Source of the DNA: an uncultured Thalassospiraceae bacterium | GTDB lineage: Bacteria; Pseudomonadota; Alphaproteobacteria; Rhodospirillales; 2-02-FULL-58-16 | Direction of reading: 5' to 3' | Length of the DNA stretch: 61,859 bases | Assembly: GCA_964632795.1 (NCBI GenBank) | Contig: CAZWEZ010000006.1 | Coordinates: forward strand, 1 to 61,859 | Shown here: piece after piece, positions 1-61,859 of the stretch | Layout of the letters: each line of letters starts with the position of its first letter | Position numbering within the stretch: position 1 is the stretch's first letter | Translations under genes and position numbers: made by a program | The notes under the pieces: model-generated | What the model saw: only the letters and a program-made list of their open reading frames with translations | The model's database searches: none | What the model was told of the DNA's origin: nothing

Positions 1-289
1 GAACGAACCGGTTGGGGGATTCCTTGGCCGTGCGCAACCACCGCAGCAGCAGCAGCCCGTTGACCGGCGACATCACCAGATCGGAGATCACGATGTCCAG
101 CCCCAGCCCTCCCGACATCAGTCGATTGTCGTGCATGTCCTTGCAATAGTTGATCGCCTCGGCGCCGTCGACGGCGGTCGCAACCCGGCCGAACTTCAGC
201 GCCCGCAGCATGTCCCGAAAAATGTTGCGGACATAAAGATTGTCCTCGACGAGTAAAATGCTCAGGCGTTCAAGATTGTAGACGGCCAA
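1..289 (-). CDS. Response regulator receiver-domain protein (partial; runs off the left edge)
   Basis: Not in the ORF track. Manual minus-strand translation from TTG at 289 (GGAG upstream) gives MAVYNLERLSILLVEDNLYVRNIFRDMLRALKF...LDIVISDLVMSPVNGLLLLRWLR, with the LLVED acidic pocket and a D-x-x-M-x-P-x-x-G phosphoacceptor motif. Confidence 0.9.
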   Translation of the reverse strand, partial: MAVYNLERLSILLVEDNLYVRNIFRDMLRALKFGRVATAVDGAEAINYCKDMHDNRLMSGGLGLDIVISDLVMSPVNGLLLLRWLRTAKESPNRFV

Positions 290-567
290 TGTGGTGGCTC
301 CATACTTGAGATTTCACGGGATCATTCCCGGTCCGTCTTCACGGGCCCGACGATATCGCTCAGTACGGAACTCCGCTCACCCGGCAGCGTTTCGGCCTTT
401 TCGAGGAACAGGATATCCTATTTCCAGGAAACCACATACGTCTCCTTTTACGATCAGCTTTCCAGGCACCCCATCTTCAACATCGGCTATGGCGAATGGA
501 GCCCATTTCCACTATCGTCGGGTCATGTTTCAAGGGCTATCCGGGATGAACCTCTGAAAGGGGAGAC

Positions 568-960
568 ATGGGCGATCTCCAGGAAGACTCGGATGCGGAT
601 TGCTTCGGGGAGGACGACGATCCGGCCCGCTTTCAGGGTAATGAAGACGACCAAAATTACCTTGACCAACAGTTACCCGGCGGTGGCGGGGTGCGTCCCA
701 AGGACGTTCTTTCCACCCTCGACAAGCTGAACTCCATCTTTTTCACATTCCTCAGGATCGGCGACCTCATCGACCGCAAGAAGATCGATTCCAACCGCAT
801 CTACACGACGACCCAGGCGGCCAGGTTTCTGGGCACCGACCGCACCGAGGTCGTTCGCCTGATCCGCGACGGCAAACTCGCCGCCAGGATGTTGAACCAG
901 AACTACATGATCCTGGGAAGAAGCATCGTCAGCTGCTTGAGCCACAAGACCAACGACTAG
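568..960 (+). CDS. Small protein with acidic N-terminus and C-terminal excisionase-like (HTH_17) helix-turn-helix
   Basis: GGGAG RBS. YTTTQAARFLGTDRTEVVRLIRDGKLAARML matches the excisionase/MerR-like HTH pattern. Confidence 0.75.
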   Translation: MGDLQEDSDADCFGEDDDPARFQGNEDDQNYLDQQLPGGGGVRPKDVLSTLDKLNSIFFTFLRIGDLIDRKKIDSNRIYTTTQAARFLGTDRTEVVRLIRDGKLAARMLNQNYMILGRSIVSCLSHKTND

Positions 961-1031
961 TACTGACTTTCATAATTCCTCGCCCCATGTGACGGTCTTG
1001 CGCGGCTTCCGGCTAGGAGCGTGTCGCGCCG
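958..1031. repeat. MITE remnant: solo 35-bp terminus of the 28321 element plus a 28-bp motif shared with the 7061 element
   Basis: 958-992 TAGTACTGACTTTCATAATTCCTCGCCCCATGTGA is identical to 28321-28355. 1004-1031 matches the reverse complement of 7251-7278 at 25/28. Confidence 0.85.
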
Positions 1032-1065
1032 CGGTAGGCCGACATCATGGCTTGGTGGGCGATGC

Positions 1066-2058
1066 TCAACCCCACGGCCCGCGCCGTCGGGCACTTGTCC
1101 TCGCCACGGTCTCGTGCGATGTGTCGATGAAGGCCTCATCGGGGCCAGCTTCCGGAGCCGCGGCCACTTCCAACTGCCCGGCCGCCATCGTCGCCGCGCC
1201 AGTCGGAGGGTGGGTTGTCGGCATGGCGCGACTTGGCGCAACCGCGGGCTTTTCCTTTCGCCGTGCATCGGCGCCGATTAAGCGGATACGCCGCCGCTCG
1301 GGACCGACCTTCAAGACCCGGGGCCGCTGGCCACCGATTTCCCGCATCCCAACCGGCGCCAGGCCAATCTCCCGCGTCCGGCGCCGCGGCACGCCGATGA
1401 CCATGATCAGGGCGAGCCCGGCGACGAATCCGCCGATGTGCGCCCACCAGGCGATCCCGGCGGTATTTTCGGGGGCGAAGAGTCCGGCGACTCCCGACAC
1501 GAGTTGGAAGACGAACCATATCGCCGTATAGGCCACGGCCGGCAACCGGAACACGATCGGGAAGAACAGTACCGGCGCCAGCACGAAGACCCGCGCCCGC
1601 GGATACAGCAGGGTATAGCCGCCGAGAATGCCGGCGATGGCGCCCGATGCGCCAAGCGCCGGCAGCGGGGAGTTCAGGTTGAACACCAAATGGGCAAGAC
1701 TGGCGATGGCGCCGCTGACCAGATAGAACAAAACGAAACGCATCGCCCCCAGCCGTTCTTCCAGGGGCCGGCCGAACAGCCAAAGCGTCCACATGTTGAC
1801 GAGAAGATGCAGCCAACCGGCATGCATGAAGGTGTTGGTCAGCAGCGGCAGATAGTTGCCTGGATCGAGCCCCTGTTGGCGGGCGAAACCCGGCTGGGTG
1901 TAGCGGGCCGGCACCAGGGCGTTGTGCTGGATGAACTGCTCGGCGAGATCCGCCGGCAACCCACTCTGAACCAGGAATACCGCCACGTTGGCGATGATCA
2001 GCCCGATCACCGTGCCGGGTATTTCCTGGACCTCAATGGACGTTCGAATCGGTATCAT
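1066..2058 (-). CDS. Rhomboid family intramembrane serine protease
   Basis: HAGWLHLLVNMW, GASGAIAG (catalytic Ser) and WWAHIGGF (catalytic His); multiple TM segments. Confidence 0.95.
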   Translation of the reverse strand: MIPIRTSIEVQEIPGTVIGLIIANVAVFLVQSGLPADLAEQFIQHNALVPARYTQPGFARQQGLDPGNYLPLLTNTFMHAGWLHLLVNMWTLWLFGRPLEERLGAMRFVLFYLVSGAIASLAHLVFNLNSPLPALGASGAIAGILGGYTLLYPRARVFVLAPVLFFPIVFRLPAVAYTAIWFVFQLVSGVAGLFAPENTAGIAWWAHIGGFVAGLALIMVIGVPRRRTREIGLAPVGMREIGGQRPRVLKVGPERRRIRLIGADARRKEKPAVAPSRAMPTTHPPTGAATMAAGQLEVAAAPEAGPDEAFIDTSHETVARTSARRRGPWG

Positions 2059-2506
2059 CTGTGGCTTGCTCGACCTTGAGGATCACGCCATCGGTGCCGA
2101 CCACCCGGATGCGGTCGCCGGCCTCGAGGTCCTCGCCGGCGATCGTCCAGATCATGCCGTCGGCCTTGATCTTGCCGCGGCCGTTGACGATCGGCTGCTC
2201 CAGGTTGAACAGGCGGTCGACATACTGCTCGGCCCGACGGTTGAGCAGCGAGTCCTCGGTATGGCCCGGTCTGGTCCTCGCATACGCCCGCCAGGCGAAA
2301 AGACTCGCCACCGACAGGACCGCGAACAGCAACACCTGTGACTGCCATCCGATGTCGGCGGCGGCGAGCAGGACGAACCCGACGATCGCCGCCGCGATGC
2401 CCGGCCAGAGCAGGACGGTGCTGGGGACGAGCATCTCGATGGCGACCAGCAGGGTGGCAAGGACCCACCAATGCCAGAATTCGACACCTTCGAGAAAATC
2501 GATCAT
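2033..2506 (-). CDS. NfeD family membrane protein (short, YbbJ-like)
   Basis: N-terminal TM helices (WHWWVLATLLVAIEML) and C-terminal OB-fold motif GRGKIKADGMIW...G..IRVVGTDG; lies next to an SPFH gene. Confidence 0.92.
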   Translation of the reverse strand: MIDFLEGVEFWHWWVLATLLVAIEMLVPSTVLLWPGIAAAIVGFVLLAAADIGWQSQVLLFAVLSVASLFAWRAYARTRPGHTEDSLLNRRAEQYVDRLFNLEQPIVNGRGKIKADGMIWTIAGEDLEAGDRIRVVGTDGVILKVEQATDDTDSNVH

Positions 2507-2511
2507 TTCAA

Positions 2512-3444
2512 TCAGTTATCCTTCTTGCCGAAAGCCTCGCGGGCGATTTCGCTGATGCCGCCGATCGACGCGATCACGCTCGAAGCCTCGAGCGGCATGA
2601 ACAGAATCTTCTGATTGCTGCCGTGGGCGAATTCCTTCAGGGACTCGACATATTTCAGGGCGACGAAGTAGTTGATGGCTTGTATGTCGCCTTCGGCGAT
2701 CGCCTTGGACACCAACTGGGTCGCCATGGCCTCCGCCTCGGCCAGGCGTTCGCGCGCCTCGGCGTCGCGGTAGGCGGACTCCTTGCGGCCCTCGGCGGCG
2801 AGGATCACCGCCTGTTTCTCGCCCTCGGCCTTGAGGATCTCGGCCTGGCGCAGGCCCTCCGCCTCCAGGATGTTGGCGCGTTTGTCGCGCTCCGCCTTCA
2901 TCTGGCGGGCCATCGCGTCGACGATGTCACGCGGCGGGTCGATGTCCTTGATCTCCACACGGGTGACCTTGACCCCCCACGGCGTGGTGGCTTCGTCGAT
3001 CACGGCGAGCAGCCTGGCGTTGATGTGATCGCGCTGCGACAGAAGCTCGTCGAGGTCCATCGAGCCCATCACGGTGCGCAGGTTGGTCATCGCCAGGTTG
3101 AGCATGGCGTTTTCCAGGCTGGTCACCTCATAGGCCGCCTTGGCGGCGTCGAGCACCTGGAAGAACACCACGCCGTTGGCGGTGACCATGGCGTTGTCCT
3201 TGGTGATCACCTCCTGCTTGTCGACATCGAGCACGGTTTCCATGACGTTCATCTTGGCCCCGATGCGGTCGACGATCGGCATGATCATGTGGAACCCGGG
3301 GCGCAAGGTGCGGGTATAACGGCCGAAGCGCTCGACCGTGAACTCCCACCCCTGGGGCACCGGCTTGACGCTCATCATGACGAGCACCACGGAGAGCACC
3401 AGAAAGGTGATGACAAATATTGTAAAGCCGCCTATTTCCGGCAT
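2512..3444 (-). CDS. qmcA: SPFH/stomatin-like protein (QmcA family)
   Basis: ERFGRY, VITKDNA, WGVKVTRVEIKDI, MARQMKAER. Start moved to ATG 3444, which has a GAGGAGG RBS. Confidence 0.93.
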   Translation of the reverse strand: MPEIGGFTIFVITFLVLSVVLVMMSVKPVPQGWEFTVERFGRYTRTLRPGFHMIMPIVDRIGAKMNVMETVLDVDKQEVITKDNAMVTANGVVFFQVLDAAKAAYEVTSLENAMLNLAMTNLRTVMGSMDLDELLSQRDHINARLLAVIDEATTPWGVKVTRVEIKDIDPPRDIVDAMARQMKAERDKRANILEAEGLRQAEILKAEGEKQAVILAAEGRKESAYRDAEARERLAEAEAMATQLVSKAIAEGDIQAINYFVALKYVESLKEFAHGSNQKILFMPLEASSVIASIGGISEIAREAFGKKDN

Positions 3445-3610
3445 CGTGTCCTCCTCTGTCGAAAACGGTTTCAATGGCGCTGGTTGAGCCTGCCGCGCCG
3501 GCTCCAACCGTGACCGCGACCGCCCCAAGCGGTATCTACCGCGCGATCTCTGGATGATCGCGCTCGAGCTTGGCGAGGCTCTTTATCGCGTACCTTACCT
3601 CCCTGCTCGA

Positions 3611-3662
3611 TAGTGTCCTAATTTCTTTAGAGGCCGGTGCTGCTAATGAAATTAGGACACTA
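3611..3662. repeat. 52-bp TA-bounded inverted repeat (mini-MITE-like hairpin)
   Basis: TAGTGTCCTAATTTCTTTAG-12 nt-CTAATGAAATTAGGACACTA; the arms are 19/20 complementary. Confidence 0.75.
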
Positions 3663-3911
3663 CCCGCATATCTTCTCCGTGAGGTGGTCCTGGAAAATCG
3701 GAAAGGGCGCAAGACAAGAAGTGTGCAGTTCGCCGGTTCCGTTATCAAGGCCAAGCGGTTTATTTCCTGTGAAATGCCGGTTCGCGAACAAATCCTGAAT
3801 CCATGGAAATCCAAGTGCCTCCACCACCATTTCCGGCGACGATACTCCCTTGGATTCTTGGCGCCGATCGGTTTACCGTAGCCACCGATTCCGGGAAGGG
3901 AGATCGGCGAG

Positions 3912-4328
3912 GTGGACGTAGTGGAAAAGGACTTCAAATTCAAGCGCAGGACCTTCGAGGCCAACAAGGTCATCTTCGAGGAGGGGCGCCAGGGCAAGGC
4001 CGCCTACATGATCGTCTCCGGGGCGGTCGAGATCAGGAAGGGGTCCCGGGGCCGGAACCCGCTGGTCCTGGCCAAGCGCAAGAAGGGGGACGTCATCGGC
4101 GAGTTGGCGCTGATCGACAACCACCCCCACATGGCGGCCGCGGTGGCGGTGGTGAAAACCGAGGTCCTGGTGATCTCGCGCAAGGAGTTCCAGCACCGCA
4201 TCAAGGCCATGGACCCGGTGATGCAGGGCATCATCGGCCTGATGACCGAGCGCCTGCGCCAGATGGCCGACATGCTCCTCGAAGCCCGCGAGAACGTCAA
4301 CTGGTCCGACTGGAGCATGAACCCATAG
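3912..4328 (+). CDS. Stand-alone cyclic nucleotide-binding domain protein
   Basis: IFEEGRQGKAAYMIVSGAVEI...GDVIGELALIDNHPHMAAAVA is a cNMP-binding fold; there is no HTH. Confidence 0.9.
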   Translation: MDVVEKDFKFKRRTFEANKVIFEEGRQGKAAYMIVSGAVEIRKGSRGRNPLVLAKRKKGDVIGELALIDNHPHMAAAVAVVKTEVLVISRKEFQHRIKAMDPVMQGIIGLMTERLRQMADMLLEARENVNWSDWSMNP

Positions 4329-4379
4329 TTCCCCAGCGCCGACATCATCGGCGACCATTTCCTGCTGTCACCATTTCCA

Positions 4380-4907
4380 TTAATTGTCGCGGCTGTGGTC
4401 GTCGACGAATTTTCGCGACATTTCGCCGACGATCCTGGCGATGTTGGCCGGGTGTTCGGCCACCGGCGAGACGAACTTCACCTTGTTGGAATAGATCACC
4501 GCCTTGGTGACGAGGCTCCTCTTGTTGAACCTCAGCTTGCGGTATCCGGTGAAGGTCCAACCCTCCACGCCGATCATCGAAACGCAGCCGTAGACCGTGC
4601 CGTCGGTGGCCTTGGGCATCGCCGAATCGACGGTGATGGCGAGGGCGATGTCGATCTTGCTGTCGCGGATCTCGATGCCGGCGGCGGTAAGGGGTTCGGC
4701 GAAGGCGGACCTGAGGTCGTCCTCGCGGATCCCGCATTGTTCGGCCTCGAAGGCCAGGGCGACGAACAGGCCGATGGTGTTCACGCCTTCCAGCAGGTTG
4801 CCCCTGGTCTGGGCCCGCGAGGCGCCGGCCGACGCCAGGACCGCCGCCCACACCAGCGCGCCAACCAGACATCGGATAACGGTTCCCGTCCCCTCGCACG
4901 ATCGCAT
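4380..4907 (-). CDS. Hypothetical exported protein
   Basis: Signal-peptide-like N-terminus (ALVWAAVLASAGASRA) and genome-like codon usage; no family recognised. Confidence 0.65.
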   Translation of the reverse strand: MRSCEGTGTVIRCLVGALVWAAVLASAGASRAQTRGNLLEGVNTIGLFVALAFEAEQCGIREDDLRSAFAEPLTAAGIEIRDSKIDIALAITVDSAMPKATDGTVYGCVSMIGVEGWTFTGYRKLRFNKRSLVTKAVIYSNKVKFVSPVAEHPANIARIVGEMSRKFVDDHSRDN

Positions 4908-4978
4908 ACCCGGACTTTCCCTGCTTGCAAGGCGACCGTCAAGACCGCATCATCGGCAACCGCGGACGACGGACGAAA

Positions 4979-7039
4979 ATGACCCCACCCGATGACATGA
5001 AACTGGTGCCGATCGAGGACCTCCGGATGGTCAAGGGGGTGGCCCTGCCCAGCGTCATGACGTTCCGTCAGTTGATCATCACCGGTCCGCCGGGCTCGGG
5101 CAAGACGAGCCTCATCAACCGCCTCGGCGGGTGGCCCGAGGAGGGCTACATCGACCTCACCCTGAAGACCTGGTGGCGCGCCCAGGCGCTGACCTACCGG
5201 CCCCGCGAGGTCCACCTGGGGTTCCCCTTCGTCGGCCTCCCCGAGCCCCTGACCGTGTTCGAGAAGGACTGGCTGAGCCGGCATCCGCGGCCGGAGCTGG
5301 ACTTCGAGCGGATCGTCTTCCCGCCGCCCCGCAAGGGGTTCTTCCTCACCGAGCCGCGGACCCGGTTCGTGTTCGAGTTCCTGCTGCCCCCGGCCGAGGT
5401 GATTTACGCGTGGCGGCGCAAGCGCTCGCAACGGGGAGCCTATCCGGCCGACGACAACCTGAGCCTGGAACAGGTGCGGGACCAACTGGAGGTGTTCCGG
5501 GCCGCCGCCGTCCACTTCCACAACTCGAAGATGCAGGTCTACATCCGCCAGGCCGTCGCCGGCGCGCCGATGCGCTTCGACGACGGGGCGCGGGAGAGCT
5601 GGGCCGTCCCCCCGCCCGAGCCGGAACCGTCCGAGGCCTCCCCCCTGAGACGGCTGTACACCAGGTCGGGCAGGGCGCCGCGCTTCATGGCGACGGCCGA
5701 GCCGCAACCCCTACGAGGGGCGGTGCGGATTCCCTGGGACCACAACCCGTTCCAGATCCGCCTCGGCAAGCAGTACCTGTCCTTCTACCAGGAGTTCCCG
5801 CTCAACCCCCAGCTCCGGCGTCCGCCCCGGAGCTGGATCGCCGTCGACCCGGGAAACTTCTTTTCCGGCATCCGCGGCTTCGCCCGCATCGCCCCGGGAC
5901 GGCAGGTGTCGATCGGCCGCGGCAACGAAGACTACGACCGCCTGTTCCGGTTCTCCAACACCGTCGCCGCCCGCCATCTGAGCGTCGCCAACGAAAAGGG
6001 GGACCTGGTGCTCTCCGACCTGGACCCGGACGCCGAGACCTTCGTCACGGCGATCGAGGACCCCGAGGAGGCGAGCCGGATCGAGACCCGCCGCCAGGAG
6101 AACCTGGAACGGGTCCGCGAGGCCCTCGGCGGCCCGGTCGCCCTTCTTCCCCCCGAAGAGGCGCTGGAGACGCTTGGCGAGGTCAACCGGATCTTGGCCG
6201 GGGAACGCTACCGGGCGAAGGATTCGGAAGGCCGGCCGGGCGGGGTGCTGGAGATCCCGGCCAGGCTCCAGCCGGTGATCGTCGGCGACCTCCACGCCCA
6301 GGTCGACAACCTCCTCAAGGTGCTGTGCGAGAACGCCTTCCTCGAGCAGATGGCGGCCGACAAGGCGTGCATGATCATCCTCGGCGACGCCGTCCATTCG
6401 GAGGTCGACGGCCAGCTCGAGGACATGGAGAGCTCGCTGTTGATCATGGACCTGATCTTCAGGCTCAAGCGCCGGTTTCCCGACAACCTGTTCTACATCC
6501 GCGGCAACCACGACAGTTTCTCCCCCGAGGTCGGCAAGAGCGGCGTCCCCCAGAGCCTGATGATGCGCGACAGAATTCGCCGCGACAGGGGCCAGGACTA
6601 CGAGCAGGAGATGGTCCGCTTCCACCAGGGGCTGGCCTACGTGGCCAAGTCCGAAGGCTTCATCGCCTGCCACGCGGCGCCGGTGCGCTCGGAGGTGCCC
6701 CTCGAGATGCTGGTCGACCTGCGCAAGTACCCGGGGATGGCCCACGAGCTGGTCTGCAACCGGATCAAGCGGCCAGCCCATCCGCTGGGCTACACCAAGG
6801 GCGACGTCAAGCGCTTCCGCCGCTCCCTGGGCGTGCCCAAGCAGACGCCGCTGATCGTCGGCCACAACCCGCTGTCCAAGGAGGAAACCGCGTGGCCCAA
6901 CGCCGCCGGCTTCAAGAACCACCACATCACCTATTGCGGCCACCCCGACAAGCTGGCGGTGTTCATCCGCATCGGCCCCCAGATGGTGCCCCTCGAATAC
7001 CCCGCCGAACCCCTGATCGAGCTGATCAACGACGGCTGA
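4979..7039 (+). CDS. Fusion protein: P-loop NTPase + degenerate FHA domain + calcineurin-like (PPP) metallophosphoesterase
   Basis: Walker A GPPGSGKT; IGR...VAARHLSV...DLD (FHA-like); GDLHA, GDAVH, RGNHD, HAAP and GHNP phosphoesterase motifs. Start chosen at ATG 4979 (4925 or 4997 possible). Confidence 0.85.
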   Translation: MTPPDDMKLVPIEDLRMVKGVALPSVMTFRQLIITGPPGSGKTSLINRLGGWPEEGYIDLTLKTWWRAQALTYRPREVHLGFPFVGLPEPLTVFEKDWLSRHPRPELDFERIVFPPPRKGFFLTEPRTRFVFEFLLPPAEVIYAWRRKRSQRGAYPADDNLSLEQVRDQLEVFRAAAVHFHNSKMQVYIRQAVAGAPMRFDDGARESWAVPPPEPEPSEASPLRRLYTRSGRAPRFMATAEPQPLRGAVRIPWDHNPFQIRLGKQYLSFYQEFPLNPQLRRPPRSWIAVDPGNFFSGIRGFARIAPGRQVSIGRGNEDYDRLFRFSNTVAARHLSVANEKGDLVLSDLDPDAETFVTAIEDPEEASRIETRRQENLERVREALGGPVALLPPEEALETLGEVNRILAGERYRAKDSEGRPGGVLEIPARLQPVIVGDLHAQVDNLLKVLCENAFLEQMAADKACMIILGDAVHSEVDGQLEDMESSLLIMDLIFRLKRRFPDNLFYIRGNHDSFSPEVGKSGVPQSLMMRDRIRRDRGQDYEQEMVRFHQGLAYVAKSEGFIACHAAPVRSEVPLEMLVDLRKYPGMAHELVCNRIKRPAHPLGYTKGDVKRFRRSLGVPKQTPLIVGHNPLSKEETAWPNAAGFKNHHITYCGHPDKLAVFIRIGPQMVPLEYPAEPLIELINDG

Positions 7040-7060
7040 AACCAACGGCCCTTGATATGA

Positions 7061-7321
7061 TACCAAGGGGCACTGATAATGACCCATAGAGATCGCCTCG
7101 GCGTCCCGCCGGGTAGGAGGAAAGCCGCCGGCGATGCGGTGACATCGTCAAGGCTTTTCGACGCCCTCCGGCGGTACGCCGAGGCGACCGGAGGCGGCTT
7201 TCCAAGGCTTTCGGACAGCGTCGCGCGGCCCTTGTGATGGGCCGCCATCACGGCGAGCCACGCTCCTAGCCGAAAGCCTTGGAAAGCCGTCTCTATGGGT
7301 CATTATCAGTGCTCCTTGGTA
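7061..7321. mobile_element. 261-bp MITE-like element with 32-bp terminal inverted repeats and TA ends
   Basis: 7061-7092 TACCAAGGGGCACTGATAATGACCCATAGAGA vs the reverse complement of 7290-7321 (31/32). Internal perfect 19-bp IR at 7196-7214/7270-7288. Sits between convergent genes. Confidence 0.85.
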
Positions 7322-7373
7322 TTAGCCCCGGGGGTCGGCCAGGCCGGGTTTCGGGGAACCGCCGGACCCGGTG

Positions 7374-9488
7374 TCAGGCCAGTCCCAGCTCGGCCTTTTT
7401 CCGGGCGCACCAGGACTGCAGGATGCGGTCGGTGATCATGGCGATGAGGGCGATGTCGCCACCGGCGATGACGCCCCAGCCGAAGTTGGCCTTGGTAACC
7501 CCTTCGTAGACCAGCTGGCCCAGCCCCATCGTGCCGACGAGGGCGGCGATGACCAGCATCGCCAGCCCGAACATGATGGTCTGGTTGAGCCCCAGCATGA
7601 TTTCGGGAAGCGCCAGGGGAAGCTTCACCTGCCACAGGATTTGCGGCCTGGTGCAGCCGATCGATTCGGCGGCCTCGACGACGTCGGGGGCGACGTTGCG
7701 CAGGCCGCTTTCGGTGTAACGGATCGCCGGCACGATAGCGTAGATGATGATCGCCAGGAGGGCCGGAAATTCGCCGAGCAGGAACACCATGATGACCGGG
7801 ATCAGGAAGACGAACAGCGGCATCGTCTGCAGGGTGTCGTTGATCGGCCGCAGGAACGCCGACACCCGGTCGCTGTGGGCCGCCCAGATGCCGAGCCCGG
7901 CGCCCAGCACGAACGAGATGAACACCGCCGCCGCGGCAAGGTAGATGGTGAGCATGGCCCGCGACCACTCGCCCGTGACCAGGATGAAGCCGAGGCCGAG
8001 AAAGGCGAACAGCGCCAGCCGCCAACCGCCGACCTGATAGGCGAGGAGCGTCACCAGCAGGACGAACACCGGCCACGGCGTGCCGAGGGTGCCGAAGTAG
8101 TAGAACCCGCCGCAGACGGCGACGCCGACCACCGAGCGCCAGCTCGACAGCCGCCACGCCACGAACGCCAGCGCGGCCACGATCGCCACGTAGACGGCGA
8201 TCACCCCGGGGGTCAGTTCGAACCCCCAGGACCGGGGCCGGGCCACGCTCTCGAAGCCGATCCGCAAGGGCAGCATGAAATAATAGAGCGCCCCGGCCTT
8301 TATCGCGTCGGTCTGGTCCTTGTATTCGGTGACGACGTAGCTGACCGCGTCGTTGATCGGCTGCGCCGGGTAGAAGATCCACTCCTTGGGGAAGGTGCGC
8401 AGCGCCGGCGCCAGGTAGGCCAGGGCGATCAAGGCCACCGCCGCGCCAAGCACCATGTACAGGGTGGGACGATCGCGGAAGCCATGGCCCGTGACCCGCG
8501 CCCGCGCCGCGCCGGACCGCTCGGCGAAGCCGCGGCTGATGCGGTCCATCATCATCGCCATCAGCGCGATGACGATTCCGGCGAGGAAGCTCTGGCCGGT
8601 CTGGGCCTTGCGCATGGTGCTCAACACCTCCCAGCCGATGTCGGCGAAGCCGCCGATGACGGCGGCGATGATCACCATCGAAAGCGCCGCCATGATCGCC
8701 TGGTTGACCCCCATCATGATGTTGTGGGCCGCCGCCGGTATCTGCACCCACCCCAGAAGCTGGCGTTCGGTGCAGCCCGCCATGCGCCCCGATTCGACGA
8801 TCTCGGTGGGGACCAGGGCCAGCCCCAGCATGGTGTTGCGGACCATCGGCGGGACCGCGTAGATGACGCTGGCGACCAGCCCGACGACCGGGCCGAAGCC
8901 GAACAGCAGGAGAATGGGGATGAGATAGGCGAAGGTCGGCACCGTCTGCATGATGTCGAGCATCGGTACGATGACTTGGCGCGCGGCCGGCGACTTGAAG
9001 CCCCAGATCCCGATCACGAAGCCGATGGCGACGGCGAGCGGCACCGCGACCCCGACCAGGGCCAGGGTGTTCATGCTCTCTTCCCAATAGCCGACGACCA
9101 CCATGTAGAACAGCGAGAGGGCACTGAACACGGCCAGCCGCCAGCCCGAGGCGGCATGGGCCAGGGCGACGACGATGGCGATGGTGGCCGGCCACGGCAG
9201 CCAGTGAAGCAGGTTGCCGAGCCCCCTCATCGGCCAGTCGAGGAGCCAGCTGATGGCCCGGAACAACCATTTGAAGTTGGCGACGAACCACGCCATGGCG
9301 TCGTTCATCCAATCGCTGAACGGGATCACCCAGTCCTTGGGATAGGCCTTGATCCAGCCCACCTCGTCGCGGAGCCCGAAAAACACCACCGCAACCACGG
9401 CGACGACGATCCAGGAAACCAACGCCGGGTCGGCGCGGGGCGCCGACAACGGCGGCGCCGCGCCCCGGGTTTCCTCGGCCGCGGTCAT
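7374..9488 (-). CDS. Glycine betaine/proline-type ABC permease with two fused ProW domains
   Basis: Two copies of the D.MQT.P.F.YLIP...PA.A..IYA.PP..R.T..G...V...E.....G permease signature. Confidence 0.93.
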   Translation of the reverse strand: MTAAEETRGAAPPLSAPRADPALVSWIVVAVVAVVFFGLRDEVGWIKAYPKDWVIPFSDWMNDAMAWFVANFKWLFRAISWLLDWPMRGLGNLLHWLPWPATIAIVVALAHAASGWRLAVFSALSLFYMVVVGYWEESMNTLALVGVAVPLAVAIGFVIGIWGFKSPAARQVIVPMLDIMQTVPTFAYLIPILLLFGFGPVVGLVASVIYAVPPMVRNTMLGLALVPTEIVESGRMAGCTERQLLGWVQIPAAAHNIMMGVNQAIMAALSMVIIAAVIGGFADIGWEVLSTMRKAQTGQSFLAGIVIALMAMMMDRISRGFAERSGAARARVTGHGFRDRPTLYMVLGAAVALIALAYLAPALRTFPKEWIFYPAQPINDAVSYVVTEYKDQTDAIKAGALYYFMLPLRIGFESVARPRSWGFELTPGVIAVYVAIVAALAFVAWRLSSWRSVVGVAVCGGFYYFGTLGTPWPVFVLLVTLLAYQVGGWRLALFAFLGLGFILVTGEWSRAMLTIYLAAAAVFISFVLGAGLGIWAAHSDRVSAFLRPINDTLQTMPLFVFLIPVIMVFLLGEFPALLAIIIYAIVPAIRYTESGLRNVAPDVVEAAESIGCTRPQILWQVKLPLALPEIMLGLNQTIMFGLAMLVIAALVGTMGLGQLVYEGVTKANFGWGVIAGGDIALIAMITDRILQSWCARKKAELGLA

Positions 9489-10564
9489 CCGTCGCCTTCT
9501 TCCTCGCTTGCCAGGGTGAGAATGACTTCCTGGGGCGAGACGTGGCCGATCACCTCGCCGCCCTCGCCGGTGACGGCGACCGTCTCCATGTTTTCCGCAA
9601 ACCTGGCCATCAGGCGCTCGAGCGGGACGCCGGCGTCGACCGTGGTCGTGGGCTGGGGAACGTCACCGGGGGGCACCATGATGTCGCCGGCGGTGAGCAC
9701 CTTGACCCGGGGCGCGTCCTGGGTGAACTCGGTGACGTAGTCGTCGGCCGGCCGCATGACGACCTCGGTGGGGGTGCCGATCTGGACGATCTCGCCGTCT
9801 TTCATGATGGCTATGCGGTCGGCCAGGCGGAGCGCCTCGAGGAAGTCGTGGGTGATGAACACGATGGTCTTGTGGAGGAGCCGCTGAAGGCGCAGGAACT
9901 CGTCCTGCATCTGCCGGCGGATCAGCGGATCGAGGGCCGAGAACGGCTCGTCGAGGAACCAGATCTGGGGCTCGACGGCGAGCGACCGGGCGAGGCCGAC
10001 GCGCTGCTGCTGGCCCCCCGAGAGCTGGCGCGGAAAGCTCCCCTCGCGGCCCTCGAGGCCGACCAGGTCGAGCACCTCCATTGCCCGCTGGTGGCGTTGC
10101 TCCCGCCCCATCCCCTGGACCTTCAGCGGGAACGCCACGTTCTCGAGCACGTTCATGTGGGGCATCAGCCCGAAGTGCTGGAACACCATCCCCATCTTGT
10201 GGCGGCGGATCTCGATGAGTTCCTTCTTCGATACCTTGAGCAGGTCCTGGCCGTCGAACAGCACCTCGCCGGCGGTCGGCTCGACAAGCCGCGACAGGCA
10301 GCGGACGATAGTCGATTTGCCCGACCCCGACAGCCCCATGATGATGAAGATCTCGCCCATCTGGACGTCGAAGCTGACGTTGCAGGCGGCGGCGATGTGG
10401 CCGCTGGCGCGGATTTCCCCGATGTGGGCGGCGGGGTCCGGGACGATGCCGCTGGCATCATTGAAGAAGCTCTCGGGCCCGGTTCCGTAGATTTTCCACA
10501 GGTTGCGGCACGACAGCCTCGGCGTGCTGGCGGGACCGCCTTGGTTATCGGGCACGGGCATCAC
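9485..10564 (-). CDS. Glycine betaine/proline-type ABC ATP-binding subunit (ProV-like)
   Basis: [42 protein letters not shown]; C-terminal CBS-like tail. Confidence 0.95.
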   Translation of the reverse strand: MMPVPDNQGGPASTPRLSCRNLWKIYGTGPESFFNDASGIVPDPAAHIGEIRASGHIAAACNVSFDVQMGEIFIIMGLSGSGKSTIVRCLSRLVEPTAGEVLFDGQDLLKVSKKELIEIRRHKMGMVFQHFGLMPHMNVLENVAFPLKVQGMGREQRHQRAMEVLDLVGLEGREGSFPRQLSGGQQQRVGLARSLAVEPQIWFLDEPFSALDPLIRRQMQDEFLRLQRLLHKTIVFITHDFLEALRLADRIAIMKDGEIVQIGTPTEVVMRPADDYVTEFTQDAPRVKVLTAGDIMVPPGDVPQPTTTVDAGVPLERLMARFAENMETVAVTGEGGEVIGHVSPQEVILTLASEEEGDG

Positions 10565-10637
10565 TCGACAATCGGGTTGGCGCGGCGCGGAGGCCGGGAG
10601 GCCGGCGTTGCGGCCGACCCGCCCGCCCCGCTCCGCG

Positions 10638-11624
10638 TCAGTGTCCGGCCAGCGCCTTGTCGACCATCGGGCGCCACTTGGCCTCGTTGGCGTCGACCCA
10701 CGCCTTGGTGACCTCGACCAGGTCCTCGCCGCGGACGTCGATGGCGGCCATCATCGGGATCTGGTCCTCGTCGTCGAGCTGGTAGTTCTCGAGGAACCGG
10801 TAGGCCGCCGGCCACTTGTCCTTCATGCCCGTCCAGGCGACCTTGAAGGTGGTAGCGGCGTCGACCCCGCAGTCGCCGGTCTTGTCGGGATTGAGACCCC
10901 AGGCCGGGTCTTCGTTGCAGGCCGGATCGAACTTCGGCAATTCCACCCAGCCGACATCGACTTCGGCCAACACCCAGTGCGGCCCCCAGAACATCATCAC
11001 CAGCGGCGACTTGCGCTCCCAGGCGCTCTTCAGCTCGGCGACCAGCGCCCCTTCGCTGCCGCCGGGGACGGCCATGTAGGGCAGCTCCAGGGCCTCGATG
11101 GTCGCCGCCGAACGGCCGCCCCAGTCGGCCGGGTAGACGACGATGCGGCCCTTGGGGAAGGTTTCGGGCGTGGACAGGAGCTCGGTGCAGTCCAGAAGCG
11201 CTTTCCAGTCGGGAAGCCCCGGGCATTTCTGTTCCATGAACTTGGGGTAGACCCAGCCCTCGACGGTATCGACGCCGAGGTTGCCGATGCGCTCGACGTT
11301 GCCGGTGGCCTTGGCCTTCTCGAACTGATCGCCGAGGTTGTTGGACCAGATCTCCAGGCTGGCCGCCAACATGCCGTCGGTAAGCGCCTGGAACTGCGGG
11401 AAGTAGCCGGCGGTGACGTATTCCACGTTGTAGCCCATGCGCTTGAGGATCTCGCCGCCGATGTGGGTGGAGATGTGTTGACCCGTCCACTCGTTGATCG
11501 CCAACTTGATCGGATCGGTGGACTCGGGCACGTCCCCGGCATCGGCCGGTGACGCCATGGTGAGAACGGCCGCCACCCCGACACCGATGGCGCCAAGGGT
11601 CGCCTTATGCAAAAAACCTTTCAT
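10638..11624 (-). CDS. Glycine betaine/proline-type ABC substrate-binding protein (ProX-like)
   Basis: Signal peptide; NEWTGQ, LEIW and FWGPHW aromatic-box-type residues. Start moved to ATG 11624 with a GGAGG-like RBS. Confidence 0.92.
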   Translation of the reverse strand: MKGFLHKATLGAIGVGVAAVLTMASPADAGDVPESTDPIKLAINEWTGQHISTHIGGEILKRMGYNVEYVTAGYFPQFQALTDGMLAASLEIWSNNLGDQFEKAKATGNVERIGNLGVDTVEGWVYPKFMEQKCPGLPDWKALLDCTELLSTPETFPKGRIVVYPADWGGRSAATIEALELPYMAVPGGSEGALVAELKSAWERKSPLVMMFWGPHWVLAEVDVGWVELPKFDPACNEDPAWGLNPDKTGDCGVDAATTFKVAWTGMKDKWPAAYRFLENYQLDDEDQIPMMAAIDVRGEDLVEVTKAWVDANEAKWRPMVDKALAGH

Positions 11625-11810
11625 TGATTCCTCCCTGTCTTCCGGACCCGAGCAACGGTCTGGTTTTCCCCGTCTTGAACTCACTCAAGTGCTTCGTTTA
11701 TGCACCCGGGGGCCGTCATCGGGGATACTTACGTTTTAGTATATATGGCCATGACAAATCAAGCACGAGGATGGCCGCCACTCGCTCGCGGGCGCCGCGG
11801 GATCGGTATG

Positions 11811-13451
11811 CTATGGGGCGCTGTTCTCCCGGAAATGGAAGTCGGCGTGGAACGGCGCCAGTTGTTCGACCCCCTTGATGAAGTCCGCCGCGCGCTCGGC
11901 GATCATCTGGGTCGGCGCGTCCAGGTTGGCGCTGATGATTTGGGGCATCACCGAGGCATCGACGACACGCAGCCCTTCCATGCCGCGGACCTTCAGTTCG
12001 CCGTCCACCACCGCCATCGCATCGGTGCCCATGGAGCAGGTGCAGCACGGATGGAAATCGGTCTCGGCGCTTGCCCGTATCCAGGCTTCGATGTCGGCGT
12101 CCGGCCCCGGTTCCTTTTCCCGCCCCCGGTAGTCGTCGAAAGCCGGCTGGGCGATCAGGTCGCGGATCAGTTTGACACCCTCGATCAACTGTCGCCGGTC
12201 ATTTTCCGTGGCCAGGAAATTGAAATGCAACGCCGGCTTCTCATGGGGGCTGTTCGAGTTCAGGGCGATATGGCCCCTGCTTTCCTGTCGCAACAGGTCC
12301 AGGTGAATCGAAAACGCCTGGTCCAGCCTGATTTCATCGCCGACGTAGTCGAAGCCGACCGGGGCGAAATGGTATTGCAGATTGGGGTAGGGAACGTCGG
12401 CATTGCCGCGGACCAGGCCACCGGCCTCCCAGATGTTCGACGCCGCCAGGCCGGAGCGATCGACCATCCAGCGCGTGCCCGCCCACAGCTTGCGTATCGG
12501 GTTGGCGATGCCGTGGATCGTCACCGGCCTGGTGCATTGATATTTGACGATGACGTCCACGTGGTCCTGCAGGTTCCGGCCGACCCCGGCCAGGTCGTGG
12601 AGCGGATCGATGCCGACCGAGCGAAGATGGTCCGCCGGACCGATACCCGACAGCATCAACAGTTGCGGTGAATTGATGGCGCCGCCCGAGAGAATGACCT
12701 CCTTGGCCGCCCGGACCGTGCGGCGTTGGCCGCGTTGCTCGTATTCGACGCCCGTCGCGCGGTTGCCCTCGATCAGCACCCGGTGGGCCAGGGCGCGGGT
12801 TTCGAGGCACAGGTTTTGCCGACTCAGAGCCGGTTTCAGATGGGCCACCGCGGCACTGCAGCGCCGGCCGTCGCGCTTGGAGCAGTCGAACCGCGCCAGG
12901 CCTTCGGGTTTGTAGCCGTTCAGGTCATCGGACCGGCCCTGGCCCGATTGCTCTCCGGCCTCGAGAAAAGCGTCGAACAGGGGGTTTTCCAGCCTCCCCC
13001 GGGATACGCCGAGGGGGCCCGAACCGCCGCGCCAGTCGTCGGCGCCGCGGTCGTAGGTTTCGCATTTCTTGAAATACGGCAGGCATTGGGCGTAGTCCCA
13101 GCGCCCCAGATCGAACTCCTCCGCCCAACGGTCGTAGTCGAGCGGGTGACCCCGCATGTAGACCATCGAGTTGATCGAAGACGACCCGCCGACGACCCGG
13201 CCGCGCGGGATCGGGATGTTGCGCCCATGGAGGCCGGACTCGGCCTCGCTCTGGTAGTTCCAGTTGAACCGCGGGTCCTTGTAGACCCGGTAGACCCCGG
13301 CCGGGATGTGGATGAACAGGTTGCGGTCCATGGGACCGGCTTCGAGCACCAGCACGCTGGTACCGGGGTCCTCGCTCAGGCGACCGGCCAAGACGCATCC
13401 CGCCGACCCGGCGCCGACGATCACGTAGTCATAGGTTTGGGTCTTCGCCAT
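11811..13451 (-). CDS. GMC-family oxidoreductase (choline dehydrogenase-like)
   Basis: DYVIVGAGSAGC, GRVVGGSSSINSMVY, LMLSGIG, GRNLQDH, FHPCCTC, LRVVDASVMP. Substrate not established. Confidence 0.92.
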   Translation of the reverse strand: MAKTQTYDYVIVGAGSAGCVLAGRLSEDPGTSVLVLEAGPMDRNLFIHIPAGVYRVYKDPRFNWNYQSEAESGLHGRNIPIPRGRVVGGSSSINSMVYMRGHPLDYDRWAEEFDLGRWDYAQCLPYFKKCETYDRGADDWRGGSGPLGVSRGRLENPLFDAFLEAGEQSGQGRSDDLNGYKPEGLARFDCSKRDGRRCSAAVAHLKPALSRQNLCLETRALAHRVLIEGNRATGVEYEQRGQRRTVRAAKEVILSGGAINSPQLLMLSGIGPADHLRSVGIDPLHDLAGVGRNLQDHVDVIVKYQCTRPVTIHGIANPIRKLWAGTRWMVDRSGLAASNIWEAGGLVRGNADVPYPNLQYHFAPVGFDYVGDEIRLDQAFSIHLDLLRQESRGHIALNSNSPHEKPALHFNFLATENDRRQLIEGVKLIRDLIAQPAFDDYRGREKEPGPDADIEAWIRASAETDFHPCCTCSMGTDAMAVVDGELKVRGMEGLRVVDASVMPQIISANLDAPTQMIAERAADFIKGVEQLAPFHADFHFRENSAP

Positions 13452-13498
13452 CGCGTTCCCCCCGGCCCGTCCGTTGGCCTCGGATGCATATCACGGAT

Positions 13499-13520
13499 TT
13501 ATCCGGCATTTCCCGGATAA
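13499..13520. promoter_or_regulatory. Palindrome TTATCCGG-N6-CCGGATAA upstream of the GMC gene (candidate operator)
   Basis: Perfect 8-bp arms in the divergent intergenic region, with a wider imperfect dyad around them. Confidence 0.35.
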
Positions 13521-13728
13521 CTTTCAAATCCACGGTGATAGTACCCAAATCCACCGCCCTTGGAATCACTAACCCACTCCATAGCTGACCTTGAAGCCAC
13601 GTTCGACTGCTCAGGGTCCGACAACGGACCATCTTCGGCGAAACGCTGATATTGATACAGTTCGCCGGAATCGTGTAATTATTTCTCGGACTGTTACTCC
13701 TGTATTTGGGGAAGGGATTCGTTGTGGC

Positions 13729-14646
13729 ATGATCGAATTCATGCGCCGCCGGGCCGACTTGCTACCGAGCATGGGGATTGCCCTGGGCGCCGCGCTATGG
13801 GGCCTTTTCTGGATACCGCTTCGAGGGATCGAGCAAGCTGGCGTCGCTACGGCCTGGACCGGACCGACCATATTCGCATGCGTCTCGCTGGTAGTTCTGC
13901 CGGCGGCCGTTTGGCGCTGGCGCAACTTTATGGCGGGCGGCGCGGGTTTGTTCACGGCCGGCGCGCTGGCTGGGTTGGCGTTCGCGCTGTATGCCAGCAG
14001 CATCCTGCTGACCGACGTGGTCCGCGCCCTGCTGTTGTTCTATATGACGCCGATATGGAGCACCGCCCTCGGTCTTGCCTTCCTCGGCGAGCGCTTGACC
14101 GTCAACCGCGTGCTGGCGCTGGTCCTCGGATTCAGCGGCCTGGCGGTCATCCTTGGCGCCGGCGTCCAGTTCCCGTGGCCGCGTGAAACCGGAGACTGGC
14201 TGGCCCTGGCGGCGGGGCTGTGCTGGTCTTTCGCTTCTGTCAGGCTGTTTCAGGGCGGCCCGACGATGGTGTTCGAGAAGGCGTTTCTTTTCGTTTTCTG
14301 CGCCTTTGTGGCTTCTCTTTTCCTAACCCAGTTGCCGCTGAACGTCGAAAGCGAATTCCCGAATGCGGCCGCCTTGGTCGGCGGGTGGCCCTGGATCGCC
14401 GTGGTGACCATATTCCTGCTTCCGGCTACCTATCTGACGATCTGGCCGACAACGATGTTAAGCCCGGCCCGTGTCGGCATTCTGTTCATGGCCGAGGTCA
14501 TAGTCGGTGTCGGCTCGGCGGCGTCGCTGACGGACGAGCCATTCGGCACACGCGAGGCATTGGGCACGATTTTTATCGTCGGTGCCGGAATCGTCGAGGT
14601 GTTGCGTCGCCAGGACCTTTCCACACGGGCCAATACGTCGCGTTGA
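13729..14646 (+). CDS. DMT/EamA family transporter
   Basis: About 10 TM segments; LWGLFWIPLR, LLFYMTPIWST...LGER. Start trimmed to ATG 13729. Confidence 0.9.
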   Translation: MIEFMRRRADLLPSMGIALGAALWGLFWIPLRGIEQAGVATAWTGPTIFACVSLVVLPAAVWRWRNFMAGGAGLFTAGALAGLAFALYASSILLTDVVRALLLFYMTPIWSTALGLAFLGERLTVNRVLALVLGFSGLAVILGAGVQFPWPRETGDWLALAAGLCWSFASVRLFQGGPTMVFEKAFLFVFCAFVASLFLTQLPLNVESEFPNAAALVGGWPWIAVVTIFLLPATYLTIWPTTMLSPARVGILFMAEVIVGVGSAASLTDEPFGTREALGTIFIVGAGIVEVLRRQDLSTRANTSR

Positions 14647-14769
14647 GGCAGTACCGCTCATCCGCGGTGGCCGAGGACGATTTCGATTCCGGGGGTGCCC
14701 GGCGGCTCGTTATGGATTATTTTACGTCCGACTCGCCCAAGGCGGGACCACCAGCCAGGGGGAAGAGGC

Positions 14770-15645
14770 ATGAGCGAGGCGCGGGCCAAGGCGGCCGGGT
14801 TGTCCTGCTGGAGCGGGCCGGTCGATCCCCAGCCGCTGGGCGGCGGCTTCACCAACACCAACTTCACGGTCGAGGACGCGGGTGAGAAGTTCGTGGTCCG
14901 GATCGGCGACGACATCCCGGTCCACGGGGTGATGCGGTTCAACGAGTTGGCCGCCAGCCGCGCCGCCCACGCCGCCGGCATCTCGCCCGAGATCGTCCAC
15001 GCCGAGCCCGGGGCGATGGTTATGCGTTTCGTCGAGGGCAAGACCTTCGGCGCCGAGGACGTGCGCCTCGACGCCAACCTGGAGCGCATCGTGGGGCTGA
15101 TCAAGAGCGTCCACCACGACATCCCCGACCACCTGCGCGGCCCGGCGCTGGTCTTCTGGGTGTTCCAGGTGTGCCGCGACTACGCCGCCACGATCAGGGA
15201 CGGCAACCCCCGGGTGGCCGGCGAGGTGCCCCGGCTGATGGCCGCCAACGCGGCGCTCGAGGAGGCGGTCGGGCCGATCCGCATGGTCTTCGGCCACAAC
15301 GACCTGCTGGCCGCCAACTTCATCGACGACGGCGAAAAGCTGTGGCTGGTCGACTGGGACTACGCCGGCTTCAACAGCCCGCTGTTCGACCTCGGCGGCC
15401 TGGCCTCCAACAACGAGTTGTCGCCAGAACAGGAGGAACGGCTGCTGGAGGCCTACTTCGAGGCCCCGGTGAGCGACGAACTGCGGCGGCGCTATGGGGC
15501 CATGAAGTGCGCCTCGCTGCTGCGCGAGACCATGTGGAGCATGGTCTCCGAAGTCCATTCCGAGCTCGATTTAGACTACCTCGCCTACACAGGCGAGAAC
15601 CTTTCGCGTTTCGAACGCGCCTATTCCGCTTTCCAGACACTGTGA
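14770..15645 (+). CDS. Choline/ethanolamine kinase family phosphotransferase
   Basis: LGGGFTNTNF, FVVRIG, Brenner motif HNDLLAANFI, LVDWDYAG. Start at ATG 14770 with RBS. Confidence 0.92.
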   Translation: MSEARAKAAGLSCWSGPVDPQPLGGGFTNTNFTVEDAGEKFVVRIGDDIPVHGVMRFNELAASRAAHAAGISPEIVHAEPGAMVMRFVEGKTFGAEDVRLDANLERIVGLIKSVHHDIPDHLRGPALVFWVFQVCRDYAATIRDGNPRVAGEVPRLMAANAALEEAVGPIRMVFGHNDLLAANFIDDGEKLWLVDWDYAGFNSPLFDLGGLASNNELSPEQEERLLEAYFEAPVSDELRRRYGAMKCASLLRETMWSMVSEVHSELDLDYLAYTGENLSRFERAYSAFQTL

Positions 15646-15652
15646 GGTCGCC

Positions 15653-18076
15653 ATGGCATCCCTCCCCTCCCGCGCCCGCGTCGTCGTCATCGGCGGCGGC
15701 ATCGTCGGCTGCTCGATCGCCTACCACCTGGCCAAGATGGGCGAAAAGGACGTCCTGCTGGTCGAAAAATCGGGCCTGACCCAGGGCGCGACCTGGCACG
15801 CCGCCGGCCTGGTCGGCCAGCTCAGGCCCTCGCGCAACACCACCCGGATGCTGCAAAAAAGCATCGAGCTCTACGACGCGCTGGAGGAGGAGACCGGCCA
15901 GTCGACCTCGTGGAAGAAACTCGGCAGCCTGCGCGTGGCGTGTTCCGAGGAACGCATGCTGGAGGTCAGGCGGGCCGCCACCATGGCCAAGAGCTTCGGC
16001 CTCGAGATGCACGTCATCAGCCCCCAGGAGGCCCAGGACCTGTTCCCGGTGATGGCCATCGACGACGTGGTCGGCGCCGCTTTCATCCCCGGCGACGGCG
16101 AGGTCGATCCGAGCAGCGTCACCCAGGCCCTGGCCAAGGGCGCCCGCATGCACGGGGCCAGGATCATGGAAGGGATCGAGGTCACCGGCTTCAACCTCGA
16201 TCGCCGCCGCGCCGTCGAGGTGGTCACCGACCAGGGCATCATCAAGACCGAGGTGGTGGTCAACGCGGCCGGCATGTGGGGCCGGCCGATCGGCCTGATG
16301 GCCGGGGTCCAGCTGCCGGCCTGCGCGCTCGAGCACCAGTACATGGTCACCGAGCCGATCCCCGGAATGCCCAAGGACATGACGTCGCTGCGCGACCCCG
16401 ACAACATCATCTACTTCAAGCCCGAGGGCGGCGGCCTGGCGGTCGGCGGCTGGGAGGAAAACACCCCGCCCTTCGGCGACAACGGCATCCGGAGCGACTT
16501 CGCCCAGGAACTGCTGCCCGACAACTTCGATCGTTTCGAGCAGGTCGCCCTGCTGGCCGCCAAGCGGGTCCCGGCGATCAACGACGTCGGCATCCGCAAG
16601 CTGATCAACGGCCCGATCCCCTATTCGGCCGACGGCGACTTCCTGATGGGCAAGGCGCCGGAACTCGACAACTACTTCGTCTGCACCGGCCTCTTGTACG
16701 GCATCGCGGCCGGCGGCGGGGCCGGCCAGATGATGGCCGAGTGGGTGCTCGACGGCGCCCCCAGCCTCGATCTGTGGCCGCTCGACGTGCGCCGCTTCAA
16801 CCCCCACCACAACACCAAGCACTTCATGTACCGGCGCGCCGTCGAGCTGTACGGCAAGCATTACGCCCTGCACGCCCCGGGCGTCGAGCACGAGACGGTG
16901 CGCTGCGTGCGCCTCGGCCCGCTCTACCGGACGCTGAAGGACAAGGGCGCGGTCTACGGCTCCAAGGCCGGCTGGGAGCGCCCCAACTGGTTCGCCCCCG
17001 AGGGGGTGGAGGCGGTCGACGCCTCGCACTTCGACCGCACCAAGAGCAACTGGTTCGAGCACGTCGGCAACGAGCACCGGGCGGTCCGCGAGCGGGCCGG
17101 GCTGATCGACCAGACCTCGTTCGCCAAGTTCGAGGTCCGCGGCTCCAAGGCCCTGGCTTCGCTGCAACGCCTGGCGGTGTCCGACCTCGACAAGCCGGCG
17201 GGCAGCGTGATCTACACCCAGTTCTGCAACGAACGGGGCGGCATCGAGTGCGACCTGACCATCCTGCGCCTGGCCGAGGACCGCTTCTACATCGTGACGG
17301 GCAGCGGTTTCGGGATCCACGACCTGCACTGGATCAATTCCAACATCGCCGACGACGGCTCGGTGACGGTCGACGAGGTGACCTCCTCGCGCGCCGTCAT
17401 CAACCTGTGCGGGCCGCGGGCCCGCAAGGTGCTGGAGAAGGTGGCCGAGGGCGACGTCTCGAAGGAGGCCCTGGCGTTCTCGACCTTCAAGGAGATCTTC
17501 GTCGGCGCCGCCCCGGTGCGCGCCGTGCGCATCGGCTACGTCGGCGAGCTGGGCTGGGAGCTGCACACCCCGACCGAATACGGCTGCCACGTCTACGACC
17601 TGCTGTGGGAGGCGGGCCGGGAGTTCGGGATCGCCAACGTCGGCTACCGGGCCATCGACACCCTGCGCATGGAGAAGGGGTATTTGTACTGGAGCTCGGA
17701 CATCACGCCCGACTACAACCCCTTTGAGGCCGGCCTCGGGTTCAGGGTCAACCTGGACAAGGGCGACTTCATCGGCCGTGAGGCACTGGCCAAAATCAAG
17801 AAGGACGGGGTGAACCGCAAGCTGTGCGTCTTCACCATCGACCGGGCGGTGTCGCTGTACGGCGGCGAGCCGATCATCAAGGACGGCCAGGTCATCGACA
17901 TCACGACCAGCGCCAACTACGGCCACACCGTGGCCAAGACCATCGCCCACGGCTACCTGCCCCTCGAGCTGGCCGGGGAGACCGACTTCGAGATCGAGGC
18001 CTTCGGGGTGACCTATCGGGCCACCCGCCACGACGGCGCGCTCTACGATCCCGAGATGAAACGGCTCAAGGCGTAG
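15653..18076 (+). CDS. GcvT-family FAD-dependent oxidoreductase (dimethylglycine/sarcosine dehydrogenase-like)
   Basis: GGGIVGCS, GATWHAAGLV, GWERPNWF, then a folate-binding GcvT domain (GYVGELGWELH, LRMEKGY). Confidence 0.93.
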   Translation: MASLPSRARVVVIGGGIVGCSIAYHLAKMGEKDVLLVEKSGLTQGATWHAAGLVGQLRPSRNTTRMLQKSIELYDALEEETGQSTSWKKLGSLRVACSEERMLEVRRAATMAKSFGLEMHVISPQEAQDLFPVMAIDDVVGAAFIPGDGEVDPSSVTQALAKGARMHGARIMEGIEVTGFNLDRRRAVEVVTDQGIIKTEVVVNAAGMWGRPIGLMAGVQLPACALEHQYMVTEPIPGMPKDMTSLRDPDNIIYFKPEGGGLAVGGWEENTPPFGDNGIRSDFAQELLPDNFDRFEQVALLAAKRVPAINDVGIRKLINGPIPYSADGDFLMGKAPELDNYFVCTGLLYGIAAGGGAGQMMAEWVLDGAPSLDLWPLDVRRFNPHHNTKHFMYRRAVELYGKHYALHAPGVEHETVRCVRLGPLYRTLKDKGAVYGSKAGWERPNWFAPEGVEAVDASHFDRTKSNWFEHVGNEHRAVRERAGLIDQTSFAKFEVRGSKALASLQRLAVSDLDKPAGSVIYTQFCNERGGIECDLTILRLAEDRFYIVTGSGFGIHDLHWINSNIADDGSVTVDEVTSSRAVINLCGPRARKVLEKVAEGDVSKEALAFSTFKEIFVGAAPVRAVRIGYVGELGWELHTPTEYGCHVYDLLWEAGREFGIANVGYRAIDTLRMEKGYLYWSSDITPDYNPFEAGLGFRVNLDKGDFIGREALAKIKKDGVNRKLCVFTIDRAVSLYGGEPIIKDGQVIDITTSANYGHTVAKTIAHGYLPLELAGETDFEIEAFGVTYRATRHDGALYDPEMKRLKA

Positions 18077-18094
18077 GCAAGAAGGAGATCGACC

Positions 18095-19009
18095 ATGGAA
18101 AAGGTCCACGAGAAACTGTCCCGGATTCCCCTGCTGGCCGGCAAATCCCCCGATGAGTTGGGCCTTCAGCGCCTTGGCGGGCTGACCAACCAGAACTACA
18201 AGCTGACCGTAGACGGCAAGAACTACGTGCTGCGCATCCCCGGCGAGGGGACCGGCGAGTTCATCGACCGCAAGAGCGAGGAGCACAACGCCGCCATCGC
18301 GTCCGCGGCCGGGGTCAACGCCGAGATACTGTTCTTCGACGCCACCGACGGCCTCCAGCTATGCCGTTTCATCGATGGCGCCGAGACCATGAACGCCGAT
18401 ACCTTGAAGGACCTCGGCAAGGTGGCCCGCGCCGCCCGGGCGTTGCGCGACATCCACACCTTCGACGGCCGCTTCGCCTCGCGCTTCGACGTCTTCGCGA
18501 TGATGGACGACTACCTGGACATCCTGGCCAAGAAGAACGCCACCCTGCCCGAGGGCTTCGCCGAGGTGCAGAAGGAGGCCGAGGCGGTCCGCGAGGCGCT
18601 GGATTTACGACCTGTCGAGTTGGTCCCCTGCCACTGCGACCCGCTGGCCGAGAACTTCCTCGATACCGGGGAGCGCATGTACCTGGTGGACTGGGAGTAC
18701 GCCGGCAACAACGACCCGATGTGGGACCTGGGCGACTTGGCGATCGAGGTCGAGTTCACGCCCGAGCAGGACAGCGCCCTGATGGAGGCCTACTTCGATG
18801 GCCCGGCGCCGGCCTCTCAGGTCGGCCGGATGGTGATCTACAAGGCCATGTGCGACCTGCTGTGGAGCGCCTGGGGCGTGATCCAGGTGGTCAACGACAA
18901 CACCGTCGAGGACTTCTGGGCCTACGCCACGATGCGCTTCGAACGCTGCAAGCGGATCATGGCCCAGCCCGACTTCCCCGCCCACATCCAGGCCATCCGC
19001 GAAGGTTGA
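18095..19009 (+). CDS. Second choline/ethanolamine kinase family protein
   Basis: LGGLTNQNY, YVLRIPG, HCDPLAENFL, LVDWEYAG. Confidence 0.92.
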   Translation: MEKVHEKLSRIPLLAGKSPDELGLQRLGGLTNQNYKLTVDGKNYVLRIPGEGTGEFIDRKSEEHNAAIASAAGVNAEILFFDATDGLQLCRFIDGAETMNADTLKDLGKVARAARALRDIHTFDGRFASRFDVFAMMDDYLDILAKKNATLPEGFAEVQKEAEAVREALDLRPVELVPCHCDPLAENFLDTGERMYLVDWEYAGNNDPMWDLGDLAIEVEFTPEQDSALMEAYFDGPAPASQVGRMVIYKAMCDLLWSAWGVIQVVNDNTVEDFWAYATMRFERCKRIMAQPDFPAHIQAIREG

Positions 19010-19020
19010 ACGGCCGCCGG

Positions 19021-19125
19021 CATCCTTCGACACGCCGCTTCGCGGCTGCTCTGGATGAGGGTTTTGTTGAAATCCAAGCAAAGACCTCATCCTGAGCAGC
19101 CGCGTAAGCGGCGTGTCGAAGGATG
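19021..19125. repeat. REP-like doublet (two inverted ~40-bp palindromic units)
   Basis: CATCCTTCGACACGCCGCTTCGCGGCTGCTCTGGATGAGG (19021-19060) inverted against 19085-19125; the same unit occurs at 38091 and, diverged, at 37724. Confidence 0.9.
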
Positions 19126-19220
19126 GAACTTCGGGCCGGCCTTGACAGCAAAACCGGATCGGGCTTTCTGTCTCGTCGAATGAATGGCTGAGATCGCGTG
19201 ATTGATATTCGGAGGAAACC

Positions 19221-21173
<1,953 letters not shown>

Positions 21174-21181
21174 TCCCCGGG

Positions 21182-21222
21182 AGGAGGCGGGCGGAACACG
21201 ACCAGCGCCCGGTAGGGTCCCA
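21182..21222 (-). repeat. 41-bp direct repeat of 22360-22400 (duplicated tail of the 22327-23289 gene)
   Basis: 39/41 identical; both differences are synonymous in the GPYRALVVFRPPP frame. Confidence 0.85.
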
Positions 21223-21226
21223 ACCG

Positions 21227-22148
21227 ATTGGGGTCAGGTCTTGCTTTTTGCCCTGGCGATCCGACTGACCCAGCTGTAATGAAGCCCGAAATGGCGGCCG
21301 ATATCGGCCAGGGTGAAGGCACCGCTCCGCCAGGCTTCGCGGATGGCGTCGTCGCGTCCCGGCGTGCGGGCGGCGATCTCCCCTAGCGAGGCGGTCAGGT
21401 TGCGGCGTTGGGCGCGGGGCACTTCGCGGTCCTGCGTCGCCCCACCTGACAACTTCAGGGCGCTCGAAGCGAAATCGTCATCGCCGAGGAACACCTGCGC
21501 GGTGAGGTTCGCCCACAGGTCCTTGTCGGCGCCCTCGGCGACGAACGCCTCATAGGTCGCGCGGGCCGTCGCCGGCGCTTCCGCGAACATCGACAACAGC
21601 CCGTCGACGTCCAGCCATGGCGGCGGCTTTTCGGCGCCGGCCGTGGCCGGATAGCTGGTCCAGTGAGACTGGCGAACGTCCTCGGCGACACCGGCGCGGA
21701 CCGGGTTGAGGACGATGTAGCGGGCCGCCTCGAGGAGATGGGCGTCGCGGTCGACCAGGATCGCCTTGTAGCGGCCCTGGAACAGGTGTCCGACGCGGTC
21801 GTGCCGGCGGTTGACGCGTTGGGTGTAGACGCCGTTGAGTTGGCGCATGCCACGCGACAGGTCGCCGCCGGGGGTCTCGACAAGGAGGTGGTAGTGGTTG
21901 GCCATCAGGCAGTAGGCGAACACCCGCCATCCCAGCCGTCCGACCACCGTGTCCAGAACATCGAGGAAGGCCCGGCGATCCTTCGCGTCGAGGAAGATAT
22001 CGGCGCGGGCGTTGCCCCGGCTGGTGAGGTGGTAGACGGCGCCAGGAAATTCGATCCGAAGGGGACGCGACATGGCAACACCTCTGCTATTTCGACCCAC
22101 ACTCCCAGTCTAACCTCCGAATAGCAAAAAACAAGACCTGACCCCAAT
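21227..22148 (-). mobile_element. TIR-flanked Y1/HUH transposase element (RAYT-like, TIR-associated type)
   Basis: 25-bp inverted repeats ATTGGGGTCAGGTCTTG(C/T)TTTTTGC at 21227-21251 and 22124-22148 (24/25) enclose the transposase. Confidence 0.85.
21234..22073 (-). CDS. REP-associated/IS200-like tyrosine transposase with C-terminal HTH
   Basis: MSRPLRIEFPGAVYHLTSRGN, HUH motif CLMANHYHLL, LFQGRYKA, catalytic Tyr in YIVLNPVRAG, C-terminal LADIGRHFGLHYSWVSR. Confidence 0.93.
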   Translation of the reverse strand: MSRPLRIEFPGAVYHLTSRGNARADIFLDAKDRRAFLDVLDTVVGRLGWRVFAYCLMANHYHLLVETPGGDLSRGMRQLNGVYTQRVNRRHDRVGHLFQGRYKAILVDRDAHLLEAARYIVLNPVRAGVAEDVRQSHWTSYPATAGAEKPPPWLDVDGLLSMFAEAPATARATYEAFVAEGADKDLWANLTAQVFLGDDDFASSALKLSGGATQDREVPRAQRRNLTASLGEIAARTPGRDDAIREAWRSGAFTLADIGRHFGLHYSWVSRIARAKSKT

Positions 22149-22326
22149 GGGGAGTTCCGGGGACATGATACTTGACTGTCACTCTTACTGGGTGAATTCA
22201 GGTTGGAAGAGCACCGCGGCGGGTGTTGGGTGGATTCAGGGCGGGAATGAATGATCCGGGTCGATGACTGGACGTTTCGCCGCCTTGGACCAGCATGATC
22301 CGCCGGAAATTCCGCCCTCCCCCAAC

Positions 22327-23289
22327 TCAGGGAGTCGGCTCCGAGAGGCGGGAGGCGACAGGCGGCGGGCGGAAGACGACCAGCGCCCGGTAGGGTCCCA
22401 TGGTCTGGTCCCATAACAGGAGGAACCACTGGCGCAGGGGCCGAGGCAGGGAGGCGGTATCGGGAATCGCGAAGTCCCCGGGCTCGAGGCCGATCTCGTC
22501 GAGGAAATAGACGAAGGCTTCCAGCGGCCCGTCCTGGTGTTCGCCGAGCACCCGGACGTTCAGCGTGTTGGCCACCGTCAGGCCCGGGATTTCGGCCAGC
22601 GCCGTGCGGTAGAGCCATTGGGGCAGGTCCTTGCAGTGAAGGGCGCCGATCAGGACCACGTGGCGCCAGTCCTCCCCGAGCCAGTGGGCGATGTTGCGGG
22701 CGATGGACTGTTCGCGGCTTCCGACCCCCCGGCGATGGCGTTGCATCTGTATGGGCAACTCTTCGACGCCCCGTATAAGAAGGTCCGGGTTCCTGCCCAC
22801 CGCGGCATTGATGACGGCGGCGATGTCGGCGTCCAGGAGGGGCACGTAGGAACTCCCGCGGGCGATGCGCCGGCGGATGGCGACCAGTTCCCTCGGCGTC
22901 GTCTCCAGCAGCAAGGCATCGGCCTCGAAGCGGGAGAAGAAGGAGTCGGCCAGGAAGCGGCGGGTGTGGTCGTCGTGGTTCTCGCCCAGGCACAGAAGCC
23001 GGAGCTCGGCTTCCCCGAGGCCGTCGATCCACGTCTCCACCGGGACCATGGCGGCGCCGAGACCGTCGCGGATCGCCGTCTGCTCGGCCGCCGGCAGCGC
23101 CCGGTAGCGGGCCAGCGCCTCGAGCGCCCCCGGATGGTGGCCGGGGTGCTGGATGCGTTGGCGGTTCGGGGGGCCGATGGTCGGGAGGTAGAACAGTGCC
23201 AGATACAATTCGAAGACCACGATCGCGGCAAGCACGATCAACGGCCACCCCATGACGACGGTCAACCATTTGATGATCGGCGAGTCCAT
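22327..23289 (-). CDS. Membrane-anchored hypothetical protein, EreA/ChaN-like fold suspected
   Basis: N-terminal TM; LCLGENHDDH, LLLE and LIGALHC resemble EreA/ChaN/TraB superfamily motifs. Start trimmed to ATG 23289. Confidence 0.6.
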   Translation of the reverse strand: MDSPIIKWLTVVMGWPLIVLAAIVVFELYLALFYLPTIGPPNRQRIQHPGHHPGALEALARYRALPAAEQTAIRDGLGAAMVPVETWIDGLGEAELRLLCLGENHDDHTRRFLADSFFSRFEADALLLETTPRELVAIRRRIARGSSYVPLLDADIAAVINAAVGRNPDLLIRGVEELPIQMQRHRRGVGSREQSIARNIAHWLGEDWRHVVLIGALHCKDLPQWLYRTALAEIPGLTVANTLNVRVLGEHQDGPLEAFVYFLDEIGLEPGDFAIPDTASLPRPLRQWFLLLWDQTMGPYRALVVFRPPPVASRLSEPTP

Positions 23290-23339
23290 GGTCGGCGGCA
23301 CCCTAGCGGCCCGGCTCAGGGTCCGCTCCCGGTCCCTTA

Positions 23340-23370
23340 TACCAAGGGGCACTGATAATGACCCTTGGTA
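23340..23370. repeat. 31-bp mini-derivative of the 7061 MITE end
   Basis: TACCAAGGGGCACTGATAATGACCC is identical to 7061-7085 and is closed by TTGGTA, giving a 9-bp self IR; abuts the LysR stop codon. Confidence 0.8.
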
Positions 23371-24252
23371 TTACGCCGCCGCCTCCAGCAGCCACTCGCG
23401 GAAGGCCTGGATCTTGGGCCGCCCGGCGGTGGCCTCGGGGCACACCACGTAGTAGGCGTACTCGGCCGGCAGGCTGAATTCGAAGGGCTTGACCAGGCGC
23501 CCCGAGGCCAGCTCGTCGGCCACCAGCACGCTGCGCCCGAGGGCCACCCCCGCCCCGGCGATGGCCGCCTGCATGACCAGGTGCGAGTGGTTGAACGTCG
23601 GCCCCCGGTCGGGGTCGACCTGGTCCGCCCCGGCCGCCATCAGCCACATCCGCCAGGTCACCCGCAGGTCGTCGTGGAGCAGCGTGAAGTGGCACAGATC
23701 CGACGGCCGGCGCAACGGCGTGCCCTCCCCCAGCAGCGACGGGCTGCACACCGGGAACAGTTCCTCGTTCATCAGCCGGACGATGTCCAGGCCAGCCCAT
23801 TCGCCGCGCCCGTAGCGGATCGCCATGTGGATGTCCTCGCGGGCGAAATCGACGGGGTGGTCGGCGGTGGTGATCCGGACGTCGATCTCGGGATGACGGG
23901 TCCTGAACCGGCCCAGGCGGGGCACCAGCCAGGTGGCGGCGAACGAATCGAGCGTGCTGACGGTCAGCACCCCGGCGCTCTCGCGGTCCTCCAGCCGTTC
24001 GACGGCCTCGGCGATCAGGTCCAGCGCCTCGCCCACCGCCGGCAGCAGGACCTGGCCCTCGTCGGTCAGGCGCAGGGTCCGGTTGAGGCGCCGGAACAGA
24101 AGCACGCCCAGCCGTTCCTCCAGGCCCTTGATCTGGTGGCTGACCGCCGCCTGGGTGACGTTGAGCTCGCCGGCCGCCCGGGTGAAGCTGAGGTGGCGGG
24201 CGGCGGCCTCGAAGGCGCGCAAGGCGTTGAGCGGCGGCAGGCGGCGGGCCAT
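23371..24252 (-). CDS. gcvA: LysR family regulator, GcvA subfamily
   Basis: MARRLPPLNALRAFEAAARHLSFTRAAGELNVTQAAVSHQIKGLE. The symbol denotes the subfamily, not proven orthology. Confidence 0.93.
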   Translation of the reverse strand: MARRLPPLNALRAFEAAARHLSFTRAAGELNVTQAAVSHQIKGLEERLGVLLFRRLNRTLRLTDEGQVLLPAVGEALDLIAEAVERLEDRESAGVLTVSTLDSFAATWLVPRLGRFRTRHPEIDVRITTADHPVDFAREDIHMAIRYGRGEWAGLDIVRLMNEELFPVCSPSLLGEGTPLRRPSDLCHFTLLHDDLRVTWRMWLMAAGADQVDPDRGPTFNHSHLVMQAAIAGAGVALGRSVLVADELASGRLVKPFEFSLPAEYAYYVVCPEATAGRPKIQAFREWLLEAAA

Positions 24253-24284
24253 GGGGCGTCTCCCGAACCCGTTTTGGGTAAGTT

Positions 24285-24307
24285 TTTCTAATACATTATA
24301 TGAGAAA
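24285..24307. promoter_or_regulatory. AT-rich dyad TTTCTAAT-N7-ATGAGAAA, candidate LysR recognition site
   Basis: 7/8 dyad between the divergent LysR and DUF1127 genes. Confidence 0.4.
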
Positions 24308-24400
24308 CTATCGTTTGTCGGCAACCGGAAAAAGAACTATTTCATACCCAACACACACGATCAATGCGGGCTTTGGAAGTCCCACTCGGAGGAAGACACG

Positions 24401-24652
24401 ATGACCCAATGTATTAGCAACGCTTATCCAGCCGACGGACTCGAGGCGCCCCGCCCCGAAGTCGCCGCCAAGGCCCTGTTGGAGACCGTCGCCGGCCATG
24501 CCGCTAGCGCCCTGGCCACCCTCAGGACCTGGAACGAGCGCGCCGCCCAGCGCCGCCAGTTGCGGGAGATGGACGACCGCATCCTCAAGGACATCGGGCT
24601 CAGCCGGCTCGACGTCTACCGGGAAACCATCAAGCCGTTCTGGCGCCCGTAG
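24401..24652 (+). CDS. DUF1127 small protein
   Basis: GGAGG RBS; WNERAAQRRQLREMDDRILKDIGLSR...KPFWR is the DUF1127 signature. Confidence 0.92.
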   Translation: MTQCISNAYPADGLEAPRPEVAAKALLETVAGHAASALATLRTWNERAAQRRQLREMDDRILKDIGLSRLDVYRETIKPFWRP

Positions 24653-24793
24653 CCGCCGCCACGAATTAAATGGTGACTGGATATAATTAACGGTCGACCG
24701 CCGCAATCGCCGTTTGCGGCGGTGGCGGAAACCATGTAATCGGAGCCCCGGCGGGTTTTAAAGCGATGGGGCGATGACCAATATCCCTGACGT

Positions 24794-26014
24794 ATGGGGC
24801 GGCGGTGGAAGAAACGGGGTGAGGCCGTGACGCGCCTTGTCGTCCTGATCATCGTGAGCGGCGCCCTGATCGCCAGCCTCAACATGGGCATCCGCCAGAC
24901 CTTCGGCCTGTTCCTGCCGCCGATGACCGCCGATCTGGGGATCGGGCGGGAGGCCTTCGCCTTCGCCATCGCCTTGCAGAACCTCCTGTGGGGCCTGTTC
25001 CAGCCGCTGACCGGGATGATGGCCGACAAGTTCGGCAGCACCCGGGTGCTGATCCTGGGGGCGGCGGTCTACGTCCTGGGCCTGGTGGTCATGTCGGGGG
25101 CGACGGGGCCGTTCGAGCTCAACCTGGGGGCCGGCCTGTTGATCGGCTTCGGCGCCTCGGGCACCGGCTTCGCGATCCTGCTGGGCGCCGTCGGCCGCCG
25201 GGTGTCGCCCGAGCGGCGCTCCCTGGCGCTGGGCTTCGTCACCGCCGGCGGCTCCTTCGGCCAGTTCTACATGGCCCCGGTGGGCCAGGCGTTGATCGCC
25301 TCCCAGGGCTGGTCCCAGGCCCTCCTCATCATGGCGGTGATCGCCTGCCTGATGGCGCCCCTCGCCCTGGCCCTGAGCGGCAAGGCGCAAACCTCCGGCG
25401 ACGGCGCCGACTCCCAGAGCCTGAAAGGCGCCATCGGCGAGGCGGCGGTCAATCCGGGATACTGGTTCCTGACCCTGGGTTTCTTCGTCTGCGGGTTCCA
25501 GGTCCAGTTCATCGGCATCCACCTGCCGTCCTACCTTCAGGACGTCGGCATGTCCGGAGAGCTCGCCGCCGCGGCGCTGGGCACCATCGGTTTCTTCAAC
25601 ATCATCGGCACCTTGACCTGGGGCTACCTGGGCGGCCGGTTCTCCAAGAAGCGCCTGCTGAGCACGCTGTATTTCCTCAGGGCGGTGGCCTTCGCCGGCT
25701 TCCTGGCGGCGCCGACCAACAAATATACGGTGATCGTGTTCGCGGCCACCTTGGGCCTGTTGTGGCTGGGCACGATTCCGCTGACCAGCGGCCTGATCGC
25801 CCACATCTTCGGGCCGCGCTACATGGCGACCCTGTTCGGGTTCGTTTTCTTCAGCCATCAGCTGGGCAGCTTCATGGGCATCTGGCTGGGCGGCTACGTG
25901 TTCGACGCCACGGGCTCCTACGACCTGATGTGGATGGCCTCCATCGCGCTGGGCCTGGCGGCGGCGCTGCTCCACATGCCGATCTCCGAGCGCCGGCTGA
26001 GGGAGGCGGCATGA
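24794..26014 (+). CDS. MFS transporter
   Basis: 12-TM pattern; GIRQTFGLF, G.MADKFG, HQLGSFMG.WLGG. The start may be GTG 24827. Confidence 0.92.
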   Translation: MGRRWKKRGEAVTRLVVLIIVSGALIASLNMGIRQTFGLFLPPMTADLGIGREAFAFAIALQNLLWGLFQPLTGMMADKFGSTRVLILGAAVYVLGLVVMSGATGPFELNLGAGLLIGFGASGTGFAILLGAVGRRVSPERRSLALGFVTAGGSFGQFYMAPVGQALIASQGWSQALLIMAVIACLMAPLALALSGKAQTSGDGADSQSLKGAIGEAAVNPGYWFLTLGFFVCGFQVQFIGIHLPSYLQDVGMSGELAAAALGTIGFFNIIGTLTWGYLGGRFSKKRLLSTLYFLRAVAFAGFLAAPTNKYTVIVFAATLGLLWLGTIPLTSGLIAHIFGPRYMATLFGFVFFSHQLGSFMGIWLGGYVFDATGSYDLMWMASIALGLAAALLHMPISERRLREAA

Positions 26015-26751
26015 GCGTCACCGTGACCTTCCTGGGCAGCGGCGACGCCTTCGCCAGCGGCGGCCGGTTCCAGACCTGTTTCCTGGTCGAGGGCGGGGGC
26101 GCGCGGTTCCTGATCGACTGCGGGGCGACCTCGCTGGTCGCCCTGCGCCGCCACGGCATCGACCCCAACGCCATCGACGCCATCGTGCTGTCCCACCTCC
26201 ACGGCGATCATTTCGGGGGCCTGCCGTTCTTCATCCTCAGCGGCCACCTCGACGACCGCCGGCGAAACCCCCTGACCATCGCCGGGCCGCCGGAGACGAG
26301 AGCCCGGCTGGAGGCGCTGTGCGAGGTCCTGTACCCCGGGATGACCGGGATCGAACTGAGGTTTCCGCTGGAGATCGTCGAGATGGCGCCCGGGGGGCCC
26401 CACCGTGTACTGGACATGACCGTCACCCCTTATGAGGCCAACCATTCCCCGGCCTCCAACCCGAGCGCGCTGCGCATCGAGTACGGTGGACGGATCATCG
26501 GCTACAGCGGCGACGGGGCGTGGTCCGAGACCCTCATCGAGGCGGCCCGGGGCGCCGACCTGTGGATCGCCGAATGCAACTTCATCGGTAAGGACACCCC
26601 CAACCACATGGACTTCCGCACCCTCAGCGCCGGCCTCGACCGGCTGGCCGCCAAGCGGGTGATCCTGACCCACATGGGTCGGGAGATGCTGGCCCAGGTG
26701 CCCTCGCTGCCCTGCGAGTTCGCCGAGGACGGCAAGACGGTGGAGGTCTAG
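26011..26751 (+). CDS. MBL-fold metallo-hydrolase (RNase Z/AtsA-like)
   Basis: FLGSGDA, LIDCG, SHLHGDHFGG, YSGD, LTHM. Start at ATG 26011 overlaps the MFS stop. Confidence 0.9.
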   Translation: MSVTVTFLGSGDAFASGGRFQTCFLVEGGGARFLIDCGATSLVALRRHGIDPNAIDAIVLSHLHGDHFGGLPFFILSGHLDDRRRNPLTIAGPPETRARLEALCEVLYPGMTGIELRFPLEIVEMAPGGPHRVLDMTVTPYEANHSPASNPSALRIEYGGRIIGYSGDGAWSETLIEAARGADLWIAECNFIGKDTPNHMDFRTLSAGLDRLAAKRVILTHMGREMLAQVPSLPCEFAEDGKTVEV

Positions 26752-26845
26752 TCCGCGACCCGGCTCCAGGCCCAGGAAGCCGCGAGCCGAGGATGGAAAT
26801 TCCGAGGCACCGATGGCCTCGCATGGTAATAGGGAGACACTCTCG

Positions 26846-27328
26846 ATGGCCGAGGAAGACGACTGGACGGCGGAAGGCGGCTGCACATGCGCCGCCGTGC
26901 GTTATCGCATGACCGGCAGGCCGATGATCGTTCACTGCTGTCATTGCCGTTGGTGCCAGCGCGAAACGGGAACAGCCTTCGCCCTCAATGCAATGATCGA
27001 AGCCGATCGCATGATCCTCGTGCGGGGCGCCCCCGAGACCGTGGCGACGCCGTCCAACAGCGGCAAGGGGCAGAAGATCGTTCGCTGTCCAAGCTGCCGC
27101 GTGGCCCTATGGAGCCACTACGCCGGTGCCGGCGACGTGGCATGCTTCGTCCGCGTCGGGACCCTTGATGATCCGGACCGCCTGCCGCCCGACATCCACA
27201 TCTTTACAAGCTCGAAGCAGCCCTGGGTCGTGCTTCCGGCGGGCGTGCCCGCCTTCGAAGAGTACTACGATCGCGATGAATATTGGCCCGCGGAGAGCCT
27301 GGCCCGGCGCCGCGCGTTGCTTGGCTGA
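26846..27328 (+). CDS. GFA (CENP-V) family Zn protein
   Basis: GGCTCAAVRY, HCCHCRWCQ, RCPSC, VRVGTLDDP, HIFTSSKQPW. Confidence 0.92.
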   Translation: MAEEDDWTAEGGCTCAAVRYRMTGRPMIVHCCHCRWCQRETGTAFALNAMIEADRMILVRGAPETVATPSNSGKGQKIVRCPSCRVALWSHYAGAGDVACFVRVGTLDDPDRLPPDIHIFTSSKQPWVVLPAGVPAFEEYYDRDEYWPAESLARRRALLG

Positions 27329-27445
27329 CGGCCTGGGGTTCGTTGTTGGACCGGCCCGATGGCCGTCCGTTTGAATATCCGGCGATGGTCGCGTTACTAT
27401 CCCCGCTTCTCCCGTTCCGGATCCACTTGGTGATGGGGAATTGCG

Positions 27446-28312
27446 ATGGCCATCGAGAAGCGCGCCTTCGGGCAAACCGGGCACATGAGTTCCGCCGTCA
27501 TCTTCGGCGGCGCCGCGCTGGACAGTGTCGATCAGGGGACGGCGGATAGAGTCCTCGACCTTCTGTTCGAATATGGCGTCAACCACATCGACACGGCGCC
27601 AAGTTATGGTGATTCGGAGCTTCGTATCGGCCCCTGGATGGACCGCCACCGGGACTCCTTCTTCCTCGCCACCAAGATTGGCGAACGCGATTACCAAGCC
27701 GCCCGATCGGAAATCCGCCGCTCGCTCGAACGCCTGCGCACCGACCGGATCGACCTGATTCAGCTCCACAGCCTGAACCACCCGGACGAGTGGGAACGGG
27801 CACTCTCCCCCGGCGGAGCGCTGGATGCGGCCGTCGAAGCCCGTGAGGAGGGGCTGGTCCGGTTCATTGGTGTAACCGGTCACGGTTGGACCATCGCCGC
27901 CATGCACCGGCGCAGCCTGGAGCGCTTCGAATTCGACTCGGTGTTGATGCCGTGGAACTGGGTCGCCGCCCGTCACCAGACATATGGACCCGAATTCGAG
28001 GTAACCGCCGCGCTTTGCGCCGAACGCGGAATCGCCGTGCAGACGATCAAGGCCGTATCCCGCGGTCCCTGGGCCGCCGGCGCGGCGCGCGATTACACGA
28101 CCTGGTATCAGCCCCTGGAGAATGAAGGCGACATCCGGATGGCGGTACAGTGGGTCCTCGGCCGACCGGGGATCTTTCTCAATTCGGTCGGTGACGTCGG
28201 TCTGCTTCCGGCCGTGCTGCGGGCGGCGGCCGAGTGCGGCGAACCGCCTCTCGATTCGGCAATGGCCGCCCTCGAGGAGCGAACGGGCCTGACCTCCATC
28301 TTCGGTTTTTGA
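27446..28312 (+). CDS. Aldo/keto reductase
   Basis: [39 protein letters not shown]. Confidence 0.92.
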
Positions 28313-28320
28313 GGATGCCA

Positions 28321-28484
28321 TAGTACTGACTTTCATAATTCCTCGCCCCATGTGATCGCTGTTCCCGTTTCCCCGGGGCGTCGGCGGGGCTTGACGATGC
28401 GCCGGCATCGCCGGCGCGCCGCCTCCTGCCGGGGAAACGGGAACAGCGATCACATGGGGCGAGGAATTATGAAAGTCAGTACTA
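28321..28484. mobile_element. 164-bp MITE-like element with perfect 56-bp terminal inverted repeats
   Basis: 28321-28376 is the exact reverse complement of 28429-28484; the ends read TAGTACT; the right end supplies the boxB stop codon. Confidence 0.9.
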
Positions 28485-29900
28485 GGCGAACCGCACGTAG
28501 TCGAAATCCGGCGGCTGGCCGTTGATGCCGCGCGCCGGCGGGGCGATCCAGTTGGCCATCCGGCCCGGCTCGGTGACCGCGCCGCCCATCAGCGAGCGGA
28601 CGTAGGCGCGGTCTTCCCCGGTGGGCAGCCAGGAATCCACGTTGGCCGCCCATTCGCCGTCCGACACGAGGCGCCCGTCGGGCGACACGTTGGCCCCGGC
28701 GAAGGCGCCGATGGCGCGATTGAAGCCCCGGTGGGGCAACTCCAGGCGGGTCTCGATGCCATGCTCGGCGATGACCTTGTTCCATTTGCCGACGCCGCGC
28801 GCGCAGTCCTCGATATAGGCCTCGCGCAGGGACTCGTTGAGGCCGATCAGGGCCGGGCGTTCGACGGTGGAGATGCGCCCGTCGACGACCTCGGGCAGCT
28901 CGCGCACGGCGTCCTCCAGCAGGTGGTCGTCGTTGATCGCCGTCTCCTTGTAGCGGCCCTTGAGGCCGAGCGTGTAGTAGTTGGCGCTGTTGGTCGAGGA
29001 CTCCTGGCCAAACAGGTCCAGCGACAGGCTGTAATGGAAGTTGAGGTGCTTCTGGATGGTCGCCAGGTCGATGACCCCGTGCTTGCGCGCGTCGTCGGTC
29101 TTTTCGTCGCCCATCACCTCGCAGCAGCGCCGGACGATGCGCCCGACCCCGGTCTCGCCGACGAACATGTGGTGGGCTTCCTCGGTCAGCATGAAGCGGC
29201 AGCTCCGCGACAGCGGGTCGAAGGCGGATTCGGCCAGCGACGCCAACTGGTACTTGCCGTCGCGGTCGGTGAAGAAGGTGAACATGTAGAACGACAGCCA
29301 GTCCGGGGTCGGTTCGTTGAAGGCGTCGAGAATGCGCGGCCGGTCGGCATCTCCCGAGTGGCGCTCCAGCATGGCGTCGGCCTCCTCGCGGCCGTCGCGC
29401 CCGAAGTGGGCGTGCAGCAGGTAGACCATGGCCCACAGGTGGCGGCCCTCCTCGACGTTGACCTGGAACAGGTTGCGCAGGTCGTACAGCGACGGACAGC
29501 TCTTGCCCAGGTGGCGCTGCTGCTCGACCGAGGCCGGTTCGGTGTCGCCCTGGGTGACGATCAGCCGGCGCAGCGGGGCGCGGTACTCGCCGGGCACCTC
29601 CTGCCACGCCGGCTCGCCCTTGTGGATCCCGAAGTTGACCCGGCGGTCCTCTTCGGGCGCACTCAGGAAGATGCCCCAGCGGTAGTCGGGCATTTGCACG
29701 TGGCCGAAGTTGGCCCAGCCGCCGGGCTCGACGCTGATCGCCGTGCGCAGGTAGACCTCATGGGCCTGGCTGCCCTCCGGCCCCAGCTCCCGCCACCACT
29801 CCAGGAACCCCGGCTGCCAGGCCTCCAGCGCCCGTTGCAGGCGGCGGTCGTCGGCCAGCCCGACGTTGTTGGGAATCTTGTCGGCGTAATCGATGGTCAT
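28482..29900 (-). CDS. boxB: Benzoyl-CoA 2,3-epoxidase subunit B
   Basis: IPNNVGL.DDRRLQRALEAWQP, YRWGIF, QGDTEPASVEQQ, di-iron ExxH motifs EEGRH and EEAHH. Confidence 0.96.
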   Translation of the reverse strand: MTIDYADKIPNNVGLADDRRLQRALEAWQPGFLEWWRELGPEGSQAHEVYLRTAISVEPGGWANFGHVQMPDYRWGIFLSAPEEDRRVNFGIHKGEPAWQEVPGEYRAPLRRLIVTQGDTEPASVEQQRHLGKSCPSLYDLRNLFQVNVEEGRHLWAMVYLLHAHFGRDGREEADAMLERHSGDADRPRILDAFNEPTPDWLSFYMFTFFTDRDGKYQLASLAESAFDPLSRSCRFMLTEEAHHMFVGETGVGRIVRRCCEVMGDEKTDDARKHGVIDLATIQKHLNFHYSLSLDLFGQESSTNSANYYTLGLKGRYKETAINDDHLLEDAVRELPEVVDGRISTVERPALIGLNESLREAYIEDCARGVGKWNKVIAEHGIETRLELPHRGFNRAIGAFAGANVSPDGRLVSDGEWAANVDSWLPTGEDRAYVRSLMGGAVTEPGRMANWIAPPARGINGQPPDFDYVRFA

Positions 29901-29904
29901 GATG

Positions 29905-31539
29905 TCAGATTCTGTTGCGGTCGTACTCGGGCTTGCGGCCCGATCCGTAGAGCTTCAGCGCCCCGGTCTCGCCGATCGCGTTGGGGCGCTGGAAGATCCA
30001 GTTCTGCCAGGCGCTGAGGCGGCCGAAGATCTTGGTCTCCATGGTCTCCGGGCCGGCGAAGCGCAGGTTGGCCTCCAACCCGGTCATGGCGTCGGGCGAC
30101 CGGCCGGCCCGTTCCTCGACGGCAACCCGGACCTCGTCGTCGAAGTCGATGTCGTCAGGCGCGAAGGTGACCAGGCCCAGCTCCTCGGCGGTCATGGCGT
30201 CCAGTGGGCCGCCGATCTCGGCGCCCAGGTCCTCGACGCGCCCGGGCTCGGCCAGGAAGCGGGTGGCGAGGCGGCTCAGGCCGTTGGCCATCGCCAGGGG
30301 GCCGAAGTTCATCCCGCTCAGGCACAGGGTCGGCGGCGGCGAGCCGCCGTCGAGCATGAAGCTCTGGTCGGCCGCCAGCAGAAGCTCCAACAGGGTGCCG
30401 GTGAAGCAGCTCCCCGGCCCGGCCAGCGCGATCAGGCTGCGCGAGGTGACGTCGAGGCGCTTGAGGACCCGCTTCAGGTAGAGCACGATCTCGCGGACCA
30501 GCCAGTCGTCGATGTTGGCCAGCAGCGCCGCGTCGGCGGCCGCCACGTGCTCGGCCCGGCCCCGGGTCCGCAGCACCCAGATGCCGATGCCCGGTTCGTT
30601 GTGGCGCAGATGCAGGATCGCATCCTCCATCTGACGGGCCATGGCCAGCGGCCAGAACCCGGCCCCGGCGGCGTGGATCGCCGAGACCTCGGCGGGCGGC
30701 GGCGCCTGGGGTCCCAGCACCGTGATCTCGGCCACCCCGCGATCCCGGTCCAGGGCCACGGCGAGGTGGTCGTAAGTCAAGGAGTCGGCCTCGACGGCGC
30801 GCTTCAGCGGGCTCAGCACGATGCCCTCGGCGTGCCGCGGGCGGTCCGATTGCCCGGCCCGTTCCAGGGCCGCCTCACGGGTCCTGTCGATCAGCTTGGA
30901 GCGCGGCACCAGCTCGTCGACCAGGCCCCACTCGAGCGCCCGTTTGCCCTTGATCCCCTCGACCGTGTTGCAGAAGAAGTCGGCCCGGTCGCGGCGCACC
31001 TTGCGCTTGTCGACCAGCCGGGTCAGGCCGCCGGTGCCCGGCAGCACCGCCAGCAGGGGGACCTCGGGCAGCGACACCGCGGTCGAGCCGTCATCGGCCA
31101 TCACGATGTGGTCGCACGCCATGGCCAGCTCGTAGCCGCCCCCGGCCGCGATACCGTTGATGGCGCACAGGTAGACCTGGCCGGAATGGGCGGTGGCGTC
31201 CTCGATGGCGGTGCGGGTCTCGTTGGTGAACTTGCAGAAGTTGACCTTGGCGCCGTGGCCGGCGGCGCCCAGCATGGCGATGTTGGCGCCGGCGCAGAAC
31301 ACCCGCTGGCGGGCCGAGGAGATGATCACCGCGCCGACCTCCGGGTGCTCGAAGCGCAGCCGCTGGACGGCGTCGTTGAGCTCGATGTCTACCCCCAGGT
31401 CGTAGGAATTGAGCTTGAGCGCGTATCCCGGCTCCAGACCGCCGTCCTCGGCGACCTCCAGGCTCAACGTCGCCACCGGCCCGTCGATCGACAGTTTCCA
31501 GTGGCGGTAGCGCTCGGGAGCGGTCTCGAAGTCGATCAT
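29905..31539 (-). CDS. boxC: 2,3-epoxybenzoyl-CoA dihydrolase
   Basis: IDFETAPERYRHWKL, LKLNSYDLGVDIEL.DAVQRLRFEHPEV, KIFGRLSAWQNWIFQRPNA. Confidence 0.96.
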   Translation of the reverse strand: MIDFETAPERYRHWKLSIDGPVATLSLEVAEDGGLEPGYALKLNSYDLGVDIELNDAVQRLRFEHPEVGAVIISSARQRVFCAGANIAMLGAAGHGAKVNFCKFTNETRTAIEDATAHSGQVYLCAINGIAAGGGYELAMACDHIVMADDGSTAVSLPEVPLLAVLPGTGGLTRLVDKRKVRRDRADFFCNTVEGIKGKRALEWGLVDELVPRSKLIDRTREAALERAGQSDRPRHAEGIVLSPLKRAVEADSLTYDHLAVALDRDRGVAEITVLGPQAPPPAEVSAIHAAGAGFWPLAMARQMEDAILHLRHNEPGIGIWVLRTRGRAEHVAAADAALLANIDDWLVREIVLYLKRVLKRLDVTSRSLIALAGPGSCFTGTLLELLLAADQSFMLDGGSPPPTLCLSGMNFGPLAMANGLSRLATRFLAEPGRVEDLGAEIGGPLDAMTAEELGLVTFAPDDIDFDDEVRVAVEERAGRSPDAMTGLEANLRFAGPETMETKIFGRLSAWQNWIFQRPNAIGETGALKLYGSGRKPEYDRNRI

Positions 31540-31691
31540 TCGCCCCCCTTCGGCTGTTTATAGGTAAAACGGTACCGAATTATGTTTTAATATCTGGCGA
31601 TCCTTTCCGCCGAATCAAGGTCAACCGGGGAATTGCCTTGGCCCCGTCCTTCATGCAAGGTTGCCCCCCCGGATGAAGACGGAGGGAAACC

Positions 31692-32771
31692 GTGGAGTCG
31701 TCGCTGTTGCTGGGTGTCGTCGCCATCGCCGCCGTGGTGGTGGCGGTGCTGGTTTTCCTGCGAACCGGCGGGGGGGGGCGCGGCGACGGCGCCCTGGCCG
31801 AGCTGGCCCGGCTCGCCCGGAGCGCCGAGAATCTGGCGGCGACCCAGTCGGAGCTGGTCGGGCGCCTGCAGCAGACCCAGACCGGGGTCAACGAGCGCCT
31901 GGACGCGCTGGCCAAGCGGCTCGGCGACAGCCTGGGCGAGCAGACCGAGAAGACGGGCCGGAGCCTCAACGAGCTCAACCAGCGCCTGGCCGTCATCGAC
32001 CGCGCGCAGAGCAACCTCAAGGAGCTTTCCGACCAGGTGGTGGGGCTTCAAGACATCCTGTCCAACAAACAGGCGCGGGGCGCCTTCGGCCAGACCCAGA
32101 TGGAGAGCCTGGTCCGCGACGCCCTGCCGCCCTCGGCCTACAAGTTCCAGGCCAAGCTGTCCAACGGCCGGGTCGCCGACTGCCTGCTCGCCATGCCCAA
32201 CCCGCCGGGACCCATCGTCATCGACTCCAAGTACCCCTTGGAGCGCTACCAGGACTACCTCGCGGCCGACGACGAGGCGGCCCGGACCAAGGCCGCCAAG
32301 GCCTTCGCCGCCGACGTCCTGTATCACATCAAGAACATCCAGGAACGCTACATCGTCCCCGGCGAGACCGCCGAGTCGGGCCTCATGTTCCTGCCGTCGG
32401 AAGCGGTCTACGCCGAGCTCCACGCCAACTTCCGCGGGGTCATCGAGGAGTCGTTCCGGCGCCGGGTGTGGATCGTCTCGCCGACCACCCTGTGGGCGAC
32501 GCTCAATACCCTGCGCGCGGTGCTCAAGGACGCCCGGATGCGCGAGCAGGCCGGGGTGATCCAGGCCGAGGTGGCCAACCTGCTCAAGGACATCTCCCGC
32601 CTGGACGAGCGGGTCGGCAAGCTGCAAACCCACTTCGAGCTGGCCTCCGAGGACATCCGCCTGATCCGCATCTCGACCGAAAAGGTCGCCAAGCGCGGCG
32701 AGCGGGTCGAGGAGCTGGAGCTGGGCGAAGCCCAGACCGCCAGCGACCTGCCGCCGCCCGAGGAGGGGTGA
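31692..32771 (+). CDS. rmuC: DNA recombination protein RmuC
   Basis: N-terminal TM and coiled coil; NKQARGAFG, IDSKYPLE, MFLPSEAVY, SPTTLWATL. Confidence 0.95.
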   Translation: MESSLLLGVVAIAAVVVAVLVFLRTGGGGRGDGALAELARLARSAENLAATQSELVGRLQQTQTGVNERLDALAKRLGDSLGEQTEKTGRSLNELNQRLAVIDRAQSNLKELSDQVVGLQDILSNKQARGAFGQTQMESLVRDALPPSAYKFQAKLSNGRVADCLLAMPNPPGPIVIDSKYPLERYQDYLAADDEAARTKAAKAFAADVLYHIKNIQERYIVPGETAESGLMFLPSEAVYAELHANFRGVIEESFRRRVWIVSPTTLWATLNTLRAVLKDARMREQAGVIQAEVANLLKDISRLDERVGKLQTHFELASEDIRLIRISTEKVAKRGERVEELELGEAQTASDLPPPEEG

Positions 32772-33535
32772 TGGCCGATCCGTTTTCGCTGGATGGACGG
32801 TGCGCCCTGGTCACCGGCGCCGGGCGCGGGCTGGGGCTGGAGATGGCCAGGGGACTGGCCCGGGCCGGGGCCGATGTCTACCTCAACGGGCGCGACCCGG
32901 AGACCCTGTCGAAAGCCGTCGCGGCCATCCGCGAGTTCGGCGGCCGGGCGGCGCCCCTGGCCTTCGACGTCACCGACCGCGAGGCGGCGCAGGCGGCCCT
33001 GGCGACGATCGTCGCCGCCGACGGCGGGCTGGACATCCTGGTCAACAACGTCGGCACCCGGGACCGCCGGGAACTGCTGGACTTCGACGCCGAGGCGGTG
33101 CGCCGGATGATGGAGACCAACCTGGTGGCGCCCTTCATGCTGGCCCAGGAAGCGGCCCGTCTCATGATCCCGCGCAGATCGGGGCGGATCGTCAACGTGA
33201 CCTCGATCGCCGGCCCCATCGCGGCCGGCGGCGACGCCGCCTACACCGCCTCGAAGGGTGGGCTGGAGGCGTTGACCCGCGCCCAGGCCGCCGCCCTCGG
33301 GCCGCACGGGATCACGGTCAACGCCGTCGCCCCCGGTTTCTTCGCCACCGAGGCCAACCGCAAGATGGTGGACGACCGATCGATCGCCGACTGGCTGGCC
33401 CAACGCACCTCGCTCGGCCGCTGGGGACGGCCCGAGGAGATCGCCGGGGCGGTGGTGTTCCTGGCCTCCGATGCCGCCTCCTACGTGACCGGCCAGGTGA
33501 TCGTCGTCGACGGCGGCCACGTCACCCATTTCTAG
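32771..33535 (+). CDS. SDR family oxidoreductase (gluconate 5-dehydrogenase-like)
   Basis: TGAGRGLG, ILVNNVG, YTASK, RWGRPEEIAG. Start at ATG 32771. Confidence 0.92.
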   Translation: MADPFSLDGRCALVTGAGRGLGLEMARGLARAGADVYLNGRDPETLSKAVAAIREFGGRAAPLAFDVTDREAAQAALATIVAADGGLDILVNNVGTRDRRELLDFDAEAVRRMMETNLVAPFMLAQEAARLMIPRRSGRIVNVTSIAGPIAAGGDAAYTASKGGLEALTRAQAAALGPHGITVNAVAPGFFATEANRKMVDDRSIADWLAQRTSLGRWGRPEEIAGAVVFLASDAASYVTGQVIVVDGGHVTHF

Positions 33536-33645
33536 GACTTGGGGCACCGATGTCCGCTGAATGCTTGAAAGCAGACCTCAGGTGCGAGTTTCCGTCACTT
33601 ACGGGTATAGCCAACAGCGGTCATTGAGCTGGCTCAACATTTTTC

Positions 33646-33674
33646 TTGAGATTGTGGATCGATAGGTATATAAT
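33646..33674 (+). promoter_or_regulatory. Near-consensus sigma70 promoter TTGAGA-17-TATAAT
   Basis: -35 at 33646-33651, 17-bp spacer, -10 at 33669-33674. Confidence 0.8.
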
Positions 33675-33680
33675 ACACAG

Positions 33681-33821
33681 AAACCTACGTATGTGACACC
33701 AATTGTTCCCGGCCATGGAATCTTTTATAAAATGGGATGTCAGATCCATTTAATTGGATCTCAGAAGTCTCCAGACTTCAAAATTTTACAGCCCCGCCAT
33801 TTTCATTGGCGGGGCTTTTTT
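33681..33821 (+). ncRNA. Candidate ~140-nt small RNA
   Basis: Bounded by the promoter and terminator; hairpins at 33742-33761 and 33764-33779; no RBS-bearing ORF inside. The 5' end is estimated from the -10 element. Confidence 0.55.
33790..33821 (+). terminator. Intrinsic terminator
   Basis: AGCCCCGCCA-TTTTCAT-TGGCGGGGCT followed by a T run. Confidence 0.85.
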
Positions 33822-33904
33822 GGGGGCGAGGAGAGATCGTCCCACCCCTCCTTGCCTGATGCCGGGAAAACCGCAAACCATTCCAACGACAGCCTGGGTC
33901 ACGA

Positions 33905-33972
33905 GCGGCTGTCACCGCCCCACCAGTGCCAGTTCCGTTCACCATCCTGAAGCTGACGAAACCCATCGGAAA
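33905..33972. repeat. 68-bp direct repeat, copy 1
   Basis: Ungapped 59/68 identity to 34691-34758. Confidence 0.85.
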
Positions 33973-34258
33973 CGAACGCAAGCGTGTTCATGTGTTTCTG
34001 CACAGTGCCAAAGAGCGTTTCTGTTCACCACAGCTACAAAAGCATACCGTCCATGGCCAGATTGGCAGCCAAAATGGTAATAAAAAACATGACGCTCAAA
34101 TTCGCTCGCTGTGAGGCGCTAGCTTGCTTGCGGCGATGTGATGGCTGGTGGTGTTGAGATTGCTCTGATGAGCGGATATGAGTGTTTGAGAATTAGCTAT
34201 TGAAAAAAGCTGGCTAGTGTGAAAGATTGCCGCAGCTTTTTGTTAATGGAGGTTCAAT

Positions 34259-34636
34259 ATGACACTCAAGCTGGTTCGCAGAAAGAAGGTGAAGGCTGCT
34301 GCTGGGCGTAAGAAGAAAAGTGAGATGGAAAAGTTTGCTGATGCGATCGATGTTCAGATACGCATAGCAAACGGCGAGACGGTTAAGCAGGGGCGTGGCA
34401 CGGCCAGGAGTTGGATGGAAGATGGTTCAGCCTTTGGCGTCAAGAAGGTTCTGAATGCCAGGGTAGGCAAGACCTCGCTTTATCCCAAGTCAGCATACAC
34501 GGTAGATATGAAGCAGCCAAAGCCGCCAATGAACGAATTGAGGGAACTGAAGGAGGCGGTGCTGGTTGGCAAACTCAACAACAGGATTTATGCCATCTTG
34601 CGTAAGCAAAAGAAGAGGGGCGCTGCTAAGAAGTAG
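34259..34636 (+). CDS. Basic (Lys/Arg-rich) small protein, DUF6641-like
   Basis: GGAGG RBS. LKLV..., AIDVQIRIANGE...RSW, and ELKEAVLVGKLN resemble, from memory, the DUF6641 pattern (EQI.LA..R.W...LK.AV.AGELD). Confidence 0.7.
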   Translation: MTLKLVRRKKVKAAAGRKKKSEMEKFADAIDVQIRIANGETVKQGRGTARSWMEDGSAFGVKKVLNARVGKTSLYPKSAYTVDMKQPKPPMNELRELKEAVLVGKLNNRIYAILRKQKKRGAAKK

Positions 34637-34690
34637 GGCTATTGGCGTCCCGCGTGAGCAACTTCAGCTCAAGGTCAAACAAGGTCAACT

Positions 34691-34758
34691 GCGGCTGTCA
34701 CCGCCCCATCACCGCCAGGTCTGCTCACCACCCTGAAGCTGACGAAACCCGTGGGAAA
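34691..34758. repeat. 68-bp direct repeat, copy 2
   Basis: Matches 33905-33972; conserved GCGGCTGTCACCGCCCCA and CCTGAAGCTGACGAAACCC blocks. Confidence 0.85.
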
Positions 34759-35021
34759 GCTGGCATCCAGGCTTGAACGTCGGCTTGCTGTAGGAAACCG
34801 GCCGTGCTCTGTGATAGCCTGGAACCGCCGCTGACAACCACAAGTGGGCATATTGCCGGCTAGCAAGCAGCAGCGGGGGCTCGATTGCCTGTAACCGTCG
34901 CCAGTGAACCACATGTTTTCCGTACACCCTGAACGGCAGCCGGATCAGGCTTTTTCTTGAATCCCATTCGGACCAACATGGGAAATGTACCGATCAATGG
35001 GCACCGGCCGGGGAGAATTCG

Positions 35022-35795
35022 ATGGACCGCGAGCGCGTTATTGATCTCTGCAAGGGGGATTTCGGGATAGAATCCCTCAAGTCGGTGGCGAGTTACGCTG
35101 CCCCCTTTTTTTGGGTAGCGGATGATGACAACGGCGCGCACAAGATAAACAACGGTTCGATATTTTTCGTTGACGCCTCCGAGGGCCTGTTCGCGATTAC
35201 CGCAAACCACGTCTTTGAGAAATACATTGAGGTAAAAGGGTCATCCTCGAGCATTTACTGCCAGATCGCTCGCAACTGTTTCGACCCAATCGCACGCGAG
35301 ACGATCCCTTTCGAGCCTGAAACCTGCCTGATCGATAAAGATCCCGAAGCGGACATCGCCACCTTTCGCATTTCCGAAGCCGACGTTGAAACCATTGGCG
35401 CTACTGTCCTTACAACGTGGCCGCCCATGGTTCCACAAGAAGGATTGGGCGTTGCCTTCACAGGATATCCTGGCCACGAGCGCCAATTGGTTGGACCCCA
35501 CGAAATTATTTTTACCCCTTTTCCAGCAATAACAATTGCCACCAGTGTCAGTCACCGTTTGATTTCGTGTCAGCTGGAACGCGAGTACGTCGTCGATACG
35601 CCCGGCTTCTCAAAACTGCCATCGGGTTTCGACACAGGAGGATTAAGCGGAGGTCCTCTACTGGTTAACGTCGAGAAAAGCGGAATTTTCTATTGGCGGC
35701 TTGGAGGCGTCATTACCCAGGGCAATCCTGATTTGGAAATCGTCCGCGCTTCCCGAATCGACCATCTCCGTCCTGATGGTACTTTTGCGCGGTAG
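35022..35795 (+). CDS. Trypsin-like serine protease, no signal peptide
   Basis: Catalytic triad motifs ITANHV (His), DIATF (Asp) and GGLSGGP (Ser); GGAG RBS. Confidence 0.85.
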   Translation: MDRERVIDLCKGDFGIESLKSVASYAAPFFWVADDDNGAHKINNGSIFFVDASEGLFAITANHVFEKYIEVKGSSSSIYCQIARNCFDPIARETIPFEPETCLIDKDPEADIATFRISEADVETIGATVLTTWPPMVPQEGLGVAFTGYPGHERQLVGPHEIIFTPFPAITIATSVSHRLISCQLEREYVVDTPGFSKLPSGFDTGGLSGGPLLVNVEKSGIFYWRLGGVITQGNPDLEIVRASRIDHLRPDGTFAR

Positions 35796-35842
35796 GAGTA
35801 CGGGAACCACCGGTCTTCCATGGGGCCGTAAGCGGGGGGCGT

Positions 35843-37300
35843 TCAGCCGGACAGCTTGCGGCGCAGCAGTTCGTTGACCATCCTGGGGTTGGCCTTGCCA
35901 TTGGTGGCCTTCATCACCTGGCCGACCAACCAGCCGATGGTTTTTTCCCTGCCCTCGCGGACCTCTTGCGCTTGGTCCGGGTTGGCGGCGATCGCCGTCT
36001 CGACGGCGGCCTCTATGGCGCCCGCGTCGGTGATCTGGCGCAGGCCCTTCTCCTCGACGATGGCCTCGGCGGCGCGGCCGCTCTCGAACATCACCTCGAA
36101 GACTTCCTTGGCGATCCGCCCGGAGATGGTGCCGTCGGCCATCAGGTCCAACAGCCCGCCCAGGGCCTGGGCCGTAACCGGGCTCTCGGCGATCGGTTTT
36201 CCGGCCTTGTTGAGGGCCCCGAACAGGTTGGAGACGACCCAGTTGGCGGCGCTCTTGGCGTCGCGGCCGGCGGCCGCCGTCTCGAAGAAGTCGGCGGTCT
36301 CGCGCTCCGCCACCAGCACCCCGGCGTCATAGGGCGACAGCCCGTAGTCGGCGATGAAGCGCTGCTTCCTGTCGTCGGGCAGCTCGGGCAGGGTGGCTTT
36401 GATCCCGTCCACGTAGTCCTGGCTCAACACCAGGGGCAGCAGGTCGGGGTCGGGGAAGTAGCGGTAGTCGTGGGCGTACTCCTTGGCCCGCATGGTGCGG
36501 GTCTCGCCCTTGGCCGAATCGAACAGGCGGGTCTCCTGGACCACTTCGCCTCCCGATTCGTAGACCTCGATCTGGCGCTCGGCCTCGCTCTCGATGGCCT
36601 GCATCACGAAGCGCACCGAGTTCAGGTTCTTGATCTCGGTGCGGGTGCGCAACTCCGTCTCGCCGGCCCGGCGCACCGAGACGTTGACGTCGGCGCGCAT
36701 CGAGCCCTGCTCCATGTTGCCGTCGCAGGTCCCGAGGTAACGCATGATCGAGCGCAGCTTGCGCAGGTAGATGCCGGCCTCCTCGGGGCTGCGGATGTCG
36801 GGCATCGAGACGATCTCCATCAGGCACACCCCGCTCCGGTTGAGGTCGATGAAGGTGCGCCTGGGGTCCTGGTCGTGCAGCGACTTGCCGGCGTCCTGCT
36901 CCATGTGCAGGCGTTCGATGCCGACTTCGCGCGTGGCGCCGTCGGGCAAATCGAGGATCACCGTGCCGCGGCCGACGATGGGGTGGTAGAGCTGGGAGAT
37001 CTGGTAGCCCGCCGGGAGGTCGGCGTAGAAGTAGTTCTTGCGGTCGAATACGCTCCTGAGGTTGATCTCGGCCTTGAGCCCGAGCCCGGTGCGGACCGCC
37101 TGCTCGATGCACTTCTCGTTGATCACCGGCAGCATCCCGGGCAGCGCCGCGTCGACCAGCGAGACCTGGGTGTTGGGCGCCGCCCCGAAGGCGGTCGCAG
37201 CCCCCGAGAACAGCTTGGCCGCGGAGACCACCTGGGCGTGGACCTCGAGCCCGATCACCATCTCCCAGTCGCCGCTCTCGCCCTGGATCAGATAGGCCAT
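35843..37300 (-). CDS. gatB: Asp/Glu-tRNA amidotransferase subunit B
   Basis: [44 protein letters not shown]. Confidence 0.98.
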
Positions 37301-37708
37301 CTAGAGAAAGTCCCCCATACTCGCACCATAGTACCTTGAAGCATCCATATCTTTTCCACCGCGCCCGAACAATAAACGACGGGACGATAGGTCCACTTCG
37401 GCAACCCTGATGTTGGGATGGGTGTAATCAGTATACGTGTCCGGATCATAATAAATGGCCCGCATCACATCGATCGGGAAAACAAAAAAACGTGTAGCGT
37501 CACCACAAATCCAAACTTCGAAATTCGCGGTCAACGTGTTGGGATTGATATTGAACGAATAGACCGTTCCTCTTGACTTCGGGGACGACCGATACCTGAC
37601 GTGGACGATTGCACCTCCAACCCGCCATTTTGCTTTCGGCATAGGGATTGGTTTGTTCCCCTTGGAAATCGCTGCGAGAACCTTGGTCTTGATTTCGATG
37701 GCGTTCAT
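37301..37708 (-). CDS. Hypothetical protein inserted in the gat operon
   Basis: AT-richer ORF with a GAGG RBS; its stop TAG directly abuts the gatB ATG. Alternative start at 37729. Confidence 0.7.
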   Translation of the reverse strand: MNAIEIKTKVLAAISKGNKPIPMPKAKWRVGGAIVHVRYRSSPKSRGTVYSFNINPNTLTANFEVWICGDATRFFVFPIDVMRAIYYDPDTYTDYTHPNIRVAEVDLSSRRLLFGRGGKDMDASRYYGASMGDFL

Positions 37709-37715
37709 TGCAGCC

Positions 37716-38059
37716 TCATTTTTCCTCATCCTGAGCGGCGAGCGGAGCTCGCCTGTCGAAGGATGCGATGGCGCGTTTCGGTCCCGGTTTCGCCAAACGC
37801 TTCAGCGCCTCGAAATCGCCCCGGATCAAAGCTTCCTTTTTCGCCCGGCTCCAGCCCTTGATTCGCCGCTCCATGGCGATGGCATCGACCGGATTCTGAA
37901 ACGCCTCGTGGAAAACGAGTTCCACGGGTCGCCGCCATTTCGTGTAACCGTCGTAAACTCCAGCGTTGGTTCCGCGATACGCTTTTCCAGGCTCCCGCGG
38001 GTTGTCCCAACATAGTACCGCCCGTCCGAACAACGAAGGATGTAGACGAAGACGGTCAC
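37716..38059 (-). pseudogene. GIY-YIG nuclease (YhbQ/UPF0213-like), frameshifted
   Basis: VYILRCSDGRYYVGTT..LEKRIAE then, in another frame, NAGVYDGYTKWRRPVELVFHEAF...AIAMERRIKGWSRAKKEALI. One base is missing at ~37968 (GAA C-C AAC where GAA CAC AAC, E-H-N, is expected). Confidence 0.88.
37724..37765. repeat. Diverged REP-like unit downstream of the GIY-YIG gene
   Basis: CCTCATCCTGAGC...TGTCGAAGGATG ends match 19085-19125. Confidence 0.8.
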
Positions 38060-38090
38060 GACCTTTCCAATCGTCTCTCCTTGGCCCGGG

Positions 38091-38130
38091 CATCCTTCGA
38101 CACGCCGCTTCGCGGCTGCTCAGGATGAGG
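38091..38130. repeat. REP-like unit upstream of the GIY-YIG gene; contains the gatA stop
   Basis: 39/40 identical to 19021-19060. Confidence 0.9.
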
Positions 38131-39601
38131 TTATTCGTTCCGGCCGGGCCTCGAAGCCGGCCGCCGATTCCAGGACCTCGGCGGCGCGCAGCACGGTCTC
38201 CTCGTCGAACGGCTTGCCGATCAGGTGCAACCCCAGCGGCAGGCCGCCGGCGTCGAGGCCCGCCGGCACCGAGATCGCCGGCAGCCCGGCCAGGCTGGAG
38301 GGCACCGTGAACACGTCGTTGAGGTACATGGCCACCGGGTCGTCCATCTTGTCGCCGATGGCAAACGCGCTCGAAGGGGCGGTCGGGGTCAGCAGCACGT
38401 CCACCTCCCGGTGGGCCTTTCGGAAGTCCTCGGCGATCAGCTTGCGGACCCGCTGCGCCTTCAGGTAGTAGGCGTCGTAGTAGCCGGCGCTGAGCACGTA
38501 GGCGCCGATCATGATGCGGCGCCGGGTCTCGGTGCCGAAGCCCGCCGCCCGGGTGTTGGCGTACATCTCGTCCAGGCTGGCGCCGGGCACCCGGAGCCCG
38601 TAGCGCACCCCGTCGTAGCGCGCCAGGTTGGACGACGCCTCGGCGGGGGCGATGATGTAGTAGGCCGGCAGGGCGTATTTGGTGTGGGGCAGCGAGACCT
38701 CGACGGTCTCGGCCCCGGCCTCGCGCAGCCAGGCCTCGCCCTTTTGCCACAGGGTCTCGATTTCTTCGGGCATGTCCTCGACGCGGTATTCCCTGGGAAT
38801 CCCGACCCGGAGCCCCCGGACGTCGCCGGAAAGCGCCGCCTCGTAGTCGGGCACGGCGCGCGGCGCCGAGGTCGAGTCCATGGGGTCGTGGCCGGCCATC
38901 GCGCCGAGCACGATGGCGACGTCGCGCACCGTGCGGGCGAAGGGTCCGGCCTGGTCCAGCGAGCAGGCGAAGGCGACGATGCCCCACCGCGAACAGCGCC
39001 CGTAGGTCGGCTTGAGGCCGACGATGCCGCAGAACGAGGCCGGCTGGCGGATCGAGCCGCCGGTGTCGGTGCCGATCGAGGCCGGGCACAGGCCCGCCGC
39101 CACGGCCGCCGCCGAGCCGCCCGACGAGCCGCCGGGCACCAGGTCCTTGTCGTCCTTGCCGCGCCACGGGTTGACCACCGGCCCGTAGTGGCTGGTCATG
39201 TTGGAGGAGCCCATGGCGAACTCGTCCTGGTTGGTCTTGCCGAGCATCACCGCCCCGGCTTCGGCGAGGTTGCGGGTGACGGTGGATTCATAAGCCGGGA
39301 CGTAGCCGTCGAGGATGTGCGAGCCGGCGGTGGTCAACACGCCCTCGGTGCAGAACAGGTCTTTTACGGCGACCGGGATGCCGTCCATGGGGCCCCGCAC
39401 CTCGCCCTTGGCGCGCCGGGCGTCCGAGGCCGCGGCCCGTTCCAGGGCCAGCTCGGGGGTCTCGGTGATGAAGGCGTTGAGGTGGCTTCCTGCCGCCATG
39501 GCCTCGATGCAGGCCCGGGCCAGCTCGAGCGCCGAGAAGTCGCCGGCGGCCAGCCCGTGGCGGGCCTCGGCGACGCTCAGCTGGTTGGGCCGGGCGCTCA
39601 T
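38120..39601 (-). CDS. gatA: Asp/Glu-tRNA amidotransferase subunit A
   Basis: [54 protein letters not shown]. Start at ATG 39601. Confidence 0.97.
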
Positions 39602-39885
39602 TCGATCACCTTGGGCACGGCGTAGAAGCCGTCCTGGGGGTCGGGGGCGTTGGCCAGCACCGCATCCCGGCGGTCGCCCGAGGTCACCACGTCGGCGCGC
39701 CGGGGCAGCTCCATGTCGACGACGCTGGCCATCGGCTCGACGCCCTCGGTGTCGACCTCGTCGAGCTGCTCGATCCAGCCGAGGATGTGCGACAGCTCGC
39801 CGGCCAGGTGGTCGAGCTCGTCGTCGTCGATCCTGATCCGGGCCAGGAAGGCGATGTTCCTGACGGTATCCTTGTCGAGCGCCAT
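39598..39885 (-). CDS. gatC: Asp/Glu-tRNA amidotransferase subunit C
   Basis: [17 protein letters not shown]...[14 protein letters not shown]...FYAVPKVIE. Confidence 0.97.
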
Positions 39886-39959
39886 GGGAGCGACCCTCCG
39901 CCAACCAGGGGCGCGGAAGGTAGCACCCGTCCGGACGGGCCGCAAGCGGGCAGCGGCCG

Positions 39960-41000
39960 TCACTCCCGGCTTGCGGCGAGGGCCTCCCAGAACTTGTCGT
40001 TCCATGCCGCGATGGCGATCTCGGTGGCGGCGGCGAGCGCCGTGGCGACGCCCTCGGCGGGCTTCTCGGCGACCTTGGGGGTCGCCCTGAACTCCTTCAA
40101 CGAGACCCCGTCGAAGACCACCCGCCGGTCCTTGCGGTGGTACATGAAGACGGTGGAGAAGGTCTCGTCGTAGTTGTCGCCGACCTCCAGCACGTCGATG
40201 CTGATCTGGTAGATCGGCTTCTGGGACAGATCGTAGGGCACCTCGGTGATGAACATCGGGGCCAGGAACTCGTAAAGGGTGCCCTTGTGGATGCATTGCA
40301 ACAGGAGGTCGTAGTCGAAGGTGCCGAAGGGCTCGCCCTCGACCTCGGCGCGGCCTTCGTAGCGGATGGTGTAGCCGCACGAGGCGCCGCCGGAGACCGA
40401 CACCCGGCCCTTGATGTCGGCGCCCAGCGCGCCGTCGATCAACGCCAGCAGCGCCGGCGCGTAGACGAACCCCAGGTCCTCGTCCTGCTTCCTGACGGCC
40501 AGCCACGAGGCCTCCTTGGGCCGGCCCACCGCCTCGACGCGCTGGCCCTTGTCGAGGCGGCCGATCTTGCGGCTGGAGGTCTTGGGCTTGGCCCGGACGT
40601 TGATCTTCTTGATCACCAGGTAGGTTCCCGTCACCGGGGTCATGGGGATCGAGAAATCGGGCTTGATCTTCTTCTCGATGATCAACTCGAGTAGCGGCGC
40701 GTAGACGAACCCCAGGTCCTCGCCCTGCTTCCTGACGGCCAGCCAATTGCCGTCCTTGGACCGCCCCACCGCCTCCACCTTCTCGCCCTTCCTCAACACC
40801 ATGGTCCGCCGGCTGGAGGTCGACGGCCTGGTCCGGACGTTGACGTTGTCGATCACCCGGTAGGTCCCCGGATCGGGGGTCACCGGGACGCCGAGGAAGG
40901 TCTCCTGGGCGGCGGCCGAGGCGGCCAGCCCCAGGACCACGACCAACGATCCGATCCAGCCGCGCAGGCGGACAGGCTGTCGGTTGACGGTGGCGAACAT
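39960..41000 (-). CDS. Exported protein with two tandem bacterial SH3 domains
   Basis: Signal peptide; two NVR..P..SS....L.KG..VE.VG.....WL.V....G.VY repeats with an 80-aa period. Confidence 0.85.
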
Positions 41001-41158
41001 CCCGATCTCCCGTCGGCCCCCCGACGATCCCAGGAATTAGGAATAACAAAGGCTTATACCAAGGAATGATGATAGCCAACAGACGCGGTTCCGACCACCG
41101 TCTTTTTGCGGTTTGCCGGTGGCGGTGCTACCTTCCGCCCGGCAATGGAGGGGTTCTC

Positions 41159-41626
41159 ATGGCGATCGTCACCCTCGAGCAACTGGCGGCGGAACTCGGA
41201 CCGGCGAGACGGCTGCTCGGCCTGGACGTGGGAAGCAAGACCGTGGGGCTGGCCCTGTCGGATCTGTCGCGGACCGTGGCGACGCCTTTCGAGGTCCTGC
41301 GGCGGACCAGGTTCGCCGCCGACGCCGAGCGCCTGGCGCGGATCGTCGCCGAGCACGATGTCGGCGGCCTGGTCATCGGCCTGCCGCTCAACATGGACGG
41401 CACCGAGGGGCCGCGCTGCCAGTCGGTGCGCCAGTTCGCCGCCAACCTGCTGGAGACCATGGAGCTGCCGATGGCGCTGTGGGACGAACGGCTGTCGACG
41501 GCGGCGGTCGAGCGGATGCTGATCCGCGAGGCCGACATGACGCGCCAGCGCCGCGCCCAGGTCGTCGACAAGGCCGCCGCCGCCTACATCCTGCAAGGGG
41601 CGCTCGACGCCATGGCCAGGCTGTGA
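41159..41626 (+). CDS. ruvX: YqgF/RuvX RNase H-like nuclease
   Basis: LLGLDVGSKTVGLALSD, GLPLNMDGTEG, WDERLST, DKAAAAYILQG. Start at ATG 41159. Confidence 0.96.
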   Translation: MAIVTLEQLAAELGPARRLLGLDVGSKTVGLALSDLSRTVATPFEVLRRTRFAADAERLARIVAEHDVGGLVIGLPLNMDGTEGPRCQSVRQFAANLLETMELPMALWDERLSTAAVERMLIREADMTRQRRAQVVDKAAAAYILQGALDAMARL

Positions 41627-41950
41627 GCGGCGGCGGGGCTCCGCCCCGGTCCCCGTTTTCGCGGGGTCTTCGACCCCACACCCCATTGAATGGAGTCCGG
41701 ACGATCGGGGTCAGGTTGATCGAGCTTTTCGCCGTGATGTCCGCTTTCCCATTGATTACGCCCGCTGCCGCTGGCAAAGCCGACTACGTTGGAAGCAGGG
41801 GATTAGGGCTGGTTGTGACCCAAAGGAGACGATGGAGAGGACTGTGAGCAGGCGATACAGCAAGGACTACGTTGACCAGGAAGCCGCTGCGAGGGATGCT
41901 CGTGCTGGGATGTGGCACGGTGGGTTCATGCGGCCGTGGGAATGGGGTGG

Positions 41951-42394
41951 ATGATGGAAAATGAGTGTTTCCTATCCAGGCGCGTTGTCGCGGCGTTCCT
42001 TCTGGCCCTGCTTGTCTGGTGGCTGGGAATGGCGGGAGCCCAGTCCGATGAGTTGATGCAGGCCTTTGAACAATACCAGGCGCTTGAAAAACAGGGGCGC
42101 TACGCCGAGGCCGAACGTTTTGCCCGCAAGGCCCTGGAACTGGGAGAGAAGGAGTTCGGGCCGGACCATCCTTACGTGGCCGAGAGCCTCGATAACCTCG
42201 CCTTGCTGTACTACGATCAGGGCCGCTACGCCGACGCCGAGCCCCTCTTCAAGCGCTCCCTGGCGATCTGGGAGAAGGCCCTGGGACCCGACCATCCCTC
42301 GGTGGCCCTGAGCCTCAACAACCTCGCCGGGCTGTACGTTTTCCAGGGCCGCTACGCCGACGGCGCGCGGGCGACGGTGCAAGGGTGGCGGTGA
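41951..42394 (+). pseudogene. Truncated TPR-repeat (42-aa repeat) exported protein
   Basis: Signal peptide and HP.VA.SL.NLA.LY..QGRYA.AEPL repeats; the frame loses similarity at ~42362, mid-repeat, and stops. Confidence 0.75.
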
Positions 42395-42731
42395 GGGTGC
42401 GCCATTGTGGCTCTTGCCCATCGAGGTTCCAGAGCCACGATTCGCAAGAAGCAAAAGGAAATATCTGATCCCGGACCTTCAAGACTTGCGCACCATGGCG
42501 AGAATGCCCTGCCGAACCCCTTCTCTCTTTACGTTCTCTCCGACCCATCGGGCCCATGTATCCTGCGAAATCGTACTTGACCGATTATTGTCGCTCATTA
42601 ACTATGGTGGGCTCATTTTTTCGCAAGACCCTGAGTGGACGAAAACTGTATGGGCCACCTTGTGACCGATCAAGGGCCCACGCTAGCCGAATCTGCGGCT
42701 CATTCGCGATGATAAGGGAGGAAAAGCGATC

Positions 42732-43877
42732 ATGATCAAGACACCTGAGAAATCAAAAATGTTTGGCAAGCAGACAAGACGCTCGTTTTTGAAACGCGGT
42801 GCCGCATTCGGCTCGGTCGTGCTGGCGGCGCCGATGATCATGCGCAAGGCCGCGGCGGACGAAAAAGTCCTGAACTGGCTGACGTATTCCGGCCACTCGG
42901 CCGATGAGGTGGTCGGGCCGTTCGTGGAAGCGACCGGCATAAAGATCAGGGCCAAGGAGTATGCCGACGGTGAGAAGATGTTGGCGCTTATCCATGGCTC
43001 GCCGCGCGGCACGTTCGACCTGGTGACGAGCGATGCACCTTATGTGGAACTGTTGGTCAAATCCGGCCTGCTCCAGGAGATGAAACCGGGCGATTACGCT
43101 TTGGACACGTTCTTTCCGGAGTTCCGGTCCTGGGAGCAGCACTGGTTCGACGGCAAGCTTTTTGCGCTCTTGACAAGCTGGGGATACAACGGCCTCGCCT
43201 ACAATACCGAGAAGCTTTCTGCTGACGACGTTTCATCCTACGACGTCATGTGGAGCGAGGCGGTCAAGGGCAAGCTCGGCATGCGCGACTGGTACCTTCC
43301 GGTCATGGGCTGCTTCAGTGCCTATATGGGCCACAAGGACCCGTACGATATCAGTGATAGCCAGTTCGAGGCGCTGAAGAAGCTCATGTTTTCGGTGAAG
43401 CCGAGCGTTGCCGGTTACTGGAACTTCTCCGGCGTGTTCGATTCTCTGGCGAATCGCGGCGCCTATGTCATCCCAGGGTGCGGCGACTGGATCACCGGCC
43501 TGCTGCAGCGGGCGAACCATCCGATCGAAAGCGCCGTTCCGAAGGAGGGTGCGATCATGTGGACGGAATCCGTGTCGGTCATCCGCGACACTCCGCGTCT
43601 TGAGCAGGCCAACAAACTCATCCGCTATCTCACCGGCGTCGAAGGACAGATACGGCTCATGACCAAGTCGTCCTACATGGCCAACGGACCGAGCGAGGAT
43701 GCATGGAAGCATCTCAACGAGACCAACCCGCGCGAAGCCAAAATGCTGCACATGACTTCGGAGAGCGACAACATAATGAATGTGTTGCGCGACGGTAGAA
43801 TCATTCCGCGCCGTCTGCCGTCGCAGCAATCGATGGAAACCTGGCAGGAAGCCTATACCCAGTTCCAAACCCTGTGA
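42732..43877 (+). CDS. PotD/PotF-type ABC substrate-binding protein with Tat signal
   Basis: TRRSFLKRG Tat motif, F..ATGIKI, FDLV, WGYNGLAYN, PKEGAIMW. Confidence 0.9.
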   Translation: MIKTPEKSKMFGKQTRRSFLKRGAAFGSVVLAAPMIMRKAAADEKVLNWLTYSGHSADEVVGPFVEATGIKIRAKEYADGEKMLALIHGSPRGTFDLVTSDAPYVELLVKSGLLQEMKPGDYALDTFFPEFRSWEQHWFDGKLFALLTSWGYNGLAYNTEKLSADDVSSYDVMWSEAVKGKLGMRDWYLPVMGCFSAYMGHKDPYDISDSQFEALKKLMFSVKPSVAGYWNFSGVFDSLANRGAYVIPGCGDWITGLLQRANHPIESAVPKEGAIMWTESVSVIRDTPRLEQANKLIRYLTGVEGQIRLMTKSSYMANGPSEDAWKHLNETNPREAKMLHMTSESDNIMNVLRDGRIIPRRLPSQQSMETWQEAYTQFQTL

Positions 43878-43883
43878 TCGGCG

Positions 43884-44810
43884 GTGACTGAAACGGGGCA
43901 CGACCGCAAGACGAAGCACGGAAAGGCGCCTGATCTCAGGCGCCTTTCTACCTATGCATCACGCCAGGCTTTTATAGCAGTATTTGGTGGGCCGCTTGCT
44001 TTTTGGCAGGGGACCTTCTTCGTCGCGCCGGCCGTCTTCATGGTCGTCATGTCGTTCTGGTCCGTGCGCAACTACCAGCTGTCGCCGGACTTTACGTTCA
44101 AGAACTGGCAGGCGATTTTAGTCGCCGATTATGTGTGGGACGCGTTTATGAGGTCGCTCTTGGGCGCCGGTCTCGCCGCCGCCGCCGCGACGGTCGTGGC
44201 ATTTCCCTGCGCTTACTTTCTCGGCCTGAAAGTTTCGCCCAGGCTGCGTATCCTGGGTGCCTGCTTGATCATGGCTCCGTTCTTCACTAGTTTCCTTGTG
44301 CGCGCATATACCTGGCGGACGATGCTTGGTGATGAGGGTGTGGTCAACGCTTTTCTCGGCTGGTTCGGCCTGGGCCCGGCACAGATGATCAACAACCTGT
44401 TTGGATCTGTCATCGGGTATCTCACATTGGTGATGCCGCTTGTTCTGCTTCTGCAGTTGTTCAGTATCTCCGCCGTGGACCGGCAGTTGATCGAGGCCGG
44501 CCAGAATCTCGGCTGCAGTCCGGCGAAAACTATCTTCCGGGTGATCATTCCGGCGGCGAGGAACGGCATCGTCCTCGCTGCCGCCTTCGCATTCGTGCTG
44601 AGCTTTGGTGATCTGATCAGCCCGCAGGTATTGGGCGGCTCCAATCCTCCCACATTGAGCATCCTCATCGTTGACCAGGTGCGAGGCGGCCTGCAATGGC
44701 CGCGCGCCTCGGTCATCGCCTTGATGATGGTGTTCACTCTGGCGCTTGTCGTCTCGGCGGCTATGGCCTTCGCCTATGGCGGCGCCAAGAGGCGCAACGG
44801 CGGGGAGTGA
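43884..44810 (+). CDS. PotB-type ABC permease
   Basis: APFFTSFLVRAYTW, LIEAGQNLG, FVLSFGD. Confidence 0.9.
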   Translation: MTETGHDRKTKHGKAPDLRRLSTYASRQAFIAVFGGPLAFWQGTFFVAPAVFMVVMSFWSVRNYQLSPDFTFKNWQAILVADYVWDAFMRSLLGAGLAAAAATVVAFPCAYFLGLKVSPRLRILGACLIMAPFFTSFLVRAYTWRTMLGDEGVVNAFLGWFGLGPAQMINNLFGSVIGYLTLVMPLVLLLQLFSISAVDRQLIEAGQNLGCSPAKTIFRVIIPAARNGIVLAAAFAFVLSFGDLISPQVLGGSNPPTLSILIVDQVRGGLQWPRASVIALMMVFTLALVVSAAMAFAYGGAKRRNGGE

Positions 44811-44814
44811 GGCG

Positions 44815-45609
44815 ATGCGTCTGGTCCTCAAAGCCTATGTCGTTCTGGTCTTCGCGTTCATATTCGCGCCGATCATCGTGAGTTTCGTGTTCTCGTTCAG
44901 CGAGAACAGGTTTCCGACGCTGCCGCTCACAGAATTCAGCACGCGCTGGTACCAGAGGGTGCTGGAGGAGCCCGCATTCGCGCAGGCCTTCGGCCGCAGC
45001 TTGATCGTGGCGGGCCTCACCTCGACGATCTCCACGTTCATTGGATTCGGCGCCGCCTATGTTGATTATCGCTACCGGTTCTTCGGTCAAAAACTCTATG
45101 TCGCCATAGGCATAGTGTCTCCGATGGTCCCCGTGCTCATACTCGGCGTGGCCATGCTGATGTTTCTTTCCCAGATCGGACTTTCCGGCGCTCTGCACTC
45201 CGTCGTCATCTCCCATGTGGTCCTGTGTATCCCGTTTGCCATAGCGATCAACCGTCTGAAGCTGTCGCATATGGAACCAAACCTGGAGGCGGCGGCCTGG
45301 AATCTCGGCGCCAATGAATGGCGCACCATGCGGATGATCATACTGCCTTACTGCATGCCCGCCATTCTCGCCTCCGTGTTCATCACCGCAGCCATTTCAC
45401 TTGACGAGTTCGCCATCGCCTGGTTCGTCTCCGGTCTTGAAGAAACCTTGCCCGTCAGGGTCCTGAACCTGGTCGCGCGCCAGTCGAGCCCGAGCGTGAA
45501 CGCCATTGGCAGCTTCACCTTCACTCTGTCTCTGACGCTGGTGGTTCTCGCGCAAGTCGTCCTGATCGTCAGCCAGAGACGTTCAACGATCTCGGGAGGG
45601 GAGGAGTGA
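44815..45609 (+). CDS. PotC-type ABC permease
   Basis: FSFSENRF, LEAAAWNLGA, SLDEF, ETLPV. Start at ATG 44815. Confidence 0.9.
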   Translation: MRLVLKAYVVLVFAFIFAPIIVSFVFSFSENRFPTLPLTEFSTRWYQRVLEEPAFAQAFGRSLIVAGLTSTISTFIGFGAAYVDYRYRFFGQKLYVAIGIVSPMVPVLILGVAMLMFLSQIGLSGALHSVVISHVVLCIPFAIAINRLKLSHMEPNLEAAAWNLGANEWRTMRMIILPYCMPAILASVFITAAISLDEFAIAWFVSGLEETLPVRVLNLVARQSSPSVNAIGSFTFTLSLTLVVLAQVVLIVSQRRSTISGGEE

Positions 45610-46724
45610 GCGCGCCACGGAAACATAGCGCGGACGCCGGCAAACCGTTCCTGAAATTCGTCGACGTCGAGAAGCGCTTCGGCGGCACGCTAGCGGTCAA
45701 GAACTTCAATTTGGAAATCGAGCGCGGCAATTTCGTCGCGATCATGGGGCCGAGCGGTTGCGGCAAGACCACCACGCTGCGCATGCTGGCGGGTCTGGAG
45801 CGGCTGACCGCCGGATCCATCTTGCGAAACGGGGAAGTCATTGACGACGTTCCGCCCTGGCTGCGCCGAATGCCTCTTGTCTGGCAGAACTACGCCCTGT
45901 TCCCGTTCCTGACTGTGTTGGACAATGTCGCCTTCGGGCTTCGCAACGACGACGTCACGAAACGGGAGCGGCACCGCCGCTCGGTAGAGTGGCTTGAGCG
46001 GTTGGGCATCGCGAACCTGGCGCAGCGCAACCCGGCGACCCTCTCTGGCGGTCAAGCGCAACGGGTCGCGCTGGCCCGCGCCCTCGTGCTCGAGCCGGAT
46101 ATTTTGCTCCTCGACGAGCCCCTCTCGGCCCTTGATGCCCACATGGTGGTGAAGATGCAAGCGGAGCTTGCCGAGTTGCAGCGAGCCCTTGGAATCACTT
46201 TCTTATACGTCACCCACAATCAATCAGAAGCCTTCGCAATGGCGGACCGGGTGGTCATCATGAACAACAGCGAGATTCAGCAGGTCGGAAGCCCGGTCGA
46301 CGTCTACCGCGCACCCAAGACGCGGTTCGTCGCAGAGTTCGTCGGCACCAACAACATTATCGATGGTGTCATAAAATCGGTGGTCAAGGGCGAATGCTTG
46401 GTCGAGACCGCACTCGGCCGCTTCGCCTCGTCCAATCCTTCGAACGCGTCGGTCGCAACCGGCCACAATGTCCACCTTGTGGTGAGCGCGGACTTGGTGA
46501 CAGTAAACAAGGCGGCGGCGAAGACCGCTAACATCGTGACCGCCCGCCTGGTTGGCGAGAGCTTCGTCGGCAATGTCGTCACCCTTGTGCTGGAAGCGAA
46601 GGGCGGGCAGGACCTCAAAGTGCAGCTCCAGCAACGCGCCCTGCAGGACCTGAACATTCGCGCCAATGACGCGGTCACCCTGGCGTTCGAGCGCGGGGAC
46701 ACGCTGATCATACCTGAAAAATAG
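45606..46724 (+). CDS. PotA-type ABC ATP-binding subunit
   Basis: GPSGCGKTT, LSGGQAQRVALARAL, LLDEPLSALD; C-terminal TOBE-like region. Confidence 0.95.
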   Translation: MSAPRKHSADAGKPFLKFVDVEKRFGGTLAVKNFNLEIERGNFVAIMGPSGCGKTTTLRMLAGLERLTAGSILRNGEVIDDVPPWLRRMPLVWQNYALFPFLTVLDNVAFGLRNDDVTKRERHRRSVEWLERLGIANLAQRNPATLSGGQAQRVALARALVLEPDILLLDEPLSALDAHMVVKMQAELAELQRALGITFLYVTHNQSEAFAMADRVVIMNNSEIQQVGSPVDVYRAPKTRFVAEFVGTNNIIDGVIKSVVKGECLVETALGRFASSNPSNASVATGHNVHLVVSADLVTVNKAAAKTANIVTARLVGESFVGNVVTLVLEAKGGQDLKVQLQQRALQDLNIRANDAVTLAFERGDTLIIPEK

Positions 46725-46754
46725 GGCGGGCCCGACGACAGAGGAGGAAATGCG

Positions 46755-47552
46755 ATGAACTTCCAAGACACCGTCAAGATCGAACAGCTGAACTGGATGG
46801 AGTACGCGGCGCGCATTCGCGAACACCAGCCGGTCATTTTTCTGCCGGTCGGTGCGTTGGAGCAACACGGACCGCATCTTCCAATGAACTGCGACGAGGT
46901 GATCCCGCGCGAAATTTCCGAAGAAGTTGCGAGAAACGTTAACGGGCTGGTCGCGCCATCGCTGTTCTATGGCTACAAGTCCCAGCCGCGCACCGGTGGG
47001 GGCAACCACTTTCCGGGAACGACGAGCCTCAGCGCCGAAGCGATGATCGCGAGTGTCCGTGACGTCACTACCGAATTTGCTCGCCACGGCGCGAGGCGCA
47101 TCGTCCTCATGGACGGGCATTGCGAAAACACGATGTTCATCATCGAAGGCATAGATCTCGCGCTGCGGGAGCTGTTTCGCGAGGGCGTGACCGACATGAA
47201 GATCCTGCGGATCGGATATTACGAGTTCACAAGCGCGGAGACGGAGAAGATAGTATGGACGGACGGCTTTCCAAGCTGGCCGCTAGAGCATGCGGGCGTT
47301 ATGGAAACATCGGTGATGCTTTATCGCCACCCGGAACTCGTCGACATGTCGAAACTTGCGACCGACGGTCCGGCGCAATTTCCGCCCTACGACGTATACC
47401 CGGTGTCATTCGAGAATCTGCCCGGATTGCCGCGCTCGGGGGTGCTTTGTTTGGCGAAGATCGCCACGGCGGAAAAAGGCAAGCTGATGTTCGACGAATA
47501 TGTCGCGGGAATCACCGATGCGGTGACCGACGAATTCGGCCTCGGGCGATAG
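46755..47552 (+). CDS. Creatininase (creatinine amidohydrolase family)
   Basis: PVGALEQHGPHLP..D, GGNHFPGT, DGHCEN, HAG..ETS. Confidence 0.92.
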   Translation: MNFQDTVKIEQLNWMEYAARIREHQPVIFLPVGALEQHGPHLPMNCDEVIPREISEEVARNVNGLVAPSLFYGYKSQPRTGGGNHFPGTTSLSAEAMIASVRDVTTEFARHGARRIVLMDGHCENTMFIIEGIDLALRELFREGVTDMKILRIGYYEFTSAETEKIVWTDGFPSWPLEHAGVMETSVMLYRHPELVDMSKLATDGPAQFPPYDVYPVSFENLPGLPRSGVLCLAKIATAEKGKLMFDEYVAGITDAVTDEFGLGR

Positions 47553-47774
47553 CCGGCTCCCGCCACCGGCATCGCGTACTTCCGGTGTTGGCTATCAGCA
47601 GCGGTTCCAGGCTACCACGGACCACGACCGCTTGGGAACGACAAGCCGACATTCCAAGTCCAAGAGCTTGTCCGCATTCCTTGTGACACGTCAAGTTTGG
47701 AGGCATGCGCCGTTCCTGGCCATGGGAAGGCCCTTCTTGTCTTGTCCGGGGAGATCGCGTAACCAGTTGCGGCC

Positions 47775-48695
47775 ATGATCCAAATCCTTTCGGCGCTGGC
47801 TCCGGTGTTCTTGTTGATCCTGATCGGCTTCGGGCTCAGGAAGACGGGGCTGATCGCGCTTGCCTACTGGACGCCGGCCGAGAAGCTGACCTATTATGTG
47901 TTCTTTCCCGCCCTGCTGATCGCCAACGGGGCGCGGGCCGATCTGGGCGGGATCGAAGTCGGGCCGATGGCGGCGGTGCTGATCGGCGGGGTGGGGCTGG
48001 TCGCCCTGGCGGCGGTGGCGCTCAAGGGGCCCCTGGGGCTCGCCGGGCCGACCTTCACCTCGCTCTTCCAGGGCAGCTTCCGGCCCAACGTCTACGTCGG
48101 GGTGGCCGCCGTCTCGGCCCTCTACGGTGAGGCGGGGCTGACCCTGATCTCGGTGGCCATCGTGATCCTGGTGCCGACCGTCAACTTGATCAGCGTCCTC
48201 GCCCTGGCCCGCCACGGCGCCGGCAACGCCGGCCGGCGGGGCTGGCGGCGGGCGGTGGTGCAGGTGATCAGCAACCCGCTGATCATCGCCTGCCTGGTGG
48301 GCGCCCTGCTCAACGCCGCCGGCCTCGGCCTGCCGCCGGTGGTCGCGCCGTTGCTCGACATCCTGGGCCGGGCCGCGCTGCCGGTCGGCCTGATGGCGGT
48401 CGGCGCCGGGCTGAGTTGGGCCGCGTTGCGCGCCGCCGGGCGGCTGGTCGCGCTGACCACCGTGCTCAAGCTCGGCGTCCTGCCGCTGGTGACCCTGGCG
48501 CTTGGCCGCCTGCTGGGCCTCGACGGGCTGACCGCCACCGTGTGCCTGATATACGCGGCGCTGCCCGGCTCGGCATCGTCCTACGTCCTGGCCCGCCAGA
48601 TGGGCGGCGACGAAAAACTGATCGCCGGCATCATCACCGCCACCACGGTGGCCGCCGCGGCGACCATGCCGCTGTGGGTGACCGTGGCCGGCTGA
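47775..48695 (+). CDS. AEC (auxin efflux carrier) family transporter
   Basis: PVFLLILIG, EKLTYYVFFPALL, R.NVYVG, NPLII, YVLARQMGGD. Confidence 0.93.
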   Translation: MIQILSALAPVFLLILIGFGLRKTGLIALAYWTPAEKLTYYVFFPALLIANGARADLGGIEVGPMAAVLIGGVGLVALAAVALKGPLGLAGPTFTSLFQGSFRPNVYVGVAAVSALYGEAGLTLISVAIVILVPTVNLISVLALARHGAGNAGRRGWRRAVVQVISNPLIIACLVGALLNAAGLGLPPVVAPLLDILGRAALPVGLMAVGAGLSWAALRAAGRLVALTTVLKLGVLPLVTLALGRLLGLDGLTATVCLIYAALPGSASSYVLARQMGGDEKLIAGIITATTVAAAATMPLWVTVAG

Positions 48696-48738
48696 TATCA
48701 TACCGGCCGGCGCGAGCCCCTAAGTGTTTAAGGTTAGT

Positions 48739-49072
48739 TGCCCCTCAGTCGCCGGGCGGGCCGGTGGCCCTTGGCTACGGGCCTTCGGCCCGACGCGCTG
48801 GCGCGCTTTTCGACATGGCAAGGGCCATGTCGAATCTATAAAGCGATCAGCGCCGGGTTTGTATCCAGCGCCAGTTTTTGGATCGGTTTATCGAGGGGAC
48901 CAGCCCAGCCCTATCAAGCATGTCTCCAAACCGGCATGGCCCTTCGCCATGCCGGCAAGCGCGACCGCGCGTCGGCGCTTATGCGCCGTAGCCAAGGGCC
49001 GCAGGCCCGCCCGGCGATTGAGGGGCATTGAAAACTACAAGGGCCGCAGGCCCGCCCGGCGATTGAGGGGCA
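48739..49072. repeat. REPIN-like element: inverted ~92-bp multi-hairpin units plus a partial third copy
   Basis: 48739-48829 aligns to the reverse complement of 48935-49027; 49038-49072 is identical to 48993-49027. Confidence 0.85.
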
Positions 49073-49108
49073 ATAATAACGGCGAGTCGATTCATCGGCT
49101 CGCCGGTA

Positions 49109-50374
49109 TCAGGTGAAGATGCCCTTGAGGGTGAAGAAGAACAGGGCGGCCAGGACGCCGCCGATGGGCAGCGTCACCACCCATGAGATCGCGATGCCGC
49201 CGATCACCCGGAGATCGATGGCGCCGATGCCCCGCGCCAGGCCGACCCCCATCACCGCGCCGACCGCGATGTGGGTGGTCGATACCGGCATCCCGGTGCG
49301 CGAGGCGAGGACCACGGTGGCCGCCGCCGCCAGGGTCGCCGAGAAGCCCCGGGTCGGGGTCAGCTCGGTGATCTTGGTGCCGATGGTCCGCATCACCCGG
49401 TAGCCGTAGGTGGCCAGGCCGACGACGATGCCGAAACCGCCGAGCAGCAGGACCCAGATCGGCAACGCCGATTTCTGGGCCACCTCGCCGCCCGACTGGA
49501 CGATGCTGATCACCGCCGCCAGCGGTCCGATGCCGTTGGCGACGTCGTTGGAACCGTGGGCGAAGGCCATGGCGCTGGCGGTGAACAGCATCATCGGCGT
49601 GAACACCTTCTCGACGCTGGCGAAGTGGAACTCCTTGTCGGCCTTCTTGTCGACCGTGATCCGGTCGATCAGCTTCCAGCCGATGGCCGCCATGACCAGC
49701 CCGAACACCACCGCGGCGAGGAAGCTCATCGGCACGCTGAGGTCCAGATTGAGGTGCGTGAGCCCCTTGAACAGGGTGACCAGCGAGATGATGAAGCCGG
49801 CCATGAAGACGTAGACGGGACCCCACCTCTTGGCGCTCTCGAAGGGGTTCTCGGCATTGAGGATCAACTGGCGAATGCTGGTCATGATGAGGAAGGCGAC
49901 GGTCCCGCCGAGCAATGGGGAGACCACCCAGCTGACGACGATCTGGCCGATCTTGCCCCAGTTGACGGCGTCCATGCCGATGCCGGCGATGGCGAAGCCG
50001 ACCACGGCGCCGACGATTGCATGGGTGGTCGACACCGGCCACCCCCGCATCGAGGCGATCATCAGCCAGACCGCCGCCGCCAGTAGCGACGCCAGCATCC
50101 CGAAGACCAGGATCTCGGGGGTGTCGGCGATCGAGCTCGGGTCGATGATCCCCTTGCGGATGGTCCTGGTGACGTGGCCCCCGGCAAGCGCCGCGCCGCC
50201 GAACTCGAAGATGGCGGCGATAATGATCGCCGTGCGGACGGTGATCGCCCCGGAGCCCACCGAGGTGCCCATCACGTTGGCGACGTCGTTGGCGCCGATG
50301 CCCCAGGTCATGTAGAGACCGAACACCAACCCGATGATGATGAAGACGGTTCCAAACTCGGCGATGATTTCCAT
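49109..50374 (-). CDS. PiT family inorganic phosphate transporter
   Basis: GANDVAN, PVSTTHAIVG, HGSNDVAN, PVSTTHIAVG. Confidence 0.96.
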   Translation of the reverse strand: MEIIAEFGTVFIIIGLVFGLYMTWGIGANDVANVMGTSVGSGAITVRTAIIIAAIFEFGGAALAGGHVTRTIRKGIIDPSSIADTPEILVFGMLASLLAAAVWLMIASMRGWPVSTTHAIVGAVVGFAIAGIGMDAVNWGKIGQIVVSWVVSPLLGGTVAFLIMTSIRQLILNAENPFESAKRWGPVYVFMAGFIISLVTLFKGLTHLNLDLSVPMSFLAAVVFGLVMAAIGWKLIDRITVDKKADKEFHFASVEKVFTPMMLFTASAMAFAHGSNDVANGIGPLAAVISIVQSGGEVAQKSALPIWVLLLGGFGIVVGLATYGYRVMRTIGTKITELTPTRGFSATLAAAATVVLASRTGMPVSTTHIAVGAVMGVGLARGIGAIDLRVIGGIAISWVVTLPIGGVLAALFFFTLKGIFT

Positions 50375-50410
50375 GGACGGTGTTCCGGGGCTGAGGGAAG
50401 GGGTTACCGG

Positions 50411-51091
50411 TCAGCGGGCGAGCAGCAGGCGCAGGCGGTTGCCGATCATTTCGGCGTAATCGGCGAGGTTGCCGATCTGCTTGATCAACTGGTACCAGAA
50501 GACCACCGATACCGGGTTCATCGTCTCCTCGTTGGCGAACAGTTCGCTGAGCAGGTCGAAGGCCATGCGGTCGGTGTCGGTCTCGATCTTGCTCAACTCG
50601 TCGACCATCTCGCCGACCAGTTCGGATTCGCGGCCCCTGAAGCCGGTCTCGACCAGCTCGTCGAGCTCGCCGATGATCCTGTCCGCCTGGGTGCAGGCGT
50701 CGACGCAGCGCCGGGTGAAGGCCATCAGCAGCTCGCACATGGTCTTCGGGACCTCCATCCGGCGGACCGCCAGCATCCCGGCCAGGTCCTGGGCGGTGTC
50801 GGCGATCTGGTCCTGGACCTCGAGGATGTTCAACAGGTCGGCCCGGTTGACCGGCATCATCAGGCTCTTGGGCAGGTGGGCGCGAAGCTCGTTCTTGATC
50901 GCGTCGGCCTCCGATTCCAGCTCGAAGATCCGTTCCGTGATGATCCCGACCTTGTCGTGGTCGCCGTCGCACAGGGCGTCGAACATGTCGGGCACCTCGC
51001 CGGCGCAGCGGGTGACGACCTTCATGTGTGCCTGCATGGGCTTGAACGGCGAGCGTCCGAACAGACGCGAGAAGGAGGATTTGGTTGTCAT
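50411..51091 (-). CDS. DUF47/TIGR00153 PhoU-like phosphate transport regulator
   Basis: LFGRSPFKPMQAHM, LESEADAIK..LR..LPKSLMMPV.R.DLL; upstream of PiT. Start at ATG 51091. Confidence 0.93.
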   Translation of the reverse strand: MTTKSSFSRLFGRSPFKPMQAHMKVVTRCAGEVPDMFDALCDGDHDKVGIITERIFELESEADAIKNELRAHLPKSLMMPVNRADLLNILEVQDQIADTAQDLAGMLAVRRMEVPKTMCELLMAFTRRCVDACTQADRIIGELDELVETGFRGRESELVGEMVDELSKIETDTDRMAFDLLSELFANEETMNPVSVVFWYQLIKQIGNLADYAEMIGNRLRLLLAR

Positions 51092-51169
51092 GGCTGAACC
51101 TTCCGGGTAGTCCACAACTTAGCCGACCGCTTGGAAGTGTTCAATGGCGCGAACTAAGGAACCAGGCCA

Positions 51170-52201
51170 CTACGGCGATGGGCGGCGGCGGCGGCGGGCG
51201 CGGCGGCGCGGCTGGGGGGCATCGCCGGCGGCGGCACCGGCCTTGTCGTGGCTCGGGGGGCCGAGGGTTTCGGCGATCCGCTCGATGTCCGGACGCCGCC
51301 GGGACGGGGTGCTCTCCAGGGCCCGGCGCATGGCGGCGATGTGCTCGGCCGTCGAGCCGCAACAGCCGCCGATGATCCGCGCCCCGATGTCGCGGGCGAT
51401 GCATGCATAGCGGCCCATGGACTCGGGCGTCCCCCGGTAGACCACCTCACCCTCGACGTACTCGGGGATTCCGTTGTTGCTCTTGGCGATGATCGCCGTG
51501 CCCGGCGGCGCGGCGGCGGCGATCTCCAGGATCGCCGCCGCGAGGTCGGGCGAGCCGGAGCCGCAATTGGCCCCCATGGCGATCAGCTCGTGAGGCAGCT
51601 CGGCGAGATGGGCCACGAACTCGGACGGCGACACCCCCATCATCGTCCGGCCGTTGGAATCGAAACTGAAGGTGGCGGTCATCGGCAGGCCGACGCTCGA
51701 GGCGCCGCCCACCGCGGCCCGCAGCTCGTCGAACGAGGACAGGGTCTCGATCCACAGCACGTCGACCCCGCCCTCGGCCAGGGCCTCGGCCTGCTCGGCG
51801 AAGGAGGCGGCGCCGTCCTCGACGGACAGCGGGCCGAGCGGCTGGTAGAGCTCGCCGGTCGGCCCCATCGAGCCGGCGATCGCCACGTCGCCGCGGCCGC
51901 TGTCCTCGACCGCCCGGCGGGCCAGCTCGACACCGTGGAGGTTGATCTCGCGACAGCGGTCCTGGCAACCGTGGAGTTCGAGCCGATTGCGGTTGCCGCC
52001 AAAGGTGTTGGTCAGGATGATGTTCGATCCGGCGGCGAGGAACTCGCGGTGCAGCTCGATCACCTTGTCGGGCTGCTCGAAGTTCCAGCGCTCCGGCGCC
52101 TCGCCGCTCGCCAGCCCCTTGGCGAAGAAGGCGGTCCCCGTCGCCCCGTCGGCCAGCAGCCAGGGGCGGGTGTCCAGCAGGTCGCGCAGCTTGTCCGACA
52201 T
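51170..52201 (-). CDS. bmt: Betaine-homocysteine S-methyltransferase (stand-alone Hcy-binding domain)
   Basis: LLADGATGT, GSNIILTNTFG, GANCG, IIGGCCG zinc motif; stand-alone domain of the alphaproteobacterial Bmt type. Confidence 0.85.
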   Translation of the reverse strand: MSDKLRDLLDTRPWLLADGATGTAFFAKGLASGEAPERWNFEQPDKVIELHREFLAAGSNIILTNTFGGNRNRLELHGCQDRCREINLHGVELARRAVEDSGRGDVAIAGSMGPTGELYQPLGPLSVEDGAASFAEQAEALAEGGVDVLWIETLSSFDELRAAVGGASSVGLPMTATFSFDSNGRTMMGVSPSEFVAHLAELPHELIAMGANCGSGSPDLAAAILEIAAAAPPGTAIIAKSNNGIPEYVEGEVVYRGTPESMGRYACIARDIGARIIGGCCGSTAEHIAAMRRALESTPSRRRPDIERIAETLGPPSHDKAGAAAGDAPQPRRRARRRRRPSP

Positions 52202-52372
52202 CGGGCCTCCCGGTGCATGGGCTCGCCGATCTTAAGTCCATTCCCGATCGGCCGCCACAGCCTTCGCCAGCCATGATCCTTGCCGGCGGCGAAACGCCGC
52301 AGACCCCGTTTCCCATCCCGTCCATCCGTCCATATTGATGTCATGAAGACGGGGGTCTTCCTCGGTCTTTGG

Positions 52373-52996
52373 TTATTTTTTCGACCCGATCCTCGGTTCC
52401 CGGCCGCCGATCAGGCGCCTGATGTTGGCGTGGTGGCGGACCACGGAGAACGCCGCCAGCAGCGCCGCCAGCAGGGTGTCCGGGAGGTCGGACAGCAGCG
52501 CCATGTAGACCGGCGCCGCGGACAGGGCGACCAGCGCGGCCAGCGACGAATAGCGGAAGATGGCCGCCGTCGCCAGCCAGGTCAGGCAGGCCAGCAGCCC
52601 CACCGGCCAGGCCGCCGCCAGCAGCACGCCGAGCGTCGTCGCCACCCCCTTGCCGCCCTTGAAGGCGAGCCACGGCGGGAAGTTGTGGCCGAGCACGGTG
52701 AACAGCCCGGCGGCCAGCCCGGTCATCGGTGCTCCGGCGGCGGCGCCCCACCAGGCGAACGCCGCCACCGCCACCACCCCCTTGCCGCCGTCCAGCACCA
52801 GGGTCGCCGCCGCCAACCCCTTGCGCCCAGTACGCAGGACGTTGGTGGCGCCGATATTGCCCGAACCGATGTCGCGGATGTCGCCGAGCCCGGAAAGGCG
52901 GGTCAGCACCAGGCCGAAGGGGATCGAGCCGAGAAGATACCCGCCCACGGCGGCGGCCAGGGTCTGCCATGCCAGCAACTCGCCGGCCCAGGACAT
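52373..52996 (-). CDS. plsY: Glycerol-3-phosphate acyltransferase
   Basis: YLLGSIPFG, GSGNIGATNVLR, GHNFP.WL.FKGGKGVAT, HHANI.RL. Confidence 0.97.
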   Translation of the reverse strand: MSWAGELLAWQTLAAAVGGYLLGSIPFGLVLTRLSGLGDIRDIGSGNIGATNVLRTGRKGLAAATLVLDGGKGVVAVAAFAWWGAAAGAPMTGLAAGLFTVLGHNFPPWLAFKGGKGVATTLGVLLAAAWPVGLLACLTWLATAAIFRYSSLAALVALSAAPVYMALLSDLPDTLLAALLAAFSVVRHHANIRRLIGGREPRIGSKK

Positions 52997-52998
52997 GA

Positions 52999-54315
52999 TT
53001 AGTCGTCCAGCTTGAAGACGGTGCGGCCGTCGATCACCGTGCGCAGGACCCGGCCCTGCACCGGGCGGCCGTCAAACGGCGTGTTCTTGGACTTGCTGAG
53101 CAGGTCGTCGGCCTCCACCTTCCAGCCGCGCTGGGGGTCGAACACCACCAGGTCGGCCGGCGCTCCCTTGTCGAGCCGCCCGGCGGGCAGCCCCAGCAGG
53201 TCGGCCGGGGCGCGGGTGATCAGCCCCAGCGTCTCGAGCAGCGACAGGTGGCCGTTGTGGTGCAGCTCGAGGGTTACCGCCAACAGGGTCTCGACCCCGA
53301 TGCCGCCGAAGGCGGCCTGGGCGAAGGGCAGCCGCTTGGCGTCCTCGTCCTGGGGCGCGTGGTCCGAGGCGATGGCGTCGATGGTGCCGTCGACCAGCCC
53401 GGCGACCACCGCCTGGCGGTCGTCCTCGTCGCGCAGCGGCGGCGACAGCTTGGCGAAGGTCCGGTAATCGCCGAGCGCGGTCTCGTTCAGCGCGAAATAC
53501 GGCGGCGCGGTGTCACACGTCACGTCCAGCCCCTGGGCCTTGGCCCGGCGCACCGCATCGATGGCGTCGGCGGTCGACAGGTGGGCGAAGTGGAGCCGCG
53601 CCCCGGTCATCGTGGCGAGGCGGATGTCGCGTTCGACGATGATGGTTTCGGCCTCGCGCGGGATTCCCGACAGGCCGAGGCGGGTCGCCATCTCGCCCGA
53701 GTTCATGTCGCCGCCAGCGGCCAGGCTGGGCTCCTCGGGGTGCTGGATGATGAGCAACCCGAAGGTGGCGGCGTAGCTCAAGGCCCGGCGCATCACCTGG
53801 GCGTCGGCGACCGTCTTGACGGCGTCGGTGAAGGCCAGCGCCCCGGCTTCCGAAAGCATCCCCATTTCGGCAATCACCTGGCCCTCCAGGCCCTTGGTCA
53901 CGGCGCCGTAGGTGTAGACCTTGGTCAGCCCCAGCTTGCGCGCCCGGCGGGCGACGAACTCGACCACCGACATGTCGTCGATCACGGGAATGGTGTTGGG
54001 CAGGGCGACCATCGAGGTGATGCCCCCGGCCGTCGCCGCGCGGCCGGCCGAGGCCAGCGTCCCCTTGTGCTCCTCGCCCGGTTCGCGCAACTGGACCCGG
54101 ATATCGACCAACCCCGGGGCCAGGCAGGCGCCGGCGCAATCGACCTCGCGGATGCCGTCGGGAACCCCGTCGGCGAACAGCCCGGGCCCGAAGTCGGCGA
54201 TCGTCTCGCCGTCGGTGAGCAGCGCCCCGGTCCGATCCAGGCCCGAGGCCGGGTCCAACAGCCGGGCGTCGAGATAGGCCACCCGGCCCAGGGGTTCGCC
54301 GGTCCCGGGCGTCAT
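52999..54315 (-). CDS. pyrC: Dihydroorotase (PyrC/PyrC'-type)
   Basis: [10 protein letters not shown] (metal-binding His pair absent, PyrC'-like), GGIT...PNT.P, KLSPPLR, IASDHAP. Start at ATG 54315. Confidence 0.92.
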
Positions 54316-55280
54316 CGCCCGGCCTCCGGATGGGGCAGGTTGAGGGCCAATATCTCGAGGCAGGCCATGCGCACCGCGACCCCCATCTCGACCTGCTCGC
54401 GGATCGCGCTGCGGCCGATGTCGTCGGCGACCAGCGAGTCGATCTCGACGCCGCGGTTCATCGGCCCGGGGTGCATGACCAGGGCGTCCGGCTTGGCGTT
54501 GGACAGCTTCTCGTAGTCGAGCCCGAAGAAGTGGAAGTACTCGCGGATCGAGGGGAAGAAATTGGCGTGCATGCGCTCGGACTGGAGGCGCAGCATCATC
54601 ACGATGTCGCAGTCCGCGAGGCCCTTGTTCATGTCGTGGAAGACCTCGACGCCCAGCTTCTCGGCCTGGGCCGGGATCAGGGTCTTGGGGCCGATCAGGC
54701 GGACCCGCGCCCCCATGGTGTTGAGCAGGTGGATGTTGGAACGGGCCACCCGGGAATGGACGATATCGCCGCAGATCGCCACCAGCAGCCCCGACAGGCG
54801 GCCGGTGCGCCGCCGGATGGTGAGGGCGTCGAGCAGGGCCTGGGTGGGGTGGGCGTGGCTGCCGTCGCCGGCGTTGATCACCGCGCAGTTGACCTTCTCG
54901 GACAGCAGCTTGACGGCGCCCGAGTCGGAATGGCGCACCACCAGCACGTCGGGGTGCATGGCGTTCAGCGTCATCGCGGTGTCGATCAGGGTCTCGCCCT
55001 TCTTGATCGCGCTGGTCGAGGTGGTCATGTTGATGACGTCGGCGCCGAGCCGCTTGCCGGCCAGCTCGAACGAGGTCCGGGTGCGGGTCGAGGCCTCGAA
55101 GAACAGGTTGATGATCGAGCGCCCGTGGAGCAGGGTCTTCTTCTTGTCGGCCTGCCGGTTCTGGTCGACGTAGCTTTCGGCGCGGTCCAGCAGAAGGGTG
55201 ATGACGTCGGGCGAAAGCCCTTCGATTCCGAGCAGGTGGCGGTGGGGGAAGGAGGGGGTGTCCTGGGCGCCGGATGTCAT
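54312..55280 (-). CDS. pyrB: Aspartate carbamoyltransferase catalytic subunit
   Basis: [44 protein letters not shown]. Confidence 0.98.
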
Positions 55281-55330
55281 GGCCCGGCACTATAGGACCC
55301 CGCGGGCGGGCTAAGCAAGACGCGGAACGA

Positions 55331-56509
55331 TCAGGCCATGGCCCCGGTTCCCGGATAGGCCTTTTGAAATGGCTCGTCGTCTTCGAAGCGGGTCGGCCGA
55401 TAGGGCTCGATGGGGAGGATTCGACTGGCCCCGAATGCCATCTTCTCGGCCACCATCATGGAGATGCACGGGGCAAGTTTGAAGCCGCCCCCGGAGAGGC
55501 CGCAAATCGCGATCAGGCCGTCTTTCCCGGGAAAGCCCCCGATCAGGGGGTTGCTGTCGGGCGAGATGTCGTAGCGTCCCGCCCAGTGCGAAGTGATACG
55601 TCCGCCGTCGAGGCCGCGGAAGCAGTTCTCTAAATTCCGCAGGAAATGTCCGGCGCCGTCCCTTGGCAGGCTCTCATCGAGGGGATCGGGACGGGTCATG
55701 GCGCTGCCCCTGTTGGAGTCGCCGAACAGCATCCCGCCGTCTTGCGGGCGGTTGTAGCAAACCCCGGGAAGGTCGCGGACGACGGGGAATCGCTTGCCCG
55801 CATATTCCTCGTCGAAGCCAAAGTGGACGACCTTGTGATTGGTAATTTCGTACGGATAGTGAATTCCAACGGTCTCGGTGAGGGTGTTGGTCCACGCCCC
55901 GGCGGCGACGACCACGGTTTCACCGCATATGATCCCGTCGTCCGTTTCCACCCCGTCGACCTTGTCCTCCCGGGATTCCACCAGACGCCGGACGCCGACG
56001 CCCTGGCGGATTTCGACGCCCCCTCGGCGGGCCGCGTCGGCATAGCCGGTGGTTGTCAGGTGCGGATCGGCATAACCCGATAAGGGCTCGTATGCCGCCA
56101 GGGCGATGCGGGCGGGATTGAGCAGGGGATGGATTTCCAGGGCCTGACGGGTGTCGATCAAGTCGACCTCGGCGCCGGTTTCCCGTTGCATCTTGATGTT
56201 GCGCCGCAAATCTTCCGCTGCATCGGCGTCCGAGAAGATCAAATAGCCGCATCTCTCGAACCCCGATGAGCCACCGACCCGCTCGCTGAAATCGGCCAGA
56301 ACGTCGCGCCCGGTGGTGGCCATTCGGCAGGTCAGCGGATTCGAATAGTGGGTGCGCACGATGGCGCAACTCTTCGCGGTATCGCCCGAACATACGGCGC
56401 CTTTGTCCAATATTAGAATGGAACGGCCGTCCAATTCGGCCAGATAGAATGCAAGGGAGCATCCGATCACGCCGCCGCCGATGATTATCGTGTCGTAGGC
56501 CTTGGCCAT
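55331..56509 (-). CDS. FAD-dependent amine oxidoreductase (DAO/SoxB family)
   Basis: IIGGGVIGCS, GDTAKSCAIVRTHY, VVAAGAW, WAGRYDISPD..P.IG, GLSGGGFK. Start at ATG 56509 with a GGAGG RBS. Confidence 0.9.
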   Translation of the reverse strand: MAKAYDTIIIGGGVIGCSLAFYLAELDGRSILILDKGAVCSGDTAKSCAIVRTHYSNPLTCRMATTGRDVLADFSERVGGSSGFERCGYLIFSDADAAEDLRRNIKMQRETGAEVDLIDTRQALEIHPLLNPARIALAAYEPLSGYADPHLTTTGYADAARRGGVEIRQGVGVRRLVESREDKVDGVETDDGIICGETVVVAAGAWTNTLTETVGIHYPYEITNHKVVHFGFDEEYAGKRFPVVRDLPGVCYNRPQDGGMLFGDSNRGSAMTRPDPLDESLPRDGAGHFLRNLENCFRGLDGGRITSHWAGRYDISPDSNPLIGGFPGKDGLIAICGLSGGGFKLAPCISMMVAEKMAFGASRILPIEPYRPTRFEDDEPFQKAYPGTGAMA

Positions 56510-56601
56510 CCGCCTCCTCCATTGCCGCGACGACGGCTCAATCTCCGTGCGGCCCCTCTGCGCGCCGGGGCTTTCGACGGCCATCGGGGATCGGCGCGCC
56601 A

Positions 56602-56631
56602 TTGACACGGGCAACCGGGAAACATTAGTGT
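56602..56631 (+). promoter_or_regulatory. sigma70 promoter TTGACA-18-TAGTGT placing +1 at or near the phnR ATG
   Basis: -35 at 56602-56607, -10 at 56626-56631, ATG at 56638; no SD in between. Confidence 0.6.
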
Positions 56632-56637
56632 ACATCC

Positions 56638-57435
56638 ATGAATCAAACTTGGTCTATACCAGAAGCGGATACGTGGTCTATACCAGATAATGCCCGGAGA
56701 TCGTGGGACCGCAAAATTCCCTATTACTTGCGCATTCGGGATCATTTCGCGTCATTGATAGATACCGGCCGGTTGGCTCCGGGGATGAAACTGCCCCCGG
56801 AACGCACGCTCGGCGACCGCTTCGCCATTACCAGGGTCACCGTCCGTCAGGCGCTCATGCAGCTCGAGGCCGAAGGGCTCATCTATCGGCAAAACCGCCG
56901 CGGCTGGTTCGTTTCACCGCCGAGGATCCAATACGATCCGACCGCCAACGTCAGTTTCACCGAAAGTGCGACGCGCCAAGGCCGGGTCCCCGGCATAACC
57001 GTCTTGTCGAAGGAACGAATTCCGGCCACCACTTGGGAGAGCGAATACCTCGACATCGCCGAGGGCGATCCGATTTTTCTCATTCGCCGGCTGCGCTCGG
57101 TCGACGGACGCACGGTCCTCCTCGAGCACATTCATGTGGTTGCCGAGAGATTCCCCGGTCTTCTGGAGCACGCGCTCGACAGCTCGTTGACGGAATTGAT
57201 ATCCGAGCAGTACGGGGTCAACGAACATCGCGCCCGGATCGTCATGCGCCCGACCGCGTTGTCTGACCTCCAGGCCCGGGCCCTGGAGGTCGCGGCGGGG
57301 ACGCCCAGTTTGTATCTTTGCCGGGTCATTCACGATCAGTTCGACAATGTGATAGAATTCGACCAGGAGTTCTGGCGTTTCGATGCGCTCGATATCTGTG
57401 TCGGGGTAAACGAAACGGCGCAAGAGGAAACATAA
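56638..57435 (+). CDS. phnR: GntR/HutC-family regulator, PhnR-like (wHTH + UTRA)
   Basis: KLPPERTL...[41 protein letters not shown] closely follows the PhnR pattern (GLIYR.DRRGWFV.P.R...DPT). Confidence 0.82.
56650..56685. promoter_or_regulatory. Operator pair TGGTCTATACCA x2 (56650-56661, 56674-56685)
   Basis: Identical 12-mers, near-palindromic, of the HutC/PhnF-type operator pattern. Confidence 0.85.
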
Positions 57436-57463
57436 AAACAAGAAACTCGAGGGGGGAAGCAAG

Positions 57464-58219
57464 ATGACCGGTGAAACACCGATCGTGGTGGTCAACGATA
57501 TCTGCAAGACCTTCGACGTCCCGGGGCGCGACCCGGTCCATGCCCTTCAACACGTTACCAACCACGTCGACAAGGGCGAGGTCCTGGTCCTGATCGGACC
57601 GAGCGGTTCCGGCAAAAGCACCTTCCTTCGGGCGCTCAACGGACTGGAGGCCGTCGACAGCGGCTCCATCGTCATCGACGGCGTCGAGCTCACCGACCCC
57701 AAGACAAACCTCAACAAGTTGCGTCAGGGCGTCGGCATGGTTTTCCAGCACTTCAACCTGTTCCAGCACAAGACGGCGCTTGAAAACATCACCATGCCCC
57801 AGACGGTGGTTCTCAAGCGCTCCCAGCAGGAAGCCGACGAAATCGGCCACCAACTGCTCGAGCGCGTCGGCATCGGCGACAAGGTGGATTCCTATCCAAG
57901 CCAGCTTTCCGGCGGTCAGCAGCAACGCGTCGCCATCGCCCGTTCGCTGGCCATGACCCCAAAGGTCATGCTGTTCGACGAAGTGACATCGGCGCTCGAC
58001 CCGGAAACGATCGGGGGCGTGCTCGATCTGATGGTGGAACTGGCCGCCGACGGCACGACCATGGTCGTCGTCACCCACGAAATGGGCTTTGCCCGCAAAG
58101 CGGCCGACCGCGTCATTTTCATGGACCAAGGCAGGATCATCGAAGAGGGTCTTCCCGACACCGTCTTCGACGATCCCCGGCACGAGCGCACCCGCACCTT
58201 CCTGAGCCAGATTATTTAG
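57464..58219 (+). CDS. Polar amino-acid ABC ATP-binding protein
   Basis: [43 protein letters not shown]. Confidence 0.95.
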
Positions 58220-58270
58220 AACCTGTTTGGAAAGTCGATCACGGGTTGCGCGGAAAGACTTCGGAGTTTT

Positions 58271-58305
58271 TGGTATAGACCAGAATTAAAACCTGGTCTA
58301 TACCA
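58271..58305. promoter_or_regulatory. Operator pair TGGTATAGACCA (58271-58282) and TGGTCTATACCA (58294-58305)
   Basis: The same 12-mer as in phnR, once in each orientation, upstream of the SBP gene. Confidence 0.85.
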
Positions 58306-58397
58306 AGATGGTCTGGGTTTCGGAAGCCCCAGGACAAGATTCCTGAAAAAGGAACATCCGTCCGACGAGGACAAGACAGCAAAGGGAGATTGACGAG

Positions 58398-59210
58398 ATG
58401 AACCGATTCACCAAACTGCTAACTCTGGGTATCTGCGCATTGGGACTGAGCGTGTTTGCCCACAACGCGTTGGCCGATGTGGTCAGCGATATCGTCAAGC
58501 GGGGGGAATTGCGCGTCGCCGTACAGACCCAGGGACCACCGGTGAGCTACGTCGACACCAAGGGCAACCGCACCGGCTTCGCGGTCGAGCTCGTCAAGAT
58601 GATGGCCGAGGACATGGGCGTGAAGCTCAAGCTTCTCGACTACGACTGGAAGGGACTGATCCCCGCCGTCACTTCGGGCAAGGCTGATTTCCTGGCCGCC
58701 GACATGACGCCTAAGCCCAAGCGTGCGCTGGTTCTGATTTTCACCGAACCGTACATGTACAGCCGAAACGTCATTTACGCGAAGAAGTCCAAGCCGTTCA
58801 GGAAATGGCAGGACGCCTGCGTCAAGGGTGTCTCGGTCGCCGTGGTCCAGGGCAGCAGCAACGTCGGAGTGCTCAAGGCCAAGTGCCCGCTGGCGACGAT
58901 CAAGGAATTCGCCGGCGGCGGGCCCGCCGTCGCCCAGGCCGTCTCCGCCGACCGCGCCGATGCCGGGATCAACGACGAGGCCTCGGCAAAAGGGTATATG
59001 ATCGAGTATCCGGAATTCTGGATTCTCGATGGCGCGCCCGATAGAGGGCCGCTCAGCTTCGCCACCCGGCCCGAGGAAACCCACCTGGTCAGGTGGATGG
59101 ACAACTACTTGATGTTGATCAAGGCCGACGGCCGCATGGACAAGCTCTTGGACTACTGGATGTTTGGCACCGCCTGGAAGACGGAGCAGACGCCAGTGCC
59201 GAAACAATAG
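58398..59210 (+). CDS. Polar amino-acid ABC substrate-binding protein (family 3)
   Basis: Signal peptide; GELRVAV, GFAVEL...A.DMGVKL, W.GLIPA..SGKAD. Confidence 0.93.
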   Translation: MNRFTKLLTLGICALGLSVFAHNALADVVSDIVKRGELRVAVQTQGPPVSYVDTKGNRTGFAVELVKMMAEDMGVKLKLLDYDWKGLIPAVTSGKADFLAADMTPKPKRALVLIFTEPYMYSRNVIYAKKSKPFRKWQDACVKGVSVAVVQGSSNVGVLKAKCPLATIKEFAGGGPAVAQAVSADRADAGINDEASAKGYMIEYPEFWILDGAPDRGPLSFATRPEETHLVRWMDNYLMLIKADGRMDKLLDYWMFGTAWKTEQTPVPKQ

Positions 59211-59238
59211 GCGAAGATAAGCGCCTTCGTTGCGATCC

Positions 59239-59269
59239 CGGGGGCTCCGCCGGCATGGTGGAGCCCCCG
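59239..59269 (+). terminator. Stable stem-loop between the SBP and permease genes
   Basis: CGGGGGCTCC/GGAGCCCCCG perfect 10-bp arms with no U tract; more likely an mRNA-stability hairpin than a true terminator. Confidence 0.5.
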
Positions 59270-59310
59270 TTATAGCGACCGGACAGGTTCCGGAAATCCG
59301 GCGGTAATCC

Positions 59311-59994
59311 ATGGATTGGATCCTCGATTTCTACAACTACCGCGTCGCCGTCCAGTATGTACCGGAGTTCACGCGGGGCATTACGGCGACCGCCTGGATT
59401 TCGGCGGTGTCGCTGGTTTTGTCCCTGGTCATCGGCACGGTGGCCGCCATCATGCGGATGTCCGCCAACCCGATCCTGTGGCGCATCGCCGCCGGCTACG
59501 TGCAGGCGATCCGCTCGACGCCGCTGCTGATCCAGATCTATGTGATCTATTTCAGCCTGCCGGCGCTGCCCCTGCTCGGCCGCCGCCTGGACGAGATCGA
59601 AGGGGGCATCATCGCGCTCGGCCTCAACGCCGGCGCCTACATGAGCGAGATCATCCGCGCCGGCATCGAGTCCATCTCACGCGAGCAGGTCGAGGGCGCC
59701 CAGTCCGTCGGCATGACCTATCTGCAGCGCATGCGTCACGTGGTGCTGCCGCAGGCTTTCGCCAACGTCCTGCCGCCGCTGCTCGGCCAGACGGCGGTTC
59801 TCATCAAGGACTCATCCCTGGTCAGTTTCATCGGCGTCTTCGAGCTTTTCGGCGCCGGCTTGACGGTTCTCAGCGAGCGGCTGATGCCCAACGAAGCGTT
59901 CCTTACGGTCGCCGTCCTATACCTGGCGATTTACGGGGTCATGCTGTTTCTCTCCGATTACGCTCAGCGCCGACTGGGCGGGGTTCGGGGCTGA
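59311..59994 (+). CDS. Polar amino-acid ABC permease
   Basis: RSTPLLIQ, GAYMSEIIRAGI, EGA.SVGM, KDSSL. Confidence 0.94.
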   Translation: MDWILDFYNYRVAVQYVPEFTRGITATAWISAVSLVLSLVIGTVAAIMRMSANPILWRIAAGYVQAIRSTPLLIQIYVIYFSLPALPLLGRRLDEIEGGIIALGLNAGAYMSEIIRAGIESISREQVEGAQSVGMTYLQRMRHVVLPQAFANVLPPLLGQTAVLIKDSSLVSFIGVFELFGAGLTVLSERLMPNEAFLTVAVLYLAIYGVMLFLSDYAQRRLGGVRG

Positions 59995-59995
59995 T

Positions 59996-60670
59996 ATGAC
60001 CACGTTCGATGTGATTTCGGCCACCATGCCCTTCCTTCTGGAAGGATTGTGGATGACCTTCAAGATTTCGCTCATCACTATCATCTGCGGAAGTCTGCTC
60101 GGCTTCGTCGTCGGGATGCTGCGTACGGTGGGCGGCTGGCTCGTTTACGCGGCGCTGGGACTTTACATCCATACGTTGCGGGGGACGCCGTTCCTGGTCC
60201 ATCTCTACATCATTTACTTCGTGCTGCCGGCGACGGGAATTTCGTGGCTGCAGCTGGAAGCCTTTCCGGCGGCGGTGATCGCCCTCAGTCTCTACACCTC
60301 GACCTACGTGTCGGAGATCGTGCGGGCGGCGATCCAGGCGGTGCCCCGCGGCCAGACCGAAGCGGCGCGCTCGACCGGAATGACGACCCTACAGTGCATG
60401 TGGCACGTGGTGCTGCCCCAAGCCCTGAAACTGATGATCCCGCCGATGGGCGGTATTTACGTCATCATCATCAAGGGCACTTCCATCGTCTCGGTCATCG
60501 GCATCGCCGAGTTGGTCCGGGCCGGTGAACACGCCACCCAGCGCCACCCCAGGGAACTGATGGTGATCTACGGTCTGACGGCGCTGATGTACTTCACCTA
60601 CTGCTATCCCGTCCTGCGTATCGCCCGCTGGGCCGAAAGCAAGTTCGGCAGCGTTCGCTTGCCGTCGTGA
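59996..60670 (+). CDS. Polar amino-acid ABC permease
   Basis: RGTPFLV, YVSEIVRAAIQAVPRGQTEAA, KGTSI. Confidence 0.94.
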   Translation: MTTFDVISATMPFLLEGLWMTFKISLITIICGSLLGFVVGMLRTVGGWLVYAALGLYIHTLRGTPFLVHLYIIYFVLPATGISWLQLEAFPAAVIALSLYTSTYVSEIVRAAIQAVPRGQTEAARSTGMTTLQCMWHVVLPQALKLMIPPMGGIYVIIIKGTSIVSVIGIAELVRAGEHATQRHPRELMVIYGLTALMYFTYCYPVLRIARWAESKFGSVRLPS

Positions 60671-60721
60671 GTCGGACCGGCTCGCGCCGACGGCAACCAG
60701 GGATCAAGGACGAAACAAAAA

Positions 60722-61753
60722 ATGGAAATCGAAAACAGAAGAATTCGGCTTGGAGTCCACTCCGTCAGCTTTGCCAACCATCGCCGCTACAAAGAAGGCT
60801 TCGATGTCTACGCCCTGATCGATGCGGCGGCGGGCCTCGGCGTGTCCGGGGTCCATATCAGCCTGAATGACGCCAATTACCGCTGGATTGGCGGCACCTC
60901 ACCGGGCCGGCTTCGGGCCGTCGGCGAGGCGGTGCGGGCGCACGGCATGTTTTTGGAAATCGACACCTCGGGGACCGGCGAGGAACACCTGATCAAGCTC
61001 CTCAATGCCGCCCGGATGCTCGGCGCGGACCGGCTCAGAACCTATGTCACGGTGGAGGGAAGCCCCGAGGAAAGGGCGCTCGCGACCATCCGCGGTCTAC
61101 GCGGGGCGGTGCCCGTCGCGGCGGATCTGGGAATCATGCTCCTGCTTGAAAATCACGAGGACTTCACCGGCCGGGAGATCGCTCGCATCATGGAGGAGGT
61201 GGACCACCCCTCGGTCGGAGCGTTGTACGATTTCGGAAACTCGATGATGGTCCTGGAGGACCCCATGGAGGCGGCAAAGGCGATGGCGCCCTTCGTCCGC
61301 ACGGTTCATTTGAAGGATCACATCCTGACCGAGGACCCCGGCCTCTCCGGCGCGGCGGCGGGGGAGAACACGATCGTGTGTGGGGTGCCTATCGGCCGGG
61401 GGAACATCGATATCGAGGGAATCCTCGGCTTCCTGCTGAAAAACACCAACCTGAACCGGGTGTGCATTCAGAGCGTTTACGGTTACCGGGCGCCTATCGC
61501 CAGAAACCTGTCCCATCTTGGAGAGGCGGCGCGGCGGTATCCGGTTTTCGTTCGTGAAAACGGCCTTTTGGACGAATCCATCTGTATCATGGACGCCGAA
61601 TCGCTTTCCCGCGTCGATCCCGGCCGACTCCTGAACTACGAGCTGAGCGCCGTTGCGCTGGGGGTCGGGAAAGTGCGAGAGATCCTTGTCGACCTTGGCT
61701 TCCATTTCGTTTCCAGCGGCCTCTGCGTGGAGTACAAGCAAAGGGCCGGATGA
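60722..61753 (+). CDS. Xylose isomerase-like TIM-barrel protein (sugar phosphate isomerase/epimerase family)
   Basis: LLLENHED, LYDFGN and VHLKD metal motifs, G.GNID. Confidence 0.85.
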   Translation: MEIENRRIRLGVHSVSFANHRRYKEGFDVYALIDAAAGLGVSGVHISLNDANYRWIGGTSPGRLRAVGEAVRAHGMFLEIDTSGTGEEHLIKLLNAARMLGADRLRTYVTVEGSPEERALATIRGLRGAVPVAADLGIMLLLENHEDFTGREIARIMEEVDHPSVGALYDFGNSMMVLEDPMEAAKAMAPFVRTVHLKDHILTEDPGLSGAAAGENTIVCGVPIGRGNIDIEGILGFLLKNTNLNRVCIQSVYGYRAPIARNLSHLGEAARRYPVFVRENGLLDESICIMDAESLSRVDPGRLLNYELSAVALGVGKVREILVDLGFHFVSSGLCVEYKQRAG

Positions 61754-61859
61754 TTGCCCTCCGGGAACCGATAGCGGCCTGCGTCATTAGAGCATTCCAG
61801 GATTGATCACGTTCACGCGATCAATCCACGTTCAAACGCCACGCAGGCTTACGCCCGCT

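Follow-up and report, generated by a model that had tools for sequence, protein, structure and literature searches.

Here, we report that E1 and E2, two short repeats of an uncultured Thalassospiraceae bacterium from marine sediment, are members of a single superfamily of MITEs, i.e., non-autonomous DNA transposons, which is found in uncultured Alphaproteobacteria of marine and soil habitats. Both were found in a stretch of 61,859 nucleotides, hereafter called the window, and both are small (261 and 164 nt, respectively) and free of a transposase gene, as expected of MITEs. The original prediction had assigned them to two MITE families with unrelated termini and a common core. The view of two unrelated families has to be given up, since all end types share a homologous interior of approximately 200 nt whose length is constant; E2 derives from the two-module plan by deletion and retains one module. 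As the best overall explanation, we favour with moderate confidence a MITE superfamily with a conserved folded interior, whose ends vary with the transposase and whose module would act as a single strand, most likely as RNA.

The members and parts of members present in the window are the following:

7061-7321, plus strand: E1, a full-length MITE with two modules, TACCAAGG type, 261 nt.
7061-7092, plus strand: left TIR of E1, with its partner at 7290-7321.
7290-7321, minus strand: right TIR of E1, the partner of the left TIR.
7093-7187, plus strand: hairpin A of E1, i.e., outer stem P1a (7093-7112 with 7168-7187) around module X, from the fold and the alignment of 68 elements.
7115-7164, plus strand: module X of E1 (covariance model, 78.4 bits), in the order AGGAG, 8-bp helix P2, CGCCG, hairpin P3 (CGATG/CATCG), CAAG, P2', CGACGC.
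7188-7194, plus strand: central mini-hairpin CC-GGA-GG of E1; the family consensus is CC(C)-GNA-(G)GG.
7195-7289, minus strand: hairpin B of E1, i.e., outer stem P1b (7195-7214 with 7270-7289) around module Y.
7218-7267, minus strand: module Y of E1, a diverged second copy that the original prediction did not contain (covariance model, 59.7 bits).
28321-28484, minus strand: E2, a short one-module MITE of the GTAC.. type, 164 nt, with a TA on either side of 28323-28482.
28378-28427, minus strand: the single module of E2, X type (covariance model, 71.6 bits).
958-1042, plus strand: truncated end of the GTAC.. type, Y side, breaking off inside the module (module part approximately 1005-1042).
23340-23371, plus strand: mini-remnant of a TACCAAGG-type element, 32 nt (TACCAAGGGGCACTGATAATGACCCTTGGTA), two ends without an interior.

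Four sequence blocks had been described as sharing the same spacing in both elements, and this proved to be exact. The 51-nt core AGGAGG-N5-CGCCGGCGATGC-N5-CATCGTCAAG-N6-CGACGCC occurs at 7115-7165 on the plus strand and at 28377-28427 on the minus strand with equal spacing and no mismatch, and no match was obtained across 100 dinucleotide-preserving shuffles. The GCGATG/CATCGT hairpin with differing loops is likewise present in both elements. Module Y was found on the opposite strand inside E1 with a looser pattern derived from the shared blocks. It carries compensatory changes in the hairpin (GTGATG/CATCAC) as well as in the outer helix (CGTGGC/GCCGCG). The layout of E1 is TIR, 21 nt, module, centre, inverted module, 21 nt, TIR, and the start of the module lies 55-58 nt from its own element end, for both modules of E1 and for E2 alike. 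The inverted-repeat arms of E1 measure 33 nt (7060-7092 and 7290-7322) and are 97% complementary. E2 is a near-perfect palindrome, formed by TIR plus P1a with the single module in the loop, and its arms of 67 nt are 93% complementary. Folding compared with shuffled sequence gives z = -16 for E1 and z = -19.5 for E2.

E1 is flanked by TGA (7058-7060) and TTA (7322-7324), an imperfect 3-bp TNA duplication, and its neighbours are convergent: a Metallophos-domain gene ends at 7039 and an ABC permease gene at 7374. E2 also lies between convergent genes. The TAG stop of the gene at 28482-29900 (minus strand) is made up of the duplicated TA and the first G of E2. In the fragment at 958-1042, the TIR is identical to that of E2 over 36 nt and continues as GACGG..GGCTAGGAGCG (covariance model, E 0.04); its TA and the following G provide the TAG with which the HTH_17 gene (568-960) ends. 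Mini-remnants of 32-40 nt, which consist of two TACCAAGG-type ends only, were observed in the window at 23340-23371 and in locus L039 at approximately 4734-4780; they may be internal deletions or excision products.

Several further observations concern the window and the element ends. A promoter-like site leads into E1 (7052-7080), with the -35 box TTGATA coming from the flank, a 17-nt spacer and the -10 box GATAAT in the TIR; it is a single consensus match with 10 of 12 positions in agreement. A TAAT-like box is located approximately 15-20 nt from the tip in all end types. Positions 48738-49073 hold three inverted copies of a 36-42-nt sequence (TTGCCCCTCAGTCGCCGGGCGGGCCGGTGGCCCTTGGCTACGG) that are 92-93% complementary and represent a separate small repeat family. 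In a region of lower G+C content, there are a 66-nt inverted repeat pair (34775-34840 and 47589-47654, 77%, 12.7 kb apart) and an 89-nt direct repeat (33884-33972 and 34670-34758, 80%, 786 nt apart). Two 240-nt tandem units at 40455-40888, 78-86% identical, are probably a repeated domain inside a gene.

The pattern AGGAG-N10-12-GNGATG-N4-8-CATCNNNANG-N6-CGACGC was run on 185,579 species genomes and returned at least 114 loci in approximately 55 alphaproteobacterial MAGs; since this pattern fixes the conserved blocks and the matches listed are all MAGs, the distribution as well as the conservation of the blocks is partly defined by the pattern, a dependence which is loosened only in part by nhmmer and covariance model searches. 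All of these loci, at least 114 in number, come from metagenome-assembled genomes, nearly all of them Alphaproteobacteria. Among the matches listed, the host groups are Rhodospirillales, Kiloniellales, Thalassospiraceae, Inquilinaceae, Hyphomicrobiaceae, Hoeflea and Sphingomonadales; Denitrobaculum, Hwanghaeella and Magnetovibrio are also represented by MAGs. Two typical elements, L041 and L088, sit on contigs binned as Akkermansiaceae and Acidimicrobiia; these are more likely mis-binned alphaproteobacterial contigs than a case of true spread. The core pattern had no match in 2.9 million IMG/VR viral contigs, a search that doubles as a specificity control, and blastn of E1 against the PLSDB plasmids gave no match. 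In Rfam, no match reached the gathering score anywhere in the window, and the E-value mode returned only chance-level matches (E of approximately 1 or more) for 7000-7400. A description of a family with this module was not found in the literature. The modules thus represent a new and abundant candidate family of structured nucleic acids that has no entry in Rfam.

Whatever the end sequence, the length of the elements is nearly fixed at approximately 261-270 nt, apart from a few forms of 163-167 nt. The canonical interior consists of two inward-facing modules and the central mini-hairpin. 68 complete elements from approximately 45 MAGs can be aligned from end to end, in the order TIR, GATCG, P1a, module X, P1a', CGA-CC(C)-GNA-(G)GG, CGGC-P1b, inverted module Y, P1b', GTC, TIR. 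Their pairwise identity has a mean of 57% and a minimum of 33%, and 48 of the 68 lengths lie within 1 nt of each other. One-module derivatives, namely E2, L085 and L004, have arisen in different sublineages. When E1 is compared with L007, which is a full-length relative of E2, identity amounts to 35-36% in the TIR, 60% in hairpin A and 75% in hairpin B; hence the interior is more conserved than the ends. The TIRs of E1 and E2 had been said to share nothing. This holds for the outermost 20 nt or so, which are dissimilar (36% between E1 and the full-length E2 relative), but E1 and E2 do have in common the inner TIR box (CCCATAGAGATCGC and CCCATGTGATCGC, respectively), the distance of 55-58 nt between module and element end, and the interior as a whole.

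A free REP core, mostly without TIRs, had been named as the alternative to a cargo carried by MITEs. Among the 187 modules found by nhmmer in the loci (at least 114), a TIR partner was found for 136, another 40 are truncated at contig ends and 11 lack a partner. With 136 of the 147 assessable modules partnered, and no TIR-less copy of the core in the window (covariance model, filters off), this scenario fails. Most of the 11 modules without a partner show a recognisable terminus or a nested insertion. Nested MITEs are seen in L077, L072 and L026, e.g., a TACCAAGG-type element inside a GTGTCC-type one, and such nesting accounts for most modules lacking a TIR partner.

Evidence for a fold comes from positions which the search left free. 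The 6-nt arms of P2, adjoining AGGAG and CGACGC, are free positions of the pattern, and in 109 distinct modules they pair in 611 out of 654 cells, whereas shuffled partners reach 348 on average and 387 at most. In alignment A1 (121 sequences), 94.1% of the cells are paired, against 77.7% after shuffling and 27-46% when the partners are slid by 1-3 columns; cells with a double change number 286, against 88 in the shuffled case. The covariance model R1 was built from this alignment. It finds 203 modules in 717 kb of loci (at least 114 loci), typically as plus/minus pairs approximately 104 nt apart. In alignment A2, made with the model from the 150 best matches, 95.2% of the cells are paired, 435 cells carry double changes compared with 114 after shuffling, and all eight P2 pairs covary. 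Hairpin P3 covaries, too, with the variants GTGATG/CATCAC, GTGGTG/CACCAC and GCGATA/TATCGT. Building and searching with such a model had been proposed along with the original prediction, and its central claim, a conserved structured core under selection of its own, comes out strengthened by this covariation as well as by the excess of G:T over A:C pairs described below.

The AGGAGG block, which had been taken as SD-like, is better understood as a part of the fold. G12:C69 is an invariant pair, G13·A68 and A14·G67 likely form a tandem G·A inside AGGAG/CGACGC, and pair 15:66, which joins the last G of AGGAG to the first C of CGACGC, covaries, with G:C found in 132 sequences and A:U in 11. Beyond the tandem G·A region follow the helix, an internal loop (CGCNG against CAAG) and the 5-bp hairpin CGATG/CATCG. 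Three known signals were compared with the module and discarded. For an SD sequence with a start codon, the spacing from AGGAG to ATG is approximately 15 nt and the loop varies from 4 to 8 nt, so that no reading frame is kept. For a kink-turn, the tandem G·A has Watson-Crick pairs on both sides (12:69 and 15:66), and by eye no register was found with a C-stem of more than 1 bp. A canonical intrinsic terminator does not apply, since no T-run follows hairpin A or B; the lone terminator-like match for E1 lies at its left junction.

The pairs that are not Watson-Crick show on which strand the fold is under selection. On the strand that carries AGGAG in sense, the P2 cells of the 109 modules comprise 126 G:T but only 5 A:C. 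Counted on their own sense strands, the X modules have a ratio of 68:3 and the Y modules one of 59:1, and the excess of G:T over A:C ranges from approximately 25 to 60 to 1. The sense strands of X and Y are opposite physical strands of one element. Since mutational bias cannot yield opposite signs in arms 100 nt apart, we infer that it is as a folded single strand that each module is selected and works, with a 5' to 3' reading that leads inward from the element end next to it. The TIR-TIR pairs give 67:67, so that the TIR helix shows no strand bias and is not under single-strand selection. In the outer stems P1a and P1b, the strand bias shifts with the strand from which the structure was predicted.

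Tabulating the ends, as had also been proposed, shows that at least eight end types share this interior: TACCAAGG.., GTAC.., GTGGCC.., GTGGA.., GTGTC.., GGAGCC.., GAGCAT.. and GGGTCT... They are linked by intermediates, and those joining TACCAAGG to GTACCCACTTTCATAA, e.g., L079 (TAATACCAACTTTCATAA), L100 and L025, speak against two separate families as well. TACCAAGG-type elements have TNA on both sides in 28 out of 33 cases and identical 3-nt flanks in 23 out of 33, which indicates a 3-bp duplication. In the other end types, a TA is found on either side and the bases outside it vary, which indicates a 2-bp duplication, usually within CTAG. The original prediction had the core moved by at least two transposase systems. 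Several kinds of ends and the two duplications, 3-bp TNA and 2-bp TA, are in agreement with it; the transposases may belong to different families, but a single partner family, IS1182, was identified.

Empty sites exist for both elements. Contigs of two metagenome runs skip 7061-7322 and have GG at the junction instead of the expected TNA; the E1 site thus deviates from a clean TNA. For E2, one contig lacks 28320-28481 and reads GCC-CTAG-GCG at this place, as predicted by a TA duplication. Metagenome reads cover the element 100-500 times as deeply as its flanks. Runs considered as a possible source of RNA reads behave like metagenomes of DNA and carry no information on the strand.

A screen of the loci for ORFs bounded by inverted repeats was very noisy and delivered one real IS, located at 3950-5472 of locus L010. 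It has the ends TA-GGAGCCTGTCCGAGA and codes for a 440-aa transposase of the IS1182 family with DDE_Tnp_1 and DUF772 domains (NF033551, 380 bits). Relatives with the ends C-TA-GGAGCCTGTCCGAGTAATG are abundant in metagenomes from soil and sediment, with more than 490 stretches, and these ends are found in approximately 50 of the 80 metagenomic loci retrieved (L115-L194). These IS ends are the same as those of the GGAGCC-type MITE L028 over 20 nt; in L060 the agreement covers 14 nt, and in other GGAGCC copies fewer. None of the 80 IS1182-family loci contains the module. The interior is therefore not a deletion product of that IS, and the GGAGCC subfamily uses ends of IS1182 type. By eye, several end types are similar to the consensus of IS1182-type ends, G..CCTG...AG.AAT. 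An autonomous partner for the TACCAAGG and GTAC ends did not turn up in the loci (at least 114), which hold only MITEs, solo ends and mini-remnants of these types. IS1182-family transposases are DDE transposases related to IS5, and some elements of the IS5 group and of PIF/Harbinger typically make TNA duplications. In a comparison with IS630/Tc1-mariner elements, the TA duplication in CTAG fits the E2 type, but the lone identified partner is of the IS1182 family and the E1-type duplications have 3 bp, a length that IS630 is not known to make. For elements of the IS5/IS427 group, duplications of 2 bp are documented, and for one IS1182 member a duplication of 4 bp (PMC3281130).

The insertion sites stand in a close relation to gene ends. 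At 48 of 163 assessable element sides, a gene ends at most 40 nt away and reads into the element, and in 30 of these 48 (30 of 163 sides) the stop codon overlaps the terminal TA or TNA. About a third of the elements lie within a stop codon, which is regenerated; in the window, this applies to two of three insertions (E2 and the fragment at 958-1042). As TA targets are rare outside stop codons in G+C-rich genomes, target choice together with selection against gene disruption may explain this preference. Where an element abuts the stop of a gene, the transcripts of that gene must enter it.

Implementing these observations, we propose the following course of events. DDE transposases supplied in trans would move the elements. 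Transcripts from a flanking gene would cross the stop codon into the element, where the module would fold in the RNA. Because the modules face inward, a transcript arriving from either side would meet a sense module first, and the element would work in both orientations. The conserved unpaired bases, i.e., the tandem G·A, the CGCNG/CAAG loop and the YGG loop, are probably a binding site for a host factor or a processing or stabilising signal, and with such a signal, insertions would be tolerated or useful. Lineages retaining the module would then persist, while the ends adapt to the transposase available. That the module functions as RNA is plausible, but on this part our confidence stays at or somewhat below an even level.

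Other explanations have to be weighed against this proposal. As the main rival, the module could act as folded single-stranded DNA, either on the template of the lagging strand or in an intermediate of transposition or repair, thereby aiding mobilisation or copying, or it could be the target of a hairpin-specific Y1/HUH enzyme of RAYT type; with two inward copies, a sense copy would then be available no matter which strand is exposed. Tolerance of G·T fits folded single-stranded DNA as well as RNA, so that the strand bias gives no verdict between the two. GNA triloops, as in the central C-GNA-G hairpin, and tandem G·A pairs are classic motifs that are stable in DNA, too, and a benefit to its own propagation is the simplest reason for conservation in a selfish element. 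A REP-associated tyrosine transposase is moreover encoded in the window (21237-22100). We nevertheless consider the DNA alternative unlikely. An IS1182-family transposase whose elements carry the ends of one subfamily does without the module, the RAYT gene has unrelated 28-nt inverted repeats of its own with no link to the modules found, and the modules always occur with TIRs and target duplications, which are not products of Y1 enzymes. Quite unlikely, in our view, is an independent capture of the cargo by two or more unrelated transposase systems, with elements unrelated beyond the core. The dissimilar outer TIRs of E1 and E2, the different duplications (3-bp TNA and 2-bp TA) and the end type that copies 20 nt of an IS end around an interior foreign to this IS would all follow from it. 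Homology, however, extends over the whole interior, down to the lengths of its stems, its central hairpin and the inner TIR box, and the module keeps a fixed distance of 55-58 nt from the end; the ends of L079, L100 and L025 are intermediate; and end types resembling the IS1182-type consensus fit a gradual divergence or an exchange of ends within one lineage.

Two simpler origins of the core fare considerably worse. It could have been left over, in MITEs that arose by deletion, from related parent transposase genes, either from their 5' region (SD and start codon) or from their coding part. An AGGAGG followed by ATG resembles a translation start, and many MITEs are deletion derivatives of ISs. 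The spacing of approximately 15 nt, the 4-8-nt loop and the lack of a frame are at odds with this origin, as are the conservation of covarying helices rather than codons, the 80 IS1182-family loci without a module and the presence of the module at both ends facing inward; it is very improbable. Scarcely credible is the idea that the core is an ordinary REP-like palindrome, e.g., a CGTC-tagged REP, with MITEs inserted into or around it. The complement of the module begins with GCGTCG and thus contains a CGTC head, and the CGTC-tagged REPs share with our modules the host group, being frequent in Alphaproteobacteria, the CGTC head on one strand, the head-to-head dimers and the lack of a known dedicated transposase (Di Nocera et al. 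2013, PMC3733652). Such a REP, however, is a single stem of 8-9 bp with a 4-5-nt loop and a CCA tail (PMC3733652), which does not fit a module of approximately 50 nt with two helices and two internal loops. Only the CGTC head was matched, and this candidate was rejected; there is also no free copy in the window, and 136 of 147 modules keep a fixed distance from TIRs.

REPs and REPINs with their RAYTs resemble the modules described here in their inverted pairs of imperfect hairpins, conserved unpaired bases, selection on a single strand and position downstream of genes. REPINs, in contrast, have neither TIRs nor target duplications and flank their own RAYT, whereas our modules lie inside elements bounded by TIRs. 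An assignment to REP/REPIN was rejected in view of the lack of TIR-less copies in the window, a head that reads YAG-GAG rather than a fixed GTAG, and the different repeats around the RAYT of the window. This RAYT is a 288-aa ORF on the minus strand at 21237-22100 (Pfam Y1_Tnp, 1.1e-12; NCBIfam REP_Tyr_transpos, 80.4 bits at a cut-off of 80). It is flanked (21224-22151) by the 28-nt inverted repeats ATTGGGGTCAGGTCTTGCTTTTTGC, a 'TIRYT'-like arrangement, with no other copy in the window or in 194 loci.

With known bacterial MITEs, e.g., Correia/NEMIS of Neisseria, ERIC, RUP and Nezha, the family shares the small non-coding size, the TIRs and short TA-containing duplications, as well as many copies next to genes, strong folding and mobilisation in trans by IS transposases. 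It differs from them in that the interior rather than the TIR is the most conserved part, with a fixed length and a covarying fold over at least eight end types and several alphaproteobacterial orders. Two inward modules under strand-specific selection and an interior that is not a deletion product of the IS1182 partner also set it apart. The GGAGCC-type MITEs agree with a group of IS1182-family ISs in 20 nt at the termini and in the TA (CTAG) target and in nothing else, and the MITEs encode nothing.

The animal CORE-SINEs, V-SINEs and Deu-SINEs contain a conserved central domain of unknown function that persists while the parts needed for mobilisation are exchanged. In this respect they are similar to our family, but they are eukaryote retroposons, whereas the elements presented here are bacterial DNA transposons whose conserved part has a demonstrable fold. 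Taking this likeness further, the interior may be the real evolutionary unit: a passenger of structured RNA (or single-stranded DNA) with a fold for a host factor, which repeatedly swaps its terminal adaptors and so makes use of different transposases. It would be a bacterial counterpart of the CORE-SINEs and, by way of regenerated stops, an orientation-independent 3'-UTR element behind hundreds of genes of marine Alphaproteobacteria. We regard this extended reading as possible but doubtful.

MITEs are usually regarded as decayed ISs in which the ends are the sole constrained part. In the family described here the situation is reversed: the ends are variable, and many genera have conserved an interior of approximately 200 nt that contains two covarying modules and does not change in length. 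As one end type matches the ends of IS1182-family ISs, the family allows a clean test of the swapping of ends between transposases. It is also a natural case in which to ask what, besides transposase binding, lets a non-autonomous element succeed. For uncultured marine Alphaproteobacteria, the elements may represent a widespread 3'-end element that is installed by insertion targeted at stop codons.

Follow-up and report, generated by a model that had tools for sequence, protein, structure and literature searches.

A candidate small RNA gene in a low-GC mosaic of an uncultured marine Rhodospirillales lineage

Does the short intergenic stretch between an SDR gene and a 125-aa open reading frame (ORF) of this contig encode an RNA of its own and, if so, would that RNA act on the genes next to it or elsewhere in the genome? 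An earlier note, made from the letters of the DNA, had read the locus as a new and highly expressed small RNA (sRNA), possibly an antitoxin or a regulator of the adjacent basic-protein and protease genes. The window analyzed here is the whole stretch of 61,859 nt, a contig from a marine-sediment metagenome. Its GatB is at most 76–78% identical to those of Magnetovibrio, Rhodospirillaceae, and Thalassospiraceae MAGs, and the organism is therefore a member of the Rhodospirillales whose relatives in GTDB are at family level only.

As the earlier note had proposed, the locus has the anatomy of a free-standing sRNA gene, with a promoter, hairpins, and a terminator in this order. We lean, with modest confidence, towards a free-standing, independently transcribed, and probably Hfq-type sRNA that would act in trans as a base-pairing regulator; that the locus is transcribed at all appears more probable than this full reading.

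A predicted promoter and terminator delimit the locus

The elements of the candidate gene are as follows.

33640-33645, plus strand: T-rich tract, 5' of the -35 element
33646-33674, plus strand: sigma-70-type promoter, 11 of 12 positions as in the consensus
33646-33651, plus strand: -35 element TTGAGA, with a 17-nt spacer to the -10 element
33669-33674, plus strand: -10 element TATAAT
33681-33822, plus strand: predicted primary transcript, ~141 nt
33701-33714, plus strand: candidate seed, complementary to the ribosome-binding site of the protease gene
33714-33736, plus strand: most conserved core, CATGGAATCTTTTATAAAATGGG, 23 nt, AU-rich, predicted to be weakly paired
33715-33753, plus strand: contained mini-ORF of 12 codons, MESFIKWDVRSI, with no Shine-Dalgarno (SD) sequence upstream
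33742-33761, plus strand: hairpin 2, 7-bp stem AGAUCCA/UGGAUCU, loop UUUAAU
33764-33779, plus strand: hairpin 3, 6-bp stem GAAGUC/GACUUC, loop UCCA
33780-33789, plus strand: A/U-rich single-stranded linker AAAAUUUUAC, directly 5' of the terminator, Hfq-module-like
33790-33822, plus strand: intrinsic terminator, 10-bp stem (8 GC), 7-nt loop, U6 tail
33790-33816, plus strand: terminator stem AGCCCCGCCA/TGGCGGGGCT, followed by six T (33817-33822)

Each of the elements named in the earlier note (TTGAGA and TATAAT 17 nt apart, the terminator, the two internal stems, and the 12-codon ORF without an SD sequence) was found in place. When both strands of the window were scanned, the promoter was the only match to at least 11 of the 12 positions of the sigma-70 consensus (four sites reached at least 10 of 12). 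Likewise, a perfect GC-rich stem of at least 8 bp followed by a T-run was found only once on the two strands of the window, at the sRNA locus. The -10 element and the terminator are separated by ~116 nt, lie on the same strand in the correct order, and enclose two perfect hairpins. The chance that the best promoter and the best terminator would fall 100–200 nt apart, in order and on one strand, was estimated at ~1e-3; the pairing of the window's best promoter with its best terminator is not due to chance. From the spacing to the -10 element we infer that the transcript would start at A33681, and from the T-run that it would end there. High expression, as the earlier note had expected, would follow solely from the promoter consensus.

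Promoter-like similarities also occur further downstream. The segment 33627–33649 resembles 34938–34960, upstream of the protease gene, over 23 nt (78%); the similarity ends in TTTTTCTTGA and corresponds to the T-tract plus a -35-like element. TTGAGA is also found 5' of the basic gene, at 34188–34193, with a further copy at 34155–34160. The shared T-tract/-35 similarity may reflect the promoter style of the donor of this island, or chance.

Predicted RNA structure

The whole RNA folds with a z-score of -4.74, which none of 200 shuffles equaled; for the body without the terminator (33681–33789), the z-score is -1.71, and 12 of 200 shuffles equaled it. Most of the fold signal comes from the terminator. 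The GC content of the sRNA is 0.42, as compared to 0.65 for the window. The earlier description of the 5' half as single-stranded is roughly right, as only weak helices of 4–5 bp were predicted in it, and RNAalifold, when used on the variants described below, gave the same structure as the single-sequence fold. The core at 33714–33736, which contains the palindrome TTTTATAAAA, is a candidate seed or protein-binding segment. Further 3', the stem-loop junction of hairpin 3 reads GUCUCCAG and includes an anti-SD-like CUCC. The terminator loop is UUUUCAU, and is U/A-rich like the loop of hairpin 2.

Comparison with known RNA families and classes

A search of the whole window against Rfam 15 gave no match at the gathering score, and permissive scans stayed below threshold; the RNA does not belong to a known Rfam family. 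With permissive thresholds, the scores in bits (gathering score in parentheses) were 28.2 (50) for sX13, 26.5 (54) for SpF11, 24.3 (50) for the Betaproteobacteria toxic small RNA, and 19.4 (40) for ar15. These scores are largely carried by the terminator, and the models resembled are all those of terminator-bearing, trans-acting sRNAs. In the sX13 and Betaproteobacteria toxic small RNA models, GUCUCC from the hairpin-3 loop region was aligned to a C-rich/UCUCC motif.

Like Hfq-dependent, trans-acting sRNAs with a Rho-independent terminator and a class-I layout, the candidate is 100–150 nt long and has its own (here predicted) promoter and several short hairpins. A/U-rich sequence precedes its GC-rich terminator, a poly-U tail follows it, and an anti-SD motif of the CUCC(CA) type is exposed at or close to a loop. 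The sequence features sought for the Hfq type, namely a terminator, a poly-U stretch of at least about six, and a preceding A/U-rich single strand, are all present. The candidate differs from AbcR/ar15 (RF02345) of the Alphaproteobacteria, a family that is widely conserved in Rhizobiales, in that it is confined to one narrow lineage; its 19.4 bits lie below the gathering score of 40, and no sequence homology was found.

The best Rfam resemblance (28.2 bits) is to sX13 (RF02232) of Xanthomonas. This RNA of ~115 nt forms three stem-loops, the last of which is the terminator, with an apical C-rich (4C/5C) loop on each stable stem, and its C-rich loops pair with G-rich motifs in ribosome-binding sites and repress translation (PMC3771888). 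The candidate also has a C-rich motif in a loop. However, it has a single C-rich loop (CUCC, not CCCC) and a much shorter middle stem, and it lies in a gene island of a Rhodospirillales bacterium whereas sX13 is found at the polA locus of Xanthomonadaceae. Membership of the sX13 family was rejected, as three C-rich loops are required and the loops of hairpin 2 and of the terminator are U/A-rich.

The Betaproteobacteria toxic small RNA (RF02278) shares with the candidate the GUCUCC located shortly 5' of a GC-rich terminator. These RNAs are small (57–92 nt) and terminator-ended, have their own promoters, and carry the motif at their 5' end; what they do in their native hosts is not known (PMC4603805). 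The candidate differs from them in its score (24.3 bits, where the gathering score is 50) and in its ~85 nt of extra conserved 5' sequence.

The setting of the locus also invites comparison with type I toxin-antitoxin systems. Among these, the RNA antitoxins of RalA/RalR and SymR/SymE act on enzyme toxins. Like them, the candidate is a small RNA near the gene of a potentially harmful enzyme in acquired DNA, and it has complementarity to the translation-initiation region of that gene. It differs in that it does not overlap the gene in antisense, its complementarity is short and statistically marginal, and the protease that would be its partner occurs elsewhere without the RNA. A type I pair, in which the toxin is usually a small hydrophobic peptide, was rejected: no conserved small ORF was found on either strand, the nearest genes encode the 125-aa basic protein and the 257-aa protease, and the complementarity does not exceed 14 nt. 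Co-occurrence of a toxin and the RNA was likewise dismissed, as the protease at 89–92% identity in loci L001, L002, and L116 and its distant homologs in L003–L007 have no such RNA nearby. A retron, CRISPR, tRNA, or tmRNA identity was also discarded, with no reverse transcriptase, no such repeats, and no ARAGORN match.

Variants, conservation, and distribution

Five close variants, all from related marine metagenomes, were reconstructed from contigs aligned to the locus; in a k-mer index, the sequence was found in three marine metagenome studies only. The divergence of the variants is 2–10%. All variants that reach the -35 element have it unaltered, and the -10 element differs only by T33671A, giving TAAAAT. 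Only one substitution (33724 T>A, in one variant) was found among the 23 nt of the core in the five variants. The stem of hairpin 2 has a single change, A/G at 33758, which keeps the pair as U-G, and changes in its loop are tolerated; in the terminator, 33797 C>T and 33799 A>G each yield a G-U pair. In variants V1, V2, and X8, the linker at 33780–33789 stays A/U-rich, and the 10-bp stem and the U6 tail are also kept. The most diverged variant, V2, with 14 substitutions and 5 indels, has largely lost the hairpin-3 stem while keeping CUCCCA; its 5' core is nearly intact, and its upstream flank cannot be aligned.

All five helix transitions keep the pairing as G-U, and helices 1, 4, and 6 are free of disruptions; the chance of such a G-U-preserving pattern was estimated at ~0.03. 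Because the variants differ by only 2–10%, covariation was not significant, with one double change and an observed score that was reached by 78 of 500 shuffles. In the closest variant, the divergence of the sRNA is ~2%, equal to that of the flanking DNA. With no significant covariation, and with flanks as well conserved as the RNA in the closest variant, selection acting on this RNA is suggested at most.

No homolog was found outside this narrow lineage in the viral, metagenome, genome, plasmid, and phage collections searched. An exact scan with the core pattern gave no match in viral contigs or in GTDB genome contigs, and 22 matches in metagenome contigs, all of them bare 19-mers without flanking similarity. 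Further viral scans gave 2 and 10 matches, with 8 of the 10 belonging to one phage coding-gene family, and none of these matches fits the covariance model beyond hairpin 2. The 80 gatB loci examined from Rhodospirillales and other Alphaproteobacteria (GatB identity of at most 78%) held no DNA of the island by blastn and no match to RmuC, basic-protein, or protease queries by tblastn. A blastn search with "distant" settings of the island against plasmids and phages gave no match, and the covariance model R1, built from the variants, found only the locus itself in 1.1 Mb of loci plus the window.

It should be noted that the terminator was also seen in another arrangement. In run X3, a 300-nt contig carries the terminator and the next 40 nt (33784–33858) behind 158 nt of unrelated sequence. 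An insertion of 30–38 nt is present at 33857 in contigs of X3 and X8, and a further contig of X3 diverges past 33858. The body of the RNA may be swappable, or a second RNA may share the terminator.

Genomic setting

The sRNA gene lies in a 2.3-kb low-GC stretch (33540–35840, 42–58% GC, in a window of 65% GC) between the stop codon of the SDR gene (33535) and that of gatB on the minus strand (35843). The other features of this stretch are as follows.

33538-33620: dispersed repeat between the SDR stop codon and the sRNA promoter, ~10-fold depth in the source run
33897-33972 and 34683-34758: direct repeats of 76 nt, 84% identity, bracketing the basic gene
34259-34636, plus strand: orphan basic-protein gene, 125 aa, very basic
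34775-34840: second dispersed repeat, with a copy at 47589-47654 (minus strand), 77% over 66 nt, ~5-fold depth in the source run
35006-35019, plus strand: tentative target site in the protease leader, covering the SD sequence GGAG (35012-35015)
35022-35795, plus strand: trypsin-like protease gene, 257 aa, Trypsin_2 E = 0.02

Many contigs diverge at the edges of the repeat at 33538–33620. This repeat has no other copy in the window and no Rfam match, and its fold does not surpass that of shuffled sequences; one part shows 70% inverse complementarity to the repeat at 34717–34743. The two copies of the second dispersed repeat are located just after the basic-gene cassette (34775–34840) and downstream of a creatininase gene (47589–47654). 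The idea that the repeats flanking the basic gene are integron attC sites was rejected, as they fold no better than shuffles, and the flanking low-GC regions that were searched revealed no integrase.

Some 820 nt of low-GC DNA (37301–38120) lie between gatA and gatB on the minus strand. This gap contains a GIY-YIG/UPF0213-like ORF, which can be read through only with a 1-nt frameshift near 37975, as well as an orphan ORF of 142 aa (37729–37301) without a Pfam match; small acquired genes therefore flank gatB on both sides.

None of the loci that carry the protease or the basic gene elsewhere contains the sRNA. As judged from these arrangements, the sRNA gene is independent of its neighbors, each of which is found elsewhere without it, and horizontal transfer probably brought it in as a separate unit, into a mosaic of independently mobile small genes.

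Neighboring genes

Among 5.8 billion proteins, the basic protein has only 10 homologs, each of them encoded on a short metagenome contig. No Pfam, NCBIfam, PHROG, or PADLOC match was obtained for it, and its AF2 model (pLDDT 78) gave no fold match in PDB or BFVD. An RNA chaperone like FinO/ProQ was considered and rejected for lack of a family or fold match. The sole match is to a short RecA C-terminal-like motif, with the invariant residues GE.V..GRG...SW..DG; the PDB profile match to RecA (E 2e-6) is inflated by fused RecA repeats. In locus L011, the basic gene is 83% identical, lies behind a different gene without the sRNA, and keeps a conserved upstream region of ~66 nt. A contig of run X2 joins 33961 to 34774 and so is without the basic gene, with the surroundings kept, suggesting a presence/absence polymorphism. 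In locus L009, a partial duplicate of the 3' end of the basic gene (671–762, ~70% identical to 34502–34593) follows the gene and is itself followed by a strong terminator.

The protease matched LmuA (1e-8) and RT-Protease_XI (2e-3) in PADLOC. The motifs expected of a Ser-His-Asp triad are present (ITANHV, DIATF, and GLSGGP), and no signal peptide was recognized by eye. Together with 113 nt upstream, the gene forms a unit of ~0.9 kb (34907–35819 in the window, 5888–6778 in L001, and 1128–2034 in L116; 89–92% identity) that is found in three unrelated gene neighborhoods; distant homologs are solitary in other contexts. An imperfect 15-bp direct repeat bounds the unit (AACCACATGTTTTCC at 34907–34921 and AACCACCGGTCTTCC at 35805–35819), and a comparable pair is found in L116. 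The arrangement points to a small mobile cassette, and no recombinase was seen.

Alternative readings

The region is taken to be non-coding because no gene is called between the SDR gene and the 125-aa ORF in the annotation of the source contig and because both of its small ORFs are broken by indels. The RNA could instead be the mRNA of a small protein, or a dual-function RNA, for the 12-aa peptide MESFIKWDVRSI, or a 42-aa ORF on the opposite strand could be coding, as both ORFs do exist. However, the mini-ORF has no SD sequence, shows non-synonymous changes among the variants (33737 A>G and A>T, 33740 T>C, and 33724 T>A), and has its stop codon removed by a 1-nt deletion at 33752 in one of them; in another variant, loss of 1 nt at 33706 shifts the frame of the antisense ORF. 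We give scarcely any credence to a coding reading, and the RNA is not a translated leader. The element could also be a transcription attenuator or a riboswitch-like leader controlling read-through into the basic-protein gene, since it lies on the same strand, upstream of the ORF at 34259, with a promoter-then-terminator layout. Such a role is very unlikely because the terminator and the ORF are 437 nt apart, with the repeat copy 33897–33972 between them, because no antiterminator pairing with the 5' arm of the terminator was seen in the sequence or the folds, and because the copy of the basic gene in L011 lies behind a different gene, without the sRNA, and keeps a conserved upstream region of its own. 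No Rfam cis-regulatory match was found either, and the metagenome contig that skips 33962–34773 loses the basic gene while keeping its surroundings. The regulation of this gene that the earlier note had suggested did not find support in pairing, as the energy of -13.9 kcal/mol between its leader and the sRNA was matched by 42% of shuffled sRNAs.

The protease mRNA is the sole candidate target visible in the window, and a tentative one. Since RNAduplex gave unrealistically long duplexes against 90-nt leaders, windowed duplex and cofold controls were used instead. Between 33701–33714 and 35006–35019, 13 of the 14 positions pair across the SD sequence (one as G-U; the remaining position is a G/G mismatch), and the local duplex of -24.5 kcal/mol was reached by 0.5% of shuffled sRNAs and ranked third of 75 against the GC-richer leaders of the window. 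These values would suit an sRNA that is a dedicated repressor of the neighboring, cytoplasmic protease, similar to a type I antitoxin, with 33701–33714 occluding the SD sequence. So would the leaders of L001 and L116, where there is no sRNA and the pairing is much worse (-15.5 and -15.9 kcal/mol), with changes such as CCAGAG to CCGGGG raising the complementarity of the window leader relative to theirs; the same holds for a leader variant in run X2 (35013 G>A) that turns the G-U pair into A-U, and for the resemblance of the protease to defense-effector proteases (LmuA and RT-Protease_XI). However, with intramolecular structure taken into account, the gain was -10.3 kcal/mol as compared to -7.3 ± 3.3 kcal/mol for shuffled leaders, 17% of which equaled it (two leaders tested). 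Moreover, helices 1 and 2 bury part of the seed, the change 33713 C>T, present in most sRNA variants, leaves a weaker duplex of about -21.5 kcal/mol, and the two genes are 1.2 kb apart with another gene between them. In all the other contexts examined, the protease stands alone and the intergenic gaps leave no room for an sRNA, so it needs no RNA partner. We regard a dedicated repressor as distinctly unlikely, and hold out even less hope for the bolder proposal that the mobile protease and the sRNA together make up a new module of two parts, in which a strongly expressed RNA would silence the translation of a defense-type effector (with an LmuA/retron-XI-like protease domain) until this RNA is lost or titrated, as an RNA antitoxin for a putative protease toxin that would have arisen recently by mutation of the leader towards complementarity. 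Of the proposals of the earlier note, the new sRNA is thus reasonable, the pairing with the protease is marginal, and regulation of the basic gene and the antitoxin role are unsupported, the latter in view of the same protease (89–92% identity) occurring alone in two other contexts. It is possible, if on the whole unlikely, that the locus is transcribed and functionless, its promoter and terminator having been carried in with acquired low-GC DNA, for example as the leader of a lost gene, and its RNA persisting only through the youth of the lineage. The 2.3-kb low-GC patchwork of dispersed repeats and mobile orphan genes would be in line with this, as would the lack of a homolog beyond the narrow lineage, the closest-variant divergence equal to that of the flanks, the non-significant covariation, and the terminator found behind other upstream sequence (33784–33858), by which the body may be dispensable or swappable. 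Against it, the V2 core is nearly intact while its upstream flank is unalignable, all helix transitions keep pairing, the promoter hexamers are kept where covered, and the Hfq-module-like 3' end is a specific architecture and not just any terminator.

Proposed mode of action and significance

In the reading that we prefer, that of a free-standing regulatory sRNA, the housekeeping sigma factor would transcribe a non-coding RNA of ~141 nt from the near-consensus promoter, starting near 33681, and the intrinsic terminator would end it near 33822. The 3' part, made of hairpin 3, the linker AAAAUUUUAC, the GC-rich terminator, and the U6 tail, is a putative Hfq-binding module; such a layout reportedly forms the Hfq-binding module of enterobacterial sRNAs. 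The AU-rich and weakly structured 5' part, with the most conserved sequence, would supply the base pairing, and the candidate seeds are the 5' segment 33700–33736 and the CUCC-bearing loop of hairpin 3. Pairing in trans with the ribosome-binding regions of mRNAs would block the initiation of translation, and most targets would be elsewhere in the genome. Because of the Hfq-module-like 3' end, the conserved and weakly structured 5' half, and the exposed CUCC, a trans-acting repressor of translation would be the most likely role.

The locus would then be an ordinary sRNA gene of a well-known kind, of no known family, in one poorly sampled marine Rhodospirillales lineage. No long-standing question is opened by the gene, and wider interest would attach only to its RNA possibly pairing at the ribosome-binding site of a defense-like protease. 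If real, the gene would add one orphan, lineage-restricted regulatory RNA to this uncultivated marine lineage, and it would illustrate how an sRNA gene can move as one self-contained promoter-to-terminator unit, within the same low-GC patches in which mobile orphan protein genes accumulate.

Follow-up and report, generated by a model that had tools for sequence, protein, structure and literature searches.

The DNA analysed here (the window) is a stretch of 61,859 nt from an uncultured Thalassospiraceae bacterium, and it makes up the entire contig C6 of a 3.78-Mb assembly. A unit of seven genes spanning positions 55331–61753 raises the question of which compound a PhnR-like regulator of this marine alphaproteobacterium responds to, given a compact, apparently repressor-controlled gene set of unusual content. 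A gene for an FAD amine oxidoreductase is divergent from those for a GntR/HutC regulator and an ABC ATPase, which are followed by genes for a binding protein, two permeases and a TIM barrel of the xylose isomerase fold. All of these parts, and the four operators named with them in the first-pass annotation, are present at the positions given there. The features of the locus are as follows:

55331–56509, minus strand: FAD-dependent amine oxidoreductase of the DAO family, SoxB/proline dehydrogenase beta-like, 392 aa (PF01266, 3e-60)
56602–56631, plus strand: candidate promoter of the regulator-ATPase operon, read from the sequence (TTGACA, 18-nt spacer, TAGTGT)
56638–57435, plus strand: GntR/HutC-family repressor of the PhnR clade with HTH and UTRA effector domains, 265 aa (PF00392 and PF07702)
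56650–56685, plus strand: operator pair 1, two direct TGGTCTATACCA sites 24 bp apart, at codons 5–16 of the regulator ORF
57464–58219, plus strand: ABC transporter ATPase, GlnQ/EhuA-like (PF00005; GlnQ model, 283 bits)
58271–58305, no strand assigned: operator pair 2, two inverted TGGTCTATACCA sites 23 bp apart, ~95–125 bp upstream of the binding-protein gene
58398–59210, plus strand: periplasmic substrate-binding protein SBP_bac_3 of the polar amino-acid type, with signal peptide (PF00497)
59311–59994, plus strand: ABC permease 1, HEQRo 3-TM type (PF00528, TIGR01726)
59996–60670, plus strand: ABC permease 2, HEQRo 3-TM type (PF00528, TIGR01726)
60722–61753, plus strand: cytoplasmic xylose-isomerase-fold TIM-barrel metalloenzyme, 343 aa (PF01261, 5e-19)

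The seven-gene set probably imports an amino-acid-like, phosphorus-bearing nutrient. The fuller reading, to which a probability of about 0.5 is given, is that it takes up and breaks down, when induced, an alpha-amino-acid-like compound bearing phosphorus, either a phosphoester or a phosphonate, with the TIM barrel carrying out the core step.

The genes phnW, phnX, phnA and phnY are absent from the 55331–61753 stretch and from the rest of contig C6. The first-pass annotation had noted this absence up to the window edge, which, as the window is the whole contig, is an assembly break; the contig terminates in a dispersed repeat of ~72 bp. Since no sequence follows position 61859, the loci of relatives were consulted for genes 3' of the TIM gene. 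The next gene differs in each of four relatives and is never phnW or phnX, so that a canonical phnWX pair directly downstream, which would have spoken against a separate pathway, is not seen. The gene set departs from the canonical one and stands by itself. The literature searched yielded no description of the module, and neither of its two enzymes is known to have been described in such a role.

The regulator has the N-terminal GntR winged helix, the C-terminal UTRA domain and the palindromic operator core GT-N-TA-N-AC of the HutC subfamily. Its best model by far is the NCBIfam equivalog TIGR03337 (phnR) at 255.1 bits, against 101 for PhnF, 87 for PRK11402 and 86 for HutC. This score is below the curated cut-off of 296.75, which in this lineage fails to tell true members from false ones: the regulator inside a phnR-ABC-phnW-phnX cluster found in the same order (L043, genome G351) scores only 211 bits, and no genome among the 401 examined in the order passes the cut-off. 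By these comparisons the protein is assigned to the PhnR clade of HutC regulators, in agreement with the PhnR-type label it was first given. No other PhnR-like gene exists in the genome, and the L043 regulator, which is linked to phnWX, shares 45% identity with the module protein. No phnW/phnX or phnWYA neighbours accompany it in the module or in seven further loci of the same layout. The ATPase gene starts after a 28-bp gap from the regulator stop codon and is predicted to be co-transcribed with it. The putative promoter ends 6 nt before the regulator ATG and was not returned by a consensus promoter scan; the regulator-ATPase transcript is possibly leaderless.

The operator TGGTCTATACCA, which contains the core GTCTATAC, occurs exactly at 56650, 56674, 58271 (minus strand) and 58294. 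A scan of the 3.78-Mb assembly, proposed earlier as a means of defining the regulon, returns these four exact sites only, all within the module. With up to two mismatches there are 11 matches in the window (each operator site being taken on both strands) against 0.91 expected, a count reached by 0 of 100 shuffles. One-mismatch matches are genome-wide no more frequent than those of a reversed-pattern control. Pair 1 also lies ~140–175 bp upstream of the DAO start. In L012 and L013 the corresponding operators fall at codon 3 of the regulator ORF, in L030 and L031 at codon 13, and the W(S/T)IP..WSIP peptide encoded across pair 1 is conserved in L025. In front of the binding-protein gene, L012 and L013 have pairs equivalent to pair 2, and L030 and L031 have one exact site each. 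The identical 12-mer is found twice in the L043 cluster, a second link to PhnR beside the best-scoring model. The core GT-N-TA-N-AC is generic for HutC regulators, with DasR/NagR sites being nearly the same. Shared DNA specificity is therefore no proof of a shared effector, and the core is weak evidence on what that effector is.

The importer has the composition of the PAAT type, with an SBP_bac_3 protein, two HEQRo permeases and a GlnQ-like ATPase. The binding protein (orthologues 73–84% identical) has AncCDT-1 as its best solved relative (130 bits), with GMTITPER aligned to DMTPKPKR and the TD position to ND. A Thr/Arg/Asp triad is invariant in six module binding proteins; from GlnBP and LAOBP, the Thr and Arg presumably contact the alpha-carboxylate and the Asp the alpha-ammonium group. 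The protein is thus predicted to keep an alpha-amino-acid site with a spacing unfit for AEP. The three characterised AEP importers are all of the PF13343 or MFS type (PMC8316502). SBP_bac_3 is no known phosphonate-binding family.

The flavoenzyme ORF extends over 55331–56635 on the minus strand, and the real start is placed at 56509 because homologues are 392 aa long and a GGAGG lies 5–8 nt upstream of that ATG. Its orthologues, likewise of 392 aa, are 63–75% identical; among solved structures it matches 1y56_B best (140 bits), with dimethylglycine dehydrogenases and SoxB coming next. The first-pass annotation had likened this protein to the Pbf oxidoreductases and proposed a phylogeny against PbfB, PbfC and PbfD. 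That comparison was made for PbfC together with six other phnX-adjacent DAOs. The flavoenzyme is 27.5% identical to the DAO following phnW-phnX in Azospirillum B510, which we take to be PbfC, and 25–28% identical to the seven as a set. A quick tree separates it from the phnX-adjacent DAOs, the two clades having supports of 99 and 100. A PbfC-type identity was rejected on the low identity and the separate clade, so that a Pbf-like descent is not supported by the comparison with these seven DAOs, and no phnWX or phnWYA cluster surrounds the gene. In Roseovarius sp. CAU 1744 the regulator, importer and TIM barrel are present and a flavoenzyme orthologue is absent genome-wide. The flavoenzyme is thus dispensable, an accessory and not an essential enzyme of the module, and the TIM barrel, retained there with the regulator and importer, is best read as its putative core catabolic enzyme.

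These observations bear on whether the module is an auxiliary branch of ordinary AEP catabolism. In that case the importer would take up AEP or N-methyl-AEP, the flavoenzyme would form phosphonoacetaldehyde in the Pbf role, a PhnX encoded elsewhere would cleave it, and the TIM barrel would be a passenger or handle a side product. The genome does encode phnW-phnX on contig C30, and on C52 another phnX follows an ABC importer; no regulator belonging to either locus lies close by. The module regulator is the only PhnR-like protein of the genome, and FAD enzymes have been recruited to this role in AEP clusters at least three times (PMC10590968). However, neither the C30 nor the C52 locus has an exact or one-mismatch operator, and a co-located, co-regulated hydrolytic pathway (PhnW or an oxidase with PhnX, or PhnY with PhnA) was not found at the module. 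In addition, phnX is missing from two of the six module-bearing genomes and is not enriched in them beyond the family base rate, which is already 8 of 14 genomes. Together with the binding-site spacing, and with a flavoenzyme that is dispensable and outside the PbfC clade beside a TIM barrel that is not dispensable, this makes an AEP branch the least probable of the explanations considered.

The TIM-barrel protein scores 69.4 bits against PF01261 (gathering threshold 31.1), and no curated NCBIfam model, such as those for hydroxypyruvate isomerase or 2-oxo-tetronate isomerase, matches it at E <= 1e-5. Its AF2 model (pLDDT 94) is nearest to the Art22 isomerase 8z1i (Z 27) and to 4ovx (Z 26). E143, D170 and H196 are conserved, and the Glu-Asp-His-Glu metal/catalytic tetrad is incomplete, with Gln250 at the fourth position in all 13 module-type proteins; distant relatives have Glu (20/22) or Ser (2/22) in this column, which from its place in strand 8 is a likely metal ligand position. 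Some relatives of 40–49% identity are named 3-oxoisoapionate decarboxylase by JGI. In five loci, relatives at 40–46% identity are encoded immediately after an APH-family kinase, an arrangement counted in favour of a phosphorus-bearing substrate.

Catabolism of a beta-hydroxy or D-amino acid (D-serine, 3-hydroxyaspartate or 4-hydroxythreonine) would give this fold a familiar task: the flavoenzyme would produce a 3-hydroxy-2-oxo acid, on which the TIM barrel would act like hydroxypyruvate or 2-oxo-tetronate isomerase. Such a product is an alpha-hydroxy-carbonyl compound, the classical substrate type of PF01261 proteins; the alpha-amino-acid triad of the binding protein agrees with it, and the genes of clade-B TIM relatives show translational coupling to that of a PLP enzyme resembling threo-3-hydroxyaspartate ammonia-lyase. 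The lack of any NCBIfam match for the TIM protein and its Gln in place of the fourth Glu argue against this, and the PhnR-like regulator and the phosphoesterases of the variant modules described below would be left unexplained; the proposal is considered very unlikely.

The same architecture, with operators likewise placed, occurs in seven more loci (L012, L013, L030, L031, contigs of P0015 and P0017, and split contigs of G108), and L014 contains the last part of a TIM gene whose flanks differ. The genes flanking the module differ from locus to locus. It is patchily distributed, being present in 3 of 15 genomes of the family and in 0 of 386 other genomes of the order, one of which encodes a TIM relative from another clade at 43% identity. 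The module is best read as self-contained and horizontally mobile.

Variant modules replace or supplement its enzymes with phosphoesterases (EEP, NPP, HAD-IB and an adjacent SerB). The TIM orthologue most similar to that of the module (82%) is encoded in L025, together with a 65% identical regulator, an Opp-type importer and EEP and NPP phosphodiesterase-family enzymes, and a PhnD-like binding protein adjoins this operon. In G154 a module-type importer is followed by the same EEP as in L025, the EEP gene being frameshifted and followed by an IS. In G186 such an importer is divergent from SerB; the binding proteins of both genomes are 83–84% identical to that of the module. The serB gene is the only copy in G186, so its adjacency to the importer may be an insertion accident; in a sister species serB is likewise divergent from another polar-amino-acid ABC operon. 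The top-scoring PhnR-like regulators of the order control a PhnS/AepX-family ABC transporter with NPP and a HAD-IB phosphatase, an arrangement conserved in three genomes. A phosphorus-bearing amino compound is favoured because of this comparative context (EEP/NPP, SerB and HAD-IB), a phosphorylated amino acid being one of the two options of the first-pass annotation. Counted against the phosphorus reading are the nearest solved relatives of the TIM barrel, which are sugar isomerases and epimerases, the SBP_bac_3 family, the serB adjacency, the state of the G154 EEP gene, the generic operator core and the operator-free C30 and C52 loci. Furthermore, none of the seven gene products has a known C-P- or P-O-cleaving activity, and we know of no PF01261-fold protein with phospho- or phosphono-amino acids as substrates.

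The same isomerases suit a phosphorus-free N-substituted amino acid, either an Amadori/opine-like sugar-amino acid conjugate or a marine opine, of which the binding protein would read the amino-acid end, the flavoenzyme would cleave the secondary amine and the TIM barrel would isomerise or epimerise the sugar-like moiety, released or still attached. For the flavoenzyme, the nearest solved relatives, namely proline dehydrogenase beta, dimethylglycine dehydrogenase and SoxB, oxidise N-alkyl amino acids; the opine- and deoxyfructosyl-amino-acid-binding proteins NocT and SocA are weak matches of the binding protein, and clade-B TIM relatives sit amid sugar-nucleotide genes. The Opp-type binding protein and phosphodiesterases of L025 can also be counted here, as this variant presumably recalls the agrocinopine system. 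However, the regulator matches PhnR far better than FrlR-type or any other HutC models (255 versus 87 bits), no module has a kinase, deglycase or sugar-catabolic gene, and no solved amadoriase is among the PDB matches of the flavoenzyme at 1e-10. With the Roseovarius module lacking the flavoenzyme and the variants bearing phosphoesterases, not glycosidases, this route is unlikely, though to be taken more seriously than the other alternatives.

The data establish the gene content, the operators and their uniqueness, the conservation of the module and its independence from phnWX, whereas repression, the ligand with its phosphorus, the sequence of steps and the TIM reaction are inferred. Under the favoured reading of a phosphorus-bearing substrate, the PhnR-clade HutC repressor would occupy the two TGGTCTATACCA operator pairs, one at the 5' end of the regulator ORF in the region common with the divergent flavoenzyme gene and the other before the binding-protein operon, and would keep all seven genes off until the effector arrives. 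The importer would admit a compound with an alpha-amino and alpha-carboxylate (or isosteric) head, most probably a phosphoester or phosphonate such as O-phosphoserine-like compounds, serine phosphodiesters or phosphonoalanine. The core step would be carried out in the cytoplasm by the metal-dependent TIM barrel through the chemistry typical of its fold, an enolate or enediolate next to a carbonyl, leading to isomerisation or to loss of a beta substituent by elimination or cleavage. As an accessory, the SoxB-like flavoenzyme may oxidise a C-N bond of the substrate or product. It is quite unlikely that the TIM barrel represents a novel type of enzyme that releases phosphorus, acting as a metal-dependent lyase or hydrolase on C-P in a beta-oxo phosphonate or on C-O-P in a phospho-amino acid derivative; a C-P example would be phosphonopyruvate, which the flavoenzyme or a transaminase would form from phosphonoalanine. 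If this were true, the TIM barrel, SBP_bac_3 importer and PhnR-clade repressor would together make up a route for organophosphorus amino acids of the sea that has not been described.

Among known systems, the PhnR regulon (phnR-phnSTUV-phnWX, as in L043) shares with the module a GntR and UTRA repressor with TIGR03337 as best model, the identical TGGTCTATACCA before transporter and catabolic genes, and the regulator-ABC-enzymes layout. The module differs in its polar-amino-acid SBP_bac_3 transporter in place of the PF13343 PhnS type, in having a SoxB-like flavoprotein and a PF01261 TIM barrel instead of PhnW and PhnX, and in a regulator that is only 45% identical. With the Pbf oxidoreductases PbfB/C/D (Zangelmi et al. 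2023, PMC10590968) the flavoenzyme has in common PF01266, a PhnR-type context and an expected C-N oxidation. Unlike them, it lies outside phnWX/phnWYA clusters and in a clade separate from PbfC. The opine/Amadori loci of Rhizobiaceae (occ/noc, soc) also combine an SBP_bac_3 importer, a DAO-family oxidase and a substrate-responsive repressor; their regulators belong to another family or clade, they have no core PF01261 enzyme, and it is the module that has variants with phosphoesterases. The PF01261 barrels (8z1i, 4ovx, IolI, ketose 3-epimerases and 3-oxo-isoapionate decarboxylase) share the fold (Z 22–27 over ~250 residues) and the conserved Glu, Asp and His at the C-terminal face of the barrel. 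In contrast, the module protein is at most 22% identical to any solved chain, belongs to no curated family, has Gln for the fourth Glu and a ~60-residue C-terminal extension, and is encoded in an amino-acid importer operon, not a sugar operon. For phosphonoalanine, Variovorax sp. Pal2 (cited in PMC8316502) reportedly uses the transaminase PalB and the PEP-mutase/isocitrate-lyase-superfamily hydrolase PalA under a LysR regulator, families that the module does not contain. If the ligand is phosphonoalanine, PalB/PalA would nevertheless be a functional analogue, with amine removal giving phosphonopyruvate and C-P cleavage following in a beta-oxo phosphonate.

The module spans positions 55331–61753 of contig C6 and comprises seven genes together with four copies of a 12-mer operator, TGGTCTATACCA, the putative binding site of its GntR/HutC regulator. 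This inventory agrees with the first-pass annotation apart from one correction, the start of the oxidoreductase gene. The reading to which we give a probability of about 0.5 is that of a repressor-controlled unit for the uptake and breakdown of an alpha-amino-acid-like compound, probably with a phosphoester or phosphonate group, in which the TIM barrel would catalyse the core step, with the flavoenzyme in an accessory role.

Genes of the module
55331–56509, minus strand: DAO-family FAD oxidoreductase (PF01266, 3e-60)
56638–57435, plus strand: GntR+UTRA regulator
57464–58219, plus strand: ABC ATPase, 28 bp behind the regulator
58398–59210, plus strand: SBP_bac_3 binding protein, preceded by a 178-bp gap
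59311–59994 and 59996–60670, plus strand: two HEQRo-type permeases
60722–61753, plus strand: PF01261 xylose-isomerase-like TIM barrel

The minus-strand ORF of the oxidoreductase extends to 56635, and the gene is delimited as 55331–56509 because all close homologues are 392 aa long and the ATG at 56509 has a GGAGG shortly before it. Another over-long frame is the 763-aa ORF that precedes the module (52999–55290, minus strand); only its residues 340–761 match dihydroorotase, so the true pyrC gene is approximately 430 aa, and it has no relation to the module. The window is the complete contig and terminates in a dispersed repeat of about 72 bp (61787–61859), at least 12 further copies of which (87–96% identical) are found on other contigs. 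This repeat probably accounts for the contig ending just behind the TIM gene.

The TIM proteins of four species-level relatives are 69–76% identical to that of the window. The seven-gene order is unchanged at two of these loci (L012 and L013) and only part of the module is found at the other two (L011 and L014). The neighbour of the TIM gene varies from relative to relative, being an EipB-like gene on the opposite strand, an ArsR gene, unrelated ORFs, or a lactonase gene with a binding protein gene, and four further module copies on metagenomic contigs again have different flanks. Because the flanks differ in every one of these copies, the module is considered self-contained, without a canonical phnWX behind it, as had been proposed. 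The module is carried by 3 of the 15 genomes of the family and by none of the 386 other genomes sampled from the order, one of which encodes a TIM relative (43% identical) that belongs to another clade; this rare, patchy distribution fits an accessory, laterally moving unit. A metagenome scan with an alignment of module-type TIM proteins (PF01261 proteins close to that of the window) returned almost only gut relatives at 30–35% identity and operons of clade B, a second group of TIM relatives with PLP-enzyme neighbours, and no new module variants.

The regulator, which is the sole PhnR-like gene of its genome, scores 255 bits against the PhnR model TIGR03337 (curated cut-off 296.75), by far its best model, as compared with 101 bits for PhnF, 87 for PRK11402 and 86 for HutC. 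Its orthologues in related modules score 249–270 bits. The cut-off is uninformative in this lineage, since it is exceeded in none of the 401 genomes sampled from the order and the regulator of a phnR-ABC-phnW-phnX cluster (L043) scores just 211 bits. The identical 12-mer is found twice in the L043 cluster, ahead of the binding-protein gene and ahead of phnW, and the two regulators are 45% identical, which places the window regulator in the PhnR clade and bears out its earlier assignment.

The exact operator word occurs in the window as a direct pair (56650/56674) and an inverted pair (58271/58294). With up to two mismatches there are 11 matches in the window (sites counted on both strands) against 0.91 expected, and 0 of 100 shuffles reach 11. 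A scan of the genome for the operator found the exact word confined to the four module sites in the 3.78-Mb assembly. One-mismatch matches in the whole assembly equal in number those of a reversed-pattern control, and a looser-pattern scan gave only coding-like one-mismatch matches at control level, with none at phn loci. The first operator pair, putatively autoregulatory, lies inside codons 5–16 of the regulator ORF (56638–56700), where it encodes a repeated WSIP. The W(S/T)IP...WSIP peptide and the residues after it are kept in an orthologue of 65% identity, where the substitutions are conservative (L025:7–80, WTIP...WSIP). The operator is at codon 3 of the regulator ORF in L012 (874–900) and L013 (3667–3690), and within the first codons of this ORF at six other loci (L030, L031, L147, L148, L149 and L151). 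Judged from these sequences, the same DNA seems to serve as operator and coding sequence at the 5' end of the regulator gene. A candidate promoter, TTGACA-18-TAGTGT, ends 6 nt before the regulator ATG, so that the transcript may be leaderless. The core of the operator, GT-N-TA-N-AC, is a general HutC signature, and the DasR and NagR sites are almost the identical word; because the core is generic, a common DNA specificity tells little about the effector.

Other cargo is found with related regulators. At L025, the closest TIM orthologue (82%) occurs with the 65%-identical regulator and the same operator, in an operon encoding an Opp-type (SBP_bac_5) importer, an EEP-family enzyme and an NPP-family phosphodiesterase, with a PhnD-like binding protein encoded opposite. 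The polar-amino-acid importer of the module, with an 83%-identical binding protein, is followed by an L025-type EEP gene in G154 (L148, G154:C84). This EEP gene is frameshifted into ORFs 5684–6091 and 6093–6611 with a DDE_3 transposase (IS) behind it (L148 5684–7896), so this module copy looks decayed. In G186, no further module genes accompany the importer (84%) and regulator, which are divergent from serB (TIGR00338, 189 bits; cut-off 144) with operators in between. Since this is the single serB of the genome, the adjacency may be accidental and is kept as weak evidence; serB of the sister species, too, is divergent from a polar-amino-acid ABC operon, a different one. The highest PhnR scores of the order, 284–296 bits, belong to G099, G336 and G367, in which the regulator (L145, G099:C6; L146, G336:C39; L144, G367:C314) is divergent from a PhnS/AepX-family binding protein. 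Two permeases and an ATPase complete the importer, and a short NPP-family phosphodiesterase and a HAD-IB phosphatase are encoded with it; identities between the three genomes are 66–87%. The cluster lacks a TGGTNTANACCA operator, and phnX is on other contigs. The cluster is a second undescribed PhnR-like module. TrpB2, an O-phosphoserine-dependent enzyme (PMC11917138), is encoded beside the PhnR-like regulator in L145 and was dropped as a chance neighbour; the adjacency is not kept in L144 or L146, and the window's genome has TrpB2 elsewhere. A further locus, L150, encodes an Opp-type importer and a distant TIM protein, with genes between them. PhnR-clade regulators in marine Rhodospirillales-like bacteria show at least four cargo sets.

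Cargo sets of PhnR-clade regulators
phnWX
PhnS-like ABC importer, NPP and HAD-IB
Opp-type ABC importer, EEP, NPP and TIM
Polar-amino-acid ABC importer and TIM, usually with DAO

The PhnR-clade regulators of the order therefore sit on several organophosphorus-amine modules, of which the classical phnWX is just one.

The nearest solved relatives of the flavoenzyme are the Pyrococcus proline dehydrogenase beta subunit (140 bits), followed by dimethylglycine dehydrogenases and SoxB, enzymes that act by oxidising N-alkyl amino acids. It had been likened to the Pbf enzymes, the FAD oxidoreductases of 2-aminoethylphosphonate (AEP) clusters. For comparison, twenty phnX loci from the same order were taken, 6 of which have a DAO gene beside phnX, plus the Azospirillum sp. 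B510 plasmid, where the gene order is phnW-phnX-DAO and from which PbfC was described (PMC10590968). The phnX-adjacent DAOs, including that of Azospirillum, are 25–28% identical to the window flavoenzyme. A quick maximum-likelihood tree, in which PbfC represents the Pbf enzymes, places them in one clade (support 99) and the module enzymes in another (support 100), to which SoxB-like proteins encoded on their own are joined. The proposed kinship is thus not sustained for PbfC. A 36% homologue on a Paraburkholderia plasmid sits among nif/fix genes and was set aside as uninformative. Roseovarius sp. CAU 1744 has the whole importer (ATPase, binding protein and permeases) along with the regulator, the operator and the TIM barrel, and no flavoenzyme gene beside them; the best match genome-wide is 30%, inside an 860-aa open frame. 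This indicates that the module can do without the flavoenzyme and that the enzyme tied to the importer is the TIM barrel. The SoxB-like affinities would suit a phosphorus-free substrate, either an N-substituted amino acid or a sugar conjugate, and the phosphoesterases of the variant modules speak for phosphorus; we regard the phosphorus-free substrate as unlikely, though it is the strongest of the rival readings.

The binding protein of the preferred amino-acid-like, probably phosphorus-bearing ligand can be aligned along its length with amino-acid binders such as AncCDT-1. Their Thr and Arg, which presumably hold the alpha-carboxylate, are retained, as is their Asp, which presumably holds the alpha-ammonium group. 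An extra Asp and two Lys are inserted around the Thr-Arg motif, and none of these residues varies among six module binding proteins, that of Roseovarius included. On this residue pattern, an alpha-amino acid whose side chain is polar or anionic would fit better as the ligand than AEP. The three characterised AEP importers are all of families other than SBP_bac_3 (PMC8316502). These observations bear on the idea that the module is an auxiliary AEP or N-methyl-AEP branch supplying PhnX in trans. The genome does encode PhnX at two loci: phnW-phnX lies on contig C30 (8435–10365) between a CHAT-domain gene and a P5C-reductase-like gene, without an adjoining regulator or transporter, and an operon on C52 (~7900–13700) reads FeADH, unknown, ABC ATPase, permease, permease and phnX, without phnW. 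The operator was not found at either locus. The presence of phnX in 4 of the 6 module genomes is uninformative, since the family base rate is already 8 of 14, and PhnJ (C-P lyase) was not found in the genome, which is 96% complete. An AEP branch is rated as improbable.

The TIM protein, the putative core enzyme of the favoured organophosphorus reading, has no match among curated families. Its AlphaFold model (pLDDT 94) shows a regular barrel of the xylose-isomerase fold, extended at the C-terminus. The best structure matches are the isomerase Art22 (Z 27), for which the literature search found no paper, and 4ovx (Z 26), which is uncharacterised; after these come IolI, ketose 3-epimerases, C-glycoside deglycosidases and dehydratases, and endonuclease IV matches at Z 18. 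An alignment of 35 relatives shows E143, D170, H196 and K198-D199 to be invariant, with a DTSGT loop. The fourth conserved Glu position of more distant relatives (Glu in 20 of 22) is occupied by Gln in 13 of 13 module-type proteins. The relatives fall into three context classes, and the module type (at least 56% identity) occurs with PhnR-like regulators. In the second group (46–52%), the TIM gene shows translational coupling to that of a PLP enzyme resembling hydroxyaspartate ammonia-lyase, and an NAD epimerase-type gene comes next. In marine alphaproteobacteria, this PLP enzyme-TIM-NAD epimerase/dehydratase operon adjoins dapA and smpB (L027, L028, L029 and L061–L065); the window's genome has the PLP gene on C79, the epimerase-type gene on C67 and no second TIM gene. 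A beta-hydroxy or D-amino acid route via a hydroxy-keto acid would be in keeping with this partner, and the module-type proteins keep company with PhnR-like regulators instead; such a route appears improbable, slightly less so than the AEP branch. The third group (40–46%) is encoded immediately 3' of an APH-family kinase in five unrelated loci (L066, L067, L136, L139 and L140), one of which also encodes a GbcA-like Rieske oxygenase, a LysR regulator and a 446-aa DAO, and another an Ldh_2 dehydrogenase. This uncharacterised kinase-TIM pair probably serves amine catabolism. A 73%-identical homologue of the 446-aa DAO is encoded on C60 of the window's genome. The fold and gene partners of the TIM barrel suggest that it performs enolate chemistry on a small molecule that is charged, often phosphorylated and derived from an amine. 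By analogy with a beta-keto-acid decarboxylase annotated among the relatives, the barrel might itself release phosphorus, for example from phosphonopyruvate, which we consider unlikely.

The earlier interpretation thus stands as to the PhnR clade, the non-canonical, self-contained gene set and, given the phosphoesterase-bearing variants, a probable phosphorus compound, and is given up as to Pbf kinship, the module enzymes forming a clade separate from that of PbfC. The gene set is undescribed in the literature searched, which covered papers on Pbf enzymes and on AEP transporters as well as work on phosphonoalanine catabolism and on the PhnR operator. The polar-amino-acid/TIM/DAO cargo includes two enzymes without an assigned reaction. 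Should the ligand prove to contain phosphorus, the marine phosphorus cycle would gain a substrate, a transporter family and possibly also an enzyme activity not known before; if phosphorus-free, the module would still be a conserved, undescribed catabolic unit with a ready-made inducible repressor-operator pair. Aminophosphonates and phospho-amino compounds form a sizeable, fast-cycling share of marine dissolved organic phosphorus. To our knowledge, not all of these substrates are covered by PhnWX, PhnWYA, PhnY*Z, C-P lyase and PbfA-F or by the importers PhnD, PhnS, AepX and AepP, and we know of no link so far between the polar-amino-acid ABC family and organophosphorus compounds. Set beside these systems, the module is a HutC/PhnR-regulated operon of an ABC importer plus enzymes, a known type, carrying new cargo.

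Follow-up and report, generated by a model that had tools for sequence, protein, structure and literature searches.

A predicted leaderless HutC-type repressor gene with putative operators among its own first codons

Genes and features of the locus

The window, by which the whole 61,859-nt stretch of analysed DNA is meant, ends together with its contig, and the gene neighbourhood was read up to that point (position 61859). The features discussed here are collected in Table 1. The regulator gene encodes a HutC-subfamily GntR protein, composed of a GntR winged helix (PF00392, E = 5.4e-19) and a UTRA domain (PF07702, E = 2.1e-31), the latter confidently modelled by AlphaFold2. Ahead of both domains, the protein has a 28-aa N-terminal extension, and it is this extension which carries boxes 1 and 2. 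The regulator and the ABC transporter ATPase genes are probably co-transcribed, and the synteny comparison showed this gene order to be kept in nearly all orthologous loci. As judged from the sequence, the solute-binding protein (SBP) and permease genes of the importer are the predicted regulon target of the GntR repressor. The xylose-isomerase-like TIM-barrel gene, for which the profile search gave no NCBIfam match, lies 3' of the permeases in Roseovarius sp. CAU 1744 (locus L025) too and is probably the last member of the operon. On the opposite strand, the regulator is preceded by a gene for a DAO-family FAD oxidoreductase, whose NCBIfam matches all scored under their cut-offs.

Table 1. 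Coordinates of the genes and of the observed or predicted regulatory elements in the window
Feature	Position	Strand	Remarks
Divergent DAO-family FAD oxidoreductase gene, 392 aa from MAKAYD...	55331..56509	-	PF01266
-35 hexamer TTGACA	56602..56607	+	aTTGACA invariant at -35..-30 in 23 loci
-10 hexamer TAGTGT	56626..56631	+	TAnnGT conserved at -12..-7 in 23 loci
ATG start codon, predicted transcription start (+1 = A)	56638..56640	+	7 nt after the -10; fixed site
HutC-type GntR repressor gene, 265 aa	56638..57435	+	PF00392, residues 30-92; PF07702, residues 114-250
Putative operator box 1, TGGTCTATACCA	56650..56661	+	codons 5-8 (W S I P), +13..+24
Putative operator box 2, TGGTCTATACCA	56674..56685	+	codons 13-16 (W S I P), +37..+48
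ABC transporter ATPase gene	57464..58219	+	PF00005; 28 nt past the regulator stop
Putative operator box 3, TGGTATAGACCA on the + strand, non-coding	58271..58282	-	between the ATPase and SBP genes
Putative operator box 4, TGGTCTATACCA, non-coding	58294..58305	+	23 bp from box 3
SBP and two permease genes, polar-amino-acid-type ABC importer	58398..60670	+	PF00497, PF00528; synteny conserved
SBP gene alone	58398-59210		
Xylose-isomerase-like TIM-barrel enzyme gene	60722..61753	+	PF01261

The best-scoring curated family for the regulator was PhnR (TIGR03337), the regulator of 2-aminoethylphosphonate utilisation in Salmonella, which aligned end to end with residues 29-257. Identity with PhnR was rejected, the score of 255.1 bits being below the curated cut-off of 296.75 and phn genes being absent nearby. 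Indeed, none of phnW, phnX, phnA or phosphonate-type transporter genes was identified among the regulon genes of the window up to the contig end. As opposed to a PhnR-type regulon, the transporter of the window is of the polar-amino-acid type, and residues 1-28 of the regulator have no counterpart in the PhnR model. The neighbours of the orthologs include serB and soxB-like genes.

For comparison, 80 related loci were taken from species-representative genomes. In about 25 of them, the encoded proteins are 53-69% identical to the window regulator over the whole length, and these close loci span the Alphaproteobacteria (Rhodospirillales, Hyphomicrobiales and Rhodobacterales), the Gammaproteobacteria and SAR324. 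Promoter geometry and reading-frame counts were obtained from 23 loci anchored on the ATG, while synonymous sites were evaluated in a codon alignment of the window with 23 orthologous loci.

Promoter and start codon of the regulator gene

The original prediction had placed a TTGACA-18-TAGTGT promoter next to the ATG at 56638, with no Shine-Dalgarno sequence, and all of these elements are present: the two hexamers are separated by an 18-nt spacer, and another 6 nt (ACATCC) separate the -10 hexamer from the ATG. The arrangement aTTGACA-N17/18-TAnnGT-N6-ATG has zero indels across the 23 ATG-anchored loci, with the -35 element shifted one base upstream in the window and in L019. The ATG was found at the fixed place in 22 of the 24 aligned loci, and every locus with a start at this place uses ATG. 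In the two SAR324 loci, the ATG and the promoter are both displaced upstream by exactly one codon. In all 23 anchored loci, the -10 hexamer lies ahead of the ATG at the distance of 5-8 nt expected for leaderless genes, and a Shine-Dalgarno sequence is absent. A GGAG-like Shine-Dalgarno cannot even be accommodated, since the -10 hexamer occupies its place, and in the window no open reading frame can begin upstream of 56638, because the -10 hexamer begins with TAG, a stop codon in the same frame. From the position of the -10 hexamer within this conserved geometry, the mRNA is expected to start at the AUG, or within 1-2 bases of it, and to be translated without a leader or Shine-Dalgarno sequence. 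The sequence data thus support the start call at 56638 for the regulator family, a start which a gene caller based on Shine-Dalgarno sequences could easily shift. The next in-frame ATG does fall inside the GntR domain (Met50), as had been predicted; its position is 56785 rather than 56786. An in-frame TTG at 56728 (Leu31) was absent from the original prediction, and codon 31 is not a conserved start in the orthologs.

The same start codon might also be reached from a main promoter further upstream. The mRNA would then be leadered, the conserved hexamers would make up a minor promoter or serve otherwise, and the ATG would be used without a Shine-Dalgarno sequence, the boxes still being coding operators. 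Such a possibility is raised by the weak -10 hexamer, which agrees with TATAAT at three of six positions (T1, A2 and T6), and by the consensus promoter scan of the window, which did not call the regulator promoter. Moreover, translation in L001 and L025 apparently begins at an ATG situated some 30 nt 3' of this promoter, and there, too, no clear Shine-Dalgarno is seen. However, no variation was seen among 23 diverse loci in the two hexamers, in the spacing between them or in the 6 nt that precede the ATG, whereas the DNA further upstream is unconserved. In SAR324, promoter and ATG are displaced jointly by one codon. A leadered transcript is, therefore, considered quite unlikely.

Four copies of a palindromic 12-mer

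As originally predicted, both boxes in the regulator gene are in frame and encode a repeated WSIP: they are exact copies of one 12-mer. Allowing up to two mismatches, this 12-mer gives 11 strand-matches in the window, compared to a mean of 0.91 in 100 shuffled sequences, none of which attained this number. In the whole 3.78-Mb assembly, TGGWMTAKACCA occurs at the four boxes of the regulator locus and at one lone site elsewhere, and nowhere else in the genome is the 12-mer paired as it is in boxes 1-2 and 3-4. The fifth site, on contig 20, was rejected as a chance match, being a single copy within GC-rich coding DNA. Likewise, a third box upstream of the -35 hexamer was considered and rejected: the box-like TGGACTATCTCA is present only in L021 and L014, the region being otherwise unconserved. 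In 16 orthologous loci, the 12-mer is conserved in either orientation in the non-coding DNA between the ATPase and SBP genes.

The box TGGTCTATACCA holds GTcTAtAC, i.e. the dre-like palindromic GT-N-TA-N-AC core of HutC-type operators. The best PDB matches of the regulator were NagR (YvoA) of Bacillus subtilis and DasR of Streptomyces coelicolor (E ~1e-26), both combining a GntR winged helix with a UTRA domain, as found here, and responding to amino-sugar phosphates as effectors. Neither of them has the 28-residue N-terminal extension, and we know of no report of a leaderless start for their genes. In the crystal structure of NagR bound to GTGGTCTAGACCAC, the GG of either outer half-site is contacted base-specifically (PMC4333415). 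In the core, the box differs from this NagR site by a single central base. The GG corresponding to the NagR-contacted bases belongs to the Trp codon TGG and its partner CC to the Pro codon CCA, whereas the dre operators of NagR and DasR are located in promoter regions ahead of genes. We infer that the boxes are operators bound by the repressor encoded in the same gene.

Box 3 includes a -35-like TAGACC and box 4 a -10-like TATACC, with 17 nt between them. In orthologs with a decayed right half of box 4, the box reads TAnnnT, namely TATAAT, TATACT, TAGTGT, TACTCT or TACGCT. Judging by these sequences, the second operator pair seems to be the SBP promoter itself, an identity that the original prediction had missed.

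Reading frame of the box region

Within the first 19 codons of the 23 loci, frame 0 had no stop among 437 codons, compared to 24 and 40 stops among 414 codons in each of the other two frames. The only indel in the box region of the orthologs is one whole codon. In codons 20-30, the mean entropy by codon position (0.30, 0.26 and 1.26) has a coding pattern, and from codon 20 on, the alignment contains many synonymous variants of Arg, Lys, Ser, Asp, Pro and Tyr. The third position was also the most variable one in the variable codons around the boxes (2-4, 9-12 and 17-19; permutation p = 0.004). Restricted to the seven codons ahead of box 2 (2-4 and 9-12), the periodicity was only borderline (p = 0.057), so that it is chiefly the open frame together with the conserved ATG that argues for the translation of box 1. 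Nearly all of the 120 database homologs begin either with MNxxW(T/S)IPxxxxWSIP or, in the case of a sub-group, directly ahead of a single box.

Two of the loci are arranged otherwise. L001 lacks the usual ATG and has one between the boxes. In L025, there is also an ATG between the boxes, box 1 is intact though it contains an in-frame TAG, and box 2 has decayed to I-S-I-S. These two arrangements indicate that the translation of box 1 is dispensable and that some relatives are not leaderless.

The boxes would become part of a 5' UTR, with a fortuitously open frame, if translation began at a non-canonical codon downstream of them. The 12-mer itself has no stop in any frame, candidate in-frame ATT (56716) and TTG (56728) codons exist in the window, and the periodicity ahead of box 2 is borderline, all of which would be compatible with such a start. 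Nevertheless, the complete lack of stops in frame 0 and the single whole-codon indel point to translation from the ATG, which is conserved at a fixed site. In the orthologous loci, neither the ATT of codon 27 nor the TTG of codon 31 is kept, and no Shine-Dalgarno sequence precedes either codon. Furthermore, the pattern of codons 20-28 is already that of protein-coding DNA, and no conserved start codon is present between box 2 and codon 20. Taken together, the comparative data argue for boxes located in a translated frame, a downstream start being very unlikely.

Constraint on the codons of the boxes

Among the 176 alignment columns with a conserved amino acid and degenerate codons, the mean relative synonymous entropy was 0.72. 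It was below 0.2 in only four columns, codons 6, 7, 8 and 15, all of them located in the boxes. In box 1, the synonymous sites are invariant, with ACT at codon 6 in 22 of 22, ATA at codon 7 in 23 of 23 and CCA at codon 8 in 24 of 24 sequences. In box 2, codon 15 is ATA in 23 of 24 sequences, and there is more variation in the right half (CCA, TCT or TCA). The codons of the boxes are rare in eight genes of the window: ATA accounts for 10 of 154 Ile, TCT for 3 of 126 Ser and CCA for 8 of 106 Pro codons. At codons 6, 7, 8 and 15, the DNA is thus constrained beyond what the protein requires, as is expected from a sequence in dual use.

Residues 1-10 have an AlphaFold2 pLDDT of 31 and residues 11-20 one of 52, compared to 84-98 for the two domains. 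According to this model, the W-(S/T)-I-P repeat lies in a disordered N-terminal tail and is most likely a by-product of the in-frame operator. That the DNA signal is primary and its translation incidental is further indicated by L025, which keeps box 1 despite the in-frame TAG. An RNA hairpin was rejected as an explanation of the boxes, since shuffled sequences fold as well as the first 80 nt of the mRNA (z = -0.11). Finally, it is scarcely credible that W-(S/T)-I-P is kept for protein function, with the in-ORF boxes unbound and an incidental likeness to the intergenic 12-mers: the motif is conserved at the N-termini of most homologs and is adjacent to the conserved residues 20-28, yet its codons 6-8 and 15 are synonymously frozen in spite of their rarity, the 12-mer is conserved in non-coding DNA in both orientations, box 1 of L025 is intact while holding a stop codon, and the residues in question are predicted to be disordered.

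The divergent neighbour

According to the original prediction, the boxes also control the promoter of the divergent oxidoreductase gene. As a general feature, this was not borne out, the neighbour not being conserved and a conserved promoter being absent. The DAO gene is the divergent neighbour only in the window, L001 and L010, and in 16 other loci this place is taken by the SerB phosphoserine phosphatase (TIGR00338, 203 bits at a cut-off of 144). In at least L005, serB is followed by a soxB-family gene, with a DAO-family match at the same place in L006 and L009. The DNA between the divergent neighbour and the -35 hexamer of the regulator is unconserved. The strict promoter scan found no divergent oxidoreductase promoter in the window, and the relaxed scan found one weak minus-strand candidate, composed of TAGACC (inside box 1), 18 nt and TACACT. 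In the other two loci with a DAO gene, the intergenic DNA cannot be aligned, and the candidate is not conserved there.

When read on the minus strand, boxes 2 and 1 mirror the layout of the SBP promoter, the spacer being one base longer. It is possible that they form a face-to-face divergent promoter, albeit with a poor -10 element (TAGACC or TAGTCC). A more far-reaching version would see the region as a selected travelling cassette, in which boxes 1 and 2 act as an early block on the plus strand and, at the same time, provide the -35 and -10 elements for serB or the oxidoreductase on the minus strand, thereby switching two overlapping promoters. In addition, the W-x-I-P tail, together with the basic RKSWDRK, may have come to serve the repressor, e.g. 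as an N-terminal arm on the DNA. The RKSWDRK stretch is conserved, and the codon alignment showed conservation of residues 20-28 at the protein level. We regard this version as rather unlikely.

Evolution of the layout

In the maximum-likelihood tree, all loci with boxes inside the ORF formed one clade (28 rows, support 100/95), within which the two-box form was a sub-clade (22 rows, 99/97). Where there is only one box, as in L022 and L023, it corresponds in the alignment to box 2, and the leaderless geometry is the same. The sister group of the whole clade consists of Marinobacter and Oceanospirillaceae. In this sister clade and in the Pseudomonas relatives (41-50% identity), the start codon lies 6-13 codons ahead of the helix-turn-helix and has a normal Shine-Dalgarno sequence, and TGGTCTAnnCCA-like boxes are found upstream of the start, the N-terminal tail being absent in the sister clades. 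In the simplest history suggested by these sequences, the ORF took in a leader with an operator once an ATG at the transcription start came into frame, and a later duplication of 8 codons (24 bp) gave rise to the second box. The mixture of taxa in the clade and the codon use of the regulator, which is unusual for this genome, suggest a horizontal spread of the cassette.

Proposed mode of regulation

Of the original prediction, the part concerning a leaderless regulator with in-frame operators held up, based on the promoter geometry, the open frame 0, the frozen synonymous sites and the occurrence of the same 12-mer in non-coding DNA of the regulon, while the control of the oxidoreductase did not. 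The regulator is probably a leaderless autorepressor with in-frame operators at +13 to +48 and a second operator pair at the SBP promoter, the peptide repeat being a by-product. A sigma-70-type promoter, whose -10 hexamer ends 6 nt before the ATG, would transcribe the regulator gene, and each box would be bound by a dimer of its product. The bound repressor would stop RNA polymerase on the promoter or immediately beyond it, and the regulator-ATPase transcript would thereby be autorepressed. Autorepression from positions +13 to +48 is plausible from the layout. Since box 1 overlaps the downstream edge of the promoter-bound RNA polymerase, a roadblock is not separable from a block of initiation, open-complex formation or promoter escape. 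Boxes 3 and 4, situated 1.6 kb downstream, overlap the -35- and -10-like elements and would repress the SBP, permease and TIM-barrel genes by promoter occlusion. As in other members of the family, the binding of a small-molecule effector to the UTRA domain would relieve the repression. Candidate effector classes, suggested by the serB, soxB-like and DAO neighbours, are phospho- and phosphono-amino compounds and N-methyl amino acids.

Comparison with known systems and implications

Leaderless genes of autoregulated repressors have been described before. In cI and cro of lambda and PY54, the promoter lies directly ahead of the start codon (PMC4488713), and C.PvuII is a leaderless autoregulated controller gene (PMC2175313). 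In all of these, the operators or C-boxes are non-coding and located upstream of the transcription start, whereas here they are located downstream of it, within codons. Operators in coding sequence are known from lac O2 in lacZ, gal OI in galE and the purR operator in the purR ORF. As in these cases, the repressor site of the RDRM/DdrO system in mostly leaderless Deinococcus genes is placed 3' of the start codon, in the reading frame. In D. deserti, where 60% of the mRNAs are leaderless, the RDRM is preceded by transcription starts at distances of up to 20 bp (PMC4007540). However, lac O2, gal OI, the purR operator and the RDRM sites are auxiliary or not described as conserved in frame, whereas the two operators of the present family, which would be the primary sites of autoregulation, occupy fixed in-frame codons in several bacterial classes and are accompanied by a peptide repeat and frozen synonymous sites. 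The literature search for in-frame operators in a leaderless autorepressor returned leaderless repressor genes and, as a loose parallel, the Deinococcus case, but no match to this layout, which is by itself no proof of novelty. What is new is the combination, as each of its components (HutC/dre-like operators, leaderless repressor genes and operators inside an ORF) has precedents.

Overall, the locus provides a clear and deeply conserved case of overlapping codes in bacteria, in which the binding site of a transcription factor sets the codons, rare ones included, of this factor's own N-terminus. The W-S/T-I-P motif resembles a protein feature and would be, in fact, the shadow of a DNA signal. 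The family offers a natural system for studying the limits of superimposed coding and regulatory constraint, and it shows how a 5' UTR may be absorbed into an ORF when a gene turns leaderless. It also lends itself to asking which step, initiation or early elongation, is affected by a repressor bound at +13 to +48. Moreover, a putative operator and a small regulon are now defined for an uncharacterised marine uptake cassette that appears to have spread horizontally.

Putative promoters overlapping the operator pairs

The promoter of the solute-binding protein (SBP) gene of the ABC importer seems, from its sequence, to be the second, non-coding operator pair itself, whereby box 3 would supply the -35 and box 4 the -10 element. 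In orthologs in which the right half of box 4 is decayed, a TAnnnT motif is present at this position as TATAAT, TATACT, TAGTGT, TACTCT or TACGCT. The in-frame pair of the regulator gene, read on the minus strand of 56650-56685, gives boxes 2 and 1 as TGGTATAGACCA-N12-TGGTATAGACCA, which matches the arrangement proposed for the SBP promoter except that the spacer has one additional base. The in-frame pair could therefore form a divergent promoter facing that of the regulator, although its -10 element would be poor.

Features of the cassette and its neighbours (window coordinates unless stated)
Feature	Position	Strand	Remark
DAO-family oxidoreductase	55331-56509	-	Best NCBIfam match N-methyl-Trp oxidase, below cut-off
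Putative SBP promoter overlapping the second operator pair	58271-58305		TAGACC (box 3)-17 nt-TATACC (box 4)
serB neighbour	~90-108 bp upstream of regulator ATG	minus	Related loci L003-L006, L008, L009, L012-L017, L020, L021, L024, L030

A single TGGAATAGACCA elsewhere in the same assembly (contig 20, 35301-35312, corresponding to 1502-1513 of the fetched locus L085) lacks a partner box and lies within GC-rich coding DNA; it was taken as a chance match.

Natural variants of the in-frame pair

Two related loci depart from the usual arrangement. In L001 (approximately positions 2975-3040), the usual ATG is missing, the distance from the -10 element to box 1 is 2 nt shorter, and an ATG is present between the boxes. 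L025 (Roseovarius sp. CAU 1744, 2975-3010) carries an in-frame TAG within box 1, a decayed box 2 and an ATG between the boxes; its SBP operon is inverted and thus divergent from the regulator.

Origin and possible substrate of the cassette

ATA accounts for 6 of the 19 Ile codons of the regulator gene (56638-57435) versus 4 of 135 in seven neighbouring genes. Together with the mixed taxonomy of the regulator's clade, this codon usage suggests that the cassette was horizontally acquired.

The divergent neighbour in most orthologous loci is the phosphoserine phosphatase SerB (298 aa), which exceeds the cut-off of TIGR00338 with 203 bits. In at least L005, a soxB-family gene comes next. In the window, the DAO-family oxidoreductase occupies this position in place of SerB. 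No NCBIfam cut-off was reached by this oxidoreductase, and the xylose-isomerase-like TIM-barrel protein (60722-61753, plus strand) was without any NCBIfam match. The phosphonate catabolic clusters described in PMC10590968 repeatedly contain FAD enzymes of the DAO family (PbfC, PbfD). The SerB and soxB-family neighbours in the orthologs and the oxidoreductase in the window hint that the cassette imports a phospho- or N-methyl-amino compound.
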